In this document: in pieces, positions 1 through 64,000 of the stretch
Layout of the letters: each line of letters opens with the position of its first letter
Position numbering within the stretch: the stretch's first letter is position 1
IMG/VR virus record: IMGVR_UViG_2721756095_000004
Location: 1-64,000 of that record
Direction: 5' to 3' (one strand)
Length of the DNA: 64,000 nucleotides
From: a virus
Lineage: Duplodnaviria; Caudoviricetes
Translations under genes and position numbers: made by a program
Notes under the pieces: model-generated
The model's database searches: none
The model's input: the letters and a program-made list of their open reading frames with translations, nothing else
Told to the model about the DNA's origin: nothing

Positions 1-3000
1 TCACGAAATAGCGACAAATCTCGCCTCCGATGGCACGCCCTGGTTGTTCACGACAAAGAGCATGTAAAACCCCGGTGGGGCAATATTGCCATTGGCTGGG
101 GCGGCGGTTTCCAGGGTGGTTGCCGTGCGCGAGTTGATGGGCAGCTTGATGTAGCGCTGCCCCGCGTCGGTATGGTGCGTGACGGAAATGGGTGCAATCA
201 GCGCGACGCTGCCAATATTTGCTGCCTGCGGCGTTTCGACCGAGAAAGTAGTGCCATAGGTCACGCTGGGCGGTGCGGTCGAAATGATAGGACGTGCCCC
301 TAGGCTCAGGTAGCCGGGCGAATACAACTCCAGGGTGTGCTGATCGGGATCAGCCGTGCCGGGCGCGACTCCTCCGGCGGCAAGAATCCTGCCGTCAGGC
401 AGGAGAATACATACCGAATGATACTGGCGCGGGAAGTTCAGGGAAGCGCCGGGTGTCCATTCATCCGTATCCGGGTTGTAGGTTTCGACCGGAAGCACGG
501 GCGTGGGGGACCATTTTTGACCATTGCTGTGGCCGCCAATGATGAGTATCCGGCCGGTGGGTAGTACCACCGCGTTGACATTGGTTCGTCCGAAATTCAT
601 GTCGGCGATGCGCCGCCAGGACGATCCTCCCACGCCGCCGCTGAATTCGATCACTTCGGCGGTAGCATTGTTGCGCGCCGTGGCCGGGCCGGATACGCCG
701 CCGCCGAAGATGTACAGGCGGGTTCGCTCCGGTGAGGCAGTCGTGTCGATTGTGAGCAGGCTCATGCCCTCCTGCCGGTCGTAGAATTGCTCCTGCCCAT
801 AATCGGTCCAGCTGCCGCTAGTTGGCCCGCTCAAAGTCAGGTAAGCAGTTTGCGTTCCTGTCGCGCCCGCCCAGCCTGCGCGGGTGTAGAAGATTTCTCC
901 TGATGGCAACAGGTGTAGCCCGGGATAAAGCTCCTCAAAGGTCCGATCCACTCCTGTTACCGGCGCCCAGCTTGTGCCGTCGTAGACCTCGACTTCCGCC
1001 GCAATGGGATGGCCACCGGAAAAAGCCAACACGCGTCCATCGCTCAGGCTGACCGCCGTCGGGTACCAGCGGGCATGAGCCATGCTGGCCGTGGCCGAGA
1101 ATGCACCGGCATCCGGATTGGTCGTGTCCGGCGTGAAGATGAAGCAGCGGTTATTGGTGTGCCCCGCGCCGTTGGTATCGCCGCCTACCACCAGCAGGCG
1201 GCCGTCCGGCAGGAATATGTGGCCGGAACAGAAAAAATCTTCCGGAAGGGTAATGACACTCGGCATGATCTGTCTCGTTGTCGGGTCCCAGATGCGGCCT
1301 TCCAGGGGATAGTTTCTTTCCGCCGCTCCGGAAAAGAGCAGTACGTGGCCGGTATGCAGCAGCGCGCCATGAACCGTGAAGATGGGTGAGGGGTCAAGCA
1401 GTTCCCAGGAGTCCTCGCCATCGGCCCCGCAAGGGTGATGACCCACCTCGGGGCATTCGTGCATGCGCACATTGGGCAGCTGATAGCAGATCCGCTTCAC
1501 CTCATCCTCGCTCAACTCCACTTCCTGGATGGCGCGCAATATCGCCGCCATGCCTTCCATCATGTGCATCTCGACGTGGCAGTGAATCAGGAAATCGCCC
1601 TGCAACTGGTATCTTTTGCATTCTCTCTGCCGATCCGGATAAGCGCTGTCGCATTCCCCGGAATGCTCATGCGAATGTTCGTGCTGGCCTCCGGAATGGG
1701 GAGATGGGTCGGATGCCTCCGATTCGAAACGGGAAGGGTGGGCATGGGTGTGTGCCCCGGCTCCTGCCGCATTCGCAGCACCGAGACGAGCCGGTTGGGC
1801 ACGGCCTCCCTGCTGATTCCCCTCTTCTTCCGCGCCATGCTCGGGTTCATGGCCGGGCCCGTTCTGGCCATTCTCACGCGGCTTGCAGCAGCAATCCAGT
1901 GGAAGGGGTTCGAGAATGACGCGCGGCACGATCGTGTCTGCGACGAAGGATTCAGCAGGGCCGAGCGAGCGAGTGTCAACCCACTCCGTCCCCCAACGCC
2001 AGCGCTGCCCGTGCAGATGGAAATTGTGCCATACCATGCTCATGTCCAGGTTGAACACATACCAGCGTATGCGCTTGCCAGACTCGGCGACGATTGTGGG
2101 TGTATTCCCCACGAAGGTGCGGCCGTTGATGGCATAGGACTCCAGCCCCGCTCCCGCACGCTCGGTCACGGTATGCGGTTGGTTGCCTGCATGGTTCCAG
2201 GTGACCTCCGCCCCTACTCCCACCGTAACGTCATCCAGTTCAAAACGGGCGGGTGTGTCGAGGATATTGATGGTTGCTGTGAGGGGGCCTGTCGCCGTGA
2301 CACGCACTCGTCCCTGCATTGGATGAAAACGGCAGTAGTATTCAAACGTGCCTTCCTCATTAAAGGTGTGTGCAAAGGTATCGCCGGGGTTGAGGGTATC
2401 GCTGTCGAAGGCTGCTTCAGCAATATCGACATTCGCGGTAAGGCGATGGAAGAAAATGGGAACTTCGAGGTCCACCTTCTCGCAATGGGGATCACGGACG
2501 ATAATGCCGCCGAATAGCCCACGCTTGACGACCTCCTCGATATGCATATGGTGGTCGTGAAAAGGCCAGCAGCCAATCGTATCTTCCCTGGCATCGAAGA
2601 TATAGCACCACTGCTCACCGGGGCAAATGGCATCGCTGCGGTTGGGACCGTCATATTCCTGCACGCCAAAGGGCCACGATCCGTCCGAGTCGATGCCATA
2701 GTGCAGGCCATGGACGTGCAGGCTGTGCGGCTCGATGTCGCCGTTGAGCACATGCACGTAGAGCCTTTCGCCAGGCTGCGTGTAAATCACCGTTCCCGGA
2801 ATGCGCCGCTCCACCCGCGGCTCATTGGTATCGGCGGCAATGAGCGGATCGTCCTTGAGTATGGTATAGGCTCCATCGAGGTATTCCCGGTAGACCAGGG
2901 CGTTGAGCGTGCGCCGATCCACCTCTGCCTGGGGAATGGTGGCATCCTCATGCCCCATGTTCCTCATGCAGTCGAGACGGTGCTTGTGATGTTCCGCATC

Positions 3001-3066
3001 GTCTGGCGCGACCGGGCTGTAATTGGGTATTTCCTCGATTTTTACGTATATGTGTCGCGTTTGCAT
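1..3066 (-). CDS. Multicopper oxidase (2-domain laccase type) + inserted cupredoxin + galactose oxidase-like kelch copper radical oxidase fusion
   Basis: MCO motifs HSLHVHG, WPFHDH, HNFHLHG, HCHVEMHMMEGM; blue-copper loop YYCRFHPM; AA5 motifs FCSGH, RWYPT, RQYHS, VTHH and a C-terminal PPGFYMLFVV (DUF1929-like) domain. Confidence 0.85.
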   Translation of the reverse strand: MQTRHIYVKIEEIPNYSPVAPDDAEHHKHRLDCMRNMGHEDATIPQAEVDRRTLNALVYREYLDGAYTILKDDPLIAADTNEPRVERRIPGTVIYTQPGERLYVHVLNGDIEPHSLHVHGLHYGIDSDGSWPFGVQEYDGPNRSDAICPGEQWCYIFDAREDTIGCWPFHDHHMHIEEVVKRGLFGGIIVRDPHCEKVDLEVPIFFHRLTANVDIAEAAFDSDTLNPGDTFAHTFNEEGTFEYYCRFHPMQGRVRVTATGPLTATINILDTPARFELDDVTVGVGAEVTWNHAGNQPHTVTERAGAGLESYAINGRTFVGNTPTIVAESGKRIRWYVFNLDMSMVWHNFHLHGQRWRWGTEWVDTRSLGPAESFVADTIVPRVILEPLPLDCCCKPRENGQNGPGHEPEHGAEEEGNQQGGRAQPARLGAANAAGAGAHTHAHPSRFESEASDPSPHSGGQHEHSHEHSGECDSAYPDRQRECKRYQLQGDFLIHCHVEMHMMEGMAAILRAIQEVELSEDEVKRICYQLPNVRMHECPEVGHHPCGADGEDSWELLDPSPIFTVHGALLHTGHVLLFSGAAERNYPLEGRIWDPTTRQIMPSVITLPEDFFCSGHIFLPDGRLLVVGGDTNGAGHTNNRCFIFTPDTTNPDAGAFSATASMAHARWYPTAVSLSDGRVLAFSGGHPIAAEVEVYDGTSWAPVTGVDRTFEELYPGLHLLPSGEIFYTRAGWAGATGTQTAYLTLSGPTSGSWTDYGQEQFYDRQEGMSLLTIDTTASPERTRLYIFGGGVSGPATARNNATAEVIEFSGGVGGSSWRRIADMNFGRTNVNAVVLPTGRILIIGGHSNGQKWSPTPVLPVETYNPDTDEWTPGASLNFPRQYHSVCILLPDGRILAAGGVAPGTADPDQHTLELYSPGYLSLGARPIISTAPPSVTYGTTFSVETPQAANIGSVALIAPISVTHHTDAGQRYIKLPINSRTATTLETAAPANGNIAPPGFYMLFVVNNQGVPSEARFVAIS

Positions 3067-3252
3067 GGTCCCTGTCTCCTGTTCGTTCGACCATAACCTG
3101 ATGCTTCATGATTAAAAATAGCGGGAATTCAAGGGAATGCAAGGAGAAACAATTCAAGTGAGAAATAGCAGGAACAGGGGATGGGAAATTTTCGCGAACG
3201 CGAAATCAATTTTTTTACTTAAGTCTTCCCCTTAGCCCCTTAGCCGGCGGCC

Positions 3253-3687
3253 ATGAAGGCCGGCAATCTCGAACGAGTCGTCCGCCTCTATACGCAATCG
3301 CTCAATCGGGCGACCGACAACTATCGCTCGTTCATCGCGGCTTGGTCATCGCTGGAGATCCTAGTCGGCAAGATCTTTCCTGTCTACCACCAGCTTCTCG
3401 CAGCGGAACTGCAGAAGGTGAGCCAAGCCCCCGGCCTCCACGCGTACCTTGACCGCATCATGTTAGTGATGGGAGGAAAGCACAATCTAGCAGACAAGTT
3501 CTCGGTAATTTCGATGTTTCTCGATGACGAGCGTAACCCCGAAGAGATAAAGACCTTTCGTAAGCTGAAAAACGTTCGTGATCACTTGTCCCATGGCAAA
3601 GAGCTGCCCGAAGATAGTTTGCCCACGACAGAGGTGCAGAGATTATTTGACAAGTACCTCCGGAATCATTTGCGTCATGGCGCGTAA
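3253..3687 (+). CDS. HEPN-like domain protein, probably an N-terminally truncated remnant
   Basis: 144 aa; AWSSLEIL helix and Rx4H motif RDHLSH typical of HEPN/ApeA-like C-terminal domains; no clear RBS. Confidence 0.45.
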   Translation: MKAGNLERVVRLYTQSLNRATDNYRSFIAAWSSLEILVGKIFPVYHQLLAAELQKVSQAPGLHAYLDRIMLVMGGKHNLADKFSVISMFLDDERNPEEIKTFRKLKNVRDHLSHGKELPEDSLPTTEVQRLFDKYLRNHLRHGA

Positions 3688-3800
3688 GGGCTTTTATCGA
3701 GCGGGCTCGGCAGAAGTCTTGAGCAGTAGCCAATCTTGACCTTCAACCTTTTTTTTGCCAGAGGTAGCTGCAATGTTTTCTGACTTAGTGCCCCTTCAGT

Positions 3801-3805
3801 GCCCA
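3801..3805. repeat. Left 5-bp target-site duplication GCCCA
   Basis: GCCCA immediately precedes TG at 3806 and recurs at 41717-41721 immediately after CA. Confidence 0.92.
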
Positions 3806-3967
3806 TGTGGGGGGGTGTTCAGTTTGAGACATTAAGAGAGAAGAAAAAAAAGCGCGAAAACCGCACAGATTAAGGATTTAGGCGGATTTTAAGGCGCTTT
3901 CGTCATTTGAGACAAAATAAGAAAAAACGATAAGAAAATGGTGACTTTTGCGATTTATTTGGAACTA
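3806..3967 (+). repeat. Left end (attL) with transposase-binding repeats
   Basis: TTTGAGAC at 3823-3830 and 3906-3913, degenerate TTTGGAAC at 3958-3965; same motif inverted at the right end. Confidence 0.7.
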
Positions 3968-3988
3968 CTCTGATAAATCAGTAGTGAC

Positions 3989-4741
3989 TTACATTCGTCG
4001 CCCAGCCCATACCACCCTTCCCACTACGTTCAGCGTGGAGGCCCTCGATGAGTCCAGTACCTCATCTGAGTACTGCTTGTTGTCGTTCATAACCACCATT
4101 GTGTCATCCAGTTTTCGGTGAATACGCTTGCAACGCAAGTCGCCGTTGTGCGCCAGCACATAAACTGCATCATTTTCAACCCGCCCACTATGTGTATCAA
4201 CCAGAACCATATCGCCGCTCGATAGCGTGGGTATCATGTTGTCGCCCTTTACGCTAATTAATGCCAGGTCTCGGGGCGCCACACCCAGGTTGTGTTTAAC
4301 CCAATCTGCCTTGAATGCCCAGTGGTCCAGGATCTGATCAGAATGAACAGCAGGACCACCGCCGGCGCGCGCGTGTAGGTCATGTCGCGGCACCTGGACA
4401 AACTCTTCCAGGTGGGGATGTTTGAAATCATCGGCTCGGCGACCATAACGAACGCGAGACCCATCCTTCTCATCACGCACTATCGGCGCGTTACCAGGCG
4501 CTTTTTCTGGAGCTTTTTCAGTAAGTTTATCAATAACTTGTTTCGGTACTAAAAAGAATTTAACCCCTTCCTTTGCACCCTTTCCAGGCCGGTTAATTTG
4601 GGGCCACCCTTCCCGAGCCGCCGTTTTATAAATTCCAGCCCGTGTCGTCGGTAGTCCAGGAACCTTTAGCTCCGCAAGCTTTGTTGCGGAGTAATACGTT
4701 CCCTCCTTGCTCACAATCATCCCTCGCTCGCTTTCCATCAT
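3989..4741 (-). CDS. Prophage repressor: Mu-type DNA-binding domain + S24 peptidase-like domain (start uncertain, 4720-4783)
   Basis: N-term YSATKLAELKVPGLPTTRAGI..AAREGW resembles the N-terminus of the transposase in this window; C-term VKGDNMIPTL..GDMVLVD..KRI..VVGRVVW; divergent from ner. Confidence 0.88.
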   Translation of the reverse strand: MMESERGMIVSKEGTYYSATKLAELKVPGLPTTRAGIYKTAAREGWPQINRPGKGAKEGVKFFLVPKQVIDKLTEKAPEKAPGNAPIVRDEKDGSRVRYGRRADDFKHPHLEEFVQVPRHDLHARAGGGPAVHSDQILDHWAFKADWVKHNLGVAPRDLALISVKGDNMIPTLSSGDMVLVDTHSGRVENDAVYVLAHNGDLRCKRIHRKLDDTMVVMNDNKQYSDEVLDSSRASTLNVVGRVVWAGRRM

Positions 4742-4773
4742 ATCTCCACGCCGATCTTTTTCGCTTTCGCTCA

Positions 4774-4898
4774 TAACTGTCACCTAACTGTTACCAACTG
4801 TAAAATAAAAAGACGTACCTTTATTTGAGTATTTACTTCGTAAAAACAATAGCTTAGACAAATTCATGGCTGCACTAACTGTCACCATAACTGTTACC
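4774..4898. promoter_or_regulatory. Repressor operators / transposition enhancer with an intervening IHF site
   Basis: TAACTGTYACC at 4774, 4785, 4876, 4888; IHF-like AAACAAtagcTTA at 4844-4856, matching the Mu O1-IHF-O2 layout. Confidence 0.75.
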
Positions 4899-4911
4899 TG
4901 TAAATTATTTG

Positions 4912-4940
4912 TTGACAGCTATACAGAGTCGGTTTACAGT
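4912..4940 (+). promoter_or_regulatory. Early promoter Pe (sigma70)
   Basis: TTGACA-17 bp-TACAGT upstream of ner. Confidence 0.75.
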
Positions 4941-4974
4941 TCGATTCATGTATATAAACAAATCAACGTTAAAC

Positions 4975-5319
4975 ATGACAAAAAAACCAGCCTCGAAAGA
5001 CTGGCAGCGCTGGCGAATCATCGGCGCGGTTCGCGAAACCGGCACCAACCTGCAGCAGCTCTCATTATCAATCGGCTATTGCCGCACAGCCCTCAGCAAT
5101 GCCCTTTACGGGCCCTGCCCAAAGTACGAGCGCCTGATCGCGGAGTATCTTGGCGTAACGCCTCAAATCATCTGGCCCAGCCGTTATCACGCCGATGGAA
5201 CACCGCGCAGTGGACGTGGAGAGCGCGGGCTGGGCCGTTTTAAAGCCAAGAACGTGAATGGTAGCACCGTTAAAAAAACGCGCAACGTATATGCGTTAAA
5301 CAAAGCGGGGGTAGCGTAA
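4975..5319 (+). CDS. ner: Ner-like DNA-binding protein
   Basis: DW...IIGAVRETGTNLQQLS..E.LIA.YLGV.PQ.IWPSRY motif; position after Pe. Confidence 0.9.
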   Translation: MTKKPASKDWQRWRIIGAVRETGTNLQQLSLSIGYCRTALSNALYGPCPKYERLIAEYLGVTPQIIWPSRYHADGTPRSGRGERGLGRFKAKNVNGSTVKKTRNVYALNKAGVA

Positions 5320-5747
5320 TGCGCAAGCGCGACATCATTACCCAGGATATGTTCACGGTCCCTCAGCCAGCTCCCCGCTCGGCCGGGAGCTTAGCCTGCA
5401 GGGTAGAGATCGCGCACACCATGAGCGAAGCTCTGGACGGACACGACCGCTACGAAGTTTCTGCCACCATGAGCCGGTTGCTCGGCCGCGACATCAGCAA
5501 GCACATGCTGGACGCCTATACCGCTGAATCGCGGGAAGACCACATTCCACCCCTGGATACCGCCATTGCCTTCGACATGGCGACCAGCGACATATCACTA
5601 CTCAATCTCTACGCATCCAAACTCGGCGCGCGAGTATCCGTTGGTAAGGACGCCTTAAATGCGGAGCTTGGCAAGCTCGAAAACATGCGCGACGAAGTGG
5701 TCAAGCAAATTAAGCGCCTTAAAAAGGTAATGGGAGAGCGGCCGTGA
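5319..5747 (+). CDS. Mu-like phage early hypothetical protein
   Basis: 142-aa ORF translationally coupled between ner and transposase. Confidence 0.75.
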   Translation: MRKRDIITQDMFTVPQPAPRSAGSLACRVEIAHTMSEALDGHDRYEVSATMSRLLGRDISKHMLDAYTAESREDHIPPLDTAIAFDMATSDISLLNLYASKLGARVSVGKDALNAELGKLENMRDEVVKQIKRLKKVMGERP

Positions 5748-7837
5748 GCGCGCTCAAAAGCCATTACTCATGTGCCGAATTGGCAGCAATGAGGTTGACC
5801 GGATTCCCTTCCACCAAAAAAGGTTGGATCGAGTTGGTGTCACGTCAAAAATGGCAGAAACAAGAGCGCGTGGGACGTGGCGGCGGATTTGAATACCAAG
5901 TACCTTCAAAGGTGCTCACGCGAATAAAAGAAGAGGCTGTGCAGGCTCTGGTTAAAGCCGTGCCAATCGATCAGCTGCAGCCGGATACTGATGTAGCGCA
6001 GTTAGAAAGTGTTAAACCTGCCGAGTTGAAGGACTGGCAGCGGAAGACTGCCCAGGCCCGGGCTGCAATTTGCGCCGAAGTGCGCCGTCTGGCCGAGGTC
6101 GGCGGCACGGAGCGAGCCATTCGTTCTGTGCTCGATCTGGCCGCACGCGGCAGCCTGGCGCCGCATTTGCAGCGCCTCGTACCCATTGCCAACGCGAAAG
6201 CCGGAACAGACCGCGCATTGTCACGCGGCACCCTTTATCGCTGGCTTAACGATGCCCAAGGAGGTTGGGCGGAGCTTGCCCCGAAATCCCGCGAATCTAT
6301 CGAAGTGCCCGTCTGGGCACCCTATCTCTTGAAGCTGTACCAGCAGCCACAAAAGCCAAGCCTCGCTTACTGCATAGAACAGCTCCCTTCAATACTTCCA
6401 TCTGCAATCACGCCGCCCTCCTACCACGCCGCCAATCGGTTTCTGAAAAAGATGAGCAAGGTGGACGTGCAGCGCGGGCGCATGGGAAGTCGTGAAATTA
6501 AATCCATTCGGCCGTTTGTGCGACGCGACACAGCTCAAATGTGGCCAACTGATGCATATACCGCAGATGGTCACACCTTCGATGGAGAGGTGGCTCATCC
6601 GGCTCATGGTAAGGCGTTTCGTCCTGAAATCACGACAGTGATAGACATCGCCACACGTCGTGCGGTTGGCTGGTCGGCCGGGTTGGCAGAATCCACTTGG
6701 GCAGTACTGGATGCCCTACGCCATGCTTGCGAAACAGGCGGTATTCCCTCCATTTTCTATGTCGATAACGGTTCTGGTTATCGCAATGCTGCCATGTCCG
6801 ACGCCGCAACCGGTTTCATGGAACGGTTGAGCATCACGCTTACCCATAGTCTCCCTTACAACTCCCAGGCTCGAGGTGTTATCGAGCGCGCGCATCAGAC
6901 AATCTGGGTACGCGGCGCAAAATCTTTGCCGACCTACATGGGCGCGGCAATGGATCGCCAGGCGAAACAGGCTGCTTACAAGATCACTCGTGCTGACATC
7001 AAAACCAGCGGCACCTCCAGACTACTCATGGGCTGGAACGACTTCACCAGTTGGTGCCAGCAGCAGGTCGATGACTATAACGGCCGGCCGCACCGGGCCC
7101 TACTAAAGGTGCGTGACGAAGGCGGCAAGCTGCGCCATCAGACACCTAACGAAGCCTGGGCGCAAGCAATAGCGGAAGGCTGGAAGTCCGTACCAGTTTT
7201 GGCGCATGAGGCCGAGGATCTCTTCCGCCCCTACAAGGAAGCCAAGGTCAGCCGAGCAGAAATACGCATGTTCGGCAACCTTTACTTCCACCAGGATCTG
7301 GACCCCTACCACGGCGAGATGGTCCGCGTCGGATACGACATCCACGACGCCAGCCGGGTGTGGGTCCGTGACCAGGAAGGCCGCATGATCTGTGTGGCTG
7401 AGTTCGAAGCCAACAAGCGCAATTACTTTCCGACGTCTTTCCTGGAACAAGCCGCCCAGAAACGAGCAGAAGGCCGCATCAAACGTGCGCAGGTCAAGAT
7501 CGAGGAAGCTGAGGCCGAACTCAACCCACCCCAGATGCTGGAATACCAGCCTGCAGTTGAGTTGGCTCCGATGCGAATTGAATACCCCAGAGAGGAGCAG
7601 GAAAGGCAGTCGGATAAGCCAGGCGTGGAAGTCGCCGAAACCGCTGTAGCCAGCGTCGTCAACCTGCCTAAGCGTCGCCCTATGTTCAGTACCGATGCAG
7701 CTAAATACCGCTGGCTGATGACCAACGCCGAACAGATTAACGCAACAGATGAAGGATGGCTGGACTGGTATCGGTCCACCCCCGAATGGGAAGACATCTT
7801 TTCGGGAACGGAAGATGAAGAGGTGACCGTACGGTAG
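5744..7837 (+). CDS. MuA-like DDE transposase
   Basis: YTADGH, YVDNGSG, ARGVIER catalytic motifs; N-terminal Mu DNA-binding domain; VGYDIHDAS.VWV C-terminal domain. Confidence 0.95.
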   Translation: MSALKSHYSCAELAAMRLTGFPSTKKGWIELVSRQKWQKQERVGRGGGFEYQVPSKVLTRIKEEAVQALVKAVPIDQLQPDTDVAQLESVKPAELKDWQRKTAQARAAICAEVRRLAEVGGTERAIRSVLDLAARGSLAPHLQRLVPIANAKAGTDRALSRGTLYRWLNDAQGGWAELAPKSRESIEVPVWAPYLLKLYQQPQKPSLAYCIEQLPSILPSAITPPSYHAANRFLKKMSKVDVQRGRMGSREIKSIRPFVRRDTAQMWPTDAYTADGHTFDGEVAHPAHGKAFRPEITTVIDIATRRAVGWSAGLAESTWAVLDALRHACETGGIPSIFYVDNGSGYRNAAMSDAATGFMERLSITLTHSLPYNSQARGVIERAHQTIWVRGAKSLPTYMGAAMDRQAKQAAYKITRADIKTSGTSRLLMGWNDFTSWCQQQVDDYNGRPHRALLKVRDEGGKLRHQTPNEAWAQAIAEGWKSVPVLAHEAEDLFRPYKEAKVSRAEIRMFGNLYFHQDLDPYHGEMVRVGYDIHDASRVWVRDQEGRMICVAEFEANKRNYFPTSFLEQAAQKRAEGRIKRAQVKIEEAEAELNPPQMLEYQPAVELAPMRIEYPREEQERQSDKPGVEVAETAVASVVNLPKRRPMFSTDAAKYRWLMTNAEQINATDEGWLDWYRSTPEWEDIFSGTEDEEVTVR

Positions 7838-7861
7838 TTGCAGCTACCGCACGGTCTTTTT
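7825..7861 (+). terminator. Hairpin + T-tract between A and B
   Basis: GACCGTACGGTAG-TTGCAG-CTACCGCACGGTC-TTTTT overlapping the transposase stop codon. Confidence 0.55.
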
Positions 7862-7892
7862 GACGCACTACAGCAAAAAGGAGTGTAGCACA

Positions 7893-8630
7893 GTGAAAAA
7901 TGTGTTTGTAAAAACCAGCAATTATGAGCGGTTCCGCACTGGCATTACAGCGGTCGAGGATCGTGGCGCAGCCGAGGCCAGCCTTATGCTGGTCACCGGC
8001 GAGGCCGGGTATGGAAAGAGCGAAACGGTTGACCATTGGGCTATACAGAGCGGCGCCGCATATCTGCGCGCTAAGGTGGAATGGACTCCCCGTTACTTCA
8101 TGACGGAACTGGCGGAGCATCTAAAGATCGATTCGCGCGGTCGTGCTAAGGATATCTTTGCGCGCATCTCCGGTTACATCGGCGTGCAGCAGACCCCGCT
8201 TGTGATCGACGAGGTCGAGCATTGTCTGCGTGACAACGCTCAGGTGCTGGAAGCGATCCGTGACCTTTCCGACCTGACTGAGGTGCTGGTCATTTTGGTC
8301 GGCATGGAGCAGGTCCAGGCAAAGATTGCGCGCCATGCCCAGATAAGCAGCCGTATTGCAAAAGTTGTGGAGTTCCAGCCTTCCACCATTGACGATGTGG
8401 CGCTTGCATGCCGGCAGTTGGCAGAGGTGGAAATCCTTCCGGAATTGATTGCCGAGATCCACAGGCAAAGCACTGGCCGCATGCGTGAAATCATGAATGC
8501 GATCGCAATTTGCGAGCGTACTGCGAAGCGCAACGGCATCGCCAAAATTGGCCTGCAGGAAATGGCCGGCCAAACCCTTACCCACGACTGGCAAGCACGC
8601 CGCCCCCGTGTCGTAAAGGCGGTGCGGTGA
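7893..8630 (+). CDS. MuB-like AAA+ transposition ATPase
   Basis: Walker A GEAGYGKS, Walker B LVIDE, ILVGM; AGGAG RBS before GTG 7893. Confidence 0.93.
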   Translation: MKNVFVKTSNYERFRTGITAVEDRGAAEASLMLVTGEAGYGKSETVDHWAIQSGAAYLRAKVEWTPRYFMTELAEHLKIDSRGRAKDIFARISGYIGVQQTPLVIDEVEHCLRDNAQVLEAIRDLSDLTEVLVILVGMEQVQAKIARHAQISSRIAKVVEFQPSTIDDVALACRQLAEVEILPELIAEIHRQSTGRMREIMNAIAICERTAKRNGIAKIGLQEMAGQTLTHDWQARRPRVVKAVR

Positions 8631-8881
8631 TGCAACTCCATCCCATAGATGAAAACGTTTTAGTTTTCCACGTGAGCGGGGAGCGTGGTGCTCACGGCGA
8701 CCTAATATTGAGCGTATGGCGATATGAAGATCTGGGAATGCGCACCGTTCAGTTGTCCTTTGTGATCGCCGGACGAGGTGCCATTGATGTGGAGCTCACT
8801 CCTGAAGGCGCGTTGAATTTCGCAGCAAGGCTGGATTCCCATGCGCGCACCATCATGGCTCTCAATGAGGAGAACCGTTAA
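8630..8881 (+). CDS. Hypothetical phage protein
   Basis: Start overlaps MuB stop; operon continuity. Confidence 0.55.
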   Translation: MQLHPIDENVLVFHVSGERGAHGDLILSVWRYEDLGMRTVQLSFVIAGRGAIDVELTPEGALNFAARLDSHARTIMALNEENR

Positions 8882-9481
8882 ATGGCGTGGATCTCCGAAC
8901 AACTCTTAGCGGCCATCGGCAAGCATTCGCCTGATGAGTGTATCACCGTCGAGCGGCTGATCGCACTCACCGGGCTGGATGTCAGGCAAGTGGACAACGC
9001 GCAGCGCAAGCTGCGCAACCACGGGCTGATCGAACTGACGGGGCCGGGCTGCTACCGGCTCACCAGTGCGGGCAAAGAGGCGCTTGCAGCTGGCAGTACT
9101 GCGCTGCGGGCAGGCCCGAAAGGCGCTCAGCCAGGGACGAGGATATTCAGGGATACCCTTCGCTCCCGAGTCTGGCGCGCCATACGCATCCGCCGCAAGT
9201 TCAGCATTCCAGATCTCGAAATGCTGGTAGCACAAGGCGGCGAACGTGACATCGCCAGCAATATCCGCAAATACCTGCACGGACTGGAGCGTGCCGGTTA
9301 TTTGATGAAACTGCCAAGGCGAGAGGCTGGGACAGCGCTTACCTCCAATGGTTTTGCGCGATGGTGGCTGCCGGATGATAAGGACACGGGACCGAGGGCG
9401 CCAGTCTTGAGCGTAGCCAAGGGTACCGTTTATGACCCGAACACCGAGGCCAAAATCCGGATCAGCGGGAGGCCGGCATGA
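8882..9481 (+). CDS. Winged-helix DNA-binding protein
   Basis: GGAG RBS; two wHTH-like repeats (VWRAIRIRRKFS..YLHGLERAGYL, TGPRAP, VYDPN). Confidence 0.75.
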   Translation: MAWISEQLLAAIGKHSPDECITVERLIALTGLDVRQVDNAQRKLRNHGLIELTGPGCYRLTSAGKEALAAGSTALRAGPKGAQPGTRIFRDTLRSRVWRAIRIRRKFSIPDLEMLVAQGGERDIASNIRKYLHGLERAGYLMKLPRREAGTALTSNGFARWWLPDDKDTGPRAPVLSVAKGTVYDPNTEAKIRISGRPA

Positions 9482-9789
9482 GTTGGATGGAGCTGCTGAT
9501 ATCCGCCGTGGCCGCCACCAATAAGGCAAAGGTGGCAAGCGATCTTGGCGTCTCTCGAACCGCGATCAGCCTGGTGGTGTCGGGCAAATATCCAGCCAAA
9601 ACCGACAAGATCGCAACCAAGGTGATCGAGACGTATGGTCGCGTTACCTGCCCGCATCTTAGGGTGGAGATCAGCCTAAGCGAGTGCAAGACCTACCACA
9701 CGGGACAAGTGCCGACCAGCAGCCCACGCGCTATGAAGCACTGGCGCGCGTGCCAAACCTGCCCCAACAATCAAGCGAGGAGACCATGA
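9478..9789 (+). CDS. HTH + Cys-motif DNA-binding protein
   Basis: KVASDLGVSRTAISLV..GKY HTH; CPHL..C..WRACQTCP. Confidence 0.75.
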   Translation: MSWMELLISAVAATNKAKVASDLGVSRTAISLVVSGKYPAKTDKIATKVIETYGRVTCPHLRVEISLSECKTYHTGQVPTSSPRAMKHWRACQTCPNNQARRP

Positions 9790-9902
9790 AAACAATCAAA
9801 AGAATCATGCTGGCGTGCCGCCTATGGAGTGACCCTGCTCTGGGTTACACCCTGGGCGGCGCATGGAGAACGGCATCGGTACTGGTGAGAGCGGCATCAT
9901 GA
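9786..9902 (+). CDS. Small hypothetical protein (38 aa)
   Basis: GAGGAG RBS; coupled overlaps at both ends. Confidence 0.5.
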   Translation: MKTIKRIMLACRLWSDPALGYTLGGAWRTASVLVRAAS

Positions 9903-10201
9903 CAACTCCACCCCTTCCCAACGCGTCGTCTATCGGCGTGAATTATCAAATGATGGATGCCCTCGCGCGAGTAAAGCGCGTCGCCTTAATGCTTGTGCAT
10001 CGGGGGTTCCGCATCCTAGAAATCCGGATGAGTCCGATCGCATCGGTCATCACCATCATGCCGGAGGTCGAGTGCTCAAGCCTGGGTGTGGCGGAGATCA
10101 GCCGTAACGAGCACCGGGGCGGCATGGATTACACGATGGTGGTGTCGCACGATGGCGTCGATGTCCAGTGGACGGTTACAAAGCGCAGGAGTCTGTCATG
10201 A
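9899..10201 (+). CDS. Hypothetical protein (paralog of 10362-10760)
   Basis: ATGA overlap; ends in GVDVQW. Confidence 0.6.
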   Translation: MTTPPLPNASSIGVNYQMMDALARVKRVALMLVHRGFRILEIRMSPIASVITIMPEVECSSLGVAEISRNEHRGGMDYTMVVSHDGVDVQWTVTKRRSLS

Positions 10202-10365
10202 GCGAAATCCAATTACTCTTAGGCACGATCGCGCAGCTGGCTGACGTGATGCAGCGGTGCGACGCGGAGGTCGCGCAAGACAATCCCACAACCGATGAAG
10301 AATGGGATGCCGCCCTGAATCAGGCTGCGCACGTGTTGCTTGAATCGGAAGGGAGGCCGCTATGA
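10198..10365 (+). CDS. Small hypothetical protein
   Basis: AGGAG RBS; ATGA overlaps. Confidence 0.55.
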   Translation: MSEIQLLLGTIAQLADVMQRCDAEVAQDNPTTDEEWDAALNQAAHVLLESEGRPL

Positions 10366-10760
10366 ACAACCGGTATATGCCGCCTGATCCGCAGGATATG
10401 GAGCGGCCCGAGTCCGGGTTACCACCTGTACGGCACGCGGAGAATGGCATCAGTGCCCATGATGGCGGCAACATGACAGCACAGCCTGTACTCAATGCGC
10501 CGTCAATCGGCCAGCAAAATCAGGGCGTCATCGATTCCACAAGTCGCGCAAAGCGCGCTGCCGTTCGGCTTGCGCGAGCAGGATGCACGATAAAACACAT
10601 TGCGGTGGGTAACCGGAATACGCGTGTCCTGGTCGAGAATCACCCGCTGCTGCCGATCTTTCTGGAAGCCTCCCCGATCAAATACACCGGCACGGAAACC
10701 ACCATGGCCGCCAGCATAGAGGGCGTCCAGGTCGAGTGGGTTATCAGGAGGGTGCCATGA
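10362..10760 (+). CDS. Hypothetical protein (paralog of 9899-10201)
   Basis: GGAGG RBS; ends in GVQVEW. Confidence 0.65.
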   Translation: MNNRYMPPDPQDMERPESGLPPVRHAENGISAHDGGNMTAQPVLNAPSIGQQNQGVIDSTSRAKRAAVRLARAGCTIKHIAVGNRNTRVLVENHPLLPIFLEASPIKYTGTETTMAASIEGVQVEWVIRRVP

Positions 10761-11047
10761 GGAGAGTCTGGTATCCAGGCCATCTGGGCCGCGCTATAGG
10801 TCTCACCAGCCTTTGTTTAGTAGTGGCTGGCGCCTTCGTGCTCAGCGATCGCGATCACGCGCAGCGCAACGAAATCTCTCGTTTGTCCTCTACGTGCCCG
10901 CCAGCCCAGGCGGGCGAGCAGCTGGCCGCTACGGTGCAAAGCGAATGCGGGAGCGGAGGCGAAGAATTGCGTTGCGTGTACATCTCAACCAGCGGCTACG
11001 GCCGCATCATGCGCAGCCGCCCGGCTGCGCCAGGGGGATCGTCATGA
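10757..11047 (+). CDS. Membrane-anchored hypothetical protein
   Basis: AGGAGG RBS; one hydrophobic segment. Confidence 0.55.
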   Translation: MRRVWYPGHLGRAIGLTSLCLVVAGAFVLSDRDHAQRNEISRLSSTCPPAQAGEQLAATVQSECGSGGEELRCVYISTSGYGRIMRSRPAAPGGSS

Positions 11048-11340
11048 CCACGTATACATTTCCGACGCTTGCCAACCCGGCAGCATTGACCGAGCAGGAA
11101 TTGCGTGTGGAGTTGGAGCGCGTCAATCACCAGGTGCTAACACTGGTCTCGCAGCTAAACACGTTGTCAGAACAGTTTAATGCGCATCGGAGCGTGTTGA
11201 TGGGTATATCAAGCAGTATGGCCCGAATCGTGGTTGAGCGCATGAAGAAGGACAAGGGCGACGTCAACTCGATTATCGATGAAATCATCCGCACGAACAT
11301 AATCATGGTGCCCCAAGGCGGGTCAGGCGGGGTGCACTGA
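11044..11340 (+). CDS. Coiled-coil hypothetical protein
   Basis: ATGA overlap; heptad pattern. Confidence 0.55.
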   Translation: MTTYTFPTLANPAALTEQELRVELERVNHQVLTLVSQLNTLSEQFNAHRSVLMGISSSMARIVVERMKKDKGDVNSIIDEIIRTNIIMVPQGGSGGVH

Positions 11341-11666
11341 TGATGCGGACAGAAACTCAAGAGAGCATCTCCGCTTGGGCCGAGCACGTATTCGGCCCAG
11401 CTGGTAGCAATGCGCGCACTGTCGGCCGGGCAAATGAAGAAATGGCCGAGTTGATCCGGGCAGCGACAAGCGACAGACCGATACATGAGCTGGTCGAGGA
11501 AGCGGCTGATGTTGTGATCGTGTTGTATCGGTTGGCAGCGCGAAACGGGTACAGCCTTGATGCCGCAATCGACGCCAAGATGGCGCTCAACCGGATCCGG
11601 AAATGGACGAAGGATGGTACCGGTCACGGATATCACGTCCGCGCTGACAAAGGGGAGGCGCGTTGA
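11340..11666 (+). CDS. MazG-like all-alpha NTP pyrophosphohydrolase
   Basis: EEMAEL...EEAADV...KMALNR.RKW motifs. Confidence 0.8.
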   Translation: MMRTETQESISAWAEHVFGPAGSNARTVGRANEEMAELIRAATSDRPIHELVEEAADVVIVLYRLAARNGYSLDAAIDAKMALNRIRKWTKDGTGHGYHVRADKGEAR

Positions 11667-12604
11667 TGGAGGCCAAGAGAAAAATCCTGAATCTACTAGC
11701 AGACAGCAGCTCGCAAAACCCTATGCCAGAGGCAGCGTTGTTTTTGCAGCTGGACCTATCAGCTGTCGACTACCTCCGCGTGCTCACGGAGTTGTATGAC
11801 GCCAGGGCTATCAATCGGGCGACTATCCATCGCGACGGCCGCACGGAAGACTATCTTTGGCCCACCGGCATGATCTCGAAAATCAATTACGGCAGGCAAT
11901 ACATCGTCTCAACCCCGCCCCCGAGTGACCGCAAAGCGGAAGCCCCAATCACAAAAACCCAGGAGAAACAAATGGAACAAACAATAAGCAAGACCCAGAT
12001 CATGCTTGATCTACTCAAAAAAAATGGTTCCGCAACCAGTAAGGAATTGATTGCGGCCTCCGGTGCTGCGTCCGTTAAACCGTATCTGGAAGGTTATTTC
12101 AAGCGCGGCTTGATAGTGTCCGAGGGAAGCTACTCAGACAAAGTTTACAGCCTTGCGCCAGGCGTAAAGCCAGAGGATTTGGTTCCTGCACCAAGAAAGC
12201 GTGCAACGCCAGTGTCTGCGGCAACCTCGCCTGTGGAAGTGATCAGCCACACGCACTCTCTACGCCGCACATCAGCTAAAGGTCTAGGCCAAGAATTTAT
12301 TGGGACTTGTGTTCAGTGCGGACAGGAAGACCTCACCATTGCTGATCTGGAAGGGTGCCCGAACCCGATCGGTATCACTGAGAGTGAGGCCGTGATCGAA
12401 GCTGTGGCACCGCTAGCGCCAGAGCCTGAGCCAGCTAAAACCAGTCAGGAGGCGCCCGCAAAATCTCGCTTTCGCGTGGCTATTACATCTGACCAAACCA
12501 TCATGTTGTTTGGATTGAGCACGCAACCGATCGAGCTGGACCGCGAGCAGGCCAAAACGCTGGCTGAGTTCGTGTCGGATAAAGGCGAGCTTCTGTGCGT
12601 CTGA
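11666..12604 (+). CDS. Hypothetical protein with wHTH and Cys/His segment; possible internal start near 11972
   Basis: GGAGG RBS; internal AGGAG-ATG (MEQTISK); HxxxCxxC...C segment. Confidence 0.55.
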   Translation: MEAKRKILNLLADSSSQNPMPEAALFLQLDLSAVDYLRVLTELYDARAINRATIHRDGRTEDYLWPTGMISKINYGRQYIVSTPPPSDRKAEAPITKTQEKQMEQTISKTQIMLDLLKKNGSATSKELIAASGAASVKPYLEGYFKRGLIVSEGSYSDKVYSLAPGVKPEDLVPAPRKRATPVSAATSPVEVISHTHSLRRTSAKGLGQEFIGTCVQCGQEDLTIADLEGCPNPIGITESEAVIEAVAPLAPEPEPAKTSQEAPAKSRFRVAITSDQTIMLFGLSTQPIELDREQAKTLAEFVSDKGELLCV

Positions 12605-13206
12605 TCTGTCCCTGTTGCCACACCGATTTCCCGATCGAGGCCGCGATCAACGATATCGCGGCCCGCAATGCGGTGGTGCGCGCTTTTTCAGTCACACCAT
12701 TCGGGGATCTGCTGATCGGCTATGTGCAGCTATTCAAACCGGCGCAGCGGGCTCTTTCAATGCCGCGCCTGGTGAAATTACTGGATGAGCTGATGCCAAT
12801 GATCCAGACGGGACGAATCGAGCGCGGTGGGCGTATCTGGCCAGCTCCCCAGGAATACTGGCGCCAGGCGTTTGAAGAGATGCTGGGCAAGCGCGACCAG
12901 CTCACCCTGCCCCTCAAATCGCACGGGTACCTGCTCACGATCATTGCCGGCTATGCGGACAAGGCAGAAGCAAAGGTAGAAGCAAAGTCAGAGGACCGGC
13001 GAGCTGGTAGGACGCCAGTAGGCGGGCAAGTAGTGAAGGAAGCAGGGTTAAGTGTGGACGAAGCTGGCGCCGAGCTCATGAAATTGGTGGATGCCAGCAG
13101 GAAACCCGCAACGCAACGCCCAGCCATGCCCACGTCCGTCAGGCAGCAGCTCGACAAATTCAAATCCCGTCCCGAATTACCAACCGAAGGAGAAAACCAT
13201 GGCTAA
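12595..13206 (+). CDS. Zn-ribbon Mu-like phage protein
   Basis: N-terminal CPCC; LPLKSHGYL motif. Confidence 0.7.
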   Translation: MRLICPCCHTDFPIEAAINDIAARNAVVRAFSVTPFGDLLIGYVQLFKPAQRALSMPRLVKLLDELMPMIQTGRIERGGRIWPAPQEYWRQAFEEMLGKRDQLTLPLKSHGYLLTIIAGYADKAEAKVEAKSEDRRAGRTPVGGQVVKEAGLSVDEAGAELMKLVDASRKPATQRPAMPTSVRQQLDKFKSRPELPTEGENHG

Positions 13207-13723
13207 AACCGCCACCAGACTCAAAGCCCAGGCGCAGGCTTATGTGCCGCAAACAAAGGATGATGCTGCCGCTGATATCCGCAAGATCGGCGACCTGCAG
13301 CGCCAGCTGCTGCGTGCCGCCACGGAAATGAATGATGCCGTCGCCATCGTCACACAAAATTTCCAGCCACGCATGGAGGCAATCAAGAATCAACTGCAGA
13401 TCCTCCAGGATGGCGTGCAAGGCTACTGCGAAGCACATCGGCTGGAGCTGACGGACGGCGGCAAGGTCAAGACCGCAAACCTCATCACAGGAGAGGTGCA
13501 GTGGCGCAAGCGGCCAGCGAGCGTTTCGGTGCGTGGTGTTGAAGCCGTGATTGAAACACTCAAGCGGCTGGGCCTCGGCAAGTTCGTACGCACGAAGGCG
13601 GAAATCAATAAAGAGGCCATCCTCAATGAACCGGATGAGGTGCGTGGCGTTGCTGGGATCACGTTGGTTACCGGCGTCGAGGATTTTGTGATTACACCGT
13701 TTGAGCAGGAAGTGACGGCATGA
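13199..13723 (+). CDS. gam: Gam-like host-nuclease inhibitor (DUF3164 type)
   Basis: KTANLITGEVQWR.RP.SV...EINKEAIL motif; AAGGAG RBS. Confidence 0.85.
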   Translation: MAKTATRLKAQAQAYVPQTKDDAAADIRKIGDLQRQLLRAATEMNDAVAIVTQNFQPRMEAIKNQLQILQDGVQGYCEAHRLELTDGGKVKTANLITGEVQWRKRPASVSVRGVEAVIETLKRLGLGKFVRTKAEINKEAILNEPDEVRGVAGITLVTGVEDFVITPFEQEVTA

Positions 13724-13938
13724 AGCTACAGGTCAACCTCAAAGGCGCTTGGCGCGAGGTGCTCTCATTTTCCGACAGGAACGCGGGGGGCGTTTGTGAA
13801 GAAGCCGCCCGGCTCGGTCGTCTTGCGGACAGGAAGGTCAAATTCCGCATTGCAGATGACGCGAATCGTGCGCTGGCACACTGCGAAGGACCCTATTTTA
13901 TTTGGAGCGAGGCGGGCGGCAAGTCGGAACCCACGTAA
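13720..13938 (+). CDS. Small hypothetical protein
   Basis: ATGA overlap with gam. Confidence 0.55.
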   Translation: MKLQVNLKGAWREVLSFSDRNAGGVCEEAARLGRLADRKVKFRIADDANRALAHCEGPYFIWSEAGGKSEPT

Positions 13939-14003
13939 AAATGCTTGCCAGAAGGCGTTAACCATAGCGCCTTCGATCAAGTTTTTTTAACGGAACAGAA
14001 ACC

Positions 14004-14450
14004 ATGTCAACCAGCAAATACACTCTCACGAAAGACCAATGGCAAAAGATCGAAACGGAGCTATCTAGCCCTTATGGGAACGTAAAGCTGCGCTGTGACG
14101 GTTACGAGATTACTGCATCAATACAACGCTTGAAGCCCCTCCAGAGCTGCATCGCGGTCTATGTTGATGGCTGGATTAAAGGCGAATGGATGAACGGGAA
14201 GGATGAGCGTGCCCTAAAGTTTTACTGTGAGAAAAAGAGATTTCTTTGGTCCGTCCAGAACCGGAGTGAAGCAAAAAAGAAGTTGCTCAACCGACGACTG
14301 GGTAAGTTTCTCAAGGATTTTTACAAAAAGATGGTTGAGAGCAGCTTTTCCGTGTGGGAACCATACTGGACCAGTCCGAAAGCATTCTGCCGCCATATCC
14401 GCAAAACATGCCAGTCCATCGAACTGGTGAAAACTGGATTTGTTGACTGA
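14004..14450 (+). CDS. Hypothetical phage protein
   Basis: 148-aa ORF, IAVYVDGWIKGEW motif, lower GC. Confidence 0.7.
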   Translation: MSTSKYTLTKDQWQKIETELSSPYGNVKLRCDGYEITASIQRLKPLQSCIAVYVDGWIKGEWMNGKDERALKFYCEKKRFLWSVQNRSEAKKKLLNRRLGKFLKDFYKKMVESSFSVWEPYWTSPKAFCRHIRKTCQSIELVKTGFVD

Positions 14451-14451
14451 G

Positions 14452-14871
14452 ATGAAACGCCCAACCCCTGATCTCCGCAAACGCGAGCTTGCACAGATCC
14501 ACATCGGCAAGGCGCAGCTCGGCCTGGATGATGAGACGTACCGCGCAATGTTGCAAGCGGTTGCCGGCGTCGGCTCGTCCGCAGAGCTGGATCATGCCGG
14601 GCGGCGCCTGGTGCTACAGCACATGCGTGCCCGTGGCTGGAAGAACGATAGAAAGCGGGTTACCCCTCCATCCGCAACGCAGAGCAAACAGGCGTTGATG
14701 CGCAAGATCGCCGCTATGCTGCACACGGCTGGGCGGCCTTGGCAGTACGCGGACGGTATGGCACGGCATATGTTCGCCGTGGAAAAGGCAGCCTGGTGCG
14801 ATGTTGCACAGTTGCGGAAGATTATTGCGGCGTTGGGTTATGACGCCAAGCGGAGACAGGGCCATGGTTGA
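14452..14871 (+). CDS. GemA/gp16-like regulatory protein (DUF1018)
   Basis: LAQIHIGKAQLGLDDETYRAML motif. Confidence 0.88.
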   Translation: MKRPTPDLRKRELAQIHIGKAQLGLDDETYRAMLQAVAGVGSSAELDHAGRRLVLQHMRARGWKNDRKRVTPPSATQSKQALMRKIAAMLHTAGRPWQYADGMARHMFAVEKAAWCDVAQLRKIIAALGYDAKRRQGHG

Positions 14872-15250
14872 GCTGGACGAAAGCTTGTTGCCAGGCATCT
14901 TGCGTGATATCGCGCGCCTGATCGGTTTGCCTGGCACGCTCCAGCTAGTGAAGCACTACGGTGGCGTGCGGCTGTATGTCCCGAAGCGGTTCGATCCGGA
15001 TCATGTGCTGGTCAAGGTTATCGGTCCGGTGGCCGTAATCATACTGATCAAGCATTTTGGGGGTGAGGCTCACTTTGATATTCCGCGAGCGCTCGCGGCT
15101 GCCAATGCCGTGCGCAACGCCGCTATCCGGGCGGAATATGCGGAGTTAAGCCAAAGGCGGTTGGCACAGAAGTACAACCTTACAGAGCGCCAGGTGCGAA
15201 ACATTCTGGCTGGGGATGAGCCTGATGAAATGCAGGAAAAGTTGTTCTGA
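14864..15250 (+). CDS. Mor/C-family transcription activator
   Basis: YGGVRLYVP, RNAAIR, LAQKYNLTERQVRNIL. Confidence 0.88.
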   Translation: MVELDESLLPGILRDIARLIGLPGTLQLVKHYGGVRLYVPKRFDPDHVLVKVIGPVAVIILIKHFGGEAHFDIPRALAAANAVRNAAIRAEYAELSQRRLAQKYNLTERQVRNILAGDEPDEMQEKLF

Positions 15251-15277
15251 TATCAATAATAAAACAAGGAGCAGTAA

Positions 15278-15991
15278 ATGTTAAAGATATTGCTGGTTAC
15301 AGGAATCGCTGTTTTTTTATCTGGATGCGCTAGCGAAAAAGAAAGCCTTCCGCCCAAAGAGCGATGTGCTGCCGCGATGGAATCTCAATCACAGTCAGAT
15401 ATCGATCGTGAATGTAGCTCCCTGTCAGGAGACGACGTCAAGGCGGCAGGAGAGTTGGTGGCTAAACGCAATCCCTCCCTTAATGTCGTAATTGACGATA
15501 AGCGCGTTGCACCTAAGCAAGCTTCCCTGGGTATTACTCCGGCTGAATTCAAAACAGAATTCAATAAAGTCGCTAAGGAATTGCGCATGAAGTTCGCTAT
15601 CGGCGATATTACGATCAGCAGCAAAGGCGAGGTATTCGATACTTTTAATGTTCAGTTTGGTGAAAACAATGGACTCATTGGCGCTGTGACAAAGGATGGA
15701 ATGCTCTCTTCTGTCACCTCAATATCGACTGGCGATGGCTCCGTGGAATCGGGTGCCAGAACAATGGTCTTGGCTTTGATGATCGTCAGATCCGTCATCC
15801 CGAATCTGGAAAAGGATGAGGCTAGTCTGATTACGCTGGACTTGATAAAGAAAAGCACAACATCCCCAAACGGAATACCGTACAAGCAAATTGTTAGCGG
15901 TGTGAAATTGTGGGCGTTACTCACTGAGCGGATAGGGTTTTTTTTCGGGGTAGAGACTCCCAAAGATGATGATGTCAATGAGCCGGGTTGA
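15278..15991 (+). CDS. Accessory lipoprotein
   Basis: Lipobox LSGC after hydrophobic signal; AAGGAG RBS; AT-richer than neighbours. Confidence 0.75.
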   Translation: MLKILLVTGIAVFLSGCASEKESLPPKERCAAAMESQSQSDIDRECSSLSGDDVKAAGELVAKRNPSLNVVIDDKRVAPKQASLGITPAEFKTEFNKVAKELRMKFAIGDITISSKGEVFDTFNVQFGENNGLIGAVTKDGMLSSVTSISTGDGSVESGARTMVLALMIVRSVIPNLEKDEASLITLDLIKKSTTSPNGIPYKQIVSGVKLWALLTERIGFFFGVETPKDDDVNEPG

Positions 15992-16041
15992 CGTCAGGGA
16001 AAATCCCGCATAATCTGTTCCCCATCCGCCCGGCCCATCCG

Positions 16042-16094
16042 GGCGGAATTGTTTCCACCTTAACTCCTTCCCCGGCCGCCAGCAGAATGGCGGC
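16042..16094 (+). promoter_or_regulatory. Activator-dependent late promoter (Plys equivalent)
   Basis: Dyad GGCGGAATTGTTTCCACC ending 36 bp before ATG; CAGAAT -10; same layout at 24867-24919. Confidence 0.75.
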
Positions 16095-16574
16095 ATGTCC
16101 TCAAGGCTCATCAATTTAATCGTTGTCCACTGTGCGGCTACGCCCAACGGTCGCCGTACGACCGTGGAAGACGTCAACTCATGGCATTACCAGCGTGGAT
16201 TCAGGCGCTCTCCAGCGTTCCGCGCACGGCAAAACCATTCTCTTGACGCAATCGGCTACCACTTCCTGGTCTATATCAATGGGGCGATAGCAACCGGGCG
16301 TCACCTCGACGAAATTGGCGCGCACGCGGCCGGCTTTAACCAGAAGAGTGTTGGCGTATGCATGGCCGGTACGGATAGCTTCACTTTGGCGCAATGGGAC
16401 GCTCTGCGCGGCAACGTGCAGCTGCTGATGGATAGGTATCCGCAGGCGCGAGTAGTCGGCCATCGAGATCTGCCCAAGGTGGCTAAATCCTGCCCTGGCT
16501 TCAACGTGGCGGACTGGCTTCGCGGAGATATGGCGCCATTGGCCGGACATGTGCTTGAGGCAAGCCGCCCATGA
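16095..16574 (+). CDS. Endolysin, N-acetylmuramoyl-L-alanine amidase (T7 lysozyme type)
   Basis: IVVHCAAT, IGYHF, GAHA.GFN, GHRD, KSCPGF. Confidence 0.92.
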   Translation: MSSRLINLIVVHCAATPNGRRTTVEDVNSWHYQRGFRRSPAFRARQNHSLDAIGYHFLVYINGAIATGRHLDEIGAHAAGFNQKSVGVCMAGTDSFTLAQWDALRGNVQLLMDRYPQARVVGHRDLPKVAKSCPGFNVADWLRGDMAPLAGHVLEASRP

Positions 16575-16795
16575 AACTCGCTGACCTTGTCAGGGACGCG
16601 GGCACGGGCCAGCTATCCCAGACCAAGCTGTGGACCAATATCGCTTACGCGGTTGGCACCATCGCATTTCTTTATCCGGTGGTTAAGTCTGGTACGCCGC
16701 CGGACCCGGAATCGTTATTGATCTATCTGGGCGTGGTCGGCTCACACTGCGCTGTCTCCAAATTCATTTCCATGAAATACCGCAACGTGCCGTAA
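16571..16795 (+). CDS. Putative holin (2 TM)
   Basis: LSQTKLW motif, two hydrophobic segments, follows endolysin. Confidence 0.65.
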   Translation: MKLADLVRDAGTGQLSQTKLWTNIAYAVGTIAFLYPVVKSGTPPDPESLLIYLGVVGSHCAVSKFISMKYRNVP

Positions 16796-17371
16796 ATGAG
16801 AAAAACTCTAATCCTGTGCGGGTTTGGCCTGATAGTAGTGGCGCTGCTATGGGGATGGCACGTTTCTCAGTTGGAGCCCTTGCCTCCAGTCAACGTTTCC
16901 ATGCCGGCCGAGATTGCCCCGGAGGTTGAGGACAGCCCCAAGGTGCCGGTTGTCATCAAGGCGCCAGTGCAGGTCTACAGCGGTGGTCGCGCGCTCAAGA
17001 AAAAACTGAAGCTGCCGGACGTTGTAACCATCGATCCAACCAAGGAAGTCATCGCGTCCAGCCAAGTCAAGGCGGATGAGCGGCCGCAAACAATCACAAC
17101 CATCATCAATACGGAAACCGGCGAGAGCGAGACATTCGTGCGCCGTGATCCGCTGCCGTGGCTCGCTTGGGATACCAGTGGCGAGGTCGGGGCCTATGTA
17201 GGCATCAAGAACGGACAACAGGCCGTGCGGCTGCAGGCGCGGCAGGGGATCGTGCAGGTCAAGGGATTGCACCTGGGCTTGATTGGATCTGTCGACCAGG
17301 CTATGAGCGGCACCGCCGTGGTGAACGGGACGGATTACTTTGTCGGTGCCGGTATCTGGGCTAAGTGGTAG
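16796..17371 (+). CDS. Lysis-cassette membrane protein, possible non-canonical spanin
   Basis: N-terminal TM helix; C-terminal amphipathic beta-strands ending in W; occupies the Rz position. Confidence 0.6.
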   Translation: MRKTLILCGFGLIVVALLWGWHVSQLEPLPPVNVSMPAEIAPEVEDSPKVPVVIKAPVQVYSGGRALKKKLKLPDVVTIDPTKEVIASSQVKADERPQTITTIINTETGESETFVRRDPLPWLAWDTSGEVGAYVGIKNGQQAVRLQARQGIVQVKGLHLGLIGSVDQAMSGTAVVNGTDYFVGAGIWAKW

Positions 17372-17598
17372 TGGATCAGTTCGATCGGGCGCAGGCGCTG
17401 GAACAGGCAGAGCGGGAAAGCATCCTGCGGAGCCAACGTTCCAGGACGGCCGAGCAAAACAAACCTCCGCTGTCGCACTGCGAGGATTGCGGCGATGAAA
17501 TACCGAAAGAGCGACGCCTGGCAACGCGCGGCATAACGCGCTGTATCGGATGCCAGAACGTTTTTGAATTTGAAATCAAACGCAGAGGCAGGAGATGA
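17365..17598 (+). CDS. TraR/DksA C4 zinc-finger protein
   Basis: D..DRAQ, CEDCGDEIP.ERR...RCIGCQ. Confidence 0.85.
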   Translation: MVVDQFDRAQALEQAERESILRSQRSRTAEQNKPPLSHCEDCGDEIPKERRLATRGITRCIGCQNVFEFEIKRRGRR

Positions 17599-17813
17599 GT
17601 GATGATCAATCGCGCTCGCTGGGGCGCATCGAAGGGAAACTGGATATGCTGATTGCTCAGCATGCGGATACGAATACCCGCCTGGGAAAGATGGACGGAC
17701 GCCTTCGTGATGTCGAGATGAAGGCGGCGACAAACGGGGCTGTAACAGGCGGACTGGTTTCGGTTGGTGTCGCGCTGGTGATCGAGGTGAGCAAGCACGT
17801 AACTGGGCTCTAA
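17595..17813 (+). CDS. Small coiled-coil/TM protein
   Basis: LGRIEGKLD; C-terminal hydrophobic helix; GGAG RBS. Confidence 0.65.
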   Translation: MSDDQSRSLGRIEGKLDMLIAQHADTNTRLGKMDGRLRDVEMKAATNGAVTGGLVSVGVALVIEVSKHVTGL

Positions 17814-18314
17814 ATGGCGCATCCTCAAGAAAAGATAAGCGCCGCCCGAGGGGCGTATGTCTACGAAGCGTTAACCATGGACGCAATCGCGCGGAAATGT
17901 AACGTTTCTGCCGGCACGCTCGCACGCTGGAAAAAAGCTGCGCTTGCTGATGGCGATGACTGGGACCGTGCTCGCGCAGCGGCACGGCTATCGGGCCAGG
18001 GTGCGGAAGCGGTCACCCAGGCTGTGCTGGAGGATTTCGTGCTGTTGTTTCAGAGCACGTTGACCGAGGTAAAGGCAGACAAACAGATCAAAGCTTTGGC
18101 CAAGGCGGAGGTGATCAGCCGTTTGTCCGATGCCTACAACAAGACTATGAGCGCAGTTGCCAAGGGTAACCCCAAGCTCAACAAGCTGGCGGTGGCCATG
18201 GAGGTACTGCAGGCACTCGCGGAGTTCGTCAGGCAGCACTACCCCAAGCATGCCAACGCGTTCGGGGAAATTCTTGAGCCTTTTGGCGAGGAAATCGCAA
18301 AGAGCTATGGCTAA
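17814..18314 (+). CDS. Putative small terminase subunit (DUF1804 type)
   Basis: HTH, RWK...GDDWD.ARAA; directly upstream of TerL. Confidence 0.8.
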   Translation: MAHPQEKISAARGAYVYEALTMDAIARKCNVSAGTLARWKKAALADGDDWDRARAAARLSGQGAEAVTQAVLEDFVLLFQSTLTEVKADKQIKALAKAEVISRLSDAYNKTMSAVAKGNPKLNKLAVAMEVLQALAEFVRQHYPKHANAFGEILEPFGEEIAKSYG

Positions 18315-19929
18315 TCGCTCAGCACGCCGGGAATTCCTTGACGGCATTGCCAATCTTGCTGCCGAGTATCGCCGCCAGATCGAGGCTGGCGTGGATGGTT
18401 TCGCGCCTGATCCGGCTGCGCGCCAGAAGCGAGTGAAGAAGGCCAACCACGATCTGGAGTATTTCGCGCGGACGTATTTCCCGCACTACGTCAAGCACGC
18501 CAACGCGCAGCTGCACGAATTCCTCTACAAACGCCTGTTGGAAATTGTGGACAACGGCGTGGGCGACCATGACGCGATCGCGGCGCCGCGCGGCAATGCC
18601 AAGTCGACCATCGTCACGCAGATCTTCGTGATCTTCTGTGTAGTTACAGGGCGGAAGCGCTTCCCAGTAATCATCATGGATGCGCTTGACCAGGCGCTGC
18701 CAATGCTGGAAGCGATCAAGGCTGAACTTGCGTTTAATCCACGCCTGGCGATGGATTATCCAGAGGCAACCGGTCAGGGGCGCGTGTGGCAGGTCGGCAC
18801 GATCATTACCGCCAACGATGCCAAGGTGCAGGCATTCGGATCGGGCAAGAAAATGCGCGGCCTGCGGCATGGACCGCATCGCCCTGACCTAACGATCTGC
18901 GATGACCTCGAAAACGACGAGAACGTGCGTAGCCCCGAACAGCGCGACAAACTGGAGTCCTGGTTGAAAAAAACCGTGCTATCGCTCGGTCCCGCCGATG
19001 ACAGCATGGACGTGATCGCGATCGGCACCATCCTGCACTATGACTCAGTCTTGGCGAGGCTGCTCAAAAACCTGTTATGGAAGTCGCGTAAGTTCAAGGC
19101 GGTGATCGCATGGCCGCACAGAATGGATCTGTGGGACAAATGGGAAGAGCTGCTGCTCAATACCGGAGAAGATGAGGCGCGGGCTTTCTATGCGGCGCAC
19201 TCGACCGAGATGGAAGCAGGTGCCGTGGTGAGCTGGCCAGCTGCGCAGCCACTCTACAAACTCATGGTAAAACGCGCCAGGGATGGCCGGGCGGCTTTCG
19301 ATTCAGAACAGCAGAACGACCCGATCTCAGGCGAGGATGCGCCCTTTGCCAACTGTATCAGCTTCTGGGTGAATCGGCTGAGCGAGTGGTCATTCTATGG
19401 CGCATGCGACCCTAGCCTGGGTAAGCATGGCGCGAGCCGCGACCCTTCGGCGTTGCTGATAGGCGGCTTTAACCGGCTCACTGGCATCCTGGACGTGGTC
19501 GAAGCGCTCATCAAGAAGCGTCTGCCGGACCGCATCATAGAAGACATTATCGCGCTGCAAGTGCAATATCACTGCCGCTTATGGGTGGTCGAGACTGTCC
19601 AGTTTCAGGAGTTCCTGCGGACGGAACTTGTCAAGCGTAGCGCGAAGCGTGGCATCCCGGTTCCCGCCCGCCCCGTGATTCCGCACGCCGACAAACTGCT
19701 GCGCATCGAATCGCTGCAGCCACACATGGCCAACGGTCTGATTCGGCTGCATCCGTCACAAGCCACGCTGATCGATCAGCTGAGGCATTTCCCCAAGGCC
19801 GACCACGATGACGGACCGGATGCCCTGCACATGCTATGGATGGCGGCGGTCACGCGCGGTGCGGGCATGGCCTACCAGGGCGCGCGGAGCAGCAATAAGG
19901 ATGAATTAACGGGAGCAGGCGCATGGTAG
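18307..19929 (+). CDS. terL: Terminase large subunit
   Basis: APRGNAKST Walker A, RGLRHG..RPDL.ICDDLEND, DPSLG, HDDGPDAL. Confidence 0.93.
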   Translation: MANRSARREFLDGIANLAAEYRRQIEAGVDGFAPDPAARQKRVKKANHDLEYFARTYFPHYVKHANAQLHEFLYKRLLEIVDNGVGDHDAIAAPRGNAKSTIVTQIFVIFCVVTGRKRFPVIIMDALDQALPMLEAIKAELAFNPRLAMDYPEATGQGRVWQVGTIITANDAKVQAFGSGKKMRGLRHGPHRPDLTICDDLENDENVRSPEQRDKLESWLKKTVLSLGPADDSMDVIAIGTILHYDSVLARLLKNLLWKSRKFKAVIAWPHRMDLWDKWEELLLNTGEDEARAFYAAHSTEMEAGAVVSWPAAQPLYKLMVKRARDGRAAFDSEQQNDPISGEDAPFANCISFWVNRLSEWSFYGACDPSLGKHGASRDPSALLIGGFNRLTGILDVVEALIKKRLPDRIIEDIIALQVQYHCRLWVVETVQFQEFLRTELVKRSAKRGIPVPARPVIPHADKLLRIESLQPHMANGLIRLHPSQATLIDQLRHFPKADHDDGPDALHMLWMAAVTRGAGMAYQGARSSNKDELTGAGAW

Positions 19930-21476
19930 GCATCGTCGACGTCAACGGCAATCCAATCAATACCGGACTGATCAAGGAAGCGCAAAGCGCCAGGGTTGGA
20001 GCCCTTCGACATGAGTTCGCAGGCCACCCCAGCCGTGGCCTCACCCCCGCCAAACTGGCGCGCATCATGGAATCCGCCGAGCAAGGCGATATCCGCGCCC
20101 AGCACGATCTGTTCCTGGACATGGAGGAGAAGGACGGCCATATCTACGCCGAGATGAGCAAGCGCAAGCGCGCGCTGCTCACGGTCGATTGGGATATCGT
20201 GCCGCCGCGCAACGCCAGCGCCAGGGAAAAGAAGGCGGCCGCGTACGTGAAGGAGCTGCTCACCGACGTGCCCAATTTCGAGGATGTGATCCTGGATGCG
20301 CTCGATGCCATCGGCCACGGCTTTGCATGCCAGGAGATCCAATGGCAGATGTTGGGGCGGGAGTGGCTCCCAAAAACGATCAGCCATCGCCCACAAAGCT
20401 GGTTTCAGACCGACCGTGAAACGCGCTCGCAGATCCGGCTGCGCGATATGTCGCTTGATGGAGCCGAGTTGCAGCCGTTCGGCTGGATCACTCATGTGCA
20501 TAAAGCCAAATCAGGCTTCCTTTCCCGCGCGGGACTGCACCGTGTGCTGGCCTGGCCCTTCCTGTTCAAAAATTACAGTGTGCGGGATCTGGCCGAGTTC
20601 CTCGAAATCTACGGCCTTCCCCTGCGCCTGGGCACGTATCCGACCGGCAGTAGTGACGATGAGAAAGGCACGTTGCTGCGCGCGGTGACCCAGATCGGCC
20701 ACGACGCGGCCGGAATTATTCCGGAAGGGATGATGATCGATTTCAAGGAAGCCGCAAAGGGCAGCCATGATCCATTCCAGGCGATGATGGACTGGTGCGA
20801 GCGCACCCAGAGCAAGGCTATCCTGGGCGGGACGCTGACCAGCCAAGCTGATGGCAAAAGCAGCACCAATGCCTTGGGACAGGTGCATAACGAGGTGCGG
20901 CACGATCTCAAGGTATCGGATGCCATCCAGCTTGCCGGAACATTAACCCGCGATCTGGTGTATCCGGTGCAGGCGCTTAACGTCGGCGGCGTCGAGGATC
21001 TTCGCCGAGCTTCACGCCTGGTGTTCGATATGCGTGAGCCGGAAGACTTCAAGATGATGGCCGAGTCGCTACCCGGCCTGGTGGACGTGGGCGTGCAGAT
21101 CCCGGTTAACTGGGTGAGCGACAAATTGCGCATCCCGCAGCCGGCAGAGGGCGAAGCGGTGCTGGTCAGAGCGCGTCCGGAATCGGGCGGGGCCGGACAA
21201 CCGTCCACGATGGCTACTGCCGCATTGTCTGCATTGCCTCCCGATGCGGATGAGTTTGACGTTCTTGCCGATGAGCTGGCCGGCGACTGGGAGCGCGTCA
21301 CAGATCCTCTAATTGCTCCGATAATTGCCCTGGCGGCCGAGGTGGATGATTTCGAGGCATTTCAGGCGCGCCTGCCGGAACTGATCCATGACATGGACCC
21401 GGCAATACTGGCGGAAACCCTGGCGCAGGGACAATTCGCGGCCCGTATCTGGGGCAAGGTCAATGGCGGGAATTGA
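19923..21476 (+). CDS. Portal protein (Mu gp29/DUF935)
   Basis: HPSRGLTP, FLEIYGLP.RLG.Y, SKAILGGTLTS, ALG.VHNEVR. Confidence 0.92.
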   Translation: MVGIVDVNGNPINTGLIKEAQSARVGALRHEFAGHPSRGLTPAKLARIMESAEQGDIRAQHDLFLDMEEKDGHIYAEMSKRKRALLTVDWDIVPPRNASAREKKAAAYVKELLTDVPNFEDVILDALDAIGHGFACQEIQWQMLGREWLPKTISHRPQSWFQTDRETRSQIRLRDMSLDGAELQPFGWITHVHKAKSGFLSRAGLHRVLAWPFLFKNYSVRDLAEFLEIYGLPLRLGTYPTGSSDDEKGTLLRAVTQIGHDAAGIIPEGMMIDFKEAAKGSHDPFQAMMDWCERTQSKAILGGTLTSQADGKSSTNALGQVHNEVRHDLKVSDAIQLAGTLTRDLVYPVQALNVGGVEDLRRASRLVFDMREPEDFKMMAESLPGLVDVGVQIPVNWVSDKLRIPQPAEGEAVLVRARPESGGAGQPSTMATAALSALPPDADEFDVLADELAGDWERVTDPLIAPIIALAAEVDDFEAFQARLPELIHDMDPAILAETLAQGQFAARIWGKVNGGN

Positions 21477-22254
21477 TCTCAAGGCATTGCCACCGAAAGA
21501 GTCGATCGGGTATTTCCGGCAGAAGGGCTACAAGATTGGTTTTAGCTGGGAAGATGTCTGGCAGCAGGAACACCAGGCGGCCTTCACGGTGGCCAAGGCC
21601 ATGCAGCTCGACATCCTGCGCGACATTCGGGCTGGTGTTGATGATGCTCTGGCAAACGGCACAACGTTTGCCGATTTCCGCAGGAACCTGAAACCGCTGC
21701 TGGTGCAGAAGGGTTGGTGGGGCAAGGCGGAAATGACCGATCCGGCCACAGGCGAGGCTAAGGCTGTTCAGCTTGGCAGCACGCGCCGCCTAAAGACGAT
21801 CTACGATACCAATCTGCGTACTGCTCACGCAGAGGGCCAGTGGGAGCGCATCCAGGCAAGCAAGGCCAGTTTTCCCTATCTGCAGTACTCCGGCAACAAC
21901 AGTGAGCACGCGCGTTTGCAGCATGCGGCGTGGGACGGGCTGATACTGCCCGCCGACGACCCTTTCTACCAGGCGCACATGCCGGTCAAGGCATGGGGTT
22001 GCAAATGTCGGGTAATACAGATGAGCCAGGGCATGCTCGACCGGCGCGGCTTGAGTGTGGGTGAGACGCCTGTCGTGCCGCAATACACGTACATCAATAA
22101 GAGGAGCGGCGAGGTGCAGAAAATTCCCCAAGGAGTCGATCCTGCGTTTCATTACCCTCCAGGCGGGCGCCAACAGAGCCTGGACAAGATGCTCGCAGAG
22201 AAGATCGAGAAACTGCCGGAGGATTTTCAGGGAAAAATCGATAAAACAAAATAA
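21463..22254 (+). CDS. Head morphogenesis protein (Mu gpF)
   Basis: AFTVAKA, RRLKTIYDTN, H...DG......DDPF, WGCKCRV. Confidence 0.9.
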   Translation: MAGIDLKALPPKESIGYFRQKGYKIGFSWEDVWQQEHQAAFTVAKAMQLDILRDIRAGVDDALANGTTFADFRRNLKPLLVQKGWWGKAEMTDPATGEAKAVQLGSTRRLKTIYDTNLRTAHAEGQWERIQASKASFPYLQYSGNNSEHARLQHAAWDGLILPADDPFYQAHMPVKAWGCKCRVIQMSQGMLDRRGLSVGETPVVPQYTYINKRSGEVQKIPQGVDPAFHYPPGGRQQSLDKMLAEKIEKLPEDFQGKIDKTK

Positions 22255-22513
22255 GCGGTTTTGGAGCCTGGCCCGCCTTAGTGGTGGCATAGGTAGCGGG
22301 AATGTCCTGTTACCCGCGTTAGACCCCCGTTAAATTCGCTTGGAAGGGCATTCAAACCTTCGACGCCGCCTGCCAATCCAAGCTCCTGGCGTGAGCAAAC
22401 TCAATGGGCAGTACGGTTCGGCCTAACTGCCATGTCCCCTTTAGACGTAGGTCGCCAGGATTCCACACAAGCGAACCCCAGCCTAGGACCGCAACTCGCG
22501 CGCTTGCTCCTGC

Positions 22514-24532
22514 TCAAAGTATCGGAATCTGGAGGCGCTCGAAGAACGACCTGTTTCGTTTTTTGGCATCACTCAGCACTTTGTCATAGGACAATATTTC
22601 AATATAGCAGCCCGAGTGCTTGTGATACTGAAAATATCCCTCGTTGTCCGGAGTTTTTACGAAGTCTCGACTCTCTGCGATTGCGCGGATGCGGGGGGTA
22701 AGACTGCACAGGATATACGCGTAGAACGGAATTGCCCCAACGTTGAGAGTCTTTCCATCTCTGTCTTTCGCTAGCCCGTCTTTGATCTTACTGACATAGC
22801 GCAGGACTTGGCCGACAGGATCCTCCTCTCTCAAAGGATATTCATTCCTCTCCGGGCGCTTGAACTCCACGATCACGACCGATTGATAGGGACTCCGCGT
22901 GTCTGAGAACGCCCGTGGCGTATTGAAGACCACCAAGTCCGGTTCATCTCCGCCGTCGACGTTAATCACCTTCAATCGACTAACCGGGAGGTCGGAAGCT
23001 AGGTGCCAGTGATACGCCAATCGTTCGTCAACAACCCATAGGTTCTGCTTTTCAAACTCCACATCGTCCGACGTCTTTTGCATCGGGTAAATAAGTTGGT
23101 GCACAAAGTCTTCCCGGGCGTAGGCACCACTCTCTTGGAGCTTCAAAGCACTGTCGAGCATTTCGAGAATTGTCCGCCTGTGCACAACGTATTTCGCCAG
23201 GGCTGCCTTCCCCAATTCGTTCTCTTCGTGCAAATACTGGTCGTAGAGAGCTTGATATTCGAGGGCGCCCGTAGCGGATTCTGGAGGCGGTACCTTAATT
23301 TGCGCAGCCAGTTGTCGGTGTTCGACCTCGATGTCTTGTTGCGTCTTGTAAAGCTCAACGTCGAGTTGCTCATCAGTAAGATTTGGAGGAATCTTCGCAA
23401 GCCGGGCACTGTGGCGCTCCTGCAGAACGTACCGAAATTGAGGTGCCTTCTGCTGCACAAAGGCCTCAATAGTTTGGCGCTTCTCCTGCTGAAGCGCGGT
23501 CGTGTATGGCTCAGCTATAGTGCGGAGAACGTTGGCGACTTCAGCGTCCAGCTCGGCCCGTGTCATCTCGCCCGGAAACTCAAGGTCCGCATCCTGTAGG
23601 AACATGAAGTCTGTCCGTTCCGAATTAACTCGAGCGTCGAGATAAGATCCTGAAACATACGCCTTGAAGACAAATGACTGACCATGCTCGTCAGTGAATC
23701 TGGCATCGAACTCTGGCATGGATTTTGCTGCTTTCCGCTCAAGTACTTCACGCTGGTTCGCGCAATATGAGACAGTGTGGTGTTTCTTGGAACTGGACTG
23801 AAACCGCAGGATCTTTGCCTTAAATCTCTGTGCACGTATGCTGAACTCCACGTCCTGCGCGCGTTGCTTGGCCTCCTCGGCGAACACATAGTTTAGGTTG
23901 ATCGAGTGACCAGTATTGTCGTGAAGTGCAATTTGCGGACAGGATCCGCTGACGAAATGGATCAGGAAATGGTCTATTACTTTATGGCCAATGGTCTCAA
24001 GCGACTTCGGGAAGTGCTTCTGATACTCAAGGCGTAGCCCGGTGAGCTTCACGGCGGTCTTGCGGTGGCGTGTTGATGAGGGCTCCACCCGCTCGTTCTC
24101 GACGCCATTCGTCGTCTTTACGAAGTCAAATGTACGCCGCGTCCAAGCTTCACCGTCATGGAAGATACTGTCGATAATCGCCTTATCGAAAACTTTCAGC
24201 CAAGTAAAACGTCCTATGCCCTTGTTGCCACGGGTAGCTTTGCCTGTAGAGTCCGAGAGGAAAAACGCTCGCGCATTGCCGTCGTCGAATCCCCTTCCAT
24301 TGTCGAAGACGGAGATGTTTCGAATCGGCGCAATATTGATCTCTTCGGAGCCAGAGCCAGGTAGGGCCGCCTGGGAGAGATCTCGCTCGACATGAACATC
24401 GATACGCCCATCAGCGGCCTTCGCATCTTCGATGGCCTCAATTGAATTAACTAGACATTCGAACAGTGGGAGGAATGGCTGAGTCAGCGGGAGTTGGAGA
24501 TTATTTACCCGCCCAGCGATATCAACCTGCAT
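22514..24532 (-). CDS. GHKL ATPase - PD-(D/E)xK nuclease fusion (candidate anti-phage cargo)
   Basis: ECLVNSIEA, DNGRGF, GNKGIGRF GHKL boxes; C-terminal PDLVVF..IVEFKRP..QVLRY; GGAGG RBS; antisense to the late operon. Confidence 0.8.
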   Translation of the reverse strand: MQVDIAGRVNNLQLPLTQPFLPLFECLVNSIEAIEDAKAADGRIDVHVERDLSQAALPGSGSEEINIAPIRNISVFDNGRGFDDGNARAFFLSDSTGKATRGNKGIGRFTWLKVFDKAIIDSIFHDGEAWTRRTFDFVKTTNGVENERVEPSSTRHRKTAVKLTGLRLEYQKHFPKSLETIGHKVIDHFLIHFVSGSCPQIALHDNTGHSINLNYVFAEEAKQRAQDVEFSIRAQRFKAKILRFQSSSKKHHTVSYCANQREVLERKAAKSMPEFDARFTDEHGQSFVFKAYVSGSYLDARVNSERTDFMFLQDADLEFPGEMTRAELDAEVANVLRTIAEPYTTALQQEKRQTIEAFVQQKAPQFRYVLQERHSARLAKIPPNLTDEQLDVELYKTQQDIEVEHRQLAAQIKVPPPESATGALEYQALYDQYLHEENELGKAALAKYVVHRRTILEMLDSALKLQESGAYAREDFVHQLIYPMQKTSDDVEFEKQNLWVVDERLAYHWHLASDLPVSRLKVINVDGGDEPDLVVFNTPRAFSDTRSPYQSVVIVEFKRPERNEYPLREEDPVGQVLRYVSKIKDGLAKDRDGKTLNVGAIPFYAYILCSLTPRIRAIAESRDFVKTPDNEGYFQYHKHSGCYIEILSYDKVLSDAKKRNRSFFERLQIPIL

Positions 24533-24866
24533 TTGCTTATTCCCTCCCCAGAGCCCTCGGGGGCATCATGGCTATATGTGAGACACGTAGCTTACATGAC
24601 TTGTGTCGATAACGGATGAGTTTTGGCATGCATGTCAGATCATAGTGCCCTGTCTGTTCGGTGAACGATCCTATCCAACAGTTGATATAGCAACGCTGCA
24701 ACTCATTTAGCAATTACGGCCTGGATTGCTTAAACTTGAATGAATTCGAATGCGCGTAACAATTGATATGGAGTGTGATTAGCATAGGCGAGTGTAAATT
24801 CACATCCTTCAATTGACGACTCATGTTTTGCAATGCTAATCTGACTTAACTCTTCTCCCGTTTCCG

Positions 24867-24919
24867 GGAGGAAATGCTTCCGCCTTAACTCCTCTCCCAG
24901 CCGCCCGCACAATGGCGGC
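24867..24919 (+). promoter_or_regulatory. Activator-dependent late promoter (PI equivalent)
   Basis: Dyad GGAGGAAATGCTTCCGCC ending 36 bp before ATG; CACAAT -10. Confidence 0.75.
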
Positions 24920-26029
24920 ATGAATCGCAAGCACAAACTATCTCGTTCCGCAATCGGCATTGCCGTGTGCGCGTTCACCTTGTCCGCGAGCAAGGAAGTG
25001 CAGCTGCTGCCTGCCGGACAATTCCGCGCCAAGGACGGCCGCCCCAAAGATGTGCCGCACTGGTATATCGATGCGGCGCTGGCCGAAATCATCATTGCCG
25101 AAATTGCCAGGCTGAACAATTCCCTGGTCATCGACTACGAGCATCAATCCCTGCTGGCCGTCAGCAACGGCCAACCCGCCCCGGCCGCCGCTTGGTTCAA
25201 AAAGCTGGAGTGGCGCGAGGCAGATGGCCTTTACGCTATCGACGTGGAATGGACGCAACGCGCAGCCGCCATGATCGAGGCCAAGGAGTATCTCTACATT
25301 TCCCCGGTTTTCAGCTACGACAAAAAAACCGGCGCGATCAAATCAATCATTAACGCAGCGCTGACCAATAACCCTGCCCTCGATGGAATGGATGAGGTGA
25401 CAGCCCAGGCTGCCGCTACACGTTTTTCAACTGAAACACAGGAGCTTTTAACTATGAACCTCGATGAGCTGTTGGCCAACATCCGTTGGCTTTTGAACTT
25501 GCCGCTCCTGGCAACGCCGGAAGAGATTGCTGCGGAGCTGCAGAAGGCTGCCGATGTAATCAAAAACGGTAATCCGGAAGCGGCTGCAGCTGGATTCAGC
25601 CTGCCGGCACTGCTCGAAGCGCGGAACACGGAAATCGTTGCACTCAGGGCTGCCGCGCCAGATCCCGCCAAGTATGTGCCGATCGATGCGATGCAGGCCG
25701 TGCAAACCGAGCTGGCGACGCTGCGGGCAGACGTGAACGGACGCGAGGTGGATGGCCTGGTTACCGCCGCTCTGACCGACGGGCGTTTGTTGCCTCCGCA
25801 GGAAGCGTGGGCGCGTGGGCTGGGCGGCAAGGATATCGCGGCACTGAAAAGCTATCTCGACATCGCGCAACCGGTTGCGGCCCTGAGTGGCACGCAGACC
25901 GGCGGCAAGAAACCCGGCGACAGCGGAGACGGTGAGCAATTAACCGAATCGCAGCTGGCTGTATGCAAGGCGATGGGCGTTTCGGAGGACGACTTCAAGA
26001 AAACCCTGCAGGCTCAGCCGCAAGGCTGA
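24920..26029 (+). CDS. Head maturation protease/scaffold (Mu gpI/Z)
   Basis: LLPAG.F...DGRP, IDYEHQ, PAPAA.W, YLYISPVF, ALTN.PAL; possible internal scaffold start after AGGAG near 25454. Confidence 0.92.
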   Translation: MNRKHKLSRSAIGIAVCAFTLSASKEVQLLPAGQFRAKDGRPKDVPHWYIDAALAEIIIAEIARLNNSLVIDYEHQSLLAVSNGQPAPAAAWFKKLEWREADGLYAIDVEWTQRAAAMIEAKEYLYISPVFSYDKKTGAIKSIINAALTNNPALDGMDEVTAQAAATRFSTETQELLTMNLDELLANIRWLLNLPLLATPEEIAAELQKAADVIKNGNPEAAAAGFSLPALLEARNTEIVALRAAAPDPAKYVPIDAMQAVQTELATLRADVNGREVDGLVTAALTDGRLLPPQEAWARGLGGKDIAALKSYLDIAQPVAALSGTQTGGKKPGDSGDGEQLTESQLAVCKAMGVSEDDFKKTLQAQPQG

Positions 26030-26088
26030 TCGCGTCCGGGGAAGCGGCGCTGGCCGCATTTATCCATCAATAGAAAAAGGAGAATCAC

Positions 26089-26757
26089 ATGGCAGCTCTC
26101 GCAGCAGATCGCAACACACCGATGAAAGACGGCGAGCTGATTTCCGTCTCCGTTGCCGCCGCCGTCAAGATTTATGCAGGCTCCCTGGTAGCGGTCAACG
26201 CCTCAGGCTATGCCACGCCTGGCGCCCTTGCTGCCACGTTGACTTATCTGGGCCGTGCGGAAGAGCAAGTGGACAATACTGGCGCTGACGGAGCGAAGTC
26301 GGTGCTGGTGCGTGTCGGGAAAACGTTCAAGTGGCTCAACCACGGCGCTGATCCCGTGGTTCAGGCTGACCTCGGCAAGCCTTGTTATATCGTCGACGAT
26401 CAAACCGTGGCCAAGACCAACGGCAATGGAACCCGTTCTGCCGCAGGCACGGTGATTGCAATTGATTCGGATGGTGTCTGGGTGGCGGCTTCGGTGCGAG
26501 GCAATCTGACCGCCACTGCAGCACTGGATTTTGCATCAATCGCCGCTGCTGCCAGCGCGGATCTCACTATCGCAGTGGCGGGTGCTGCAGTAGGCGACGC
26601 GGTATCTCTGGGATTGCCCGCAGCGCCGACGGCGGGGCTCATTTTCCAGACGTTCGTATCCGCAGCCGGCATCGTCACTGTGCGCGCCACAAACATTACA
26701 GCCGGGGCAGTCGATGCGGCGTCCGCGACGTACCGTGTCACGGTGCACAAGTTGTAA
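26089..26757 (+). CDS. Head decoration/cement-like protein with extra C-terminal domain
   Basis: MAAL.ADRNT, YIVDDQTV, GVWV then an Ala-rich beta domain; between protease and capsid genes. Confidence 0.7.
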   Translation: MAALAADRNTPMKDGELISVSVAAAVKIYAGSLVAVNASGYATPGALAATLTYLGRAEEQVDNTGADGAKSVLVRVGKTFKWLNHGADPVVQADLGKPCYIVDDQTVAKTNGNGTRSAAGTVIAIDSDGVWVAASVRGNLTATAALDFASIAAAASADLTIAVAGAAVGDAVSLGLPAAPTAGLIFQTFVSAAGIVTVRATNITAGAVDAASATYRVTVHKL

Positions 26758-26820
26758 AGCCTCATCGATCAACTGATCGACCAACTGAATTATTGATCAA
26801 TCTTCAGGAGATATACAAAC

Positions 26821-27858
26821 ATGAATCCAAGCAAGATACTCGTCCTGGCCTGCGCTGGTTTGCTCGCCATGGCATTAATACCGTTCGGTGCGATGGCTGC
26901 GCTGCCCCTGCCAATGCCTGACACGGACGTGGAAGTGATCGGCCTCCTTGGCCTCCTGGTAAACAAGGCAACCATCAGCAATGTTTTCATCAGTCTGAAA
27001 ACGACTTTCAACAATGCTTTTGGCGCCGCGCCGACCGTATGGCAGAAAATCGCCATGAAGGTGACATCGACCACGGGCCAGAACGATTACGCATGGCTTT
27101 CCAAGTTTCCCAAGATGCGTAAATGGATCGGGGACAAGGCCGTCAAGTCGCTGGAGGCGTTCAAATACACCGTCGTCAACGATGACTTCGAGGCAACCGT
27201 AGAAGTCGATCGCAACGATATCGAAGACGACAACCTTGGCATCTATGGTCCCCAGGCACAGATGGCTGGCGAGTCTGCCGCGCAGTTGCCGGATGAGATC
27301 GTGATGGATCTGGTGAACAACGGTTTCACCAACCTGTGCTTCGATGGCCAGTATTTTTTCGATACTGACCACGTTGTGGCCGGCGCCAGCGTATCCAATA
27401 AGGGCACTAAAGCACTTTCCATTGCCACCCTGGCATTGGCGCAAGCCAGCTACGGCGCTTACCGCACCGCGATGAAGAAATTCAAAGATGATGAAGGCCG
27501 CCCGCTTAACGTCAATCCGAATATTCTGCTAGTTGGCCCCTCTCTGGAAGATACCGCCAACGCATTGATGACGGTGGACCGCCTGGAAGACGGCAAGCCC
27601 AACCCGTACAAGGGCACCGCCACCGTTGTGGTTGACGCACGTATCACCTCGGACACCGCATGGTACCTGCTGGATACCACCAAGGCCGTCAAGCCCTTCA
27701 TCTACCAGGAGCGTAAGGCCCCGGTGTTTGTCGAGCAGACGGCCTCCGAATCCGACGACGTATTCAACCGCAAGAAATTCAAATTCGGGGCGGAAGCGCG
27801 GGCAGCCGGCGGCTACGGTTTCTGGCAACTGGCTTATGGTTCGGACGGTACCACCTAA
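26821..27858 (+). CDS. Major capsid protein (Mu gpT) with hydrophobic N-terminal extension
   Basis: Y.WL..FP.MR.W.G, FE.TV.V.RNDIEDD.LG.Y, CFDGQYFFDTDH, KPFIYQ.R, GYGFWQ.A. Confidence 0.93.
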   Translation: MNPSKILVLACAGLLAMALIPFGAMAALPLPMPDTDVEVIGLLGLLVNKATISNVFISLKTTFNNAFGAAPTVWQKIAMKVTSTTGQNDYAWLSKFPKMRKWIGDKAVKSLEAFKYTVVNDDFEATVEVDRNDIEDDNLGIYGPQAQMAGESAAQLPDEIVMDLVNNGFTNLCFDGQYFFDTDHVVAGASVSNKGTKALSIATLALAQASYGAYRTAMKKFKDDEGRPLNVNPNILLVGPSLEDTANALMTVDRLEDGKPNPYKGTATVVVDARITSDTAWYLLDTTKAVKPFIYQERKAPVFVEQTASESDDVFNRKKFKFGAEARAAGGYGFWQLAYGSDGTT

Positions 27859-27940
27859 GCCGGGTTAACCCAAGCGGATGCAAATGCAGGCGCCCCGTTA
27901 AATCGGGGCGTAACCCCCGATAGGATTAACGGAGATTGAT

Positions 27941-28303
27941 ATGGCAAAAAAACAGAAAGAAGTGAAGGAAAGCGAAGGCACGGCACCCGCTGAGGCCGCG
28001 CCTCTGAGCAACCAGGCACCGCAGAGCGAAGTCGTTTCTGAAACTGAACAGGCGCCGCAGACCGAAGCCGTTTCCGAAGCTGAACAGGCTCCGGAGACGA
28101 AAACCGCTATTGAAGCTGAACCGGACAATTCTGTGAAAGCGTTGATTGTTGTGGCAGCGCGAGGCGGGTTCCGGCGTGCGGGAATTCAGTTCGGCAAGGA
28201 ACCGGTCACTCTAAACCTGCATGATCTGACGCCCGAGCAAGTGGACCAGATCATCAACGAGCCGATGCTGACCGTTACCCCGATTGAGGGTGTCGCGGAA
28301 TAA
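27941..28303 (+). CDS. Mu gp35-like (HI1506-related) protein with 12-aa acidic repeats
   Basis: GFRRAG..F....EPML.V motif; EQAPQTEAVSE-type repeats. Confidence 0.7.
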   Translation: MAKKQKEVKESEGTAPAEAAPLSNQAPQSEVVSETEQAPQTEAVSEAEQAPETKTAIEAEPDNSVKALIVVAARGGFRRAGIQFGKEPVTLNLHDLTPEQVDQIINEPMLTVTPIEGVAE

Positions 28304-28806
28304 TGACCTACGCCACCGCCACAAATCTGCTTGACCAGTTCGGCGCCGAGGAAATCGCGCAGCGGGCCGATCGCGGCACGCCGCGCCTGGTGACGGAAGA
28401 CATGCTCAAGACCGCAGCTACCGGAGGAAGCTTGGCCGCTTACACGGCGGCCGAGCAGGCGGCAACGGTGGTGGCGCTGGCATTGGTCAACGCCAGGCTG
28501 CTCGATGCGGATAGCACGATCAATGGCTATCTCGCTACGCGCTACTCCGTACCTCTGATTACGGTGCCGCGCCTGGTAATGGTGGCGGCATGCGACCTTG
28601 CCCGCTATGCGCTATACGACGACGCTGCCACCGAGACTGTAACCGATCGTAATAAGAACGCGATCAAGCAGCTGGAAGCGATCGCAAAAGGCATGATCAG
28701 CCTGGGCGTCGATACGTCCGGCAACCGGCCAGCCGCCAACGATGCGGCACAAATATCATCCACCACTCCGGTATTTCGACGTGGCGATGCGGGAGGGTTT
28801 ATCTGA
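28303..28806 (+). CDS. Head-tail adaptor (Mu gp36/DUF1320)
   Basis: MTYAT, INGYL..RY..P, CDLARY.LY. Confidence 0.85.
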   Translation: MTYATATNLLDQFGAEEIAQRADRGTPRLVTEDMLKTAATGGSLAAYTAAEQAATVVALALVNARLLDADSTINGYLATRYSVPLITVPRLVMVAACDLARYALYDDAATETVTDRNKNAIKQLEAIAKGMISLGVDTSGNRPAANDAAQISSTTPVFRRGDAGGFI

Positions 28807-29312
28807 TGGCCGTGCCTGGTATCGCCATTCGTATGGAGCATAACGATGCGAAGATCCGCGCGAAGCTGCTTAACCTGCTCGCCTTCGGCCGCGACCAAAG
28901 CGATGCGATGCGCGACATTGCCATTCTGGGAGGAAGCAGCACGCGCGAGCGCTTCCGCACCGAAGTCGGACCGGACGGCAAACGCTGGAAGCCCAGCCTC
29001 CGCGTTCAGATCAGTGGGGGCAGGACGCTAACTCAGGACGGGCACCTGGGCGATTCCATCAATATCCGTTCCGGACGCGATTTCGCGGAATGGGGCGTTA
29101 ACCGCATTTATGCCGCCATCCACCAGTTCGGCGGCAAGATCAAACCCAAGAGCGCCGCATCGCTCCGTTTCAGGCTGGCTAACGGCGCATTTGTCAGCGC
29201 TAAATCGGTGACTATCCCAGCGCGGCCCTATCTGGGCATTGATGCTGGGGATGAGGCGGACATATTGGACATTTTGCAAAGCAGGATTCAGGGGTTTGTC
29301 AATGCTGGCTGA
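28806..29312 (+). CDS. Virion morphogenesis protein (Mu gpG family)
   Basis: GPDG..W, YAAIHQFGG, IPARPYLG. Confidence 0.88.
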   Translation: MAVPGIAIRMEHNDAKIRAKLLNLLAFGRDQSDAMRDIAILGGSSTRERFRTEVGPDGKRWKPSLRVQISGGRTLTQDGHLGDSINIRSGRDFAEWGVNRIYAAIHQFGGKIKPKSAASLRFRLANGAFVSAKSVTIPARPYLGIDAGDEADILDILQSRIQGFVNAG

Positions 29313-29907
29313 AGCCGAAAACGAGTTAATCATCCTGATCAAGGCTTCACCCCTTGGGGCCAAGCTGCGCGAGGTTGCAAGCCTGCCGGATCTGTCTGGG
29401 GAAAGCCTGGTGAAGAAATTCGGGATCGCTGCACCAGCGGTATATCTGGCTGCGGGATCTCTGCGGGTGTCGGACCGCTCGGCTCAGTTGCGCTTTGGCG
29501 CGGCATGTGTCGCGCGCAACAGCAGGGGACATGATGCCGCCCGCCAGGGCGATGGCGCCATTGGCCCGATTGGCCTGTATGAAATGCTGGAAACTGTCTC
29601 GGGCCTGCTTGACGGCGCGTCGGCAGGGAGCAGCAGCTGGAAAGTGACCGCCATCGATTTCATAACAGACGAAACGCTTTACAAGGCCGGCGTCTATGCC
29701 GGCGTGGTCCAGATCGAGACATACGGTACGGTCGACCTGCCCGCGCCGGTGGATGAGGCAACGCTGTCGCCATTTATCACGTTCCACAGCGATATAGACA
29801 TCCCGCCACATGAGGCTGGGGCCGAGCATGAGAAGTGGTTGCAGGAGCCGCCAGATCAAACGGCATCCAAGCCGGATGCGGAAGACCAGGTGGGGTTGGG
29901 TGAGTGA
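29302..29907 (+). CDS. Tail terminator-like protein (Mu gp37/DUF1834)
   Basis: PAVY, ARN.RG...AR.G motif; synteny. Confidence 0.7.
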   Translation: MLAEAENELIILIKASPLGAKLREVASLPDLSGESLVKKFGIAAPAVYLAAGSLRVSDRSAQLRFGAACVARNSRGHDAARQGDGAIGPIGLYEMLETVSGLLDGASAGSSSWKVTAIDFITDETLYKAGVYAGVVQIETYGTVDLPAPVDEATLSPFITFHSDIDIPPHEAGAEHEKWLQEPPDQTASKPDAEDQVGLGE

Positions 29908-30206
29908 TGGTTTACGTCGACGATATGAAAGCGTGGTTTGGCAGGATGATTATGTGCCACATGATTGCAGATACAGAAGCTGAACTGCATGAAATGGCGG
30001 GCAGAATCGGGATCGCGCATCGTTGGTATCAAGGCGATCACTATGACATTTCCTTGTCCAGGCGCGCCCTTGCGGTTGCTGCAGGGGCGGCTGAAATCAC
30101 GTTACGCCAGTGCGGTGTAATGGTTATGCGCCGCCGCGCCACAGGATCGCTTGGCCTGCCCGGCGACGCCTTCGAGTGGTTTAAAACCAGAAAATTGGAG
30201 AAATGA
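29907..30206 (+). CDS. DUF4031-like protein
   Basis: VYVDD...MCHMIADT..ELH..A..IG...WYQ.DHYDI. Confidence 0.8.
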   Translation: MVYVDDMKAWFGRMIMCHMIADTEAELHEMAGRIGIAHRWYQGDHYDISLSRRALAVAAGAAEITLRQCGVMVMRRRATGSLGLPGDAFEWFKTRKLEK

Positions 30207-30373
30207 TGCAAACCAGATTTATCAAGCCAGCACCAGGCTTGCTTGTGCGCATGCCAAACGGAAACGTTCTGCCGGCAGAAGGGGCTGAAGTTGAGATGAA
30301 CAGTTACTGGCTGCGTCGCCTGGAAGACGGCGACATTGATGTGGTCAGGACGGTAAAAGGCAAAAAAAGCTAA
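30203..30373 (+). CDS. Mu gp38-like protein (DUF2635)
   Basis: 56 aa, below the ORF-track cutoff: KPAPGL.VR.P...LP.EG.EV...YWLRRL.DGD; GGAG RBS. Confidence 0.8.
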   Translation: MMQTRFIKPAPGLLVRMPNGNVLPAEGAEVEMNSYWLRRLEDGDIDVVRTVKGKKS

Positions 30374-30436
30374 CTTGCGCAAAATCGCAAACTGAACGGA
30401 ATGCTTGACCAGACAGTTAACCAGGAGAAATAAGCT

Positions 30437-31909
30437 ATGCCAGAAAATGTAAGTTTTGCCGAGATACCGGTGGACATTCGCACACCCGGCCAGTACATCG
30501 AGATCGACAACAGCAAGGCGGTGCAGGGACTACCTACTCAGGATCGGAAGATCCTCATTCTCGGCCAGCGGCTGGCGGCCGGTACCGTTGCACAGAAAGT
30601 CCCCATGCGCGTACTCAATGCCGATCAGGCGGCCGGATACTTTGGCCGTGGATCTCTGCTGCACGGCATGATCGCGGCGGCCAAAGCTGCAAACCCTTAT
30701 ACCGACATGTGGGCGGTGGCGCTGGACGATGCTGGCGCCGGGGTGGCGGCAACCGGAACCATTACGGTGACTGGCACCCCGACCGAGGCTGGCACGATCA
30801 ATCTCTATATCGGCGGTGTCCGGCTGCAGGCGGGCGTTGCAGCCAATGATTCGGTGACGGTTGTGGCTGCCGCTATCGCGGCTGCGATCAATGCTGCAGC
30901 CGATCTTCCGGTGACGGCAACCTCCGCGCTTGGCGTGGCGACCATTACTGCCCGGCACAAGGGCGAGACCGGAAACGCCATCGATGTGCGTTTCAACTAT
31001 TACATGGGCGAGGCGACGCCGAAAGGCATCACCCTCGCGATCGCGGCGATGTCCGGCGGCACCGGCAATCCTGCCATGGCGGACGCGCTCTCCGCGATCG
31101 GCAGCGATCAGTATTACACCATTGCCACGCCCTGGACCGACTCGGCCAATATGGTGGCGCTGGAGTCCGAACTGGGTACTCGCTGGGGGCCAATGAGCCA
31201 GAAAACCGGCCACGCCTTTGCCGGGCTGTCGGGTACGCATGGCACGCTTACCACCTACGGCGCTGCACGCAACTCGCTGCACTCCACTGTGGTTGGTTCC
31301 GGCAAATCGCCGAGCGCACCGTGGATCTGGGCCTCGATACTGGCAGCCGTTTGCGAGTTCAACGGCGCGATAGATCCGGCCCGGCCTTTCCAGACGTTAT
31401 TGCTGCCCGGCTTGCTGCCGCCGAGCGAGAAAGAGCGCTTTACGCGCGACGAACGCAATCTGTTGCTGAAGGATGGCATCAGCACCTTCCTGGTCGATGC
31501 GGGCGGACGTGTTCTGATCGAGCGTGTCATCACGACTTATCAGACCAATTCTTTCGGCGTTGAGGATATCAGTTACCTGGACCTGGAAACCAAGTGGACG
31601 GTGGACTATATCCGCTATGCCGTGCGAGCCCGCATCGCACTCCGTTTTCCCCGCTACAAGCTGGCAAATGACGGCACCAACTTTGCTCCCGGCCAGGCAA
31701 TTGTCACACCGCGCGTGATACGGGCCGAGCTGCTCGGTTTATTCCGCGAGCTTGAGCAGTCCGGCCTGGTGGAAAACTTCGACCAGTTCAAAGCGGACTT
31801 GCTGGTGGTGCGTTCCAACAGCGATCCGAACAGGATCAACGCGGTCATTCCTCCGGATATCGTCAACCAGTTCCGCGTGTTTGCAGCTGCGGTTCAGTTC
31901 CGGCTGTAA
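30437..31909 (+). CDS. Tail sheath protein (Mu gpL)
   Basis: IP..IR.PG.Y.E.DNS.A, DPARP.QTL, ERN.LL..GIST. Confidence 0.93.
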   Translation: MPENVSFAEIPVDIRTPGQYIEIDNSKAVQGLPTQDRKILILGQRLAAGTVAQKVPMRVLNADQAAGYFGRGSLLHGMIAAAKAANPYTDMWAVALDDAGAGVAATGTITVTGTPTEAGTINLYIGGVRLQAGVAANDSVTVVAAAIAAAINAAADLPVTATSALGVATITARHKGETGNAIDVRFNYYMGEATPKGITLAIAAMSGGTGNPAMADALSAIGSDQYYTIATPWTDSANMVALESELGTRWGPMSQKTGHAFAGLSGTHGTLTTYGAARNSLHSTVVGSGKSPSAPWIWASILAAVCEFNGAIDPARPFQTLLLPGLLPPSEKERFTRDERNLLLKDGISTFLVDAGGRVLIERVITTYQTNSFGVEDISYLDLETKWTVDYIRYAVRARIALRFPRYKLANDGTNFAPGQAIVTPRVIRAELLGLFRELEQSGLVENFDQFKADLLVVRSNSDPNRINAVIPPDIVNQFRVFAAAVQFRL

Positions 31910-31952
31910 TAAAGAGCAGTTAAACCAGGACAACTTTTAACGGGAGAGTTAG

Positions 31953-32306
31953 ATGGCGAATCAAATTACCGGTCGAGTATTTGTCAGCATCAACGGCAAA
32001 CGCCTGGCATCCAAAGAGGGTGGGAAGCTCGGCTTTGGAACAGTCGAGCGAGAGGCAGTGCTGGGCGATAGCGGCGTGCTGGGCTACAGCGAAAAGTCGA
32101 CCGTACCATATGTCGAGTGCACCATCGCGCACAAGAGCGATACGTCGCTCAAAGAGTTGCAGGACACCACCGACGCATCCATTACGTTCGAGGCGGATAC
32201 CGGCAAAGTATACATGTTGCGTAATGCCTGGAATGCAAAAGCGATCGAGTTGGACAAAGGTGAGGTCGCATTGCGTTTCGAAGGCATGAGCGCGGAGGAA
32301 GCGTAA
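31953..32306 (+). CDS. Tail tube protein
   Basis: 117 aa after sheath; REAV.G..GV.GY.E. Confidence 0.85.
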   Translation: MANQITGRVFVSINGKRLASKEGGKLGFGTVEREAVLGDSGVLGYSEKSTVPYVECTIAHKSDTSLKELQDTTDASITFEADTGKVYMLRNAWNAKAIELDKGEVALRFEGMSAEEA

Positions 32307-32310
32307 ATCC

Positions 32311-32631
32311 ATGGAAACCACAGGCGGAAAATTCAAGCACGGCTTCAAGATCGGCGAGAAGGTCTACACCGATTTCGTGATGCGTGAAATAACGGTGCAG
32401 GATATGACCGATGCCGAGGTGGCGGCCACCCGGCAAGGCGGCGGCGTGCACACACCGATAACATTCAATGCGCATGTGATGGTGCGGCAACTGCAGGCTG
32501 TCTCCAACAAGGATGGCGAAGTCTACGAAGGGCCATTCACTTTCGCCATGCTGCAACGGCTGAAGCCCGCCGATTACTGGGAGCTGCGCAGGACGCAGCA
32601 GGAGTTGGATGAGCTGGGGGAAGCCGGGTAG
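32311..32631 (+). CDS. Tail assembly chaperone
   Basis: Between tube and tape measure; ends at a G-run. Confidence 0.8.
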   Translation: METTGGKFKHGFKIGEKVYTDFVMREITVQDMTDAEVAATRQGGGVHTPITFNAHVMVRQLQAVSNKDGEVYEGPFTFAMLQRLKPADYWELRRTQQELDELGEAG

Positions 32632-32768
32632 CGCAGCAAAAGGGAATGCTGGATAGCATTTTTTTGCTTGCGCTAAAAACCGGCTGGTCCTATCGGGAAA
32701 TCAAGGCTCTCCCAGTATTCGAATTTAATCATTTTCTATCGCATCTGACAAAAACCAAGAATGGCTAA
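32614..32768 (+). other. Programmed -1 frameshift extension of the tail chaperone (G-T type)
   Basis: CTG GGG GAA before the stop; the -1 frame is open to 32768 and encodes LALKTGWSYREIKALP, a GpE-like motif. Confidence 0.65.
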
Positions 32769-34500
32769 TCGCGATCTCACCCTGGCAATGAAACTGCATG
32801 CGGACGCAACCCGGTTTGTCACCGGGTTGACTTCGGCTGGAGGCGGGGTACGCAGATTCACGGGCGGGGTCAAGCGTGAGTTCGAAGCGCTGAAGGGCGC
32901 GCTGAGCAGTGTCGAGGGCAGACTGGCGTCGATTGGTGTGTCCGTTGGCACTGTGGCCACGATAATGCAATCGGCGCGCATGGACAAGAGCCTGACGCAA
33001 ATTGGCCAGACGGCAGGCGCAAGCCGGGCTGATGTGGCAGGGTTGCGCAGTGAGCTGTTCCGCATGTCCAGGGATACCGGGCAGGACGTGGATGATCTGC
33101 AGCAAGGGTTCAATAACGCGGTGCAGTCCGGGTTGCAATTCAAAGAGGCTCTGCCGGTGATCGATGCCACCAATAAGGCGGTCGCGGTAACCGGCGCAAA
33201 GGCGGACATTCTAACCGGTGCGCTGACTGTTGCGGCCACCGCGTTCGAATTCGACCTATCGAAACCAGAAATGGCGGTAACCCTACTCGATAAGATGACT
33301 GTGGCGGGTCGGCTGGGCAACGCAGAGCTGGAAAATCTCTCAAGTATATTCGGTCGGGTTGGCCCGAACGCGGCCGCGGCTGGTTTTGGGTTCGACCAGA
33401 CGCTGGCGTTTGTAGAAGGTTTATCGCAAATCGAGCGCCAACCGGAGCGCTTGGCCACGTTAGCGGATAGCACGATCCGCTTGTTTACTAACTTGCGCTA
33501 CATGAAGGATGCGCAGAAAGCGACCGGCGTGAAGTTCTTCGATGCCTCTGGTAGCCGTCGCGATGCGGTCACAGTGCTGAAAGATATCAAGGTTCAATAC
33601 GACAAGCTTGGTACAGAGCGGGATCGTGCGCTGTTTGTGCAGAAAGCGTTTGGACAGGCGGATCTCGACACCATCAAGGGCATGCGTGTGCTCCTATCCG
33701 GCGACATGCTGAACATGGTCAGTAACTTCTCAGGTGAGATTGCTGCCGCAGGTGGTGCGATCGGACGAGATCTGCCGGCGGCGATCAGCAACTCGGTCGA
33801 CCAGGTGGGGAGGCTCAAGGCTGCGTTGCGCCAGGCAGCGGATAGTTTCGTGCAGCCTATCAACGAGACGCTTTCCAGATCCGTCAAGCGCGCTATGGAC
33901 AGCAAGGCGGATGGCGGCATGGGGCTCGACGGCAAGGATATGATCCTCGGCGGCGGCGCGGCACTGCTCGCGACCTTAGGCTTGGCGCGCTACGGCGGAA
34001 AGGCGGTCGGTGCACTTGCCAAGCGGTTTGGCGGAACGGCTGCTGGCGTGGCCGAAGGCAAGGCGCTGGAAGCAGCTGCCGGCGTGACGCCAGTGTATGT
34101 GGTCAATATGCCAGAGGGAGGCGTAGCGGGGGCAGCCGGAAGCCTGCTTGGCGGAGTGACCGGTCTGGGCAGCTTGGCCGGAGGCGCGATGTTGGCCAAG
34201 GCAGGGCTTGCCGCTGCGGCAGTAGGTGCGGCCGGCTACGGGGTTTACAAGGTAGCCGAGGGCACCGCAATCGGTGACAGAATCGGCGCGACCTTCGATA
34301 AGGTAATGGCGTTCTTTGGTAGCCAGCAAGCTGAACAGGCGATCGCGCTTGAACAGAAGCTGCAATCCACTGATATCGGCGGCACGATCAATATCAAGAT
34401 TGACTCTGAAGGCCGTGCCGCCGTGATAAGCACATCTTCAAGTAACAAAAACGTGCGCTTCAATGTAGATGCCGGCATGACAATGGCGGGGGCGTACTAA
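32761..34500 (+). CDS. Tail tape measure protein
   Basis: Ala/Gly-rich helical 579 aa; AG..GN.EL..L, PVYVVN. Confidence 0.88.
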   Translation: MANRDLTLAMKLHADATRFVTGLTSAGGGVRRFTGGVKREFEALKGALSSVEGRLASIGVSVGTVATIMQSARMDKSLTQIGQTAGASRADVAGLRSELFRMSRDTGQDVDDLQQGFNNAVQSGLQFKEALPVIDATNKAVAVTGAKADILTGALTVAATAFEFDLSKPEMAVTLLDKMTVAGRLGNAELENLSSIFGRVGPNAAAAGFGFDQTLAFVEGLSQIERQPERLATLADSTIRLFTNLRYMKDAQKATGVKFFDASGSRRDAVTVLKDIKVQYDKLGTERDRALFVQKAFGQADLDTIKGMRVLLSGDMLNMVSNFSGEIAAAGGAIGRDLPAAISNSVDQVGRLKAALRQAADSFVQPINETLSRSVKRAMDSKADGGMGLDGKDMILGGGAALLATLGLARYGGKAVGALAKRFGGTAAGVAEGKALEAAAGVTPVYVVNMPEGGVAGAAGSLLGGVTGLGSLAGGAMLAKAGLAAAAVGAAGYGVYKVAEGTAIGDRIGATFDKVMAFFGSQQAEQAIALEQKLQSTDIGGTINIKIDSEGRAAVISTSSSNKNVRFNVDAGMTMAGAY

Positions 34501-35693
34501 TGGCCGGCTGGCGCGATCAGCTCCAGGCCGCGACCTTCCGAGGGGTGCCGTTTCATGTGCGCTCGGGTGACGGCACGATCGGGCGCCGCACGGTCTCGCA
34601 TGAGTATCCAGGGAAGGACGTCCCATACGTCGAGGATCTGGGTCGCCGCGCGCGTGAATTCACGCTGGAGGCATTTGTGCTGGGCGCGGATGTCATGCGC
34701 GATCGCGATGCGCTGATCGCCGCCCTTGAGGAGCCAGGCACCGGCGAGCTGGTGCATCCCTATAAGGGCCGCATGAAGGTGGCGGTACCGAACGGGCGCT
34801 GGTCGCAGTCTCTCGATCAAGGGGGCATTGTCCGCTTTTCGATCACGTTTCAGGAATCGAGGGACGTGGTGCAGCCGACGGTGCGCGCCGATACCCAGGC
34901 AGGTGTGGAGGTTGCCGCCGATAACGCCGAGAGTGCGGTGATTTCTGAGTTTGAGGAGGCGTTTACCGTCGACGGTCAGCCCGATTTTGTGAGTACTGCG
35001 GCGCTGGCCAACGTCGCAACGGCGTTGGATGAAATCAAGGCTTCAGCAAATGGCGTTCTGCAAAATTCCGCGACCATGCCCCAGTTTCTGCGCGATCTCG
35101 CCGCGATCAGCACTACCAGCGCCAGCCTGATACGGTTTCCAAATAGCCTGGCGGGAAGTCTGTTCTCGCAGGTGCGCAGCCTGCGCGCGATCGCGCTTTC
35201 GCCGGCAGCGGCGTTTCACTCTCTATCCGGGTTGTTTGACTTCGGGACTACTGGTTTTTCACCGCTCACCGGTACCACGGCCGCCTATCAGCAACGCGCT
35301 GCAAACCAGCAGGCCGTGATCAACCTTACCCGCAATGCGGCGCTGATCGAGGCATCCCGCGCCAGCAGCCAAACGGAGTTTGCCAGCTACGATGACGCGA
35401 TTGATGCCCGCGTTGTCTTGGCCGATCAGCTGGAAGCCGCCGCCGAGACCGCCCCGGACGCTACTTACGCTACCCTGATTGACCTGAGGGTGGCAGTGGT
35501 ACGCGATATCACCACCCGTGGCGCCGATCTGTCGCGCATTGTGCAATTCACGCCTAACACGACACTGCCTGCCCTGGTGGTGGCGCATCAGCTATATGGC
35601 GATGCTGAGCGGGAGACTGAGATCGTGGCGCGCAACCGCATCCGCCACCCTGGCTTTATTACCGGCGGACAGCCGCTTAAGGTGCTGACATGA
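34500..35693 (+). CDS. DNA circularization protein (Mu gpN)
   Basis: ATFRGVPF, HEYP..D...VEDLGR, G.LVHP, N.I.HPGF. Confidence 0.92.
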   Translation: MAGWRDQLQAATFRGVPFHVRSGDGTIGRRTVSHEYPGKDVPYVEDLGRRAREFTLEAFVLGADVMRDRDALIAALEEPGTGELVHPYKGRMKVAVPNGRWSQSLDQGGIVRFSITFQESRDVVQPTVRADTQAGVEVAADNAESAVISEFEEAFTVDGQPDFVSTAALANVATALDEIKASANGVLQNSATMPQFLRDLAAISTTSASLIRFPNSLAGSLFSQVRSLRAIALSPAAAFHSLSGLFDFGTTGFSPLTGTTAAYQQRAANQQAVINLTRNAALIEASRASSQTEFASYDDAIDARVVLADQLEAAAETAPDATYATLIDLRVAVVRDITTRGADLSRIVQFTPNTTLPALVVAHQLYGDAERETEIVARNRIRHPGFITGGQPLKVLT

Positions 35694-36769
35694 GCAAGGT
35701 TGAGCTCCGGGTTAATGGTGCTTTCTATGGCGGGTGGAAAACCATCCGCATCGAGCGCGGTATCGAGCAGATTGCCGGCACATTCGAGCTGAGCGTGACC
35801 GATCGCTGGGCGGAACAATCAGCGGTGCGGCAAATAAATCCAGGCCAACCATGCGAAGTGAGAATTGACGAAGCCGTGGTAATTACCGGTTACGTCGACA
35901 CAGTGGCGCCGCAATACGATAAGCAGCAGCACACCATTACTGTGAGCGGCCGTGACAAGACTGGAGATCTGGTTGACTGCTCAGCGATTCACAAGAGCGG
36001 ACAGTGGTCCGGCCGCAAGCTGGACCAGATCGCCGCCGATCTCTGCCAGCCGTTCGGGATTACGGTTTTTCGCAATACAGACGTCGGGAGTGCTTTCAAT
36101 CCCCCATTTTCAATAGAAGAAAGCGAGACGGTATTCAACTGCCTGGAGCGCGCTGCCCGGATGAAAGCAGTGCTGCTGGTATCCGACGGCCTGGGTAACC
36201 TGGTGCTTACTCGTGCCGGCTCCGGCGCTTCGGTGGCAGTGCTGACCGAAGGCGAAAATATTCTCGCCGGCAAGGGAGAATACTCGTGGATAGACCGGCA
36301 CAGCCGCTATGTCGTCAAGGGCCAAGGTGTGGGCACCGATGATTTTAACGGCCCGCAGGTCGCGCATCAGCAAGCTGAATCGATAGACTCAACAATTACC
36401 CGCTACCGGCCATTGACGGTGCTGGCCGAAGACCAGGGCACAGGTGCTACCCTTTCCCAGCGGGCGCAATGGGAGCGCAACGTGCGTATGGGACGCGGCA
36501 ATCGCGCCACGATTACCGTGCAAGGCTGGGCGCACGACGGCAATTTGTGGAAGCCGAACACAATGGTGCATTTGCGATCGCCCATGCTTTATGCAGACCA
36601 TGATTTGCTGATCGCCTCGGTGGTTTTTCTCCTTGATGAGCAGGGTACCCGCACGGAGCTGCAGCTCGTGCGCCGCGAAGCCTTTGACCTGGTAGCCGGA
36701 GTTAGCCTGACCGGCAAGCAGAATAAAGCCAAAAAGGCAAAAAGCGATGATTGGAGTATCGGGTTTTGA
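35690..36769 (+). CDS. Baseplate hub (Mu gpP)
   Basis: GRDKT.DLVDCS, RYRP, W.PN. Confidence 0.9.
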   Translation: MSKVELRVNGAFYGGWKTIRIERGIEQIAGTFELSVTDRWAEQSAVRQINPGQPCEVRIDEAVVITGYVDTVAPQYDKQQHTITVSGRDKTGDLVDCSAIHKSGQWSGRKLDQIAADLCQPFGITVFRNTDVGSAFNPPFSIEESETVFNCLERAARMKAVLLVSDGLGNLVLTRAGSGASVAVLTEGENILAGKGEYSWIDRHSRYVVKGQGVGTDDFNGPQVAHQQAESIDSTITRYRPLTVLAEDQGTGATLSQRAQWERNVRMGRGNRATITVQGWAHDGNLWKPNTMVHLRSPMLYADHDLLIASVVFLLDEQGTRTELQLVRREAFDLVAGVSLTGKQNKAKKAKSDDWSIGF

Positions 36770-37197
36770 TGCGCGCTATTAATAAGCTGCTGGCGCCACT
36801 GACCCGCCGGGTACGGCTGATGGTCGGGCGCGGGGTGCTTTCCCTGGTAAACGATGGGCTCAAGATGCAGGGCGTGCAGGTTCAATTGCTCGCTGATGAA
36901 GTGCGGGATCTGGAGCGTTTCCAGGACTACGGCTTTACCTCTGTACCTCATGTCGGGGCGGAAGTTGCGGCGGTATTTGTCGACGGCAACCGGGATCACG
37001 GCATTGCCATCCGCATCGATGACCGGCGCTACCGCGTCAAGGGACTGAAGTCCGGCGAGGTGGCCATCTATACGGATGAGGGTGACAAGGTTGTAATGAA
37101 GCGTGGACGTATTATCGAGATAACTGCGGGCACGAAAGTGCGCATGGTGACACCGCTTCTCGAAGTGACGGGCGAGATCAAGGGTCTTCAGCCGTGA
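36769..37197 (+). CDS. Baseplate spike (Mu gp45), short C-terminus
   Basis: Q.YGFTS.P..GAE, D.RYR...L..GEVA.Y. Confidence 0.88.
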   Translation: MRAINKLLAPLTRRVRLMVGRGVLSLVNDGLKMQGVQVQLLADEVRDLERFQDYGFTSVPHVGAEVAAVFVDGNRDHGIAIRIDDRRYRVKGLKSGEVAIYTDEGDKVVMKRGRIIEITAGTKVRMVTPLLEVTGEIKGLQP

Positions 37198-37646
37198 GCG
37201 ATATTCGCACATTATTCTTCGGGTTCGAGCGGGGCGCGGATTATGCGCTCGATGCCCTTGGCCTGACGTCAGACGATGGGCTGGAAACCGCCGTAATCCT
37301 CTCGCTTTTCACAGACCGCCAGGCTGAGCCGGCGGACATCATCCCGGATGGCACAACTGACCAGCGCGGCTGGTGGGCGGATGCTTTTGCCGATGTGCCG
37401 GCGGACAAGATAGGCAGCCGATTATGGTTGCTCCATCGGGAAAAACAACTCCAGTCCGTGGTGAACCGCGCACGTGAGTATGCCCAGGAGTCGCTCGACT
37501 GGCTGGTGGATGATGGCGTGGCCAAGGCAGTGACTGTCACTGCAGAAGTCGTGCGCACGGGTGTGTTAGGTCTATCCATCGAGATTGTCCGGCCCGATAG
37601 CACTGTTGCTAAATTCCGTTTTGATAATTTCTGGAAGGCTGCGTAA
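37194..37646 (+). CDS. Baseplate protein (Mu gp46)
   Basis: L.TAV.LSLFTDR, RGWW.D, GSRLWLL.REK. Confidence 0.92.
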   Translation: MSDIRTLFFGFERGADYALDALGLTSDDGLETAVILSLFTDRQAEPADIIPDGTTDQRGWWADAFADVPADKIGSRLWLLHREKQLQSVVNRAREYAQESLDWLVDDGVAKAVTVTAEVVRTGVLGLSIEIVRPDSTVAKFRFDNFWKAA

Positions 37647-38693
37647 ATGCCATTTTCCCGCCCTACACTTGCCGATCTGATAGAGCGTTCGATTTCCGAT
37701 ATCGAAGCGCGCCTGCCAGGCGTGGACGCCCGCCTGCGCCGATCCAACCTCAACGTTCTCTCGCGGGTGCATGCCGGAGCAATTCATGGCCTGTATGGCT
37801 ATCTTGACTGGCTGTCCAAACAGGTGATTTACGACACCGCCGAAGCGGAAATCCTCGACCGCTGGGCAACGATCTGGCTGGCACAGCCGCGCAAGGCCGC
37901 CGTATCGGCCATTGGCGATATAACTTTTACCGGTACCGATGGCGCGGTGATACCGACGGGAACTCTGCTGCAGCGCGCCGACGGCGCGGCATTCACCACC
38001 AATGCCGCTGCTACCATTTCCGCAGGCACCGCCACCGCCGCAGTCACGGCTTCGCTTGCCGGTACCGCTGGCAATACGGATGCCGCCGCGACGTTAAATA
38101 TGGTGGTGCCGATTGCCGGGGTTAACGCCGCCGCCACCGTTGCTGTGGGCGGACTTTCCCAAGGCTCCGACACTGAGGCGGATGCCAATCTGCGCGCCAG
38201 GCTGATAGCGCGCATCCGGCAGCCGCCGCACGGCGGCGCGGATTATGACTATATCGCCTGGGCGCTTGAAGTCGCTGGCGTAACCCGTGCATGGGTGTAT
38301 CCGAAGGAGCTCGGCCTTGGCACCGTTACGGTGCGCTTCGTGCGCGATGATGATGCAAGCATCATTCCAGACGCCGCCGAGGTGACAGCGGTGCAAGACT
38401 ATATCGACGCTCGCCGTCCGGTAACAGCTGTGGTAACGGTGGTCGCGCCGGTAGCGGCGGCGCTGAATTTTACCATCTCGGCAGTTACGTCAGTCCGGGA
38501 CGCGATCGCTGCTGCGCTTACTGACATGCTGCTCCGTGAGGCCGAGCCGGGCGGCACCATCCTTCTCTCGCGCATTCACCAGGCTATCAGCGTCGCGGCG
38601 GGAGACAACGATTACACGTTGAATGTGCCGAGTGCGGACGTAACGCATACCGCAGGCAAATTGGCGACGATGGGGACCATCACATGGGCATAA
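37647..38693 (+). CDS. Baseplate J-like protein (Mu gp47)
   Basis: RPTL, PPHGGA..DY..WA.EV.GV.RAW. Confidence 0.92.
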   Translation: MPFSRPTLADLIERSISDIEARLPGVDARLRRSNLNVLSRVHAGAIHGLYGYLDWLSKQVIYDTAEAEILDRWATIWLAQPRKAAVSAIGDITFTGTDGAVIPTGTLLQRADGAAFTTNAAATISAGTATAAVTASLAGTAGNTDAAATLNMVVPIAGVNAAATVAVGGLSQGSDTEADANLRARLIARIRQPPHGGADYDYIAWALEVAGVTRAWVYPKELGLGTVTVRFVRDDDASIIPDAAEVTAVQDYIDARRPVTAVVTVVAPVAAALNFTISAVTSVRDAIAAALTDMLLREAEPGGTILLSRIHQAISVAAGDNDYTLNVPSADVTHTAGKLATMGTITWA

Positions 38694-39268
38694 CGGCTGA
38701 CGATTATCTGAGCCAGTTGCAATCGTTGCTACCGCAGGGGCAGGCATGGCCGCGCGAACCGGACGCCACGCTTACCCAGTTGATGGCAGCGCTGGCCGAG
38801 GAATTTGCCCGTTTTGATGCCCGCACCCAGAGGCTGTTCGACGAAGCCGACCCGCGCACCACGGTCGAGCTATTAGCCGACTGGGAGCGGGTGGCGGGAC
38901 TGCCGGAAGCCTGCCTGGCTGCAATCGCCCAGACGACGGGAGAGCGTCGCTCTGCGCTGCTCTCCAAACTGATCGGCGTGGGTGGACAGAGCAGGCAGTA
39001 TTTTATTGGTATTGCGGCCGCGCTCGGATATACGGTCACCCTAACCGAGTTTCGGCCATTCCAAGTTAATTCAGAAGTAAACGATGCCCTCCGGGGCGAG
39101 CAATGGCGGTTTGCCTGGCAGGTCAATTCCGCATTGATTACGGTGCGCGCCTCCACCGTGGCCGCAGCGGTTAATGATCCGCTTCGGTCGTGGGGGAATG
39201 CGGCGCTGGAGTGTGTTATTTCAAAATACAGCCCGGCACATACGAAAGTTTTATTCGCTTACACATAG
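38684..39268 (+). CDS. Baseplate protein (Mu gp48/DUF2313)
   Basis: LLP.G.AW, LL.DWERV.GLP, LEC......PAHT. Confidence 0.92.
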   Translation: MGITADDYLSQLQSLLPQGQAWPREPDATLTQLMAALAEEFARFDARTQRLFDEADPRTTVELLADWERVAGLPEACLAAIAQTTGERRSALLSKLIGVGGQSRQYFIGIAAALGYTVTLTEFRPFQVNSEVNDALRGEQWRFAWQVNSALITVRASTVAAAVNDPLRSWGNAALECVISKYSPAHTKVLFAYT

Positions 39269-39284
39269 AAAGAAGAGGAACAGC

Positions 39285-40094
39285 ATGGACAATAGAAAGT
39301 TTCAGACCGCCGCTTCCGCCAGCCCGCCGCCCGCCGAGGCAGCCCCATCGACCGGGTACCCGACCGATGGCAACCCGTCCCTCGCACTGCCGGCCACCGT
39401 GCCGGGCGCCGCGTGGTTCCACCAGATTGGCGAGGAGCTGCGAAACCTGCTGACACAGGCGTCCATCATACCCAGCGCTGCCGATCTTACGCAGCTGCAT
39501 GCGGCCATAAAAACATTGTTCAGCAACGCGACGATCACCAGCGCCGGTGCCGCGCCGACCTTTACCCTGACACCGTCACCAGCGATTGCCGCGTACGTCG
39601 CCGGGCAGCGGTATCGGATCAATTTTCATGCTACCGGAACCACGGGTAGCAACACGCTGAACGTGTCTGCGCTGGGTGTCAAGAACCTGAAACAGTACGA
39701 TGCCTTCGGTGCGAAAGTGCCAGCGATGGTCGTGTCTGGACAATTGACAGATGTCGAGTATGACGGCGTGGATATGGTGATCCTTGACCCATTGATGGTT
39801 GACTTTTCGAGGAAGCCTATCTCTGCAAATGATTATCAGCTGCTACCGAGTGGATCTATTATTCAATGGGGAATCAATGCGCAAAACATAACCGCTGGAA
39901 TAGAGAGCGCAGCCGTTATGTTTCCGATCACTTTCCCGAATGCCATTTTTGGTATTTTTATTTGTCATATCGGCGCGATAGAGACTGTAAATGTAATCAT
40001 TTCCAACACAACTCCACATACCACATCGAAGTTTCACTGGAAATCGAATCATACCGGAAGCCAATCTCATTTCTGGTTCGCCATAGGACGCTAA
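39285..40094 (+). CDS. Tail fibre protein
   Basis: GYPTDGNP....AT.PGA.W....EEL N-terminus; gp53-like C-terminus LP.G.IIQWG..FP..FPN..WFAIG. Confidence 0.85.
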   Translation: MDNRKFQTAASASPPPAEAAPSTGYPTDGNPSLALPATVPGAAWFHQIGEELRNLLTQASIIPSAADLTQLHAAIKTLFSNATITSAGAAPTFTLTPSPAIAAYVAGQRYRINFHATGTTGSNTLNVSALGVKNLKQYDAFGAKVPAMVVSGQLTDVEYDGVDMVILDPLMVDFSRKPISANDYQLLPSGSIIQWGINAQNITAGIESAAVMFPITFPNAIFGIFICHIGAIETVNVIISNTTPHTTSKFHWKSNHTGSQSHFWFAIGR

Positions 40095-40108
40095 TAAGGA
40101 TAACTGCC

Positions 40109-40645
40109 ATGTTCTACTCACCATCAACCTTCGGTTTTTACCACCCTTCTATACACGGCGACAACATTCCTGTTGATGCCGTCGAAATCACTATTGATGA
40201 GCATGCCGCACTGCTCTATGGCCAGTCCCAAGGCAAACGTATCGTTGCAGACCAGTTGGGCCGCCCGGTTCTCGCCGATCCCCTGCCGCCGACCGCTACC
40301 GTGATGATTGCCGCCGCGCTGGCACGCATCAATGCTGCCTATGAAGGGGCAGTAGCGTCAATGACAGCGGGCTACCCGGAAGATGAGGTAAGAAGCTGGA
40401 CAAAGCAGGAAACGGAAGCCAGGGAGTGGCTTAAGGACCCGGCCACGGCAACGCCATGGATTGATGGGGCGGTCTTGGCACGTGGCATAGCGAAGGCCGA
40501 TCTCGTTACCAAAATTATCGAGAATGCTAACCTTTTTGCGCCCATGCACGGTGAGCTGACCGGGAAAAGGCAGAAACTCCGGGATCAAATAGGGGCACTC
40601 GGAGCAAGTCCTACGCAGCAGCAGCTGGACGCAATTCGGTGGTGA
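40109..40645 (+). CDS. Tail fibre assembly protein
   Basis: MFYS.ST.GFY...IHG..IP.DAVEI; AAGGA RBS. Confidence 0.8.
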   Translation: MFYSPSTFGFYHPSIHGDNIPVDAVEITIDEHAALLYGQSQGKRIVADQLGRPVLADPLPPTATVMIAAALARINAAYEGAVASMTAGYPEDEVRSWTKQETEAREWLKDPATATPWIDGAVLARGIAKADLVTKIIENANLFAPMHGELTGKRQKLRDQIGALGASPTQQQLDAIRW

Positions 40646-40670
40646 CTGCAATGAAAGTAAAGAAGAGAGA

Positions 40671-40800
40671 GCGGCCGAAATCATGCTGTAACATGGTCCC
40701 GGCCGCCGTAACCCACAGGACACACCTGTGAGCCACAGCCAAGGCTCCCTGCCAGTCGACCGGCAACGGGAGTCTAGCATAACCATGAGAGAGGCTCACA
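40671..40800 (+). ncRNA. Structured RNA leader of the methylase gene
   Basis: Three stems plus TGTGAGCC (40727-40734), complementary to GGCTCACA (40793-40800) abutting the ATG. Confidence 0.55.
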
Positions 40801-41562
40801 ATGCACAACCCTATTATTCCGTGGATCGGCGGTAAACGCCGCCTGGCAAACAAGATCATGCCGCTTTTCCCAGCCCATGAATGCTATGTCGAACCGTTTG
40901 CCGGCGCGGCCGCGTTGTATTTCCGGAAGGCGCCGGCACAGGTCGAAGTGCTCAACGACATCAATGGCGAGTTGGTGAATTTATACCGAGTGGTCAAGCA
41001 TCATATGGAAGAGCTTGCCAAGCAATTCAAGTGGGCGTTAACCAGCAGACAAATATTCAAGTGGCTGCAGGCAACACCAGAGGAAACGCTGACCGATATC
41101 CAACGTGCGGCCAAGTTCTATTACCTGCAAAAACTGGCATTCGGCGGCCGAGTGGAAGGCCAGACCTTTGGCACAGCCACTACCTCACCGCCCAGACTTA
41201 ACTTGCTACGGCTTGAGGAGGATCTGAGCCAGGCTCACCTGCGCTTGGCCAGAACCTACATCGAACATCTGGATTGGCAGGAATGCATCAGCAAGTACGA
41301 CCGGCCGCACACTCTTTTTTATCTCGATCCGCCGTACTGGGGGACCGAGGGATATGGCGTCGGGTTCGGTCTGGAGCAATATGATGAGATGGCGAAACTG
41401 GCCAAGACGATAAAGGGAAACATGATCATCAGCGTCAACGATATCCCTGAGATGCGAAACGCCTTCGCTGGACTGACGATGGAGTCAGTCGATATCAACT
41501 ACACGGTCGGTGGAGCGCAGAGGTGCGGGAAGCGTGCCGAGCTGATCATCAGGAGTTGGTGA
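40801..41562 (+). CDS. DNA adenine methyltransferase (D12/Dam class) at the mom position
   Basis: PWIGGK, YVEPFAG, LNDIN, FYLDPPY. Confidence 0.93.
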   Translation: MHNPIIPWIGGKRRLANKIMPLFPAHECYVEPFAGAAALYFRKAPAQVEVLNDINGELVNLYRVVKHHMEELAKQFKWALTSRQIFKWLQATPEETLTDIQRAAKFYYLQKLAFGGRVEGQTFGTATTSPPRLNLLRLEEDLSQAHLRLARTYIEHLDWQECISKYDRPHTLFYLDPPYWGTEGYGVGFGLEQYDEMAKLAKTIKGNMIISVNDIPEMRNAFAGLTMESVDINYTVGGAQRCGKRAELIIRSW

Positions 41563-41647
41563 GCATCGGCATGTTAAGTTTTCTGACCATTCTGTATGGT
41601 GTGATTTATTAACACCGGCGCAGGAGGAGGTGGATGGCCGTTAAAAT

Positions 41648-41665
41648 GGCGGAAACGTTTCCGCC
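41648..41665. promoter_or_regulatory. Perfect palindromic copy of the late-activator site
   Basis: GGCGGAAACGTTTCCGCC matches the dyads at 16042 and 24867. Confidence 0.6.
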
Positions 41666-41669
41666 CTCA

Positions 41670-41716
41670 GTCCCAAATTACGCGCAAAATAGTCTCAAGC
41701 AAAACGCGCGTTTACA
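41670..41716 (-). repeat. Right end (attR) with two transposase-binding repeats
   Basis: GTCCCAA 41670-41676 and GTCTCAA 41692-41698 (22-bp spacing), terminal CA at 41715-41716. Confidence 0.8.
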
Positions 41717-41721
41717 GCCCA
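41717..41721. repeat. Right 5-bp target-site duplication GCCCA
   Basis: Identical to 3801-3805. Confidence 0.92.
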
Positions 41722-41722
41722 A

Positions 41723-41760
41723 CAAAAAGAAAAGGCTCACGATAGCAATCGTAAGCCTTT
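41723..41760 (-). terminator. Intrinsic terminator downstream of the tRNA 3' end
   Basis: AAAGGCTTACGAT-TGCT-ATCGTGAGCCTTT followed by TCTTTTTG on the minus strand. Confidence 0.7.
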
Positions 41761-41767
41761 GTAAAAT

Positions 41768-41813
41768 TGGTGGGTCTGGCTGGACTCGAACCAGCGACCA
41801 AGGGATTATGAGT
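41768..41813 (-). pseudogene. 3' fragment of tRNA-Ile(CAT) = att core of the second prophage
   Basis: ACTCATAATCCCTTGGTCGCTGGTTCGAGTCCAGCCAGACCCACCA: CAT anticodon loop, T arm, CCA; closely resembles ileX-type tRNA; D arm and 5' acceptor strand absent. Confidence 0.88.
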
Positions 41814-42021
41814 TACTCTTTCTGCTGGTTGAATATAAATGAAATCAATAATATCAGATACTTACAAGATGCGACAAAAGCAATAAACCGCTAAAAGTGC
41901 TATTGGATGGCAAAATAATCCGCACCAACATTTGTCATAAGTTAATTTGGCACAATTCCACCAGATTAAACCAGTGCTATACTCCCCTAATGGTCCCGTC
42001 CATCCTCTTCTTCATAGCCCG

Positions 42022-42171
42022 ATGCTGACATTCTTAGCCGCCCTTCTCGGTATCGCCATGGTCCTTGTCATGACCCCGGCCCTTATCGGCGCGATTCTGA
42101 AACACAGTGACGCGCTCCCAATTGTCGGGATCATGTTTGCGGCAATAATAATCTTCGGCGTTATCTGGTAG
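42022..42171 (+). CDS. Small 2-TM membrane protein, possible superinfection exclusion
   Basis: 49 aa, highly hydrophobic; TGCTATACT extended -10 at 41975-41983; convergent with the ejection genes. Confidence 0.45.
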   Translation: MLTFLAALLGIAMVLVMTPALIGAILKHSDALPIVGIMFAAIIIFGVIW

Positions 42172-45100
42172 CCTCGACATAGCGCTTATTGAAGTCGGAC
42201 ATTAGCACCCTTTTCCGCTCCGCCAGTTCTTTCAATTTTTCCCGCTTATCATCCGGATTCGATTTCTCGATCGCGCGTTCACGTTTCCGCATGTTTTCCA
42301 GAATGTTCGATACGAACTTTGCCCGACCGGAGAGTTTAAGTTCCCCATATTCATCACGCAGCGCAGCCCGCTTTTCTGGATCGCCGCGGAAGTTCTTTAA
42401 CTCCTCTTCCGCCAGGTTCACGCTTTTGAGGTTCTGGTAGAACTTGCGCTCAGTCTGGTATTCCGGTTTCGCGCTCAGAAAGATATTAGCGAACGGAACT
42501 TCCTTTGCCTGAATCTCTTCATCCTGGGCGGCTTTTATCGGCAGGCTGAATGCTTGCAGATAAGTGCGCCCAGCGCCGCCGGCAAGCGATGAAACCGCAA
42601 AGTCCAATAGCGCGGGGTTGGTATCTATGAATCCAGGCCGAACCTCATTCCCCCCCGTTGCATCGTTCAGAAACTCAGTCAGCCATTTAGCCGGCGCGCT
42701 GGTTGATTTAAACCCCATTTGATATTCAGGCTTCGGCACACCAAAGGGCGATTGCTCGCGCCTCATCGGATTGCCAGCGAAGTTCTTGTTTTCGCCCCAC
42801 TGCACAAGAGGATCGCCGATGGTCGGCGCAATTAATTGTGTTACTGAACCTGCCTGCCCTACCGGGCTGAACGCATCGAAGAATACGGCTGCGAGCTCAA
42901 CCGCGCTATTTGCAGGACTATAGTTCTCCCTGAACATACCCTCGCTCATCTTCCGGCCAACCGAGGCAAAGAAGTTGTAACCGTAAGGCATGGGAACAGT
43001 TACCGGCCTGCTGCCCGCCATAAAGACAAAGTTCATGGCTTTTGTATGTTCGGGCAATTGGTCGTAATCGTTCTCACCATCGTCGTCATCGTCACCCGCC
43101 ATTGAACGAGCAAGAATATCCATAAGGAAGCCGGAAGCGACTATGCCGCCCACGATCTTCTGAACTTGCTTATTGCCCAATGCTTGGATGAGCCTTGCCG
43201 TGCCCTGAATGGATGCGTTCATGAACATGTACCACATATTCAGTTCCGTGCTCTTGGCGCCCTTCAGATTAAAGTTAACCGTGAGCCCCTTGGCAACTGA
43301 GCTGCTTTTACCCTCCGATAACCCGCGCTTGCGCGCATTCACGTAAACCGCCAGGCGGATTCCATTCTCGACGGCACTATTCGCGTCTTCGATCAATTCC
43401 CACCAGTCCTTCGCAAGCCGCCGGGTAAAATTCCACTTGCCCGGCCCCATGACCTCAAGTTGATTCCTGAGCTTATCTGCCCGCTCGCCAATGTCCCGGT
43501 AGTTGTCCATCCAGCCAACTTGCCCGCCGGAATCCCTGAATTCCCGGGCATCTTTCGCCCACTGAGAATTCATGTTGCCGCGGGTTAATTGCCACATGCC
43601 CCGGATAGCCTTTGGCACATCCGCAAATACCTGTCTTTTCATCCCCGCAAGTTCGGTATCTGACAAATTGACATAAGCCGTCTGCAGGTCGCGTAAGAAG
43701 TTACGAGCAACAAACACCGGGTTTGCCGTGGTATTCATCGTTGCCAGAAAGCGCGTGAATTTACCGACTGCCTGAGTCACTTCCCCGAGTTGCTGAGTGC
43801 TCAGATTCTTGATGGATGAGGCAAGCCGCATTGCTGCCGGATTCTGTTTATTGAATTCGATGGTATGCTCTTCGCCGTCGATCTTGAACGTCAACACTTC
43901 ATCGCGCTGCTTATACAAGGGATCAACACGCTCGACTACAAGTCCTGTTACCGGATCCATTTCGCGCTTGGTATCCTGATCATCCACCTTCCACAGCTCC
44001 GGATCCGGGTGCGCCATAACGAATTCAAATAAAGCATTGTCCACTCTGGATTTCTCGGCCCGAATAATTGCAGTTTCATGCTGCGCAACCACATGAGCGA
44101 GAATGTCCGTTACCGCCCTATTCGATCCGGTAGCCCGCTTGCTTTCCTTGCCTCGGATATTAAAGCCCCGGCCTACAGGCGGATTCGTGTTTCCACCAAC
44201 TTCATCGCGATGTAAAGGAACATAGTGATCGTACTTCGCCTCCCATGCGGCGATCATCTCGGGAGTCTCCAAACCGGCATCCACGATCACTTTTCTGGTT
44301 GCAGTAGTTATCTCATCAACCATGGATGAAGCGCGCTGCAGGGCCTCTAATTTGCCCGTTTCCTTGACTTTCTGGATTACTGCTTTTGCCGCGGCGTCAC
44401 TCATTCCAGACAATGCCGTATTGTCGCCATCGAACGGTTTCATATTTTGCAACCGCTTCAATTGCTCAATTGACTGCACGTAATCCTGAACGGCTTTTTT
44501 CTTCCGCAGCTCAGATACTTCTCTATCCAACAGAATCTCGTCGGTGGGATCGACAAGACCATCCTCAACGTCAGATTGCGCCTGTCTCAACTCGCGCCGC
44601 TTCTGGATGAACTCGACAACATTTTTATCCTTGGCCAGCCTGTCACGAGTCGCCGCAAGTTTCTTGATGCGCTCATCCAACTCCTGAACGGTCGGGTTGA
44701 TGTCCTTCATGGCCGCATTGCGGGATGGAGCGTGCATCGCGTGCAGGAACTCTTCAACCTCCTCATATTTCAGATTACCGTCATGGATAGCCTGAATAAG
44801 CGGATCACGCATATCATCATGGAAGTCATCGGTGCGCGCGCGAACACGGCCAGGATAGTTAATCTCAGCAAGCGATGCGTCCATATCCTCATTCACCGGC
44901 CCCGCTTCTTTCTGAATATCCCGAAGATCCATGAACCGATCCTGGAAGTTGAATATCAGAGAGTCAACGATACGGCTGGTTCTGGAGGGGCCGGATGAGG
45001 CGTTATTGTCGGGCCGGGATGGTTTGCGGCTGAACATCGTTCCGCTCGACGCTTCCCTATAAGCCTCAGCCTGCTTGTCATCAAACAGCGATACCTCGTT

Positions 45101-48100
45101 CTCCGCCATTCCAACAACTTCCGCCCCAGCCACCAACTGTTCAACCATCTCATCAGTAAAGGTGAGATTAAATCTCTCCGCGATCCATTGCTTGATGAAG
45201 CGCACGAGTTTCTTCCAGCCGTTAAGCGCCTTTGCCCGGTCAATCGACATATCGGCAAGAACTTCCTCGACGGCCGTTTCCTTGGACATGTCTTTGTGCA
45301 ATCGCATCATCCGGTCCGCGGCATCGCGTACACGCTTATTCGTCGCGTAGATTTGCCGCATGATCGGATCAATACCGGGACCAAACATCTTCCTAAACCC
45401 ACGGTGACGCGCCTCATGCATTGTCACCAGGAAAACCTCGAACGCATCATTCAGTTGGTCGGCGACGAGCCATATTTCGTCTGGGGCAGGAATGTAAACG
45501 CCACGCACACCCCCTGCATTTTGAGACTTGATCTGCTCCTTAACGGCTTTCGGCAAGTCGCTTTGGGTGGCGGCAATATTGATCTTCTTGAACCCGGCTT
45601 GTTGCAGGGGCTCAATGAGTTTCTCGACGCCGGAAACAGAAAGGCCACCGCGATGGGTGGCCTGTTTGGATTTGGTGGATGCTGCTTTTAGGCGCTTACG
45701 GGTTTCGGCGATTCTTTCACGGTTGAATTTAATGCCTTCATCTGCTATATTAGAATTACTTTGGCCGCGAGCGATGGGGTCGTCCTGACTGGAACTTGCT
45801 TCAGGATTGGCAGCGTATGCGGGCTGTTTTCCAGTGACAGCGAGTGTGGGTTCGCTCCCACTCCAAAGCACCTTCATCCCTTTCTGTAGTTGCTTCTCAA
45901 GATAATCTCGGCTGGTTGGAAACGCCGTGTTTATCCGGTAATAGTCTCCGTTCTCGCTCGGCTCAAGCTGCACAAACATCACATCTTTCCGGCCATTCTC
46001 TACAGCAACAAGTAGCTGACGGCCGCTAGCATGAAGAATTTCATTGAAGTTCTTCGCTACATGCGCGACAAAAGATTCAACTGATTCAAACCCGGCGTTC
46101 CTAATCTGTTTTCCATGGTTGGCCTCTATATGCACGAGGCCATGCCCTGAGCCATCAGGCTTGTGTACCCCATGCGCGAGGCGAATGGGCGCGGCCTGGC
46201 GCTTAATCTTGCTCCCCACTTCCTTGTTTATATGACCAAAGTCAATCCCGCCGTCTGGGGTCTCTACAAAATCCGCCGGTTGTGGCGCGCGACTGAATTT
46301 TGGCGCATCAGTAGTTGATTCCTTCGCCTTCACCGCCTCCGCAATCTGCCGCAAAATCTTCGCCGCTTCAGCATCAGCCTTCTCGAACGCCTTGGCTTGC
46401 AGGCTGAAATACCTTCCCTCTACTTTCGCATCCGTGCGCTTGCCTTCCATCACTTCCTTGGCGCGTTCAATTGCTTTGGACAAGTCCTTGCCACCTTGTC
46501 TGGCAGCGGCCCGGCGCTTGATAAGGGATTCTACGTGTGAGCGGACGGGGTGGGCGGCTTGTGTCCCTGCGGATGCGCGCTCAACTACCGAATCCTTTTT
46601 GTTTGGAAGGGTGTTATGTACACGCGATCGCTCAACATTAGCCCAGCCGCCATCTTTATCCTTCGCGACCTTTCGAACGGTCACAGACCAATTGCCATCA
46701 TTCCAATCGAACGACTCTACCCGGTCATACGTCCCCCAGTAGTTGCTGCGGATGATACTGCCGGGACGAAAATGCTCCTCCAGTTCGGCGCGCAAACTGG
46801 ACTTCTTCGGTTTTGGCGTCTTCTTTGCAGGCTGGACGGCTTGCTTTCCCTCTGCTACGCTTTCATTCCCTGCGGGAGATTTCGCCTCGCGTGACTTGCT
46901 TTCGATTGAGGGCTTGGGCGCGGGGCGGGTCTCCCTGGCAGGACCAGATTGCGATATGGGATTCGTCGTACCGTTCGTAACTGACTGATCTATATTCGAT
47001 GTCGGAATCACGACATCGGCCTGAGTTTTAACTCCCTCGAATTCGGGGGAATTAGCTGCCCGCTCCGCCATCGCCTCTGCAACCGGCCTGACCTCAACAG
47101 TTCCATTCTCCCCCGCCACAGCAGCCGCAGCCCGTTCAACTCCCGGCCTTCCATCGGTCGCCACGTCCTGAATAACCGTTCCGTTCGCATCCCGCGCAGT
47201 GACAACCTGATCCGTTTCCGGCTTCTCATCAATCCCATACCCCAGCGCCTCGCCCATGCGATTATCGAGCGCAGCTTGCAGGGTAGCGTCATCGCGATAT
47301 AGAAGAGTTCCCCGGCCCGGTATCTCTGCGGCCTGTACGCCTTCCGGTAGAGTGTCAGGCATAGGCTCGCCGGGAGTCAGCAACACGCCAGGCTTACGGC
47401 CTTCAGCAAGCGCGTCCATTTGCGCGTTGAGCGTTTCAATGCGCTCGGGAGTTGGCGCGTCAACCATATTCCCGACGTCAGGAACATGGTCAGGCTCTTC
47501 ATCGAAAACATCATCCTGAATCGCATCAGGAGCCGCCTGCTGGCTTTGCCGAATCTCGTCAGCCTTATCCTTGCCCGTAGAAATAATGCGGTCTACGGCC
47601 TCAGAAGTGGACTCAGGGGCGTTCGCAATTTCAGGATCAATGCCTTCCGTTGCCCGGCGGCTCAATTCAGCCTGTGCCGCAGCTTTTGCACGCTCTCCGC
47701 CACGGGCAGCGGTGTATTTCAGGACGGAATTGGAAACTTCTGTTATTGGTTTGCCGAGAATGGTTGCTGTGTGATCAGCATCTTCTTGTGCCGGGTTTCC
47801 GCGGAATACTGCGCCAGTTCCGCCGCCCATTACCCCGCCGCCAATAGCGCCCATGGCGCCGCCGAACAGCGTTTCATCTATATTCTCTGGCGTGGTCGGA
47901 TTGTCAAATGCAGCAAGTTGCTCGACTGGATTCTGAACTAGCTCTTCCGTGCCTTCCGCCATCATGCCTTTGCCGATGCCCTTGCCGATCGATCCTTTCA
48001 GGGTAGTGGCCGCAAACTTCTCGGCCAACTTCGCCCTACCCTCTTTCGTCATCGCGGCAAGCGCCCAATTCTGCGGACCAAAGCGGGATTCGATAGCGCC

Positions 48101-48997
48101 CACGGTTGCGGCACCAAGCGCGGCAACAGCCTTCGCTTTCGCGGAATCCTGATTATTCGGATCGCTCAGAATCTGCTTGTCACGAATACCGCCGAAGGAA
48201 GGTAGCGCGGCAATAGCGGCAGGCCCGAGCCATGACACAACCTGCCCGGCGGCGGCAACCAGCGGCGCAGCGGGACCGGCCAATGGGGATAATGCGGTAA
48301 TGCCCTGGCCTACTGCTCGGGCTCCAACAATACCGGCCATGGATGAGGCTGCGTTGCCCGAAGCTTCAGCCACGGCGGTACCGGGCTTGTCGGCAATATC
48401 ATCAAGGCTATTTACCGCCGTGGGATTGGCGTCGATGATTCCCTGCCCTGCACGTTTAAGAGCATTGTCTTGATCGACTCCGGGGATGAAGTCGGCGGCG
48501 ACTTGACCGGCGCCCTTGATGCCGGCGCCAGCGGCGCGCGCAGCCGATGCAACAAATCCGCCTTCCTCTTCCGGTTCTGTGTTGGCCAATGCGCCTGCTA
48601 CAGCCTGTTTATTGCCTTGCGCCTTTGTATCATTCGCGGCCGCATTGCGAGTTCGCGCAACAATCCCTGTATCCGGTTCGCTCGATCCTTGCGGCGTTTC
48701 GGAAGCCATCCGATTGTAGAAGTCCCGGCGTACCGGAGCGCCTTTGACTTGAGGCGCGGCAAGTCCAGCGGTTTCAGCAGACCGTTCCTCTGCTTGCTCC
48801 GCAATACTCTTCTTGGGCGCGAACATGGAGAGGCCGGCGTCGATGGCGCTCGATACAGCAGACTTGCCCTTCACCATCAGCGAAGCGTCAGGATTAAGGT
48901 GCGCTTCATTCTTCTGGATAGCGGCGGCGATGTCCGCATCGGACATATCGGCAGGGAATTCCAGCACGTTACCCCAGGCTTCTACACGTTGAACCAT
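42161..48997 (-). CDS. Large polyvalent ejection/internal virion protein (PBECR-like nuclease, zincin, LPD38-like C-terminus)
   Basis: 2278 aa; GHGLVHI...H..YYRINTAFP, HEARH, YVPLHR, NP.F..RNF.RD, VNF..KG, Y.F.NA.IQG, P.PYG. Confidence 0.82.
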   Translation of the reverse strand: MVQRVEAWGNVLEFPADMSDADIAAAIQKNEAHLNPDASLMVKGKSAVSSAIDAGLSMFAPKKSIAEQAEERSAETAGLAAPQVKGAPVRRDFYNRMASETPQGSSEPDTGIVARTRNAAANDTKAQGNKQAVAGALANTEPEEEGGFVASAARAAGAGIKGAGQVAADFIPGVDQDNALKRAGQGIIDANPTAVNSLDDIADKPGTAVAEASGNAASSMAGIVGARAVGQGITALSPLAGPAAPLVAAAGQVVSWLGPAAIAALPSFGGIRDKQILSDPNNQDSAKAKAVAALGAATVGAIESRFGPQNWALAAMTKEGRAKLAEKFAATTLKGSIGKGIGKGMMAEGTEELVQNPVEQLAAFDNPTTPENIDETLFGGAMGAIGGGVMGGGTGAVFRGNPAQEDADHTATILGKPITEVSNSVLKYTAARGGERAKAAAQAELSRRATEGIDPEIANAPESTSEAVDRIISTGKDKADEIRQSQQAAPDAIQDDVFDEEPDHVPDVGNMVDAPTPERIETLNAQMDALAEGRKPGVLLTPGEPMPDTLPEGVQAAEIPGRGTLLYRDDATLQAALDNRMGEALGYGIDEKPETDQVVTARDANGTVIQDVATDGRPGVERAAAAVAGENGTVEVRPVAEAMAERAANSPEFEGVKTQADVVIPTSNIDQSVTNGTTNPISQSGPARETRPAPKPSIESKSREAKSPAGNESVAEGKQAVQPAKKTPKPKKSSLRAELEEHFRPGSIIRSNYWGTYDRVESFDWNDGNWSVTVRKVAKDKDGGWANVERSRVHNTLPNKKDSVVERASAGTQAAHPVRSHVESLIKRRAAARQGGKDLSKAIERAKEVMEGKRTDAKVEGRYFSLQAKAFEKADAEAAKILRQIAEAVKAKESTTDAPKFSRAPQPADFVETPDGGIDFGHINKEVGSKIKRQAAPIRLAHGVHKPDGSGHGLVHIEANHGKQIRNAGFESVESFVAHVAKNFNEILHASGRQLLVAVENGRKDVMFVQLEPSENGDYYRINTAFPTSRDYLEKQLQKGMKVLWSGSEPTLAVTGKQPAYAANPEASSSQDDPIARGQSNSNIADEGIKFNRERIAETRKRLKAASTKSKQATHRGGLSVSGVEKLIEPLQQAGFKKINIAATQSDLPKAVKEQIKSQNAGGVRGVYIPAPDEIWLVADQLNDAFEVFLVTMHEARHRGFRKMFGPGIDPIMRQIYATNKRVRDAADRMMRLHKDMSKETAVEEVLADMSIDRAKALNGWKKLVRFIKQWIAERFNLTFTDEMVEQLVAGAEVVGMAENEVSLFDDKQAEAYREASSGTMFSRKPSRPDNNASSGPSRTSRIVDSLIFNFQDRFMDLRDIQKEAGPVNEDMDASLAEINYPGRVRARTDDFHDDMRDPLIQAIHDGNLKYEEVEEFLHAMHAPSRNAAMKDINPTVQELDERIKKLAATRDRLAKDKNVVEFIQKRRELRQAQSDVEDGLVDPTDEILLDREVSELRKKKAVQDYVQSIEQLKRLQNMKPFDGDNTALSGMSDAAAKAVIQKVKETGKLEALQRASSMVDEITTATRKVIVDAGLETPEMIAAWEAKYDHYVPLHRDEVGGNTNPPVGRGFNIRGKESKRATGSNRAVTDILAHVVAQHETAIIRAEKSRVDNALFEFVMAHPDPELWKVDDQDTKREMDPVTGLVVERVDPLYKQRDEVLTFKIDGEEHTIEFNKQNPAAMRLASSIKNLSTQQLGEVTQAVGKFTRFLATMNTTANPVFVARNFLRDLQTAYVNLSDTELAGMKRQVFADVPKAIRGMWQLTRGNMNSQWAKDAREFRDSGGQVGWMDNYRDIGERADKLRNQLEVMGPGKWNFTRRLAKDWWELIEDANSAVENGIRLAVYVNARKRGLSEGKSSSVAKGLTVNFNLKGAKSTELNMWYMFMNASIQGTARLIQALGNKQVQKIVGGIVASGFLMDILARSMAGDDDDDGENDYDQLPEHTKAMNFVFMAGSRPVTVPMPYGYNFFASVGRKMSEGMFRENYSPANSAVELAAVFFDAFSPVGQAGSVTQLIAPTIGDPLVQWGENKNFAGNPMRREQSPFGVPKPEYQMGFKSTSAPAKWLTEFLNDATGGNEVRPGFIDTNPALLDFAVSSLAGGAGRTYLQAFSLPIKAAQDEEIQAKEVPFANIFLSAKPEYQTERKFYQNLKSVNLAEEELKNFRGDPEKRAALRDEYGELKLSGRAKFVSNILENMRKRERAIEKSNPDDKREKLKELAERKRVLMSDFNKRYVEATR

Positions 48998-50304
48998 TAA
49001 TCAAAACCTCCGGTGCGAGGATTGTATTTTCGGACTGCGCCAGCCTTCGGCGCGGGCGAACCTTGACCTGATTGCGCAAGGAAAGCATCAACATCTTTGG
49101 CTGATTCTGCGGTAGACATGCCAGCTTTCACATTCGCCTCTATGAGCGACATCCTCCATGCTTCGGATGACTTGTCGCCATTCGTCTTAACTTGCCGCCA
49201 TCCTTCTGCCGGGCTGTCAACGATCCCCTTCTCAACAAGATACTCAACCATCTGGGCGTCAGAAGGGAGTTTTCCGCCGCGCCCCCCGAGCGCACCAGAA
49301 TTACGCTCTTCCCTGATGCTCTTCGTCTCTTCGCCCAACTTGCCAACCTGAGCGTTTCTGACTCTCACGCTTGCATCGTTATCACGTACGCTGGAGTCAT
49401 AATTCCGAACCTGAGCATCTGACACGCTCCGCTTCCCTTCCGATTCGCTACGGTCCATCTGGTGCTTGAGAAATTTATCGACATCAAGTGTGGTTTGCAG
49501 CAGGTCGCCAATGTCCATAACCTTTTCGCCCGCACCGGAAATATTAATCTTCCACATACGCGGATTATTCGGGTCCGCAGGCGTAGGTCTATCTTCCAGT
49601 TTGATCCCGCCCTTTGCCAACGAGTCAATGGCCTCGTCCACTTGGCCGCGCATCAGTTGCATACCGCCTTCTATCAATCCTTGTTTCTTTGCTGTGTAGG
49701 CGCGCTCAAGGAACGGCTTGAACCTGTCACCCATGCCGTGCGCTTCAGCAATTGCACTCAACCGGTTCAGCTTGTCCGGGTTGCTGAGAAGATCAGTGCC
49801 TAGCATTTGCCGGGTTAATTCCTGAGTCATATTCGCCGGATCGATTTCTTGCTGCTGTTGCGGCTGTTGTTGCTGTTGTGGACGCGACGCCTGGGCGAGT
49901 CCGCCAACTTGATAAGCGGCCGCATCGTTACCAGCGAACGCCTCGTCTGGAATCTGCACTACACCGCCTTCCGCAAATCGCTTGAGCGATACGAGTCCGC
50001 CCTGAGCAAAGCCGGGCATGCGCTTGAACCCCGGGTCCATCATTACGGGTTGTTGTGGAGCAGCGGCATTCATGGGCTGACCGCTTCCATCGGTACGAAA
50101 GGTCATCAATTCTGCACTGGTCGCCTTTTTCCATTCCGCTTCACTGGCAGCCGCTTTATCCCGGTCTGCTTTCTTCCACTCATGTTCTGCGGCGTCACGA
50201 TCAGCAAATCCCTGGCGCAAATCCATCAAGCCTTTCTGATTCATAAGGCCGACACCAGAAGTAATCCCTTGTGCCAAACCGCCCGCGAATCCACCTGAAG
50301 CCAT
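48997..50304 (-). CDS. Internal virion/ejection protein
   Basis: GFAGGLAQG N-terminus, helical, coupled to neighbours; podoviral synteny. Confidence 0.65.
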   Translation of the reverse strand: MASGGFAGGLAQGITSGVGLMNQKGLMDLRQGFADRDAAEHEWKKADRDKAAASEAEWKKATSAELMTFRTDGSGQPMNAAAPQQPVMMDPGFKRMPGFAQGGLVSLKRFAEGGVVQIPDEAFAGNDAAAYQVGGLAQASRPQQQQQPQQQQEIDPANMTQELTRQMLGTDLLSNPDKLNRLSAIAEAHGMGDRFKPFLERAYTAKKQGLIEGGMQLMRGQVDEAIDSLAKGGIKLEDRPTPADPNNPRMWKINISGAGEKVMDIGDLLQTTLDVDKFLKHQMDRSESEGKRSVSDAQVRNYDSSVRDNDASVRVRNAQVGKLGEETKSIREERNSGALGGRGGKLPSDAQMVEYLVEKGIVDSPAEGWRQVKTNGDKSSEAWRMSLIEANVKAGMSTAESAKDVDAFLAQSGQGSPAPKAGAVRKYNPRTGGFD

Positions 50305-51479
50305 TACGCACCCCCTTTGTTCAGCATTGCCAGTCCACCTGCATTAATGCGATGAATAAAATCTTCCCCGACCAGATTCACGGCTTCCTCATTCAGCACC
50401 GCCTCGCCGTTTGATAACCTGATGGGCTGCTTGCCCTCGATGCTTGCCGGGATGGAATCGCTCGTACCCGTGCCCGGCCCCGAGATCATCCCGCCTTCCG
50501 CATAACCCTTACGCTTCAATGAGCCAAGCCCGCCGCTGTACCGCCCCGGCGTCAGCCTGTACGCTGCATTGTGGCGAACCATGCCACCCTTGCGCATAGC
50601 CATCAAAGCCATGCTGCCGCCCATGCCGGCGAGTTGCCCCAAACCAGCAAGTCTTTCTTGATTCGCTTGCCATGACTGAAGTTGAGCATTGTGCTGTCCA
50701 AGCATGAGATTGCCCCCAGCCGTATTTCCGGACTGCGCCCCGCCGAACCAGTTTTGCGCCGAGTTCATCCCGGCGTTGTGTATCCCGGCGCCGCTCGCCA
50801 TATTTCCGGTTGCCGAGTTGCCGGCGTTCAAAGCCGCGGCATCAGCGGCTAATCCAGTGTTCGGCATATTCCGGCCAAAGTTGGCAACACTTTGCCGTTG
50901 CGACATTCCGAGTAATTCCGTATCGCGCCGAGCCTTGTTCATTGCTCCCGCAGTATCTTTTGCCTGACCAAGGCTGGCCTCCTTCTGTAGCGCCTGAAAT
51001 CGGCCTGAATTGGGATTGACGCCCATGCGTCCCATTGCGCGTTCGTTCTGCTCGCGCGCGCCTTGATAGCCGAGCCCCACGTCGGCGGCAGCTTCAGCCG
51101 CCATGCGGCTTTTGCGTTCGTCAGAATCGAAGTTATTCGCATCCTGGACCATTTTCTCTTCAACTGGAGCAAAGAGGTCACGGTAGATTTGCCATTGTGA
51201 TTCGGCGCGGCCAGCATTCGCATCGCCCGCAGCGATTTGCTGATTGACGATTTTCTCAATGAGAGGATCTTGCTTCGCCGCCCGGTCTTTTTCCCAGGCA
51301 AGTTGCTCTCGGGCAACGGCAGCCTGTTCCTTTCCGAGCTCAACGTTTGATTTAGCGGCCTGGCCAATTGCAGGATCCGGCTCAGGCACGTCAGGTGCGC
51401 AGTAGCAAATATTCGGATTCAGGAACTCGATGTCACGCAGCCTTGCCAATCTACGCTTTCTCATCTCACGCATTTGCAA
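50304..51479 (-). CDS. Internal virion/ejection protein
   Basis: Gln/Ala/Gly-rich; RMGVNPNSGRF; C-terminal YAEGG..GPGTGTSDSIPA..LSNGE. Confidence 0.7.
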   Translation of the reverse strand: MQMREMRKRRLARLRDIEFLNPNICYCAPDVPEPDPAIGQAAKSNVELGKEQAAVAREQLAWEKDRAAKQDPLIEKIVNQQIAAGDANAGRAESQWQIYRDLFAPVEEKMVQDANNFDSDERKSRMAAEAAADVGLGYQGAREQNERAMGRMGVNPNSGRFQALQKEASLGQAKDTAGAMNKARRDTELLGMSQRQSVANFGRNMPNTGLAADAAALNAGNSATGNMASGAGIHNAGMNSAQNWFGGAQSGNTAGGNLMLGQHNAQLQSWQANQERLAGLGQLAGMGGSMALMAMRKGGMVRHNAAYRLTPGRYSGGLGSLKRKGYAEGGMISGPGTGTSDSIPASIEGKQPIRLSNGEAVLNEEAVNLVGEDFIHRINAGGLAMLNKGGA

Positions 51480-52077
51480 CCTCCAATATTTTAGAGAGCC
51501 CGTTTTCTGTGTGTCTGTAACCGATCATCTGGAAAAATCTACCGGCCTTGTTGATTACCTTCACGCTCACGTTAATCTCGCGAACGCCTATCTGTTGCAG
51601 CGCCCTTTCCCCGTATTCGATGAAGCGCATCGCCGTGCGCCCCTTTCGCGCTTCCGGCATTAGGAAAAGAGTATCCTCTCGTGAAAAGAGCGTTTGGGTA
51701 TGCATCGACTTGCTTACATAAACCGAGAAATTCCCGAGCAATCTTCCTTCTTTTCGCAGCGTGAACACAACTGCGCGCCCAGCCCGCTCATGGCGGAAGA
51801 AAGTCTCATAGTCCGGATTGAATTCAATCGAATGACGGTGCTGTTCCGTCTGCTTCCAGTGCTCGACATGAAGAGGTTTCATTTCCTCCAGAATATCCTC
51901 AAGTTTTTCGTGCGCAAACACGAACTCGCCGCACTGCTGCGGCTTGATCCGGTCCAGCACATCAAAAGAAACAAGTGTCGGAATTTGGTCGGCGGCGAGC
52001 ATCAAATCTGCTGCCAGATCAGGTGTTAGAGATTGCCCGATATTCGCTTTAAGAATCTCTACTAAATGATGATTCAA
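51466..52077 (-). CDS. GNAT-fold acetyltransferase-like protein
   Basis: FL.PEARKG..A.RF; position equivalent to T7 gp13/P22 gp14. Confidence 0.75.
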   Translation of the reverse strand: MNHHLVEILKANIGQSLTPDLAADLMLAADQIPTLVSFDVLDRIKPQQCGEFVFAHEKLEDILEEMKPLHVEHWKQTEQHRHSIEFNPDYETFFRHERAGRAVVFTLRKEGRLLGNFSVYVSKSMHTQTLFSREDTLFLMPEARKGRTAMRFIEYGERALQQIGVREINVSVKVINKAGRFFQMIGYRHTENGLSKILEVANA

Positions 52078-52121
52078 TCGGCTCTCCTTGCGATAACATA
52101 TTGTAACATAATAGTAATTCC

Positions 52122-52466
52122 TTAACTATCGAATCTATTGATAAGACTTTCGAGCGAGCTTCTTACGCTATTGACATATGAATAAAGCGCCTCGCATTCG
52201 GCTTTTGTCGGAATGGTGGAGAAGGTCAATTCCTCAAATTTAGGTACAGTGATTTTGTTACCGCGACGCCCTGTGAGAATTTCCAAAAGGGTTTTGAGCC
52301 ACGGCGCGGTTCCGACTGGAATGCCAGGTTTCTTGATTGCCGTCGATACCGCCATCGATGACAGGAACGCATCGGCAACGATTCCTTTGTCAACCGCTTT
52401 GCCCGCGAAGCTACCCCTCCGGCGTATTCCATATCCACCGGAACCTAACCTTGATTTAGATGCCAT
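52122..52466 (-). CDS. Virion-associated hypothetical protein
   Basis: KKPGIP...LK..LEILTGRRG, PTKAEC..L. Confidence 0.6.
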   Translation of the reverse strand: MASKSRLGSGGYGIRRRGSFAGKAVDKGIVADAFLSSMAVSTAIKKPGIPVGTAPWLKTLLEILTGRRGNKITVPKFEELTFSTIPTKAECEALYSYVNSVRSSLESLINRFDS

Positions 52467-52944
52467 GACTATTAGTCTGATCGCCGCCAAGATACCGTGC
52501 GGCTTTCATCAGGACACTCGCATCTTCGTCGAAACCGCCAAGCCCTGTATTGCATCCATGACACAACAAGCCACGCACTACTCCTGTGGCGTGATCGTGG
52601 TCAACATGAAGCTTCTTGCCTACACCATTTTCAGGTGGCTTGCGACAAATGGCACATAATCCATTCTGCGCAGCCGCCAAGGCATCGTATTGATCCACAG
52701 TCAGTCCGTAGCGACGCAAGTTATACCTTCGCTCGCGTTCTCTAAATGCTGCTTTGTCTTTTGCCTTTTCTCTTTCCCGGTATTCCGCCTGCGCTTTAGC
52801 CGAATACTCTTTGTATTCAACAGTGCCGCGGATTTTCTTTTCACAATCTATGCATCGCAAACGGCGCCCACGTGCCGTCTTGGCTTTCCAAAACTGCTCG
52901 GGCGTTTTTTTTAGCTTGCATGTTCCACAATCAAGTAATGGCAA
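52456..52944 (-). CDS. Endonuclease VII-family (homing) endonuclease
   Basis: YGLT..QY, Q.G.CAIC, LHVDHDH.TG.VRGLLC..CN.GLG. Confidence 0.9.
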   Translation of the reverse strand: MPLLDCGTCKLKKTPEQFWKAKTARGRRLRCIDCEKKIRGTVEYKEYSAKAQAEYREREKAKDKAAFRERERRYNLRRYGLTVDQYDALAAAQNGLCAICRKPPENGVGKKLHVDHDHATGVVRGLLCHGCNTGLGGFDEDASVLMKAARYLGGDQTNSHGI

Positions 52945-54478
52945 AGCGATCTCCGGAAGTCGGGCTTGTGGTCAAAGCTGTTACTGTGATCGTCGGCGTG
53001 GCAGATGCCGTGCTGGCGGTAATGTCCGTGCTTTGGCCGCGTAGCGCTGCGGTCGTCGTATCGTCCGCGAAGGTAAGTAAGCGACCTTTGAACTGATCGG
53101 CAACCGATGCGGCGGGAGTTACTGATGATGTGACAATACTGGTTGTGGTTGATCCAGACCCCACCGTCCCGATCACATTACCCTTGACCGCCCGTTCGAA
53201 TGCATTGAGCGTTGTTGTGGAGTTATTAATCGCTGACAGATTGCCGTCCATGCGCCCACCAACAAGGGCAGCGGGTAAGCGGGTTTGAATATCGTTTGTA
53301 TCTGCCTGGATGCTTGCGGTCTCAGCCTTGATTGCCGCAATCTCCGTATCCAGCAGATCATCAATCGCATTGACGCTGGCCTGAGTTGCGAGTGCCGTTA
53401 AGCCCGCGCCCGCCGCGCCGATTACAGCGGTGTCCACTAGGATCGCGTCAACGACTGTCTTGATCGCTGCCACTTCGGTATCAATCAAGTCGTCAACCGT
53501 GTCAACGCTCGTCTGTGAAGCTCTGCTGGATATAGTGGCATTGATGTTATCGCCCATGATCTTGCCAGCCGTGCCAGCGCCATACGCACCAGGTAAGGCA
53601 GTTGCCCAAGGATCACCAGCGGAACCTGATGCATTCAGAGCATACCCTGTGCTGCCAGCGGTCAAGTGGCCGGACAGAACCTCATCCCATACCGCATCAG
53701 CAATCCCGGCTTCGGTCAGGCTTCCTCCGCCTACCGTGCTCACCTGCGCATCAAGGTTCGTTTCGATCAGCAGGCCATAACTGCCGGCGCTACCGTAGGT
53801 AGCTGTCGCCGCATCCCATACCGCCGTAGCTACTACGGAAGCGCCCATGTCAACCAGGCCGCCAGCAGTGATGGACATTGCGCTGAAATTCGTCGGGAAT
53901 GCCTGGGTAAGCGAATATCCGGTTTTACCAACGTTCCAGTCGCCCTTGCCGTTAAGCGCACCAGCGGCGATGCCGGCAGCCGTAATCCACCCAGCAGTAA
54001 TGGACGGAAGATTGGTTAGATTTGTTACGGTCGTGATCGTGCCGGCAGTAATATTCGTCGGGCTCGCCACGCTTGAGGGGAAGGTAACGCCAGCCGCCGC
54101 AGTAATCGTTTGTCCAGCCAATTGAATGGCGGACACGTCCAGATAATCTGTTCCCAGCACCAGCGCATCGTAAACATTAGCGGGCAGAACCATGAATTCA
54201 CGGCGAACCGCGAGCGCGCCCGCTACATGGACGTTTATTTCCAGTTTTCCAAGGGTATTGGTATCTGTCGCATCGAGCACGGTGTAGTAGCGCCCATTGG
54301 CGATGTGGGTAGCTCCACCTGAATTTTTGCTCGATTCTGTCGTACCGCCTTCTTTCCATAGCTTAATATCAGTGTTGGCAATGGTGAGCGCGGTTTCGGC
54401 GCTGTCCCCATCTAGCTTATCTAAAAACGGCCCCAGTAAAACCTCTTGACTTGCCGTTGACTGTCTTAACCAAAGCAT
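52931..54478 (-). CDS. Ala/Thr/Gly-rich repetitive fibre-like structural protein
   Basis: AVWD repeats and DDL.DTE.AAIK repeats; GAGGAG RBS. Confidence 0.7.
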   Translation of the reverse strand: MLWLRQSTASQEVLLGPFLDKLDGDSAETALTIANTDIKLWKEGGTTESSKNSGGATHIANGRYYTVLDATDTNTLGKLEINVHVAGALAVRREFMVLPANVYDALVLGTDYLDVSAIQLAGQTITAAAGVTFPSSVASPTNITAGTITTVTNLTNLPSITAGWITAAGIAAGALNGKGDWNVGKTGYSLTQAFPTNFSAMSITAGGLVDMGASVVATAVWDAATATYGSAGSYGLLIETNLDAQVSTVGGGSLTEAGIADAVWDEVLSGHLTAGSTGYALNASGSAGDPWATALPGAYGAGTAGKIMGDNINATISSRASQTSVDTVDDLIDTEVAAIKTVVDAILVDTAVIGAAGAGLTALATQASVNAIDDLLDTEIAAIKAETASIQADTNDIQTRLPAALVGGRMDGNLSAINNSTTTLNAFERAVKGNVIGTVGSGSTTTSIVTSSVTPAASVADQFKGRLLTFADDTTTAALRGQSTDITASTASATPTITVTALTTSPTSGDRFAIT

Positions 54479-54540
54479 GGCAACTCCTCGCAAACTATAG
54501 TATTATTCGTATTTCCATTATCGATGAATGAGCCACGCAT

Positions 54541-55218
54541 ATGAGCTTTAAATTTGTTGAAGATAAATGTAGGTGTGGATGCGGAACTGCACTTGGATGG
54601 GTGAGTAAATCTACCTATTACCGTCTCATTGGTGGTTACGGGAATGCGGGGTGGATAAAGGGACATCGCGGCAACGGCTCCCTTAATTGCAACTGGAAAG
54701 GCGGGGTAGCTCATCCTGCAAACGGATACAGACTTATCAAGAGACCGGGCCACCCCAATGCAAGAAAGAGCGGGTACATTCTCGAACACAGGGCGGTTGC
54801 ATCCGAGAAACTTGGGAGACCGCTTACCCCAAACGAAATTGTTCATCACGTTAATCATGTGAAGCTGGACAATTCGACAACTAATCTGGAAGTCATAACG
54901 CCGCGCGACCATATAAAAGAACATGACCCAAATCAATTTAAGAGGGTTGAGAAGAAGCCTAAAACATGCATAAGTTGTGGAAAGAAGTTCATAAAACCGA
55001 TAATTGGAAACCATAAACGAGCGAAGTTCTGTTCTATGAAATGCCGCAACAGCAAAGGCAGTACCGCTGTCAGGCGTAAGATTACGCTCGCGGATGAAGC
55101 GGAGATTCTTCGCCTTCGTGGCAACACGCCACGGAAGGAGATCGCCAAACGCTTTGGGCTCACTGAAGGCGGCATAAAAGGTGTGTATAAGCGCAACATC
55201 CATTACATGATCCCCTGA
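54541..55218 (+). CDS. HNH homing endonuclease (opposite strand)
   Basis: CRCGCG, NWKGG, YILEHR.V....LGR.L...E.VHH.N..K.DN...NL, CxxC..FCS.KC, C-terminal HTH. Confidence 0.88.
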   Translation: MSFKFVEDKCRCGCGTALGWVSKSTYYRLIGGYGNAGWIKGHRGNGSLNCNWKGGVAHPANGYRLIKRPGHPNARKSGYILEHRAVASEKLGRPLTPNEIVHHVNHVKLDNSTTNLEVITPRDHIKEHDPNQFKRVEKKPKTCISCGKKFIKPIIGNHKRAKFCSMKCRNSKGSTAVRRKITLADEAEILRLRGNTPRKEIAKRFGLTEGGIKGVYKRNIHYMIP

Positions 55219-55856
55219 TTGCGATAGTGATTAACAAATACTGGAATTGCCGCTCCCCCGCCGCCGCCCCCAGCCTCGTCCGCGCTGAAGTTGTCTATAT
55301 GAAGCTGCTCGGCATTTATGGCGGTGCCGTATGCATTATTAAATGCCCGTATACCTGCTTTTCCTGCGGAAGTAATTCCTGTATCAGTAGCCTCAATCGT
55401 CGCCACGCTATCCACGTATAGCTTAATCGCGCTGCCCGACATATCGAGCTTGAGATTGTATGTATTGCCCGGAGTCAGCGTGGCAGCTACGGCGCTTCCG
55501 AGTTGCGTCGCCGCGCCAGAAACGAACCTATACATTTGCCAGCCGGCGCCGATTGAGTGCCTGGCGTGGTAGAACGTATTTACGGAGGTTGAGGCCCTTC
55601 CTACCACCCCGACGAGATTATTTGTGGCTGTGTAAGACGCTACGTAGATGTCGATTGATACGCTATAGTCGGCTGTCGCCGGGGTAGCGGAGTGGCAATA
55701 GGCAGAACTTGCCGCCCCAACAGGGTCTAGCTGACATCGATTATTCGCAATAAGAACATTATTGGAATAACTCGGATGCCTGCTCCAGTTCGCGCTATAG
55801 ACCTGTAGCGTGTCTCCTGTGGTGCCAGTGAAACTATCTGATGCGAACTGAGCCAT
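55203..55856 (-). CDS. Concanavalin/lectin-like beta-sandwich protein
   Basis: SDSF.G, ADYSV, LYVD......TD..ITSAGKAGI, IDNF. Confidence 0.6.
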   Translation of the reverse strand: MAQFASDSFTGTTGDTLQVYSANWSRHPSYSNNVLIANNRCQLDPVGAASSAYCHSATPATADYSVSIDIYVASYTATNNLVGVVGRASTSVNTFYHARHSIGAGWQMYRFVSGAATQLGSAVAATLTPGNTYNLKLDMSGSAIKLYVDSVATIEATDTGITSAGKAGIRAFNNAYGTAINAEQLHIDNFSADEAGGGGGGAAIPVFVNHYRNQGIM

Positions 55857-56281
55857 TACGCTACATCAAAGTTATTTTCGTCGAACGCTGCTTCAAGTTT
55901 CTGACCTATGCCGCGAATAACATCTCGGTAGCCATCGGAGCCGCTAACGAAATCAGTGTTAATCCCCCGCCTAACAAGAGCTTCGTTCATCCTGGATTTT
56001 GTAACGTTGTTGATCGCGTTGACTTTGCCGTCTAGCGGAAAATCAGGGAGCGCGTCAACACCTTTTGCGTCGATAACCTTTGCATGATTGTCCGTGTTAA
56101 CCAACACCAGCGTCCAAGTATGTAGCGGATGCCCGGTTACAGGATCGGACGGGATGCTGCCTACCCATGACACGCCAAGATCAGCGATGACGGGACGGAA
56201 TGGGCCGGTTGTGGGCGTGGGCGGCACGTCCTGTCCGTCACCGATGATGTCGCAAATGTAGTATTTTTTAGCCATTTTCAT
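55856..56281 (-). CDS. Hypothetical protein
   Basis: GGAGA RBS after terminator; first gene of accessory module. Confidence 0.7.
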   Translation of the reverse strand: MKMAKKYYICDIIGDGQDVPPTPTTGPFRPVIADLGVSWVGSIPSDPVTGHPLHTWTLVLVNTDNHAKVIDAKGVDALPDFPLDGKVNAINNVTKSRMNEALVRRGINTDFVSGSDGYRDVIRGIGQKLEAAFDENNFDVA

Positions 56282-56287
56282 TTCTCC

Positions 56288-56314
56288 ATAAAAAAGCCGC
56301 CCAAATGAGCGGCC
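56288..56314 (-). terminator. Intrinsic terminator
   Basis: GCCGCTCA-TT-TGGGCGGC-TTTTTTA, then GGAGA RBS. Confidence 0.7.
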
Positions 56315-56336
56315 AGTTTCTTTTAAATCAATGTAA

Positions 56337-58376
56337 CTACGCCTGCTTTAATCCATCCATCGTTTCAGCCAGAACAACCCCTGTCACTTTCACATTACCC
56401 GACAGCACAACCTCAACGTTATCCGCCTTGTACCCACCCGGCAGCCTGAAAGCGCGTGTATTTGTCACCTGTTTCGTATGCTTCAACTGACCATCGGCCC
56501 ATAGCTGAAACTGCAAGGAATCTATCGATAAAGGCGGCAAGGCCTCCATCGCATCCCCGCCAATTTCATACTCACCAAGGTACTGGTCAGCCAGCCCGTC
56601 ATTCGTCTCGCCGCTTGTCATCAGCGCTTGATTTGCGGCAATGATTGCGTCCTGCGATGAAGAAGCGCCTGACTGCTCCGCTTCTGTCATATCGAAATCA
56701 GCATCGATCTTTGCCGCGCCATAGTTGATAGGTGGGGCCGTGATGAACTTCTTGCTCTTCCACTCGTAGGATAGTTTCGTCCCTACATCGCCTTCCCAGT
56801 GGTAGATTTTCTTGTCAGCCGCGACGTAGAGCTTCCCGGTCCAAGGGTCAGCCCATATCGCCGTGATTTTCTGATTAACCTTGATGAAAGACGCTGACTC
56901 AGCCTTGTCGATGACAAACATTAGAGAACTGTCGTCAACGGTATACCCGCAGTAATAGCGGTTGTCGGCAGATGCCGCGATGAAGGTATCAGGATTGAGT
57001 TCCGCCCATTCCTTCTGAGTGAATAGGTCTTTGGTCACAATATCCGTACTCACTCCGGCGATCACCAGCCCTTGCGGCGCAGGATAGCCCACGCCGAAGG
57101 CAAAGCTCGCAACACCGCGTTTCGCCATGCACGGCCATGCAACACCCATCTTCTCCATGCCGCCGCCCATCGTCACGGGCTCAACGCCGGTAATGGTGAA
57201 GGGATTGCCTTTCGTCATTCCAACAAGGGTCGTGCCGATGACGCCTATCGCCACAATGTCCTGATCGTAAGTTTGCCGGTAAGCAGTCGGCCAGGCATAG
57301 GGTTTGAATGGTTCCGAGAAGCAAATCTCGTTGCCGAAGAATCCGCAGGCTATGCCGTTCGCCATGATGATGATGCCCTTCATATCTGCAGGCGGCATAA
57401 GCCAAGTCGTTGAGGGCAACACTTCGCCTAATGCGACAGTTTCATCACTGGCTGTATCGTCATACGTCGTGGTAATCGCGGATATGGTTACAACGTAGTG
57501 ATATTCAGTGCCGGAAGAGGTCGTGAGCGTACGGTAGATGCGCTTGTTCATCGACGCGGTATTGTGGGGCGCTTGCCGCATCCACGTGCCGCCGGAGGTA
57601 TAAGTCTGGGTCGTGGATAAAATGATCGTGACTTTATTCGTAGCCGAATCGACGCTCTCAAGCGTGAAGGTTTCGTTTATATCCGTCATGCCAGCTACTG
57701 CGGCGAATGTCAGTGTTTCGCCTTCGCGCAACCCAAATACTGTATCAAGGGTGATCTCAACGTAACCCGCAGAAGGCGTATCCTTGACCGCAGCGGTTAC
57801 AGTTCCAGAGTTCGGAGGCGCAGTATCCAGACCTGTTAATGCCCAGGTCGCGCCCGATTCCTTGCCGGTAGCAAGGGTCGATGCCGGAGAAGGCGCTGAT
57901 TCCTCGCCCCAGGGCGTAACGAAGGTATAAACGTATGCCCTGGTGACATCAGCGCCAGTGCCGCCAGTTGCAGATACAGATGCGGCGGTAACCGGTGGGG
58001 ATACGCCCAGCACGAAACAACCAGAAGGATACGGTCCCACCCCAGCGGTTGCTGTGTCGTAATTCGATACCCTTGGTTCGCCGTCTCCGGTGTAATAGAA
58101 GCGCCGATCGACATTGTCCGCAATAGGCGAGCGCGCAACGTCCACATCCTTATCCCAGGCCAACCACTTCTCGTTACCGTCCTTCTCCATGCGGAACATC
58201 GATTTAATATCATTGTCGATTACCGGAGCAGCGATGAGCAGCGGACCATTGCGCGGACGCAAGTCACCGGACGTGAGGATGCAGTTCGTCGCAATCTGGG
58301 CCTGACTAGGGCCAAGCAACTGCTTCGCCAGTCGGGGGACAAGACCGGAGAAACCGGCAATTCGGAAAGCAGCCAT
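56337..58376 (-). CDS. Tail nozzle/stabilisation protein (tail tubular B-like)
   Basis: F.G..PR N-terminus, YVYT.VT..GEESAPS, FSEP..PYAWP, WKSK.F, FRLP.G. Confidence 0.8.
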   Translation of the reverse strand: MAAFRIAGFSGLVPRLAKQLLGPSQAQIATNCILTSGDLRPRNGPLLIAAPVIDNDIKSMFRMEKDGNEKWLAWDKDVDVARSPIADNVDRRFYYTGDGEPRVSNYDTATAGVGPYPSGCFVLGVSPPVTAASVSATGGTGADVTRAYVYTFVTPWGEESAPSPASTLATGKESGATWALTGLDTAPPNSGTVTAAVKDTPSAGYVEITLDTVFGLREGETLTFAAVAGMTDINETFTLESVDSATNKVTIILSTTQTYTSGGTWMRQAPHNTASMNKRIYRTLTTSSGTEYHYVVTISAITTTYDDTASDETVALGEVLPSTTWLMPPADMKGIIIMANGIACGFFGNEICFSEPFKPYAWPTAYRQTYDQDIVAIGVIGTTLVGMTKGNPFTITGVEPVTMGGGMEKMGVAWPCMAKRGVASFAFGVGYPAPQGLVIAGVSTDIVTKDLFTQKEWAELNPDTFIAASADNRYYCGYTVDDSSLMFVIDKAESASFIKVNQKITAIWADPWTGKLYVAADKKIYHWEGDVGTKLSYEWKSKKFITAPPINYGAAKIDADFDMTEAEQSGASSSQDAIIAANQALMTSGETNDGLADQYLGEYEIGGDAMEALPPLSIDSLQFQLWADGQLKHTKQVTNTRAFRLPGGYKADNVEVVLSGNVKVTGVVLAETMDGLKQA

Positions 58377-58379
58377 CTG

Positions 58380-58490
58380 TTATTTACCTTCCAGCCAGTC
58401 AAAGAACGAAACGATGCTGAACGCAATCACCCCGGCGATCACCGATACGGAAATCAGCCCAGTTAGGATGTCCGAAGTGAAATACTCCAT
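58380..58490 (-). CDS. Small single-TM peptide (36 aa)
   Basis: MEYFTSDILTGLISVSVIAGVIAFSIVSFFDWLEGK; stop 3 bp before next ATG. Confidence 0.4.
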   Translation of the reverse strand: MEYFTSDILTGLISVSVIAGVIAFSIVSFFDWLEGK

Positions 58491-58557
58491 GACTTGATTC
58501 ATTTATCTTATGCCTAATAGATTGTTTAAGCCATTCCGCATAAATAGACGATAGGCA

Positions 58558-58580
58558 ACAAAAAAGCCGCTATTGCGGCC
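58558..58580 (-). terminator. Intrinsic terminator after lysis genes
   Basis: GCCGC-AATA-GCGGC-TTTTTTG. Confidence 0.65.
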
Positions 58581-58642
58581 TATGTCTACCCCTCAACTCA
58601 CTGATTTAAATCGATTGTAGGGCTTCTACGCTTGTCTAGTTT

Positions 58643-58933
58643 TTAAGCAGTTTCGACCGCATAAATCTGTTTGCCAGGTTTCGCCCGGCGATGTCCACCT
58701 TTTAGCCCTAGCGAGCGCAGGTAAGCATAAAAGTGCTTGAACTCGGCCAATGTTGGTCGTTGGCCACACAATCCCATAAACTCATAGACTCCGTTTTCCA
58801 CGTAGACTGTTACGACACAGTTGTAAGGCCCAGGGATTGCATTGGCATCATCATGCACGCGCACCAGTCCGACATTCGGGGTAATCCAGTTAAGCGTTGC
58901 TCGCCCGTTACGGTAGTCGTAGTGGTAGGTCAC
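58643..58933 (-). CDS. Hypothetical protein
   Basis: GTGA overlap with endolysin stop. Confidence 0.55.
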   Translation of the reverse strand: MTYHYDYRNGRATLNWITPNVGLVRVHDDANAIPGPYNCVVTVYVENGVYEFMGLCGQRPTLAEFKHFYAYLRSLGLKGGHRRAKPGKQIYAVETA

Positions 58934-59412
58934 GCCAGCCCCATGTACAACTTGTATTCAGTTTCGCGTCGGATGGTTAGGCCCTTGAGTGGCTTGCCGT
59001 TGAACTTATTCCAGCGCAAGATTTCTTTGCCCGCGCCCTCATAGTCGCCCGAATTAAGCTTGCGAACGAGTGTTGATCCGCAGAAGGCTGACACGCCTAT
59101 GTTGTATGTAAGGCTGACCAGCGCATCATACTCATGCTGATAGAGCGAGACCTTAACGCAGCGCTTCACTCCCGCGGCATAAACATCCTCAACCTCATCC
59201 ATAAGCCTTATAAGGCTGCGAACAGGGTCAGTCTTATCACCCATCTTGACGCCCGCAGTAGTTCCGAAACCAATAGTAGGTACATCACCGGAAACGGGAA
59301 CATACGCTTCCTCCTCATAACCCTCATGCACGGCAAGCCCAACAAGGGTAGATGCCGTCAGTACCAAGGCAGCGATAGCAGAGCGGGCCTGATTTACGGA
59401 TGGCTTAATCAT
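58930..59412 (-). CDS. SAR endolysin (GH24 lysozyme)
   Basis: N-terminal weakly hydrophobic SAR helix; HEG...AY....D.PTIGFG.T; YNIG; GL..RR..E. Confidence 0.92.
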   Translation of the reverse strand: MIKPSVNQARSAIAALVLTASTLVGLAVHEGYEEEAYVPVSGDVPTIGFGTTAGVKMGDKTDPVRSLIRLMDEVEDVYAAGVKRCVKVSLYQHEYDALVSLTYNIGVSAFCGSTLVRKLNSGDYEGAGKEILRWNKFNGKPLKGLTIRRETEYKLYMGLA

Positions 59413-59696
59413 TGCGTTCCTCCATTCTTGGCCGCATCGAGCGCAGCTTTAATCTGTGCCACGGCTATTCCCTGATCGGTAGGCCGCGCAAGAAACGCAC
59501 CGATAGCACCGATCAGATACCCGAGGTACTTCAGCACCGGAGCAGCAAGCTCGAGTGCTTCGGGGGTTATGCCAAAAACGCCGGTCGGCAAAAGATGAAC
59601 TGATTCCGACGCGCTAATGATAAGCGCAGCAATGGCCGCAAGCCTTACGCTCCAGGCCTTGGTCATGATTACTTTCCAGTTCTCGACTAGCTTCAT
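59409..59696 (-). CDS. Putative holin
   Basis: MKLV.NWK.....WSVR; 2 TM; directly upstream of endolysin. Confidence 0.7.
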   Translation of the reverse strand: MKLVENWKVIMTKAWSVRLAAIAALIISASESVHLLPTGVFGITPEALELAAPVLKYLGYLIGAIGAFLARPTDQGIAVAQIKAALDAAKNGGTQ

Positions 59697-59959
59697 TTCT
59701 TGGTTTCCAATTCAATCAATCCTTGTAGGGTGTGCGCGGCCTTCTCGATGTCCTGAAAGCCGCCCTTGCTCTGCTCCCGCGCAAGATAAGCGATGGCCGT
59801 GCCTTTCATGTAACCCCTAAACTCTTCCGGCGTCAGCCAGGCACGCAATACCTCCCACGGCTGAAACGCGCCCATATCCTTGTAATGGCTGCCGCCTATC
59901 TGCACATTTAGCGCCGACTCTTTTTTATTCTCATCGGCAAATTCACTTGGGTATTCCAT
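59693..59959 (-). CDS. DUF3310-like protein
   Basis: QIGG.HY, EEF.G..KG...Y..R...KGG..DIEKA. Confidence 0.82.
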   Translation of the reverse strand: MEYPSEFADENKKESALNVQIGGSHYKDMGAFQPWEVLRAWLTPEEFRGYMKGTAIAYLAREQSKGGFQDIEKAAHTLQGLIELETKK

Positions 59960-60912
59960 CAGCTATATGCCTTTTTTAAGAACGCGAGACTCACGCTCAT
60001 AATGTCGTACCTGCCCGCGTCAACTTCATGCTTCACTATGATTCCCCGCTTATGATCATCGCCCTGCGGCCCAAGATAACTTTCGTCATGTGAGTAACAA
60101 GTCGCGCAAAACAAAGCCGTCTGTTGTGTCTTCTTGTGGATAGCAATATCCATATGCTGAACATGCCCCATCGTTGCAGAGCACTGCCGCTCACGCAGCA
60201 AAGCCGCTGCGGAACTCACCGGCCTGCCCATGACGCCAGACGTGAAGAAGTGAGAATATTCAACGCCGTCCTTCTTGATCACTTTCAGGAACGGGTGAAA
60301 ATTCCAGCCATACTCTTCAATACCCAAATCCAGACGGTCAATCTTCCCGCTGTATTCCGGATTGTTATCGGCAACCCGCGTGATGCGTTGCTCGTGATTG
60401 CCTTCCGTAAACTCCATTTCCGGCCTGTATTGCTCATGCCTGGGCGCGGTTCGGTTGTAGTCATGAATAGGCTTTAGCAGCCGCTCCATCGCATCCCGCC
60501 CCGCTTTCACATCCTTGACATACCGCCGCCCCTCGAATGGCAGCTTGCCTTTGTCGTACATGGACAGGCTCGGCATATCCCAGAAGTCGCCAATGTTGAT
60601 AATTACATCTGGCTTCTTCTCAACGATGTAATTCCCGATCCATTCCCAATGGTCGGTATTCACGCCTTCCTTGACTTGCCCATCAGGGATAACAAGGTGC
60701 ATCTTGCCGATCCGCTGCCTCGAATGGATCCTTGGCGCTTCTTTCCTGAACGTCGGCTGCAATCCTCTGATTCTCGCGGTGGCGACCCGGCTTTCAAGTG
60801 TTCCTTTCGGTATCCCGCATCCTGCTTTTGCTGCTAAAAAAGGACTCCCGTATTCCTCGATCAGATTCAACGCCTGGATCAGCATCGAATCCGGCAGTCT
60901 TGGAGTTGGCAT
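59959..60912 (-). CDS. Calcineurin-like metallophosphoesterase
   Basis: VIPDGQ, IGDFWD, GNHE, SHFF, GHVQH. Confidence 0.85.
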   Translation of the reverse strand: MPTPRLPDSMLIQALNLIEEYGSPFLAAKAGCGIPKGTLESRVATARIRGLQPTFRKEAPRIHSRQRIGKMHLVIPDGQVKEGVNTDHWEWIGNYIVEKKPDVIINIGDFWDMPSLSMYDKGKLPFEGRRYVKDVKAGRDAMERLLKPIHDYNRTAPRHEQYRPEMEFTEGNHEQRITRVADNNPEYSGKIDRLDLGIEEYGWNFHPFLKVIKKDGVEYSHFFTSGVMGRPVSSAAALLRERQCSATMGHVQHMDIAIHKKTQQTALFCATCYSHDESYLGPQGDDHKRGIIVKHEVDAGRYDIMSVSLAFLKKAYS

Positions 60913-61167
60913 TTATTTAACCGGCTCTCTAGTAACGGTGCGCAAATACCAGTTCACAGCGTTGTTCCCGGCGCACACCAGCAACAGGACGATGTAAGCC
61001 CAGCCGGGCACGAGCTCTTTAAGGAACCCGGTAAAGAACTCCACCCCCGCGATGCACGTAGACAGGACTCCCAATATCCCGTTGTACCAAAGCGTCTTGC
61101 TCTTCTTCTTTGGCTTTGATTCGGGGCCCTGATCTTGATATTGATTTTTCTCGGTTCTCGTGGTCAT
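60913..61167 (-). CDS. Holin-like 2-TM protein
   Basis: KSKTLW.N...N..LR..T..PV. Confidence 0.6.
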   Translation of the reverse strand: MTTRTEKNQYQDQGPESKPKKKSKTLWYNGILGVLSTCIAGVEFFTGFLKELVPGWAYIVLLLVCAGNNAVNWYLRTVTREPVK

Positions 61168-61315
61168 CCCCACACTCCTTATTGCAGTACGCGCCAATGG
61201 ACTTTTCGCCGCAGTTCAGACAGTGTCCGTCTTGCTCCGGTACCGGCTTTCTGTGGCGCAATGCCGCATCTCTGTGTATCGCCTCTTGCTGCTCAGCCTT
61301 CTCCGCTTCGTCCAT
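61019..61315 (-). CDS. TraR/DksA-like C4 zinc-finger protein
   Basis: MDE...A...E, CLNCGE.....YC..EC..D. Confidence 0.7.
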   Translation of the reverse strand: MDEAEKAEQQEAIHRDAALRHRKPVPEQDGHCLNCGEKSIGAYCNKECGDDHENREKSISRSGPRIKAKEEEQDALVQRDIGSPVYVHRGGGVLYRVP

Positions 61316-61318
61316 GAT

Positions 61319-61561
61319 TTAGCGCTTCAAACTCAACAGGCAATCAAACTTCAAGTGCACCGACTCCTCTGCGTCGCCGGCATCGATGTCTGCGCACGGC
61401 TTACTCTTTCCGTTACGAATCACGGTTACTTTCTCTTTCGGCTCTTCCCGTGTCGCGCGGACTTCAATCATTGGTGACATCGATGCGAGTTCAGGAATTG
61501 GTGTTTGCGGCGGGACGCTGCAGCCTGCGAGAACACACAGAATGAATAAATATTTCATCAT
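61319..61561 (-). CDS. Small lipoprotein (o-spanin candidate)
   Basis: Lipobox LAGC, Pro-rich; GGAGGAG RBS. Confidence 0.6.
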   Translation of the reverse strand: MMKYLFILCVLAGCSVPPQTPIPELASMSPMIEVRATREEPKEKVTVIRNGKSKPCADIDAGDAEESVHLKFDCLLSLKR

Positions 61562-61845
61562 CTCCTCCCGTGCGGCCACTGCTCAATCAGCCGATCCATT
61601 TTTGAATTGAGTAGTTGCATGGATTCACGCTGCTCAACTCTTGTGGATTTGAGTTCTTCACTCAGCCGTTCATTGGTTCGTTCTTGATACATTTCGCCGC
61701 GCTTTAAACTGGCGATGTCGTTTTGTACGGCGTTATATGTCGCTACACCCGAGGCAAGCAGGCCAGCAACAGCAATAATTCCGCTGAACGACAAAGCGTA
61801 GGTAGACGGCCCTCTTGGACGCGGCTTTTCGTCATCACAGTTCAT
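61558..61845 (-). CDS. TM + coiled-coil protein
   Basis: One TM helix followed by heptads ending K.DRLIE. Confidence 0.6.
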   Translation of the reverse strand: MNCDDEKPRPRGPSTYALSFSGIIAVAGLLASGVATYNAVQNDIASLKRGEMYQERTNERLSEELKSTRVEQRESMQLLNSKMDRLIEQWPHGRR

Positions 61846-61847
61846 GA

Positions 61848-62018
61848 TTAGGAAATGGCCCACAGAAATATGATCATCACTACGGCCGCGCCCAACAGCA
61901 TTACCGCAGTCCACTTCGATGCTTTCAGCCTGTCCAGCAGAGAATCCGCTCCCTTGTCGGCCTCTGCATTCATCTTCTCCGCGTACTCCTTGAGCTTCTG
62001 GCGCTGGAACATCGTCAT
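61848..62018 (-). CDS. Small C-terminally anchored membrane protein
   Basis: GGAGA RBS; C-terminal TM. Confidence 0.55.
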   Translation of the reverse strand: MTMFQRQKLKEYAEKMNAEADKGADSLLDRLKASKWTAVMLLGAAVVMIIFLWAIS

Positions 62019-62028
62019 CTGAATCTCC

Positions 62029-62053
62029 ATAAAAAAAGCCGCTCATTGGCGGC
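62029..62053 (-). terminator. Intrinsic terminator
   Basis: GCCGC-CAATGA-GCGGC-TTTTTTTA, then GGAGA RBS. Confidence 0.7.
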
Positions 62054-62080
62054 AGTAGTTTCGTTACAGTGCTTTGTTTC

Positions 62081-62353
62081 TTAACGGAAATAATAATACC
62101 AAATATCGAATATGAGACAGACCAGGAACCAGAAGAACAAATCAATGCGGCCGATCAGCAGCACGCTCCACTTCTTTTGCTCAAGCTCGCGGATGGTTGC
62201 GACTGCCATCACAAGGATCGTCGCGCCCCATGCCGGTACAGGCTGAGTGAAAGCGATCAGCAGGCATAGGCCGTAGAGCATATGGGCAGCCTGATCCAAA
62301 CATCCTGTCCAGAATGTTTTGACGCGCGGCGGGTTGCAGGTGCAGACGGTCAT
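62081..62353 (-). CDS. Small multi-TM protein
   Basis: DQAAH, E..Q, D..FW motifs in hydrophobic context; ATGA overlap. Confidence 0.55.
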   Translation of the reverse strand: MTVCTCNPPRVKTFWTGCLDQAAHMLYGLCLLIAFTQPVPAWGATILVMAVATIRELEQKKWSVLLIGRIDLFFWFLVCLIFDIWYYYFR

Positions 62354-62736
62354 AATGCGTGTTTCGGCAATTGATCGACGGTGAGGGAGTAAGGGTTGCT
62401 CCGGTCCAGATTGTGAGAGTAAGGATTTAGTGGGGTGCGGCACTCAACCGGCAGTCGCAACAACTGTTGTGTCTGCTCACCCTGTTTCACCATTTCATTC
62501 CGGAACGATTCGGTGGCCGCAACCCCTTTGCGCGACTCATTGGCTGTGTTGATCATGAGCATTGGCATCCAGGCAATGGCGCAGGCAAAACTATCGGTTT
62601 CCTGCCCGGTGTTGTTGTCCACGCCACGAATTTGCACGTACCATGGGCAGCGATGCAACTCCTGCTCCCCATCCTTATTGACCTTGACCTCTTCGCACTT
62701 TGCCCCAAGTGGGCACTCCGCTTCTTTTACTTTCAT
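62350..62736 (-). CDS. Cys-rich protein following the tail fibre
   Basis: CPL..KC...CPW...G......D...CAIAW.P.L. Confidence 0.7.
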   Translation of the reverse strand: MKVKEAECPLGAKCEEVKVNKDGEQELHRCPWYVQIRGVDNNTGQETDSFACAIAWMPMLMINTANESRKGVAATESFRNEMVKQGEQTQQLLRLPVECRTPLNPYSHNLDRSNPYSLTVDQLPKHAL

Positions 62737-63632
62737 TAGTTTTTGCTCGCTATGATCATGTCAATGTATTGCACAGCCATGCTAATGGACGTGCCGGTGA
62801 ATGTGTGGGTGTGGGAGCCGCCTCCTCCGGCGCTGTCGCTCGTAACCACCGCGCTAGACCCGTCGGAATTTCCTTTTCCTGGACTGCTTCCACCCCCGCT
62901 TAATCCGTAATGAGTGGTTGTGTGCGTATGCGCTGGTATCTGCGCTATAGTCAACGTAGTGCCCCCAACCGTGCCGGATACAGGGCGTACTCCGAACGTA
63001 TCGGTAAAGGTGTTGGTTCCGCCCGACCCTCCACCTGCCCCACTTACAATTCTTAGCGCCTTGTTGTTATGTGTTGTTACCTGCGTCCACCCGGTGGGCG
63101 CGGCGGCTTGGAAAAAAAACATAACCGTGCCCGTAGGTATAATCTCAGCGCTTGTAGCCACGCCCAACGTTGCCCGCATTGCTGCCGCGTCCGCATCGTC
63201 CAGAAGAGCGCGCGCAGCGGCCGTCAAATCAGCTACAGAAGCAGTCCCCGATCCAGTAAAGTAAGGTAATTTGTCAGCGGCAGAAGCGAGTCCGCCTAAA
63301 GCAATCAGATTCGCATTCGACAGCGATTCTTCCAACGCGATATTGCAGAGCCCGGCAACGAAATAATCCCCCGCACTCCACGTTCGCGCAGTCGTTCCAT
63401 CCAGCCCGCGCCCACCTACGGCAATGGTCATTGCATCGGTCGAACGAGCCTCAATCTTCACTACCTCACGGTTACCGGAAGCGTCTTTGAAGATTCCGTA
63501 GAAGTAGTCTCCGGCGGCTAAGCTAGGAAAGAGCAGACCTTTGCCGGCTTCGACTGTGAAACTTAGACCGGTTGTGCCGCTGGGTGCTGAGCCTACGATT
63601 GCTTTACCGAAATTGGAAAACTTAAGTCCCAT
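62736..63632 (-). CDS. Tail fibre protein with collar-like domain
   Basis: E.VK...[39 protein letters not shown]. Confidence 0.85.
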
Positions 63633-63635
63633 GTA

Positions 63636-64000
63636 TTAACCCCTTCTCAAGATCGATGTTTGCAGCGGCGATCTTGTGTAATTTCTGGCCGCGCGCATCC
63701 CGGCAGCAGCCGTCTTAATCGTGAATTGCTGCGCGTGATAGGCAGCAAGCTGCGCGCTACTGTACGGCTTCTTGGGCGATAGCATCAGCCTCGACAGAGC
63801 CCCATGAACAATCGCCTCGCGGTATTCGTTGAACAGCAGATCATCAACGCCTGTTGCGTCAACCGAAGGTTTGAGCGCGACAATCATGGTCAGCGTTCCG
63901 GAAACGTCAGGCTCAGGCACGAGCGTGAGCGATGTAGCGCCTCCCATGATGTATTCTGGCGTACCGGTTTCGTTGCGCCAGTCGGCAATGTGAATTCCAG
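63636..64000 (-). CDS. Head-tail adaptor (tail tubular A-like), 5' part outside the window
   Basis: LVP.PD, ALKPS, EAI..GAL.RLM..P.KP; frame continues toward the window edge. Confidence 0.65.
   Translation of the reverse strand, partial: GIHIADWRNETGTPEYIMGGATSLTLVPEPDVSGTLTMIVALKPSVDATGVDDLLFNEYREAIVHGALSRLMLSPKKPYSSAQLAAYHAQQFTIKTAAAGMRAARNYTRSPLQTSILRRG

What the first reader, a model, noticed from the sequence alone, without database searches (positions are those of the whole stretch)
1..3066. Laccase-cupredoxin-copper radical oxidase fusion: a possibly self-activating redox enzyme
Seen: one ORF carries a two-domain multicopper oxidase (HSLHVH, HDH, HNFHLH, HCHVEMHMMEGM), an extra type-1 Cu domain, a ~100-aa His-rich loop and a kelch domain with all galactose-oxidase ligands (Cys613 FCSG, Tyr668 RWYP, YHS, THH). 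No signal peptide is visible. Known: AA5 copper radical oxidases need a one-electron oxidant, often a partner peroxidase, to regenerate the Cys-Tyr radical. Inference: the laccase module may be a built-in activator or electron sink, making a single-chain alcohol/aldehyde-to-O2 chain. The His-rich loop could buffer copper.
Basis: partly seen in the sequence, partly recalled or inferred. Interest (0 to 1): 0.8.

Follow-up and report, generated by a model that had tools for sequence, protein, structure and literature searches.

The report
Six-copper laccase–cupredoxin–radical oxidase fusion
This is an intact gene for a single protein that joins a two-domain laccase-type oxidase, a rearranged small blue-copper domain and a galactose-oxidase-type radical enzyme; the design is widespread in soil bacteria, has never been studied, and may show how bacteria wire two kinds of copper oxidase together.

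Summary
It holds a ceruloplasmin-like two-domain multicopper oxidase (MCO), an extra type-1 copper domain, a disordered acidic/His-rich loop, and a GlxA-like copper radical oxidase (CRO) with all ligands.

It is not an assembly chimera. 117 full-length fused homologues and 178 loci in species-representative genomes of many phyla share the architecture. Metal ligands are conserved in 111-117 of the 117, and none has a signal peptide.

New points:
- The extra type-1 domain is a circularly permuted amicyanin-like cupredoxin inserted between the two MCO domains.
- Related loci often carry a tyrosinase.
- In some phyla the whole fusion is further fused to, or followed by, a LodA-type quinoprotein oxidase with its LodB flavoprotein.
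- This genome's copy lies in a mobile-DNA island, and a degraded second copy sits at the usual tyrosinase locus.

No paper found describes the fusion. The best-supported mechanism is an internal electron chain from the CRO copper/Tyr-Cys site through type-1 copper to the trinuclear cluster and O2. This is inferred, not shown; activation and full electron-sink roles cannot be separated in silico.

The parts
3075..3080 (-). Shine-Dalgarno-like AGGAGA, 8 nt before the ATG
   Evidence: read directly
2482..3066 (-). MCO domain 1 (residues 1-195). It is ceruloplasmin-like and starts at residue 2-3 of the protein. Trinuclear-cluster His are H117, H119, H170, H172.
   Evidence: Pfam Cu-oxidase_3. Ceruloplasmin domain 1 match. 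The four His are 117/117 conserved. AF2 strands E2-17 to E185-190.
2422..2481 (-). Connecting strand (residues 196-215) with the nearly invariant H207. Its role is unresolved.
   Evidence: H207 is His in 116/117. It aligns to the position 3 residues after amicyanin's PHNV His, not to that His. pLDDT is low when the segment is folded alone.
2161..2421 (-). Circularly permuted amicyanin-like type-1 copper domain (residues about 216-302). The C-terminal half, with C245, H248 and M250, comes first. The N-terminal half, with H298, comes second.
   Evidence: Two swapped matches to amicyanin: profile 11-60 to amicyanin 55-105 (i-E 3.2e-9) and profile 69-104 to amicyanin 23-56 (i-E 8.1e-3). The model folded alone has pLDDT 87.9. 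The top PDB hit by both aligners is the engineered circularly permutated azurin 5syd. Ligands are conserved in 115-117/117.
1492..2160 (-). MCO domain 2 (residues 303-525). Type-1 site: H347, C496, H501, M506. Trinuclear-cluster His: H350, H352, H495, H497.
   Evidence: Pfam Cu-oxidase_2. Conservation is 116-117/117, with M506 as Met in 111 and Leu in 6. Domains 1+2 superpose on two-domain laccases at Z 22.3, about 247 residues aligned, rmsd 2.9-3.0.
1618..1914 (-). Disordered Glu/Gly/Ala/Pro/His-rich insertion in domain 2 (residues 385-483)
   Evidence: pLDDT below 50 for 390-480. Composition, and variable length 12-112 with 0-21 His across 117 homologues.
1417..1491 (-). Inter-module linker (residues 526-550) with the conserved pair C538 / C546 (CPxxxxxxC)
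   Evidence: C538 and C546 are each Cys in 116/117. Function unknown.
295..1416 (-). CRO kelch propeller (residues 551-924) with C613 (partner of the Tyr-Cys link), W667, Y668, Y882 and H883
   Evidence: Pfam Glyoxal_oxid_N and Kelch. GlxA alignment. VIA-align gives Z 46.1, rmsd 2.6, 456 aligned to GlxA 4unm. Conservation.
1..294 (-). CRO C-terminal E-set (DUF1929) domain (residues 925-1021) with ligand H964, plus the stop codon at 3-1
   Evidence: Pfam PF09118 at E 2.4e-26. H964 is 117/117 conserved. Stop read.

Best explanation
What it is (shown). The gene encodes an intact single-chain protein with four kinds of copper site, six Cu per chain by inference.
- A two-domain, ceruloplasmin/SLAC-type multicopper oxidase: one type-1 Cu plus the eight His of a trinuclear cluster.
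- A circularly permuted amicyanin-like type-1 Cu domain inserted between the two MCO domains.
- A GlxA-like copper radical oxidase with the Tyr/Tyr/His/His ligands, the Cys for the Tyr-Cys cross-link and the stacking Trp.

It belongs to a large, uncharacterised, signal-peptide-less bacterial family.

How it most likely works (inferred).
- The protein trimerises like other two-domain MCOs, so that the trinuclear clusters form between subunits.
- The CRO module oxidises a small alcohol or hydrated aldehyde.
- The MCO module is the O2-reducing end. It takes single electrons from the CRO copper/Tyr-Cys site through type-1 copper, with the permuted cupredoxin as a tethered relay.
- This either regenerates the active Cu(II)-radical state (activator) or carries the whole turnover, so that O2 goes to water instead of H2O2 (sink).

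In this genome the gene is an accessory, horizontally moved copy.
For: Architecture and intactness.

Not a chimera and under selection:
- 117 full-length fused homologues.
- All ligands of the four sites are conserved together in 111-117 of 117.
- 178 genomic stretches; 62 of the 79 listed loci are full-length. Record titles range from Nitrosospira, Nitrosomonas and Methylococcaceae to Acidobacteriota, Actinomycetes, Flavobacteriaceae, Verrucomicrobiales and Planctomycetes.

Two-domain-MCO subunit geometry in the AF2 model (mean pLDDT 79.2):
- ceruloplasmin Z 27.1 (307 aligned);
- two-domain MCO 3gdc Z 22.5 (247 of 288);
- two-domain laccases Z 22.3;
- NirK Z 22.4-22.8.

Tethered relay:
- The inserted domain carries a complete type-1 ligand set and is most like amicyanin, an electron carrier.
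- A distant stand-alone paralogue of the MCO module (24% identity) carries a normal-order cupredoxin at its C-terminus instead.
- A nitrite reductase chain with a C-terminal cupredoxin (9cck_A) is the best profile hit.

Need for an oxidant: CROs fall into an inactive non-radical state and are reactivated by ferricyanide, HRP or natural tandem peroxidases (passages of PMC11611005).

Accessory, mobile copy:
- GC is 59.8% against a genome value of 53.3%, with flanks of 42-50%.
- A Mu-like prophage lies next door.
- A remnant of another copy sits at the conserved tyrosinase locus.
- Distribution within the family is patchy.

Weak support for expression: contigs of 4 of 4 laid soil or rhizosphere RNA libraries (3 studies) lie on the gene at 92-99% identity. 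The tool warns that DNA can be present in such libraries.
Against: - No result here shows electron transfer between the modules. Inter-domain placement in the model is uncertain (pTM 0.53), and no Cu-Cu distance could be measured.
- Five of the 117 fused homologues have Ser instead of the cross-linking Cys, together with loss of the stacking Trp. The radical cofactor is therefore not obligatory for the family.
- Recurrent neighbours (tyrosinase in 18 of 79 loci; LodA-like in 8 of 79) fit a multi-enzyme pathway in which the modules need not exchange electrons.
- A protein without an export signal would meet reducing, low-copper cytoplasm. That is unusual for both MCOs and CROs.
- The substrate is unknown.
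Confidence: 0.5

Rival explanations
1. Co-localised but electronically independent modules. The MCO and CRO each use O2 on their own and act on successive or parallel steps of one oxidative pathway, together with tyrosinase and, in some lineages, a LodA-type quinoprotein. Examples would be a quinone/aldehyde-based pigment, cross-linking of a matrix or of secreted proteins, or an antimicrobial H2O2 system. The fusion then only ensures equal dosage and common localisation.
For: - Tyrosinase genes lie in 18 of 79 related loci (14 of 51 loci of at least 12 kb), in Nitrosomonadaceae, Acidobacteriota, Methyloglobulus, Gemmatimonas and Bryobacteraceae records.
- LodA-like plus LodB-like genes follow, or are fused to, the fusion gene in 8 and 7 of 79 loci.
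- There are 15 protein clusters of the triple fusion.
- Campillo-Brocal et al. 2015 (PMC4417212, passages and section 7 read) noted lodA operons with tyrosinase and MCO genes and suggested a functional relationship.
- In Marinomonas the three oxidases are co-regulated (PMC2855505 passage).
- In Nitrosomonas-type loci, secreted Cys-rich and Kazal-domain proteins flank the gene.
Against: - It does not explain why an extra electron-carrier-type type-1 domain is inserted in the MCO and conserved in 115-117 of 117.
- It does not explain why the fusion order is fixed across phyla.
- In this genome the intact gene is not next to any of these partners.
Confidence: 0.3
2. Copper-handling role. The MCO module, with its His-rich loop and the conserved Cys pair of the linker, is a cuprous oxidase or metallochaperone-like unit. 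It supplies Cu(II) or oxidising equivalents once, to load the CRO site and form the Tyr-Cys cross-link, and not for catalysis.
For: - His-rich loop.
- C538/C546 are conserved in 116 of 117.
- The MCO is closest in sequence and fold to ceruloplasmin, a metal oxidase.
- GlxA is known to need dedicated copper-chaperone and peroxidase help for maturation (recalled, not checked here).
Against: - The loop is absent or short in many members (minimum 12 residues, 0 His).
- A whole four-copper oxidase plus a second type-1 domain is a heavy investment for one-time maturation.
- Members without the cross-linking Cys keep the full MCO.
Confidence: 0.1
3. The permuted amicyanin-like domain serves an external partner rather than the CRO. 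It would accept electrons from a separate redox protein, for example a CTQ quinoprotein of the LodA family encoded elsewhere, and pass them to the MCO. The CRO would work on its own.
For: - Amicyanin is the best sequence match. Its natural donor is a tryptophylquinone enzyme (recalled).
- LodA-like domains with the CTQ Cys and Trp motifs are fused behind the same MCO-CRO unit in other phyla.
- The genome has a lodA-like gene at C2:33826-35352.
Against: - That gene is about 975 kb away.
- Most fused homologues (71 of 79 loci) have no LodA nearby.
- It gives no reason for the invariant CRO fusion.
Confidence: 0.08
4. Artefact or dead gene: an assembly chimera or a decaying pseudogene.
For: Relatives do decay. 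Remnants with stops or deletions occur in G030, G042, G046 and G084, and this genome holds a 58-codon frameshifted remnant of another copy.
Against: - The frame is uninterrupted with a good start and RBS.
- There is a 97% identical full-length copy in another genome.
- All ligands are intact.
- The architecture is conserved across phyla.
Confidence: 0.01

Closest known systems
GlxA of Streptomyces lividans (PDB 4unm) and other AA5 copper radical oxidases (galactose oxidase 1gof, Pseudoarthrobacter enzyme 9g43, glyoxal oxidase 9n3u)
   Same: - Seven-bladed kelch propeller plus C-terminal E-set domain.
- The Cys, Tyr, Tyr-His and His positions, and the Trp before the first Tyr, align with GlxA.
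- Z 46.1, rmsd 2.6 Å, 456 residues aligned, 28% identity.
   Different: - No membrane anchor or signal peptide.
- A stretch of GlxA (about residues 109-243) has no counterpart here: its matches to the query are split, chain 25-108 and chain 244-614.
- Scores 231.9 bits against the 800-bit cut-off of the GlxA equivalog model.
- Preceded by about 550 residues of MCO and cupredoxin.
Two-domain multicopper oxidases (SLAC-type two-domain laccases 4uan/5o3k/7pen, MCO 3gdc) and ceruloplasmin / factor V-VIII A domains
   Same: - Two cupredoxin domains in the same mutual arrangement (Z 22.3-27.1).
- Four HxH pairs, and the H..C..H..M type-1 site in the second domain.
- The N-terminal motif and domain 1 are most like ceruloplasmin.
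   Different: - About 100 residues (a permuted type-1 domain) are inserted between the domains.
- A disordered insertion of about 100 residues lies inside domain 2.
- No Tat or Sec signal.
- Fused to a CRO.
- The trimeric state is not shown.
Amicyanin/plastocyanin-type cupredoxins, and the engineered circularly permutated azurin (PDB 5syd)
   Same: - Sequence motifs of both halves of amicyanin, including the His, Cys, His and Met ligand positions.
- Fold and strand order match the engineered permutant best: Foldseek rank 1 with prob 1.00; VIA-align Z 5.5, rmsd 2.6, 79 aligned, the only chain of 48,161 with Z of 5 or more.
   Different: - It is natural, not engineered.
- The halves are in swapped order, with the break just after the ligand His.
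- The Cys-to-Met ligand loop is one residue shorter than in amicyanin (alignment).
- It is embedded in an MCO rather than free.
Copper nitrite reductases with a tethered cupredoxin (for example chain 9cck_A) or cytochrome domain
   Same: A trimer-type two-cupredoxin catalytic core carries its own fused electron-transfer domain. 9cck_A is the best profile hit of the inserted domain, and NirK cores superpose on the MCO module (Z 22.4-22.8).
   Different: - There the extra domain is terminal and in normal order.
- There the enzyme reduces nitrite.
- That it acts as a built-in donor is recalled knowledge, not tested here.
CRO plus partner-peroxidase pairs of Colletotrichum and Magnaporthe, and HRP or ferricyanide activation of galactose and glyoxal oxidase
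   Same: A CRO is paired with a one-electron oxidant that restores the radical state (passages of PMC11611005).
   Different: The partner there is a separate haem peroxidase that uses H2O2. Here it would be a covalently fused copper oxidase that uses O2.
lodA 'group ID' operons with tyrosinase and multicopper oxidase genes (Campillo-Brocal et al. 2015, PMC4417212)
   Same: The association of LodA-like, LodB-like, tyrosinase and MCO genes is seen again in loci L046, L069, L071, L074, L080, L081, L083 and L089.
   Different: - The text read names only pfam07731/07732 for the MCO gene. It does not mention a galactose-oxidase part or an MCO-CRO-LodA fusion.
- Its supplementary tables, which could say more, were closed.
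- The window's gene has none of these neighbours.

Membership tests
Copper radical oxidase (CAZy AA5 / GlxA-like) | Kelch beta-propeller plus C-terminal E-set (DUF1929) domain | tested here: met
   Pfam PF07250, Kelch and PF09118. Z 46.1 to GlxA and Z 43.6 to galactose oxidase 1gof.
Copper radical oxidase (CAZy AA5 / GlxA-like) | Copper ligands: two Tyr and two His | tested here: met
   Y668, Y882, H883 and H964 align with the GlxA motifs and are 117/117 conserved.
Copper radical oxidase (CAZy AA5 / GlxA-like) | Cys that forms the Tyr-Cys thioether (radical cofactor), with a stacking aromatic residue | tested here: met
   C613 in FCSGH aligns with FCTGH of GlxA, and W667 aligns with the Trp of ARWYPT. 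Cys is present in 112/117, with Ser in the other 5. Formation of the cross-link itself cannot be tested here.
Copper radical oxidase (CAZy AA5 / GlxA-like) | Secreted or membrane-anchored, extracytoplasmic enzyme | tested here: not met
   No signal peptide or anchor here or in any of 117 homologues, by a hydrophobicity and twin-arginine screen. No dedicated predictor was available.
Copper radical oxidase (CAZy AA5 / GlxA-like) | Orthology to GlxA (NCBIfam NF052501 equivalog) | tested here: not met
   231.9 bits against a cut-off of 800.
Copper radical oxidase (CAZy AA5 / GlxA-like) | Two-electron oxidation of alcohols or aldehydes with O2 | not testable with these tools
   Needs enzyme assays.
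Two-domain multicopper oxidase (type-1 Cu in the second domain) | Two cupredoxin domains arranged as in two-domain laccases, NirK and ceruloplasmin A-type units | tested here: met
   Z 22.3-22.5 with about 247 of 272-288 residues aligned. Ceruloplasmin Z 27.1. This rests on an AF2 model of mean pLDDT 79.2.
Two-domain multicopper oxidase (type-1 Cu in the second domain) | Eight His in four HxH pairs for the trinuclear cluster, plus a His/Cys/His/Met type-1 site | tested here: met
   H117/H119, H170/H172, H350/H352 and H495/H497; type-1 site H347, C496, H501, M506. Conservation is 116-117/117, with M506 as Met in 111 and Leu in 6.
Two-domain multicopper oxidase (type-1 Cu in the second domain) | Homotrimer with trinuclear clusters at subunit interfaces | not testable with these tools
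Amicyanin/plastocyanin-type cupredoxin | Type-1 ligand set: His (N-terminal half), then Cys, His, Met (C-terminal loop) | tested here: met
   H298 aligns with the His of amicyanin's PHNV motif. C245, H248 and M250 align with the Cys-x2-His-x2-Met loop. Conservation is 115-117/117.
Amicyanin/plastocyanin-type cupredoxin | Canonical order of the beta-strands along the chain | tested here: not met
   The halves are swapped in the sequence matches. The best structural match is the circularly permutated azurin 5syd, and no natural cupredoxin appears among the listed rows.
lodA-type multi-oxidase operon (LodA, LodB, tyrosinase, MCO) | Adjacent lodA-like and lodB-like genes, or a tyrosinase gene | tested here: not met
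   None within the window or the 14 kb downstream. The genome's tyrosinase locus is at C2:326-334 kb, and its lodA-like gene is at C2:33826-35352.

The most novel reading that the evidence does not exclude
The MCO with its permuted amicyanin-like domain is a portable, water-forming terminal-oxidase cassette for enzymes that work through protein-derived radical or quinone cofactors. It would draw single electrons from the Tyr-Cys copper site of the CRO and, in the triple fusions, from the cysteine tryptophylquinone of the LodA-like domain. This mirrors how free amicyanin serves methylamine dehydrogenase. Oxidases that normally release H2O2 would then reduce O2 to water inside one polypeptide. 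If true, it would be the first natural CRO working as a dehydrogenase, the first natural circularly permuted blue-copper domain with a defined role, and an explanation for the long-noted tyrosinase/MCO/LodA gene association.
Probability: 0.25. Interest if true: 0.85.

Novelty: new variant of a known kind. Interest (0 to 1): 0.65.

Why it matters
Copper radical oxidases are valued biocatalysts. Their practical weak points are the need for an added one-electron activator and the release of H2O2.

A natural single chain that couples a CRO to a four-electron O2-reducing multicopper oxidase would offer three things:
- a built-in answer to both weak points;
- a new model for long-range electron transfer between a protein radical site and blue copper;
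- a test bed with six coppers of four types in one protein.

The naturally permuted cupredoxin is of interest for protein evolution and design, because such permutants have been engineered.

The family is common in soil and sediment bacteria, including ammonia oxidisers and methanotrophs. It is repeatedly linked to tyrosinase and LodA-type quinoprotein genes, whose joint function has been an open question since at least 2015 (PMC4417212).

Tried and rejected
- Earlier findings of the scan: the search of earlier findings was not open.
The oligomeric state therefore rests on analogy.
- Usual neighbours in the window: tblastn of the neighbours seen in related loci (tyrosinase, the 161-aa and 245-aa proteins, the GAF protein, an ABC-2 membrane protein, an ABC ATPase and others) found nothing in the window. 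They lie elsewhere in the genome.
- Downstream genes (607-aa secreted protein without Pfam match, CrtC-lipocalin-like, FAD/BBE-type oxidase): they are not shared with other loci of the fusion gene, so I did not treat them as partners.
- P0298, an MCO-LodA fusion without a CRO: its MCO is only 27% identical over domain 1 and lacks the permuted domain. It is a separate event and not support for the relay idea.
- Promoter and terminator scan: the numbers found did not exceed shuffled controls. There is a 16-bp-stem hairpin about 300 nt past the stop, and I draw no conclusion from it.
- RNA libraries: no contig lay on 3101-3700. Depth cannot rank expression.
- Papers: searches gave no paper on the fusion, on a Nitrosospira galactose-oxidase-like protein, or on a natural permuted cupredoxin. 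The library lacks most subscription journals. The search for the Pseudoarthrobacter enzyme returned nothing.
- Foldseek on the isolated domain gave no hit at E of 0.001 or below. The cpAzurin match (E 0.016) is used only together with VIA-align and the sequence evidence.

Full report
THE OBSERVATION

The window begins exactly at the stop codon of a 3066-nt gene on the minus strand. The ORF has an ATG at 3066-3064, AGGAGA 8 nt upstream, 1021 codons, and TGA at 3-1. The stop-to-stop frame is only 1034 codons, so there is no room for a missed N-terminal extension.

Pfam places the domains as follows:
- Cu-oxidase_3 at 85-193;
- a partial Copper-bind match at 224-256;
- Cu-oxidase_2 from 307;
- Glyoxal_oxid_N at 594-726;
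- Kelch repeats;
- the galactose-oxidase E-set domain at 925-1020.

The best solved relative of the C-terminal half is GlxA of Streptomyces lividans (4unm, E 3e-46). In that alignment FCSGH, ARWYPT, RQYHS and VTHHTD of the query lie on FCTGH, ARWYPT, RNYHS and STHVTD of GlxA. These are the Cys of the Tyr-Cys link, the stacking Trp and first Tyr, the Tyr-His pair, and the last His. The N-terminal part matches ceruloplasmin domain 1 and two-domain laccases.

IT IS A REAL, WIDESPREAD ARCHITECTURE

- The word-indexed protein search listed 120 best hits. Nearly all are 930-1210 aa, with both the MCO and the CRO Pfam families, at 49-89% identity. The names are only generic: 'galactose oxidase-like domain-containing protein', 'plastocyanin', 'FtsP/CotA-like multicopper oxidase'.
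- The exhaustive search of 50%-identity representatives found further full-length fused representatives at 38-52% identity, plus many stand-alone CROs and some MCO-only proteins.
- Of the 163 collected proteins of at least 900 aa, 117 match both the N-terminal MCO part and the C-terminal end of the CRO.
- In one genome per species, 178 stretches encode relatives. Of the 79 loci listed, 62 match from residue 7 or earlier to residue 1018 or later.
- Their record titles include Nitrosospira (97% identity in N. briensis Nsp8), Nitrosovibrio, Nitrosomonas, Methylococcaceae, Acidobacteriota, Flavobacteriaceae, Gemmatimonas, Anaeromyxobacter, Verrucomicrobiales, Phycisphaerae, Nitrospinota, Variovorax, Nocardia, Actinoplanes and Arthrobacter.

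The 'assembly chimera' refutation therefore fails.

CONSERVATION OF THE COPPER SITES

In a MAFFT alignment of the 117 fused proteins (the same picture appears in the 29-sequence alignment A1):

| Site | Residues | Conservation |
|---|---|---|
| Trinuclear cluster | H117, H119, H170, H172, H350, H352, H495, H497 | 116-117 of 117 |
| MCO type-1 | H347, C496, H501 | 117 of 117 |
| MCO type-1 axial | M506 | Met in 111, Leu in 6 |
| Extra type-1 | C245, M250, H298 | 117 of 117 |
| Extra type-1 | H248 | 115 of 117 |
| CRO ligands | Y668, Y882, H883, H964 | 117 of 117 |
| CRO cross-link Cys | C613 | Cys in 112, Ser in 5 |

The 5 Ser members also lack the stacking Trp (Phe or Tyr instead). Two further Cys pairs are conserved: C538/C546 in the inter-module linker (116 each), and C33/C148 (113 and 114).

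The acidic/His-rich insertion (385-483) is not conserved. Its length is 12-112 residues (median 59) and it holds 0-21 His. It is predicted disordered (pLDDT below 50 for 390-480).

STRUCTURE

AF2 on alignment A1 gave mean pLDDT 79.2 and pTM 0.53.

- CRO part: it superposes on GlxA (Z 46.1, rmsd 2.6 Å, 456 residues), on a bacterial galactose oxidase (9g43, Z 44.8) and on fungal AA5 enzymes.
- MCO part (model range 1 to about 540): it superposes as one unit on ceruloplasmin (Z 27.1, 307 residues) and on factor V/VIII A domains (Z 25-26). It also covers almost the whole chain of two-domain enzymes: MCO 3gdc (Z 22.5, 247 of 288), two-domain laccases (Z 22.3, about 247 of 272-281, 28% identity) and NirK (Z 22.4-22.8).

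So the two MCO domains sit as in a subunit of the trimeric two-domain family. In that family the trinuclear cluster forms between subunits (established knowledge, recalled). Trimerisation could not be tested.

THE EXTRA TYPE-1 DOMAIN IS CIRCULARLY PERMUTED

Sequence evidence:
- phmmer of residues 196-305 against PDB sequences matches amicyanin twice, in swapped order.
- With a 10-sequence profile (A2), profile positions 11-60 match amicyanin 55-105 (i-E 3.2e-9), and positions 69-104 match amicyanin 23-56 (i-E 8.1e-3).
- H298 falls on the His of amicyanin's PHNV motif.
- C245, H248 and M250 fall on its Cys-x2-His-x2-Met loop, which is one residue shorter here.
- H207, also nearly invariant, aligns three residues after that His. 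I recall that amicyanin position as a non-ligand His.

Structural evidence:
- Folded alone, the segment gives mean pLDDT 87.9 and pTM 0.73. Only the first 20 residues score low.
- Its best match in the whole PDB is the engineered 'circularly permutated azurin' 5syd. Foldseek ranks it first (prob 1.00, E 0.016, 87 columns).
- VIA-align also ranks it first (Z 5.5, rmsd 2.6 Å, 79 residues), the only one of 48,161 chains with Z of 5 or more.
- The structural scores are modest by themselves. Together with the swapped sequence matches they make the permutation well supported.

A search for papers on circular permutation and cupredoxins gave nothing on a natural case.

LOCALISATION

None of the 117 fused proteins has an N-terminal hydrophobic stretch. 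One has a twin-arginine-like motif without one. 82 start within five residues of the MCO fold. Longer forms carry a transthyretin-like N-terminal domain instead. Where the protein works is open. The conserved Cys pairs could be disulfides or metal sites.

GENOMIC SETTING AND HISTORY

Setting of the window's copy:
- The gene appears monocistronic. It is convergent with a 607-aa ORF and divergent from a 144-aa ORF.
- A Mu-like prophage follows at about 3989-41562, running from repressor, transposase A and B, terminase, portal, head, sheath, tape measure and baseplate to a DNA methyltransferase.
- Next comes a 2278-aa 'large polyvalent protein' gene.
- The gene has 59.8% GC against 53.3% for the genome, and the flanks have 42-50%.

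Usual neighbours in related Nitrosospira genomes:
- a tyrosinase;
- a 161-aa His-rich protein;
- a 245-269-aa protein without Pfam match.

In this genome that locus is at C2:326-334 kb. It keeps only a frameshifted remnant of the last 58 codons of a fusion gene. The window's copy is thus a second, relocated copy.

Distribution within the family (121 genomes):
- 13 have an uninterrupted full-length orthologue in one match, and 2 more in two matches within one frame. One has a TAA.
- Five have a fused paralogue at 46-49% identity.
- Several have remnants with stops or deletions.
- The counts include G073 (intact) and G081 (fragment), which are flagged unpublished.

The gene is accessory and not part of core ammonia oxidation.

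WIDER CONTEXT

- Across the 79 loci, tblastn finds a tyrosinase in 18 (14 of the 51 loci of at least 12 kb), a LodA-like quinoprotein in 8, and a LodB-like flavoprotein in 7.
- In L046 (second copy), L080, L081, L083 and L089 the LodA-like part (Pfam LodA_N and LodA_C) is fused to the C-terminus of the MCO-CRO protein, giving 1443-1497 aa. In L069, L071 and L074 it is a separate gene.
- The fused LodA-like domain matches lysine 6-oxidase (2ymw, E 2.9e-39). It keeps the ...FFDC and ...WWP motifs that align with the motifs I recall as holding the CTQ-forming Cys and Trp of LodA (C516 and W581 are named in PMC4417212).
- A protein search found 15 clusters of this triple fusion. NCBI names them only 'LodA/GoxA family CTQ-dependent oxidase'.
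- L069, L071 and L081 also carry a stand-alone paralogue of the MCO module. In the two scanned (L071, L081) it is 627-674 aa with a normal-order cupredoxin at its C-terminus; the L071 copy is 24% identical to the window protein.

What is in print:
- Campillo-Brocal et al. 2015 (PMC4417212; passages and section 7 read) reported lodA 'group ID' operons with tyrosinase and MCO genes. They suggested a functional link, but the text does not mention a galactose-oxidase part or this fusion. Its supplementary tables were closed.
- In Marinomonas mediterranea, tyrosinase, laccase and LodA are co-regulated (PMC2855505, passage).

MECHANISM

Shown:
- a complete protein with four conserved copper-site types;
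- a two-domain-MCO-type core;
- an inserted, permuted, amicyanin-like type-1 domain;
- a GlxA-like CRO;
- no export signal;
- recurrent linkage to other O2-using oxidases.

Inferred:
- The MCO is the O2-reducing end.
- The type-1 coppers link it to the CRO site.
- That link either re-creates the Cu(II)-radical state after it decays, or carries turnover electrons so that water, not H2O2, is made.

The need of CROs for ferricyanide, HRP or natural partner peroxidases is documented in the review PMC11611005 (passages). That review does not contain the words multicopper or cupredoxin.

Points in favour of a relay:
- the electron-carrier ancestry of the inserted domain;
- its strict conservation;
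- the parallel solution in the paralogue, a terminal cupredoxin;
- the precedent of nitrite reductases with a tethered cupredoxin (9cck_A).

Points against, or left open:
- no geometry or kinetics;
- five members without the cross-linking Cys;
- a context that also fits a multi-enzyme pathway without internal electron transfer.

Expression: contigs from four soil or rhizosphere RNA libraries of three studies lie on the gene at 92-99% identity. This is weak, because such libraries can contain DNA.

VERDICT

The protein is a new variant built from known kinds of domain. It is present in databases under generic names, and no paper I could search describes it.

Noticed in passing
window 3989-41562: Mu-like prophage directly beside the gene. 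It runs from CI-like repressor (3989-4783, minus strand), Ner-like ORF, transposase A (5744-7837) and transposition protein B (7860-8630) through terminase, portal, major head, tail sheath, tape measure and baseplate to a DNA methyltransferase (40801-41562).
   Followed up: partly
window 42161-58376: A 2278-aa ORF with a 'large polyvalent protein' LPD38 domain (42161-48997, minus strand). It is followed by several large ORFs (435, 391, 520 and 679 aa) with no Pfam match. This may be a second mobile element.
   Followed up: partly
G000:C2:331299-331468 (outside the window): Frameshifted remnant of the last 58 codons of another copy of the fusion gene (86% and 74% identity to residues 964-991 and 991-1021). 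It sits between the conserved 245-aa gene and the genes that flank intact orthologues in other Nitrosospira genomes, next to a tyrosinase gene at C2:328864-329757.
   Followed up: partly
L046, L080, L081, L083, L089 (for example L081:3772-8121): Triple fusion MCO - permuted cupredoxin - CRO - LodA-like quinoprotein (1443-1497 aa), followed by a LodB-like flavoprotein gene. There are 15 protein clusters of this form in the large protein collection.
   Followed up: partly
P0123, P0126, P0132, P0133, P0138 (alignment A1): A divergent clade of fused proteins has Ser instead of the cross-linking Cys613 and Phe/Tyr instead of Trp667. It keeps all four CRO copper ligands and the full MCO. It also has a long insertion before the permuted domain.
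   Followed up: no
window 1417-1491 (residues 526-550): The linker between MCO and CRO carries a Cys pair (C538, C546; CPxxxxxxC), each conserved in 116 of 117 homologues. Whether it is a disulfide or a metal site is unknown.
   Followed up: no
window 3253-3687 (+): A 144-aa ORF divergent from the fusion gene, with no Pfam match. It lies in a stretch of about 48-50% GC between the gene and the prophage.
   Followed up: no
L004:8178-13554 (G000:C2, downstream of the gene): A low-GC stretch holds a 607-aa ORF with an N-terminal hydrophobic leader and no Pfam match, a CrtC-lipocalin-like protein (341 aa), and an FAD-binding BBE-type oxidase (575 aa). None is shared with the fusion-gene loci of the other genomes compared.
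   Followed up: partly
L020, L023, L032, L036-L040, L060, L064 (Nitrosomonas-type loci): In these loci the fusion gene sits in a same-strand cluster. A Kazal-domain protein (150-182 aa) lies upstream. Downstream are a secreted Cys-rich 260-288-aa protein, a protein of about 170 aa, and a 492-aa tyrosinase.
   Followed up: partly
G018:C11, G049:C17, G079:C171, G091:C49, G107:C41: A second, fused paralogue (46-49% identity in the MCO part, 39-41% in the CRO part) exists in some genomes of the same genus, with its own conserved neighbours. G018 has both forms.
   Followed up: no

Follow-up and report, generated by a model that had tools for sequence, protein, structure and literature searches.

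The window, a stretch of 64,000 nucleotides from a Caudoviricetes record (IMGVR_UViG_2721756095_000004), contains a Mu-like prophage in which a gene of 672 codons lies between the head genes F and I, on the strand opposite to the Mu portal, F, I protease and gpT genes (Table 1). The ORF is open throughout and begins with an ATG, a start codon supported by the N-terminus MQVDI.GR that the homologues share; it occurs as a single copy within the genome. A preliminary description, made from the sequence alone, had reported an antisense gene of this size, and a real gene is supported by 2,936 cluster representatives matching at E<=0.001 (1,066 at E<=1e-30), of which those listed have, with few exceptions, the full length of about 670 aa. 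Three further ORFs of the region were not read as genes: one of 58 aa (24537-24713, minus strand) has no relatives at any locus, the matches of 22404-22589 (plus strand) are the antisense shadow of the conserved 3' end of the cargo gene, and those of 24730-25131 (minus strand) are a shadow of gene I. A search of 21500-25500 against Rfam returned nothing credible (one match, E=0.42).

Table 1. Features of the cargo locus and of the Mu-like prophage that carries it, in window coordinates.
Feature	Position	Strand	Evidence
Mu Gam gene, same prophage	13091..13723	+	PF07352 E=1.1e-37, window 13259-13699 (G000:C2:1022841-1023281)
Mu portal gene	19923-21476	+	Pfam E=3e-104
Mu F-like head morphogenesis gene, short form, left neighbour	21388..22254	+	Pfam Phage_Mu_F E=1.8e-16
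Cargo cassette, ~2.43 kb, in the F-I intergenic region	22360..24798		L138 comparison
3' flank of the cargo gene	22360..22513	-	Terminator scan, RNA fold
Cargo gene: GHKL ATPase / S5-like / helical linker / PD-(D/E)xK nuclease, 672 aa	22514..24532 (including stop)	-	ORF
PD-(D/E)xK nuclease domain, Shedu type, residues ~470-672	22517..23125	-	D532, E556, K558, Q575, Y579
Helical linker, residues ~325-463	23144..23560	-	Four long helices, AlphaFold model
S5-like middle (transducer) domain, residues ~175-320, invariant R306	23573..24010	-	Mlh1 profile alignment, Foldseek
GHKL (Bergerat-fold) ATPase domain, residues ~1-170	24023..24532	-	Invariant motifs, Foldseek
AT-rich 5' flank of the cargo gene, presumed promoter region	24533..24798	-	Sequence, GC
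Mu I protease/scaffold gene, right neighbour	24920..26029	+	Pfam Mu-like_Pro E=4.4e-111
gpT gene	26821-27858	+	Pfam E=2e-96
Dam-type (MethyltransfD12) methylase, prophage right end	40801..41562	+	PF02086 E=2.2e-26, window 40822-41472 (G000:C2:1050404-1051054)

A comparison with a close relative prophage, L138, whose head and tail proteins are 75-92% identical, shows that the F-I region is a true insertion site, since L138 lacks the gene and only ~20 bp separate there the two conserved intergenic blocks that bracket the cassette here. This agrees with the earlier proposal of cargo in an accessory slot upstream of the protease gene, and the absence in L138 also sets the cargo limits at ~22,360 and 24,798. 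The region is poorer in GC than its surroundings, being 51.6% for 22215-24830 against a prophage mean of 57.5% (range 50.5-60.8% in windows of equal size), and the GC3 of the cargo gene is 0.59 compared with 0.68-0.72 in the head genes. Moreover, in a second Mu-like phage, L129, a 31%-identical family member occupies the same slot in sense with the head genes, so that the slot has been occupied independently in two distant Mu-like phages; a scan of viral contigs with a single I protease sequence gave one relative only. The arrangement resembles the anti-CRISPR and accessory locus RGP G described for D3112-like Pseudomonas Mu phages (PMC4378225), which is likewise an accessory slot of lower GC within a Mu-like head module, immediately 5' of the protease/scaffold gene. 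However, the genes in RGP G are small, serve counter-defense and are transcribed with the phage, whereas the cargo gene here is of a defense type, measures 2 kb and points the opposite way.

Both expression features noted earlier, a ribosome-binding site of its own and an AT-rich upstream region, are present: a Shine-Dalgarno sequence, GGAGG, ends 10 nt before the ATG, and 24533-24830 has a GC content of 44.3% (the prophage mean is given above). A consensus sigma-70 scan found no promoter-like site upstream of the gene on its strand, and the 5' flank showed no similarity to the flanks of homologues. In the 3' flank no terminator-like site was detected, one being found inside the gene, fewer than expected by chance, and in RNA fold prediction neither cassette flank did better than its shuffled versions (z of -0.26 for the 3' flank).

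The GHKL boxes, helical linker and PD-ExK-QxxxY nuclease named in the preliminary description were all recovered in an alignment of 40 family members (35-72% identity) and in an AlphaFold (AF2) model with a mean pLDDT of 80.2; all residues invariant in the family are retained by the protein encoded in the window. In the N-terminal domain, E25 and N29 of motif I (FECLVNSIEA) are invariant in 40/40 sequences, as are D77, G79 and G81 of motif II, K104, G105, G107 and R108 of motif III (the ATP lid), and T159. The Bergerat-type ATP-binding site (E25, N29, D77-G-x-G81, K104-G-x-G-R108) is thus intact. Pfam models remain below threshold for this domain: HATPase_c_3 gave E=0.024 and 15.1 bits for the cargo protein, the cut-off being 25, and at E<=1 it was found in 28 of the 40 family members and HATPase_c in 20, none reaching the gathering score (best HATPase_c_3 score, 24.8 bits). 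The best Foldseek matches were Hsp90, TRAP1, GyrB, ParE, SMCHD1 and Topo VI-B, with a probability of 1.00 and E from 4e-12 to 2e-10 over 370-465 columns.

The longest of these alignments (420-465 columns) cover both the ATPase and the middle domains of Hsp90 and GyrB. Also, positions 207-316 of the family profile align with the transducer domain of Mlh1 (4p7a; whole-sequence E=0.019), the sole sequence-level match of the profile in the PDB, and R306 falls opposite the lysine of HPTKHEV in Mlh1, in the place of the MutL/Mlh1 sensor lysine. With the cargo protein alone, the PDB search gave chance-level matches only (E>1), and the ESM Atlas search returned clusters named only 'ATP-binding protein'. 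The linker is modeled as helices at 325-361, 364-379, 387-412 and 420-463, with pLDDT mostly of 83-92.

In the C-terminal domain, the nuclease motifs D532, E556-x-K558 and Q575xxxY579 are invariant in the same alignment, together with E474, H478, D502, E503 and H508. Its affinity to Shedu comes from a profile comparison by hhalign, in which the family nuclease domain (A2) and canonical SduA (A5) match with a probability of 87.2% and E=3.9e-6 over 129 columns, with D, ExK, QxxxY and the terminal (S/T)(Y/F)DxL motif all aligned. The Pfam model SduA_C (PF14082) did not match the cargo protein at E<=1; it was found in one of the 40 family members (E=8e-4) and in none of seven further ones, the positive control being the canonical Shedu of the host (E=3.6e-27), which lies elsewhere in the genome and was the only match of a genome-wide PF14082 search. 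The PADLOC search suggested in the preliminary description came back empty for the cargo protein (v2 models, 0 families at E<=1). For the nuclease domain alone, Foldseek gave no match at E<=0.001 and a PDB sequence search with the C-terminal profile none, although the top structural matches all have the restriction endonuclease fold; in the VIA comparison Shedu is ahead of Nt.BspD6I by about 1 Z unit, a near-tie by the standard of the tool. NCBIfam yielded weak sacsin-type matches only, in seven of the 40 family members (best E 0.0078), and the NCBI name 'Shedu immune nuclease family protein' carried by P0083 could be traced to no model.

This domain order corresponds to that of VcSduA from the V. 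cholerae WASA lineage, reported in 2025 (Nat Microbiol) as a GHKL ATPase joined to a DUF4263 nuclease and assigned to paraMORC3 or Shedu type I-D (PMC12137116). Both are encoded by a single gene and comprise N-terminal GHKL motifs I-IV, a clamp-like middle and a C-terminal PD-(D/E)xK nuclease. According to the same report, VcSduA protects E. coli from Drexlerviridae and V. cholerae from phage X29, with protection described at every MOI tested, and its defence is abolished by E27A and by K557A. These two residues correspond in position to E25 and K558 of the cargo protein: the glutamate-to-lysine spacing is 533 here, 529-533 in the family (glutamate at 25-27, lysine at 556-558) and 530 in VcSduA. 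On architecture and residue numbering, the cargo protein would thus fall in the VcSduA lineage. However, VcSduA is reported with a recognizable DUF4263, whereas neither the window protein nor the tested Vibrio relatives of plasmid or ICE type match SduA_C; VcSduA is located on the mobile VSP-II island and the cargo gene on a Mu-like prophage. A homolog from a V. fluvialis plasmid belongs to a 90% cluster of two members, neither from V. cholerae, and the V. cholerae proteins that are 91-96% identical to it were not taken as VcSduA because they sit on ~90-kb contigs seen one to six times.

The paraMORC3 architecture was described in 2008 by Iyer, Abhiman and Aravind (PMC2292703), and the cargo family shares with it the GHKL and S5 module with intact ATP motifs, a C-terminal restriction endonuclease-fold domain with the E-D-ExK signature (E503 and also E474, D532, E556-x-K558), and the occurrence as standalone genes with no conserved neighbors, scattered over proteobacteria, bacteroidetes and beyond. 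In this case, paraMORC3 was defined computationally only, and the family is matched to it by description. In 2023 the GHKL-nuclease architecture was placed among the type 1D Shedu (bioRxiv 10.1101/2023.08.10.552793).

In contrast, canonical SduA from E. coli (8ps4/8ps5) and B. cereus (8ti8/8ti9) forms tetramers with small N-terminal clamp or Whirly-like domains, whereas the N-terminal two thirds of the cargo protein are an ATPase machine; the canonical enzyme is described as ATP-independent, that of E. coli sensing free DNA ends (bioRxiv 10.1101/2023.08.10.552762). A second GHKL-nuclease lineage (L095/L096 type) has the same domain order and the same E(F/L)KRP nuclease motif. Nonetheless, it differs from the cargo family in its strong HATPase_c_3 matches (E 6e-20 and 1e-29), near-threshold SduA_C matches (E 9e-4 and 2.5e-5) and E-to-K spacing of 522 and 477, and its similarity to the window protein by BLASTP reaches only E 0.02-0.03. 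Tiamat also combines a GHKL-superfamily ATPase and a DNase in one anti-phage protein; this GHL ATPase is reported to group with sacsin, in a clade apart from the paraMORCs (bioRxiv 10.64898/2026.09.30.754977), and PADLOC, with the defense models of that period, gave 0 matches.

The family is patchily distributed over many bacterial phyla (proteobacteria, bacteroidetes, cyanobacteria, planctomycetes and others) and some archaea, with 540 relatives confirmed in genomes. It is also found in 58 of 72,556 plasmid records, on 24 IMG/VR contigs and in one of 50,697 deposited phage records, where it adjoins an integrase. On one Vibrio plasmid a homolog lies next to a type I R-M system and a canonical Shedu, and elsewhere the neighbors include DRT, PtuA, AbiL, mad and MTase models, integrases and HTH genes. 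R-M, DRT and other defense genes thus occur near homologs, but a clean enrichment over the distal control did not appear: PADLOC models of 384 families had matches among 144 adjacent genes, against 245 among 139 distal ones. These counts are per family rather than per gene, and defense-type matches (PglX, type I S, Zor-like) are present in the distal set as well. No partner gene is conserved, as no Pfam family occurs in more than five of the 144 neighbors. The earlier statement that a partner methylase is absent is supported as well, none being present in the cassette and N6_Mtase occurring in three of the 144 neighbors.

Taken together, the likely product of the cargo gene is an anti-phage nuclease of the paraMORC3 or GHKL-type Shedu (I-D) kind, acting as a single polypeptide; the Mu-like prophage would have acquired the gene horizontally, and it most probably protects the lysogen. 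No new system is involved: the gene adds one more case to a family that has already been recognized, in other bacteria, as a single-gene defense against phages. For the preliminary proposal of a Shedu-like single-gene defense this means that the assignment stands, on the domain anatomy and on the plasmid, prophage and defense-gene context, but that the implied novelty is lost to paraMORC3, type 1D Shedu and the validated VcSduA, which have the same architecture.

By analogy with GHKL enzymes and VcSduA, ATP binding would dimerize the N-terminal domains, and the middle and helical domains would then close as a clamp around foreign DNA. Hydrolysis of ATP, with E25 as the putative general base, may license or position the nuclease domains, which, if they behave as in VcSduA, would cut the foreign DNA directly without killing the host; both the ATPase and the nuclease activities are expected to be essential. 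Transcription would start in the AT-rich region 5' of the gene and run against the late head operon, which could allow a lysogen to produce the protein at a time when the late genes stay silent. The preliminary description likewise supposed expression in the lysogen, with sensing of modified DNA or DNA ends as a possibility and with the methylase or Gam of the phage as possible safeguards of self DNA. A lysogen protected from other phages would also mean protection of the prophage.

A broader proposal, which we regard as unlikely, is that Mu-like phages repeatedly recruit GHKL-type Shedu upstream of gene I because they are naturally immune to it, the GHKL module being an ATP-gated sensor of DNA ends or topology. 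Here the immunity would derive from replication by transposition inside host DNA, with ends capped by Gam; as noted in the preliminary description, the prophage encodes a Mu Gam and also a Dam-type methylase. If true, a clamp-nuclease acting on free or replicating linear phage DNA would spare its carrier and kill competitors, and the same slot would take counter-defense (anti-CRISPR) or defense cargo according to the lineage.

Among the alternatives to a Shedu-type defense of the lysogen, it is quite unlikely that the protein acts as a modification- or site-dependent restriction enzyme (McrBC, FokI or BspD6I-like), with GHKL as a DNA-looping or translocating motor, although Iyer et al. proposed for paraMORCs a motor role linking recognition to cleavage (PMC2292703). 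The hhalign register, in which the catalytic and (S/T)(Y/F)DxL motifs coincide with SduA specifically, argues against it, together with the scarcity of methylases beside homologs and the fact that no modified-base reader domain (SRA, EVE, DUF262) was recognizable in the cargo protein or in the 40 family members.

It is very unlikely that the cargo serves the phage in lytic growth, degrading host, plasmid or satellite DNA or competing with co-resident elements. The location inside the late head region would fit such a role, as would the anti-CRISPR, not defense, genes held by this slot in Mu-like phages (PMC4378225) and the sense orientation of the L129 homolog, which could therefore be read with the late operon. 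However, in the window the gene is antisense to that operon, and the sole tested exemplar, VcSduA, is reported as a host defense (PMC12137116). Moreover, the family is independent of Mu, since 77 of the 80 genome loci retained for analysis and 21 of the 24 viral loci have no homolog of this prophage's genes in their vicinity.

A functionless passenger, silent or decaying after a recombination that also shortened F, is highly improbable. The F product has 262-288 aa compared with 423 aa in L138, homology stopping near 22,210, which indicates that the F-I region was rearranged, and this would suit a passenger, as would the result of the promoter scan; nonetheless, the 672 open codons, the retention of every invariant family residue and the existence of a Shine-Dalgarno sequence speak against decay. 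Finally, it is barely credible that the transposable phage uses the protein as a MutL-like accessory factor in DNA repair or transposition, even with Mlh1 as the only PDB sequence match of the family profile and with the suggestion of Iyer et al. that standalone paraMORC3 might function outside R-M (PMC2292703), given that the closest relative prophage lacks the gene, that homologs are nearly all outside Mu-like elements and that their neighbors included no partner resembling MutS or MutH.

The locus adds a divergent, prophage-borne example to a defense family with a single tested member; for Shedu as a whole, Gu et al. report 121 genes located in prophage loci. Both Pfam SduA_C and PADLOC-DB v2.0.0 miss this lineage of thousands of members, so that GHKL-type Shedu may be underestimated in surveys that rely on them. 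Also, the protease-upstream slot of Mu-like phages, known for its anti-CRISPR genes, can carry defense-type genes. The compact 672-aa protein, in a carrier phage with Gam and Dam, would be a reasonable model for the gating of a Shedu nuclease by a GHKL module.

The gene for the GHKL ATPase-nuclease (the cargo gene) occurs only once in its 3.27-Mb genome. It occupies, as a preliminary description had placed it, the slot upstream of the protease gene in the head module of the Mu-like prophage, a slot that is empty in the closely related prophage L138. The head genes show DNA similarity to those of Pseudomonas D3112-like phages (LPB1, H70) and of Ralstonia Mu-like phages, and no phage record spans the cargo stretch, none of the 271 matching ones reaching 80% of the 7.95-kb query. 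The gene has its own ribosome-binding site, GGAGG, 10 nt before the ATG and an AT-rich 5' flank (44.3% GC), both as described before. A consensus scan found no sigma-70-like site in this flank on the gene strand and no terminator 3' of the gene; the antisense orientation, taken by itself, suggests that it would be made in the lysogen. Of the proteins encoded by the prophage, Mu Gam and the Dam-type methylase might shield it from its own nuclease, as first proposed; neither an N6_N4 nor a C5 methylase is found within the window. For the 222-aa ORF, the sole match is a weak one to Pfam NAGPA (E=0.0055), and the position is that of a putative decoration protein in Pseudomonas Mu-like phages.

Cargo gene and other prophage features in the window
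Feature	Position	Strand	Match	Remarks
Mu Gam	13259-13699		E=1e-37	same prophage
Portal	19923-21476	+	Pfam Portal_Mu, E=3e-104	left of cargo gene
Mu F	21388-22254	+	Pfam, E=2e-16	left of cargo gene
Cargo gene	22514-24532	-		ATG-started ORF, 672 codons; inside head module
Mu I protease/scaffold	24920-26029	+	Pfam, E=4e-111	right of cargo gene
222-aa ORF	26089-26757	+		between protease/scaffold and major head genes
gpT major head protein		+	Pfam, E=2e-96	right of 222-aa ORF
Dam-type methylase	40822-41472		E=2e-26	right end of prophage

The cargo gene is real and conserved. Among 1.84 billion cluster representatives, HMMER found 2,936 relatives at E<=0.001, 1,978 at <=1e-10 and 1,066 at <=1e-30, the best 150 of the 2,936 being nearly all full-length (~650-700 aa). 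The nearest proteins are metagenomic (71-72% identity), followed at 66-70% by proteins of Burkholderia, Zoogloea, Roseateles, Pseudolysobacter and Geobacter labelled 'hypothetical' or 'ATP-binding protein'. Of 599 candidate stretches in species-representative genomes, 540 proved to be relatives; they come from Pseudomonadota, Bacteroidota, Cyanobacteria, Planctomycetota, Acidobacteriota, Bacillota, Verrucomicrobiota and two archaeal MAGs (35-41% identity), a patchy distribution such as a horizontally mobile gene would be expected to show. Homologues are also carried by 58 of 72,556 plasmid records, 30 of those plasmids being predicted conjugative, and by one of 50,697 phage records, the temperate vB_RanS_PJN03 (ON245412.1; L082 2485-4509), where the gene adjoins the integrase. 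The latter homologue retains E25, N29, DxGxG, D524 and E555-x-K557, and its label as an N-acetylmuramoyl-L-alanine amidase is probably a misannotation.

In a full-length alignment of 40 family members (35-72% identity), the GHKL boxes reported earlier are invariant in motifs I-III, with E25 and N29 in motif I (FECLVNSIEA), D77, G79 and G81 in motif II, and K104, G105, G107 and R108 in the glycine-rich lid, T159 being likewise invariant. The profile libraries detect this ATPase weakly, since HATPase_c_3 gives E=0.024 for the window protein (15.1 bits against a cut-off of 25); at E<=1, HATPase_c_3 is found in 28 and HATPase_c in 20 of the 40 members, none of which reaches the gathering score of either family. 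The GHKL-type fold is clear in the predicted AlphaFold2 model (mean pLDDT 80.2, pTM 0.63), which Foldseek matches to Hsp90, TRAP1, GyrB, ParE, SMCHD1 and Topo VI-B (E 4e-12 to 2e-10) along 370-465 columns, that is, the ATPase plus the middle (transducer) domain. The sole PDB sequence match of the family profile is an Mlh1 N-terminal fragment (E=0.019), and in this alignment the invariant R306 (NSERTDF) faces the lysine of Mlh1 HPTKHEV, which we take to be the counterpart of MutL K307, contacting the gamma-phosphate. The helical linker that had been proposed appears in the model as four long helices at residues 325-463. In the C-terminal third, E474, H478, D502, E503 and H508 are invariant, as are D532, E556, K558, Q575 and Y579, and the core is that of a PD-(D/E)xK nuclease with a QxxxY helix, in agreement with the preliminary description.

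Current family models do not place this nuclease. Pfam SduA_C (PF14082) gives no match to the window protein at E<=1, one match among the 40 members (E=8e-4) and none among 7 further ones, the canonical Shedu of the host serving as positive control (E=3.6e-27); therefore, the protein is not filed as a Pfam-defined DUF4263 member. Similarly, a six-frame PF14082 search of the genome recovered only the canonical Shedu frame (G000:C2:935978-936511) and missed the prophage gene, and PADLOC-DB v2, a check proposed at the outset, returned nothing for the window protein. The host Shedu (L088 868-2130, a 421-aa ORF in a 424-aa frame) lies ~73 kb before the window, and the lysogen would thus carry two Shedu-type nucleases of very different build.

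Remote comparisons were made with a C-terminal alignment of 49 sequences (the window protein and 48 of 80 genome loci picked for spread, excluding L061 and L063, which have in-frame stops). Residues 440-672 folded alone on this alignment gave a pLDDT of 75.7 and a pTM of 0.76, and the predicted nuclease domain matches Shedu over Nt.BspD6I by about 1 Z unit, which is close to a tie. In an independent test, hhalign compared the C-terminal profile with one made from 11 canonical SduA proteins of 10 genomes (the PF14082 search had given 15 loci, of which two from unpublished genomes and two long GHKL-type frames were omitted), and the two aligned with a probability of 87.2% (E=3.9e-6, 129 columns), the catalytic Asp, E-x-K, QxxxY and terminal (S/T)(Y/F)D-x-L being in register. 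At the level of profiles, these tests support a probable link to Shedu, and our reading is that the nuclease domain belongs, as a distant member, to the Shedu nuclease clade, beyond the reach of current family models.

The whole architecture has a precedent in paraMORC3, described as GHKL and S5 domains with a conserved C-terminal RE-fold domain bearing E-D-ExK, wide but sporadic in distribution, commonest in proteobacteria and bacteroidetes, and encoded by genes that are often standalone, with conserved neighbours absent (Iyer, Abhiman and Aravind 2008, PMC2292703). All these defining features (domains, motifs, distribution and standalone state) are found in the window protein family. Type 1D Shedu, in turn, is reported to include homologues in which a GHKL ATPase fold is linked to an Hsp90/MORC-like middle domain, and 121 Shedu genes were counted in prophage loci (Gu et al., bioRxiv 10.1101/2023.08.10.552793). 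VcSduA, the GHKL-type Shedu of V. cholerae, is described as guarding against Drexlerviridae in E. coli and against phage X29 in V. cholerae, protection being lost in both the E27A (ATPase) and the K557A (nuclease) mutants; it is robust at every MOI tested, from which its authors infer direct restriction and not abortive infection, its dimer model has a clamp-like cavity above the GHKL domains, and homologues occur in ~1.2% of genomes (Adams et al., Nat Microbiol 2025, PMC12137116).

Compared by residue numbers only, the Glu-Lys spacing of 530 in VcSduA falls within the 529-533 of the window family, where the catalytic pair is E25/K558 in the window protein, E27/K556 in a V. fluvialis IncC-plasmid homologue (32.7% identity over the full length) and E25/K557 in vB_RanS_PJN03. 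In a second GHKL-nuclease lineage (L095 1321-3141 (-) and L096 43-2043 (+)), the spacings are 477 and 522, HATPase_c_3 is strong, SduA_C is near-threshold and BLASTP to the window protein gives E=0.02-0.03. There thus seem to be at least two distant forms of the GHKL-Shedu architecture, and the spacing favours assigning VcSduA to the lineage of the window protein and not to the L095/L096 type.

By analogy, the cargo product would most likely be a paraMORC3-type protein working like VcSduA, and a GHKL-gated, Shedu-like single-gene defence is a likely function. The preliminary description is confirmed in all its structural details and the defence role that it proposed is probably right, but the system is not new in kind: the architecture had been predicted by 2008 and classified by 2023, and one example was validated in 2025. 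The novelty is modest and consists of a divergent lineage escaping Pfam and PADLOC, a precisely bounded insertion in an accessory slot of a Mu-like head module, and a second, independent occupation of that slot.

The surroundings of the homologues were surveyed with a simple greedy ORF picker, taking the two nearest called genes per side in 36 of 50 full-flank loci (of 80), that is, 144 genes. No Pfam family occurs more than five times, the commonest being HTH_3 (5), HTH_31 (4) and Phage_integrase, N6_Mtase and RVT_1 (3 each), followed by type ISP, Eco57I and MmeI methylases, AAA_15/21 and Phd antitoxin, which agrees with the earlier statement that a partner methylase is absent. These neighbours match 384 PADLOC models, including mad2, RmrA, MTase_II, RT_UG5-nitrilase/DRT, AriA, PtuA and AbiL; 139 control genes from the same loci, each 5 kb or more from the homologue, match 245, among them PglX, type I S, BrxH and ZorD. 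Thus, the expected defence-island setting holds in that the regions are defence-rich and mobile, but the enrichment is not clean, as distal controls match too. Three neighbours match RT_UG5-nitrilase (DRT) with E=0, and these are probably the ~1,010-aa genes found in L003, L004 and L009 (Burkholderia and Paraburkholderia, 69% identity; ~12037-15082), 20-45 bp 3' of the homologue on the same strand. In the V. fluvialis IncC plasmid (L081 6619-10013), the end of a gene for a 459-aa 'Shedu immune nuclease family protein', which comes after a type I R-M operon that includes an additional AAA ATPase, overlaps the homologue start by 4 bp, and the two may be a tandem pair of Shedu-type genes. Relatives at 87-97% identity are found in Vibrio, Aeromonas, Klebsiella, Proteus and other enterobacteria, in many cases on ~90-100-kb contigs.

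The limits of the insertion come from L138, an IMG/VR prophage with 75-92% amino acid identity to the window terminase, portal, F, I, T and tail genes and no homologue of the cargo gene. In L138, the F-I gap is ~0.4 kb if counted from the end of its longer F and ~0.9 kb if counted from where the shared F region stops. On the left, an intergenic block of 47 bp (22311-22357) aligns with L138 6814-6860 at 87% identity; on the right, homology restarts at ~24,799, some 120 bp before the start of I. As these blocks are only ~20 bp apart in L138, the cassette comprises about 22,360-24,798, close to the 22381-24860 initially estimated. It is moderately distinct in composition from the remaining prophage: GC is 51.6% (22215-24830) against a mean of 57.5% in equal-size windows, within a range of 50.5-60.8% in which it is not the lowest, and GC3 is 0.59 for the cargo gene against 0.68-0.72 for head genes. 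A 10-bp hairpin (~22292-22314) just 3' of the F stop precedes the 47-bp block, and together (22292-22357) they could be a terminator or late-promoter element at an operon boundary; the overall fold is no better than shuffles (z -0.5).

In Pseudomonas Mu-like phages, the region equivalent to this slot, RGP G, directly upstream of protease/scaffold, is described as the low-GC accessory locus with the anti-CRISPR genes (PMC4378225). Relatives of the window head genes are absent from all 80 genome loci in which a homologue lies. Of 24 IMG/VR contigs with a homologue, three are Mu-like; L121 and L126 have it at positions other than F-I, and L129, a distant phage whose F and I are 40% and 45% identical to those of the window, encodes a 671-aa member between them (9944-11959), in sense orientation and in a GC trough of ~58-60% against 66-71%. 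Since this member is 31% identical to the window protein, against 70% for non-phage relatives of the latter, sequence divergence argues that the two genes were acquired independently into the same slot. L129 is a high-GC phage, with further small ORFs at 8.4-9.9 kb beside its family member.

The window Mu F is short (288 aa if counted from the first ATG, ~262 aa if its start is the one matching L138), the F of L138 (5353-6624) having 423 aa. Homology between them stops at ~22,210, so ~140-160 C-terminal residues have been lost or replaced beside the cargo insertion. The portal-F interval is a second variable slot of the same head module, L138 having there ~3.5 kb of extra genes absent from the window (1841-5351), with ORFs of 110, 146, 147, 145, 510 and 103 aa, the 510-aa one with long alanine-rich repeats.
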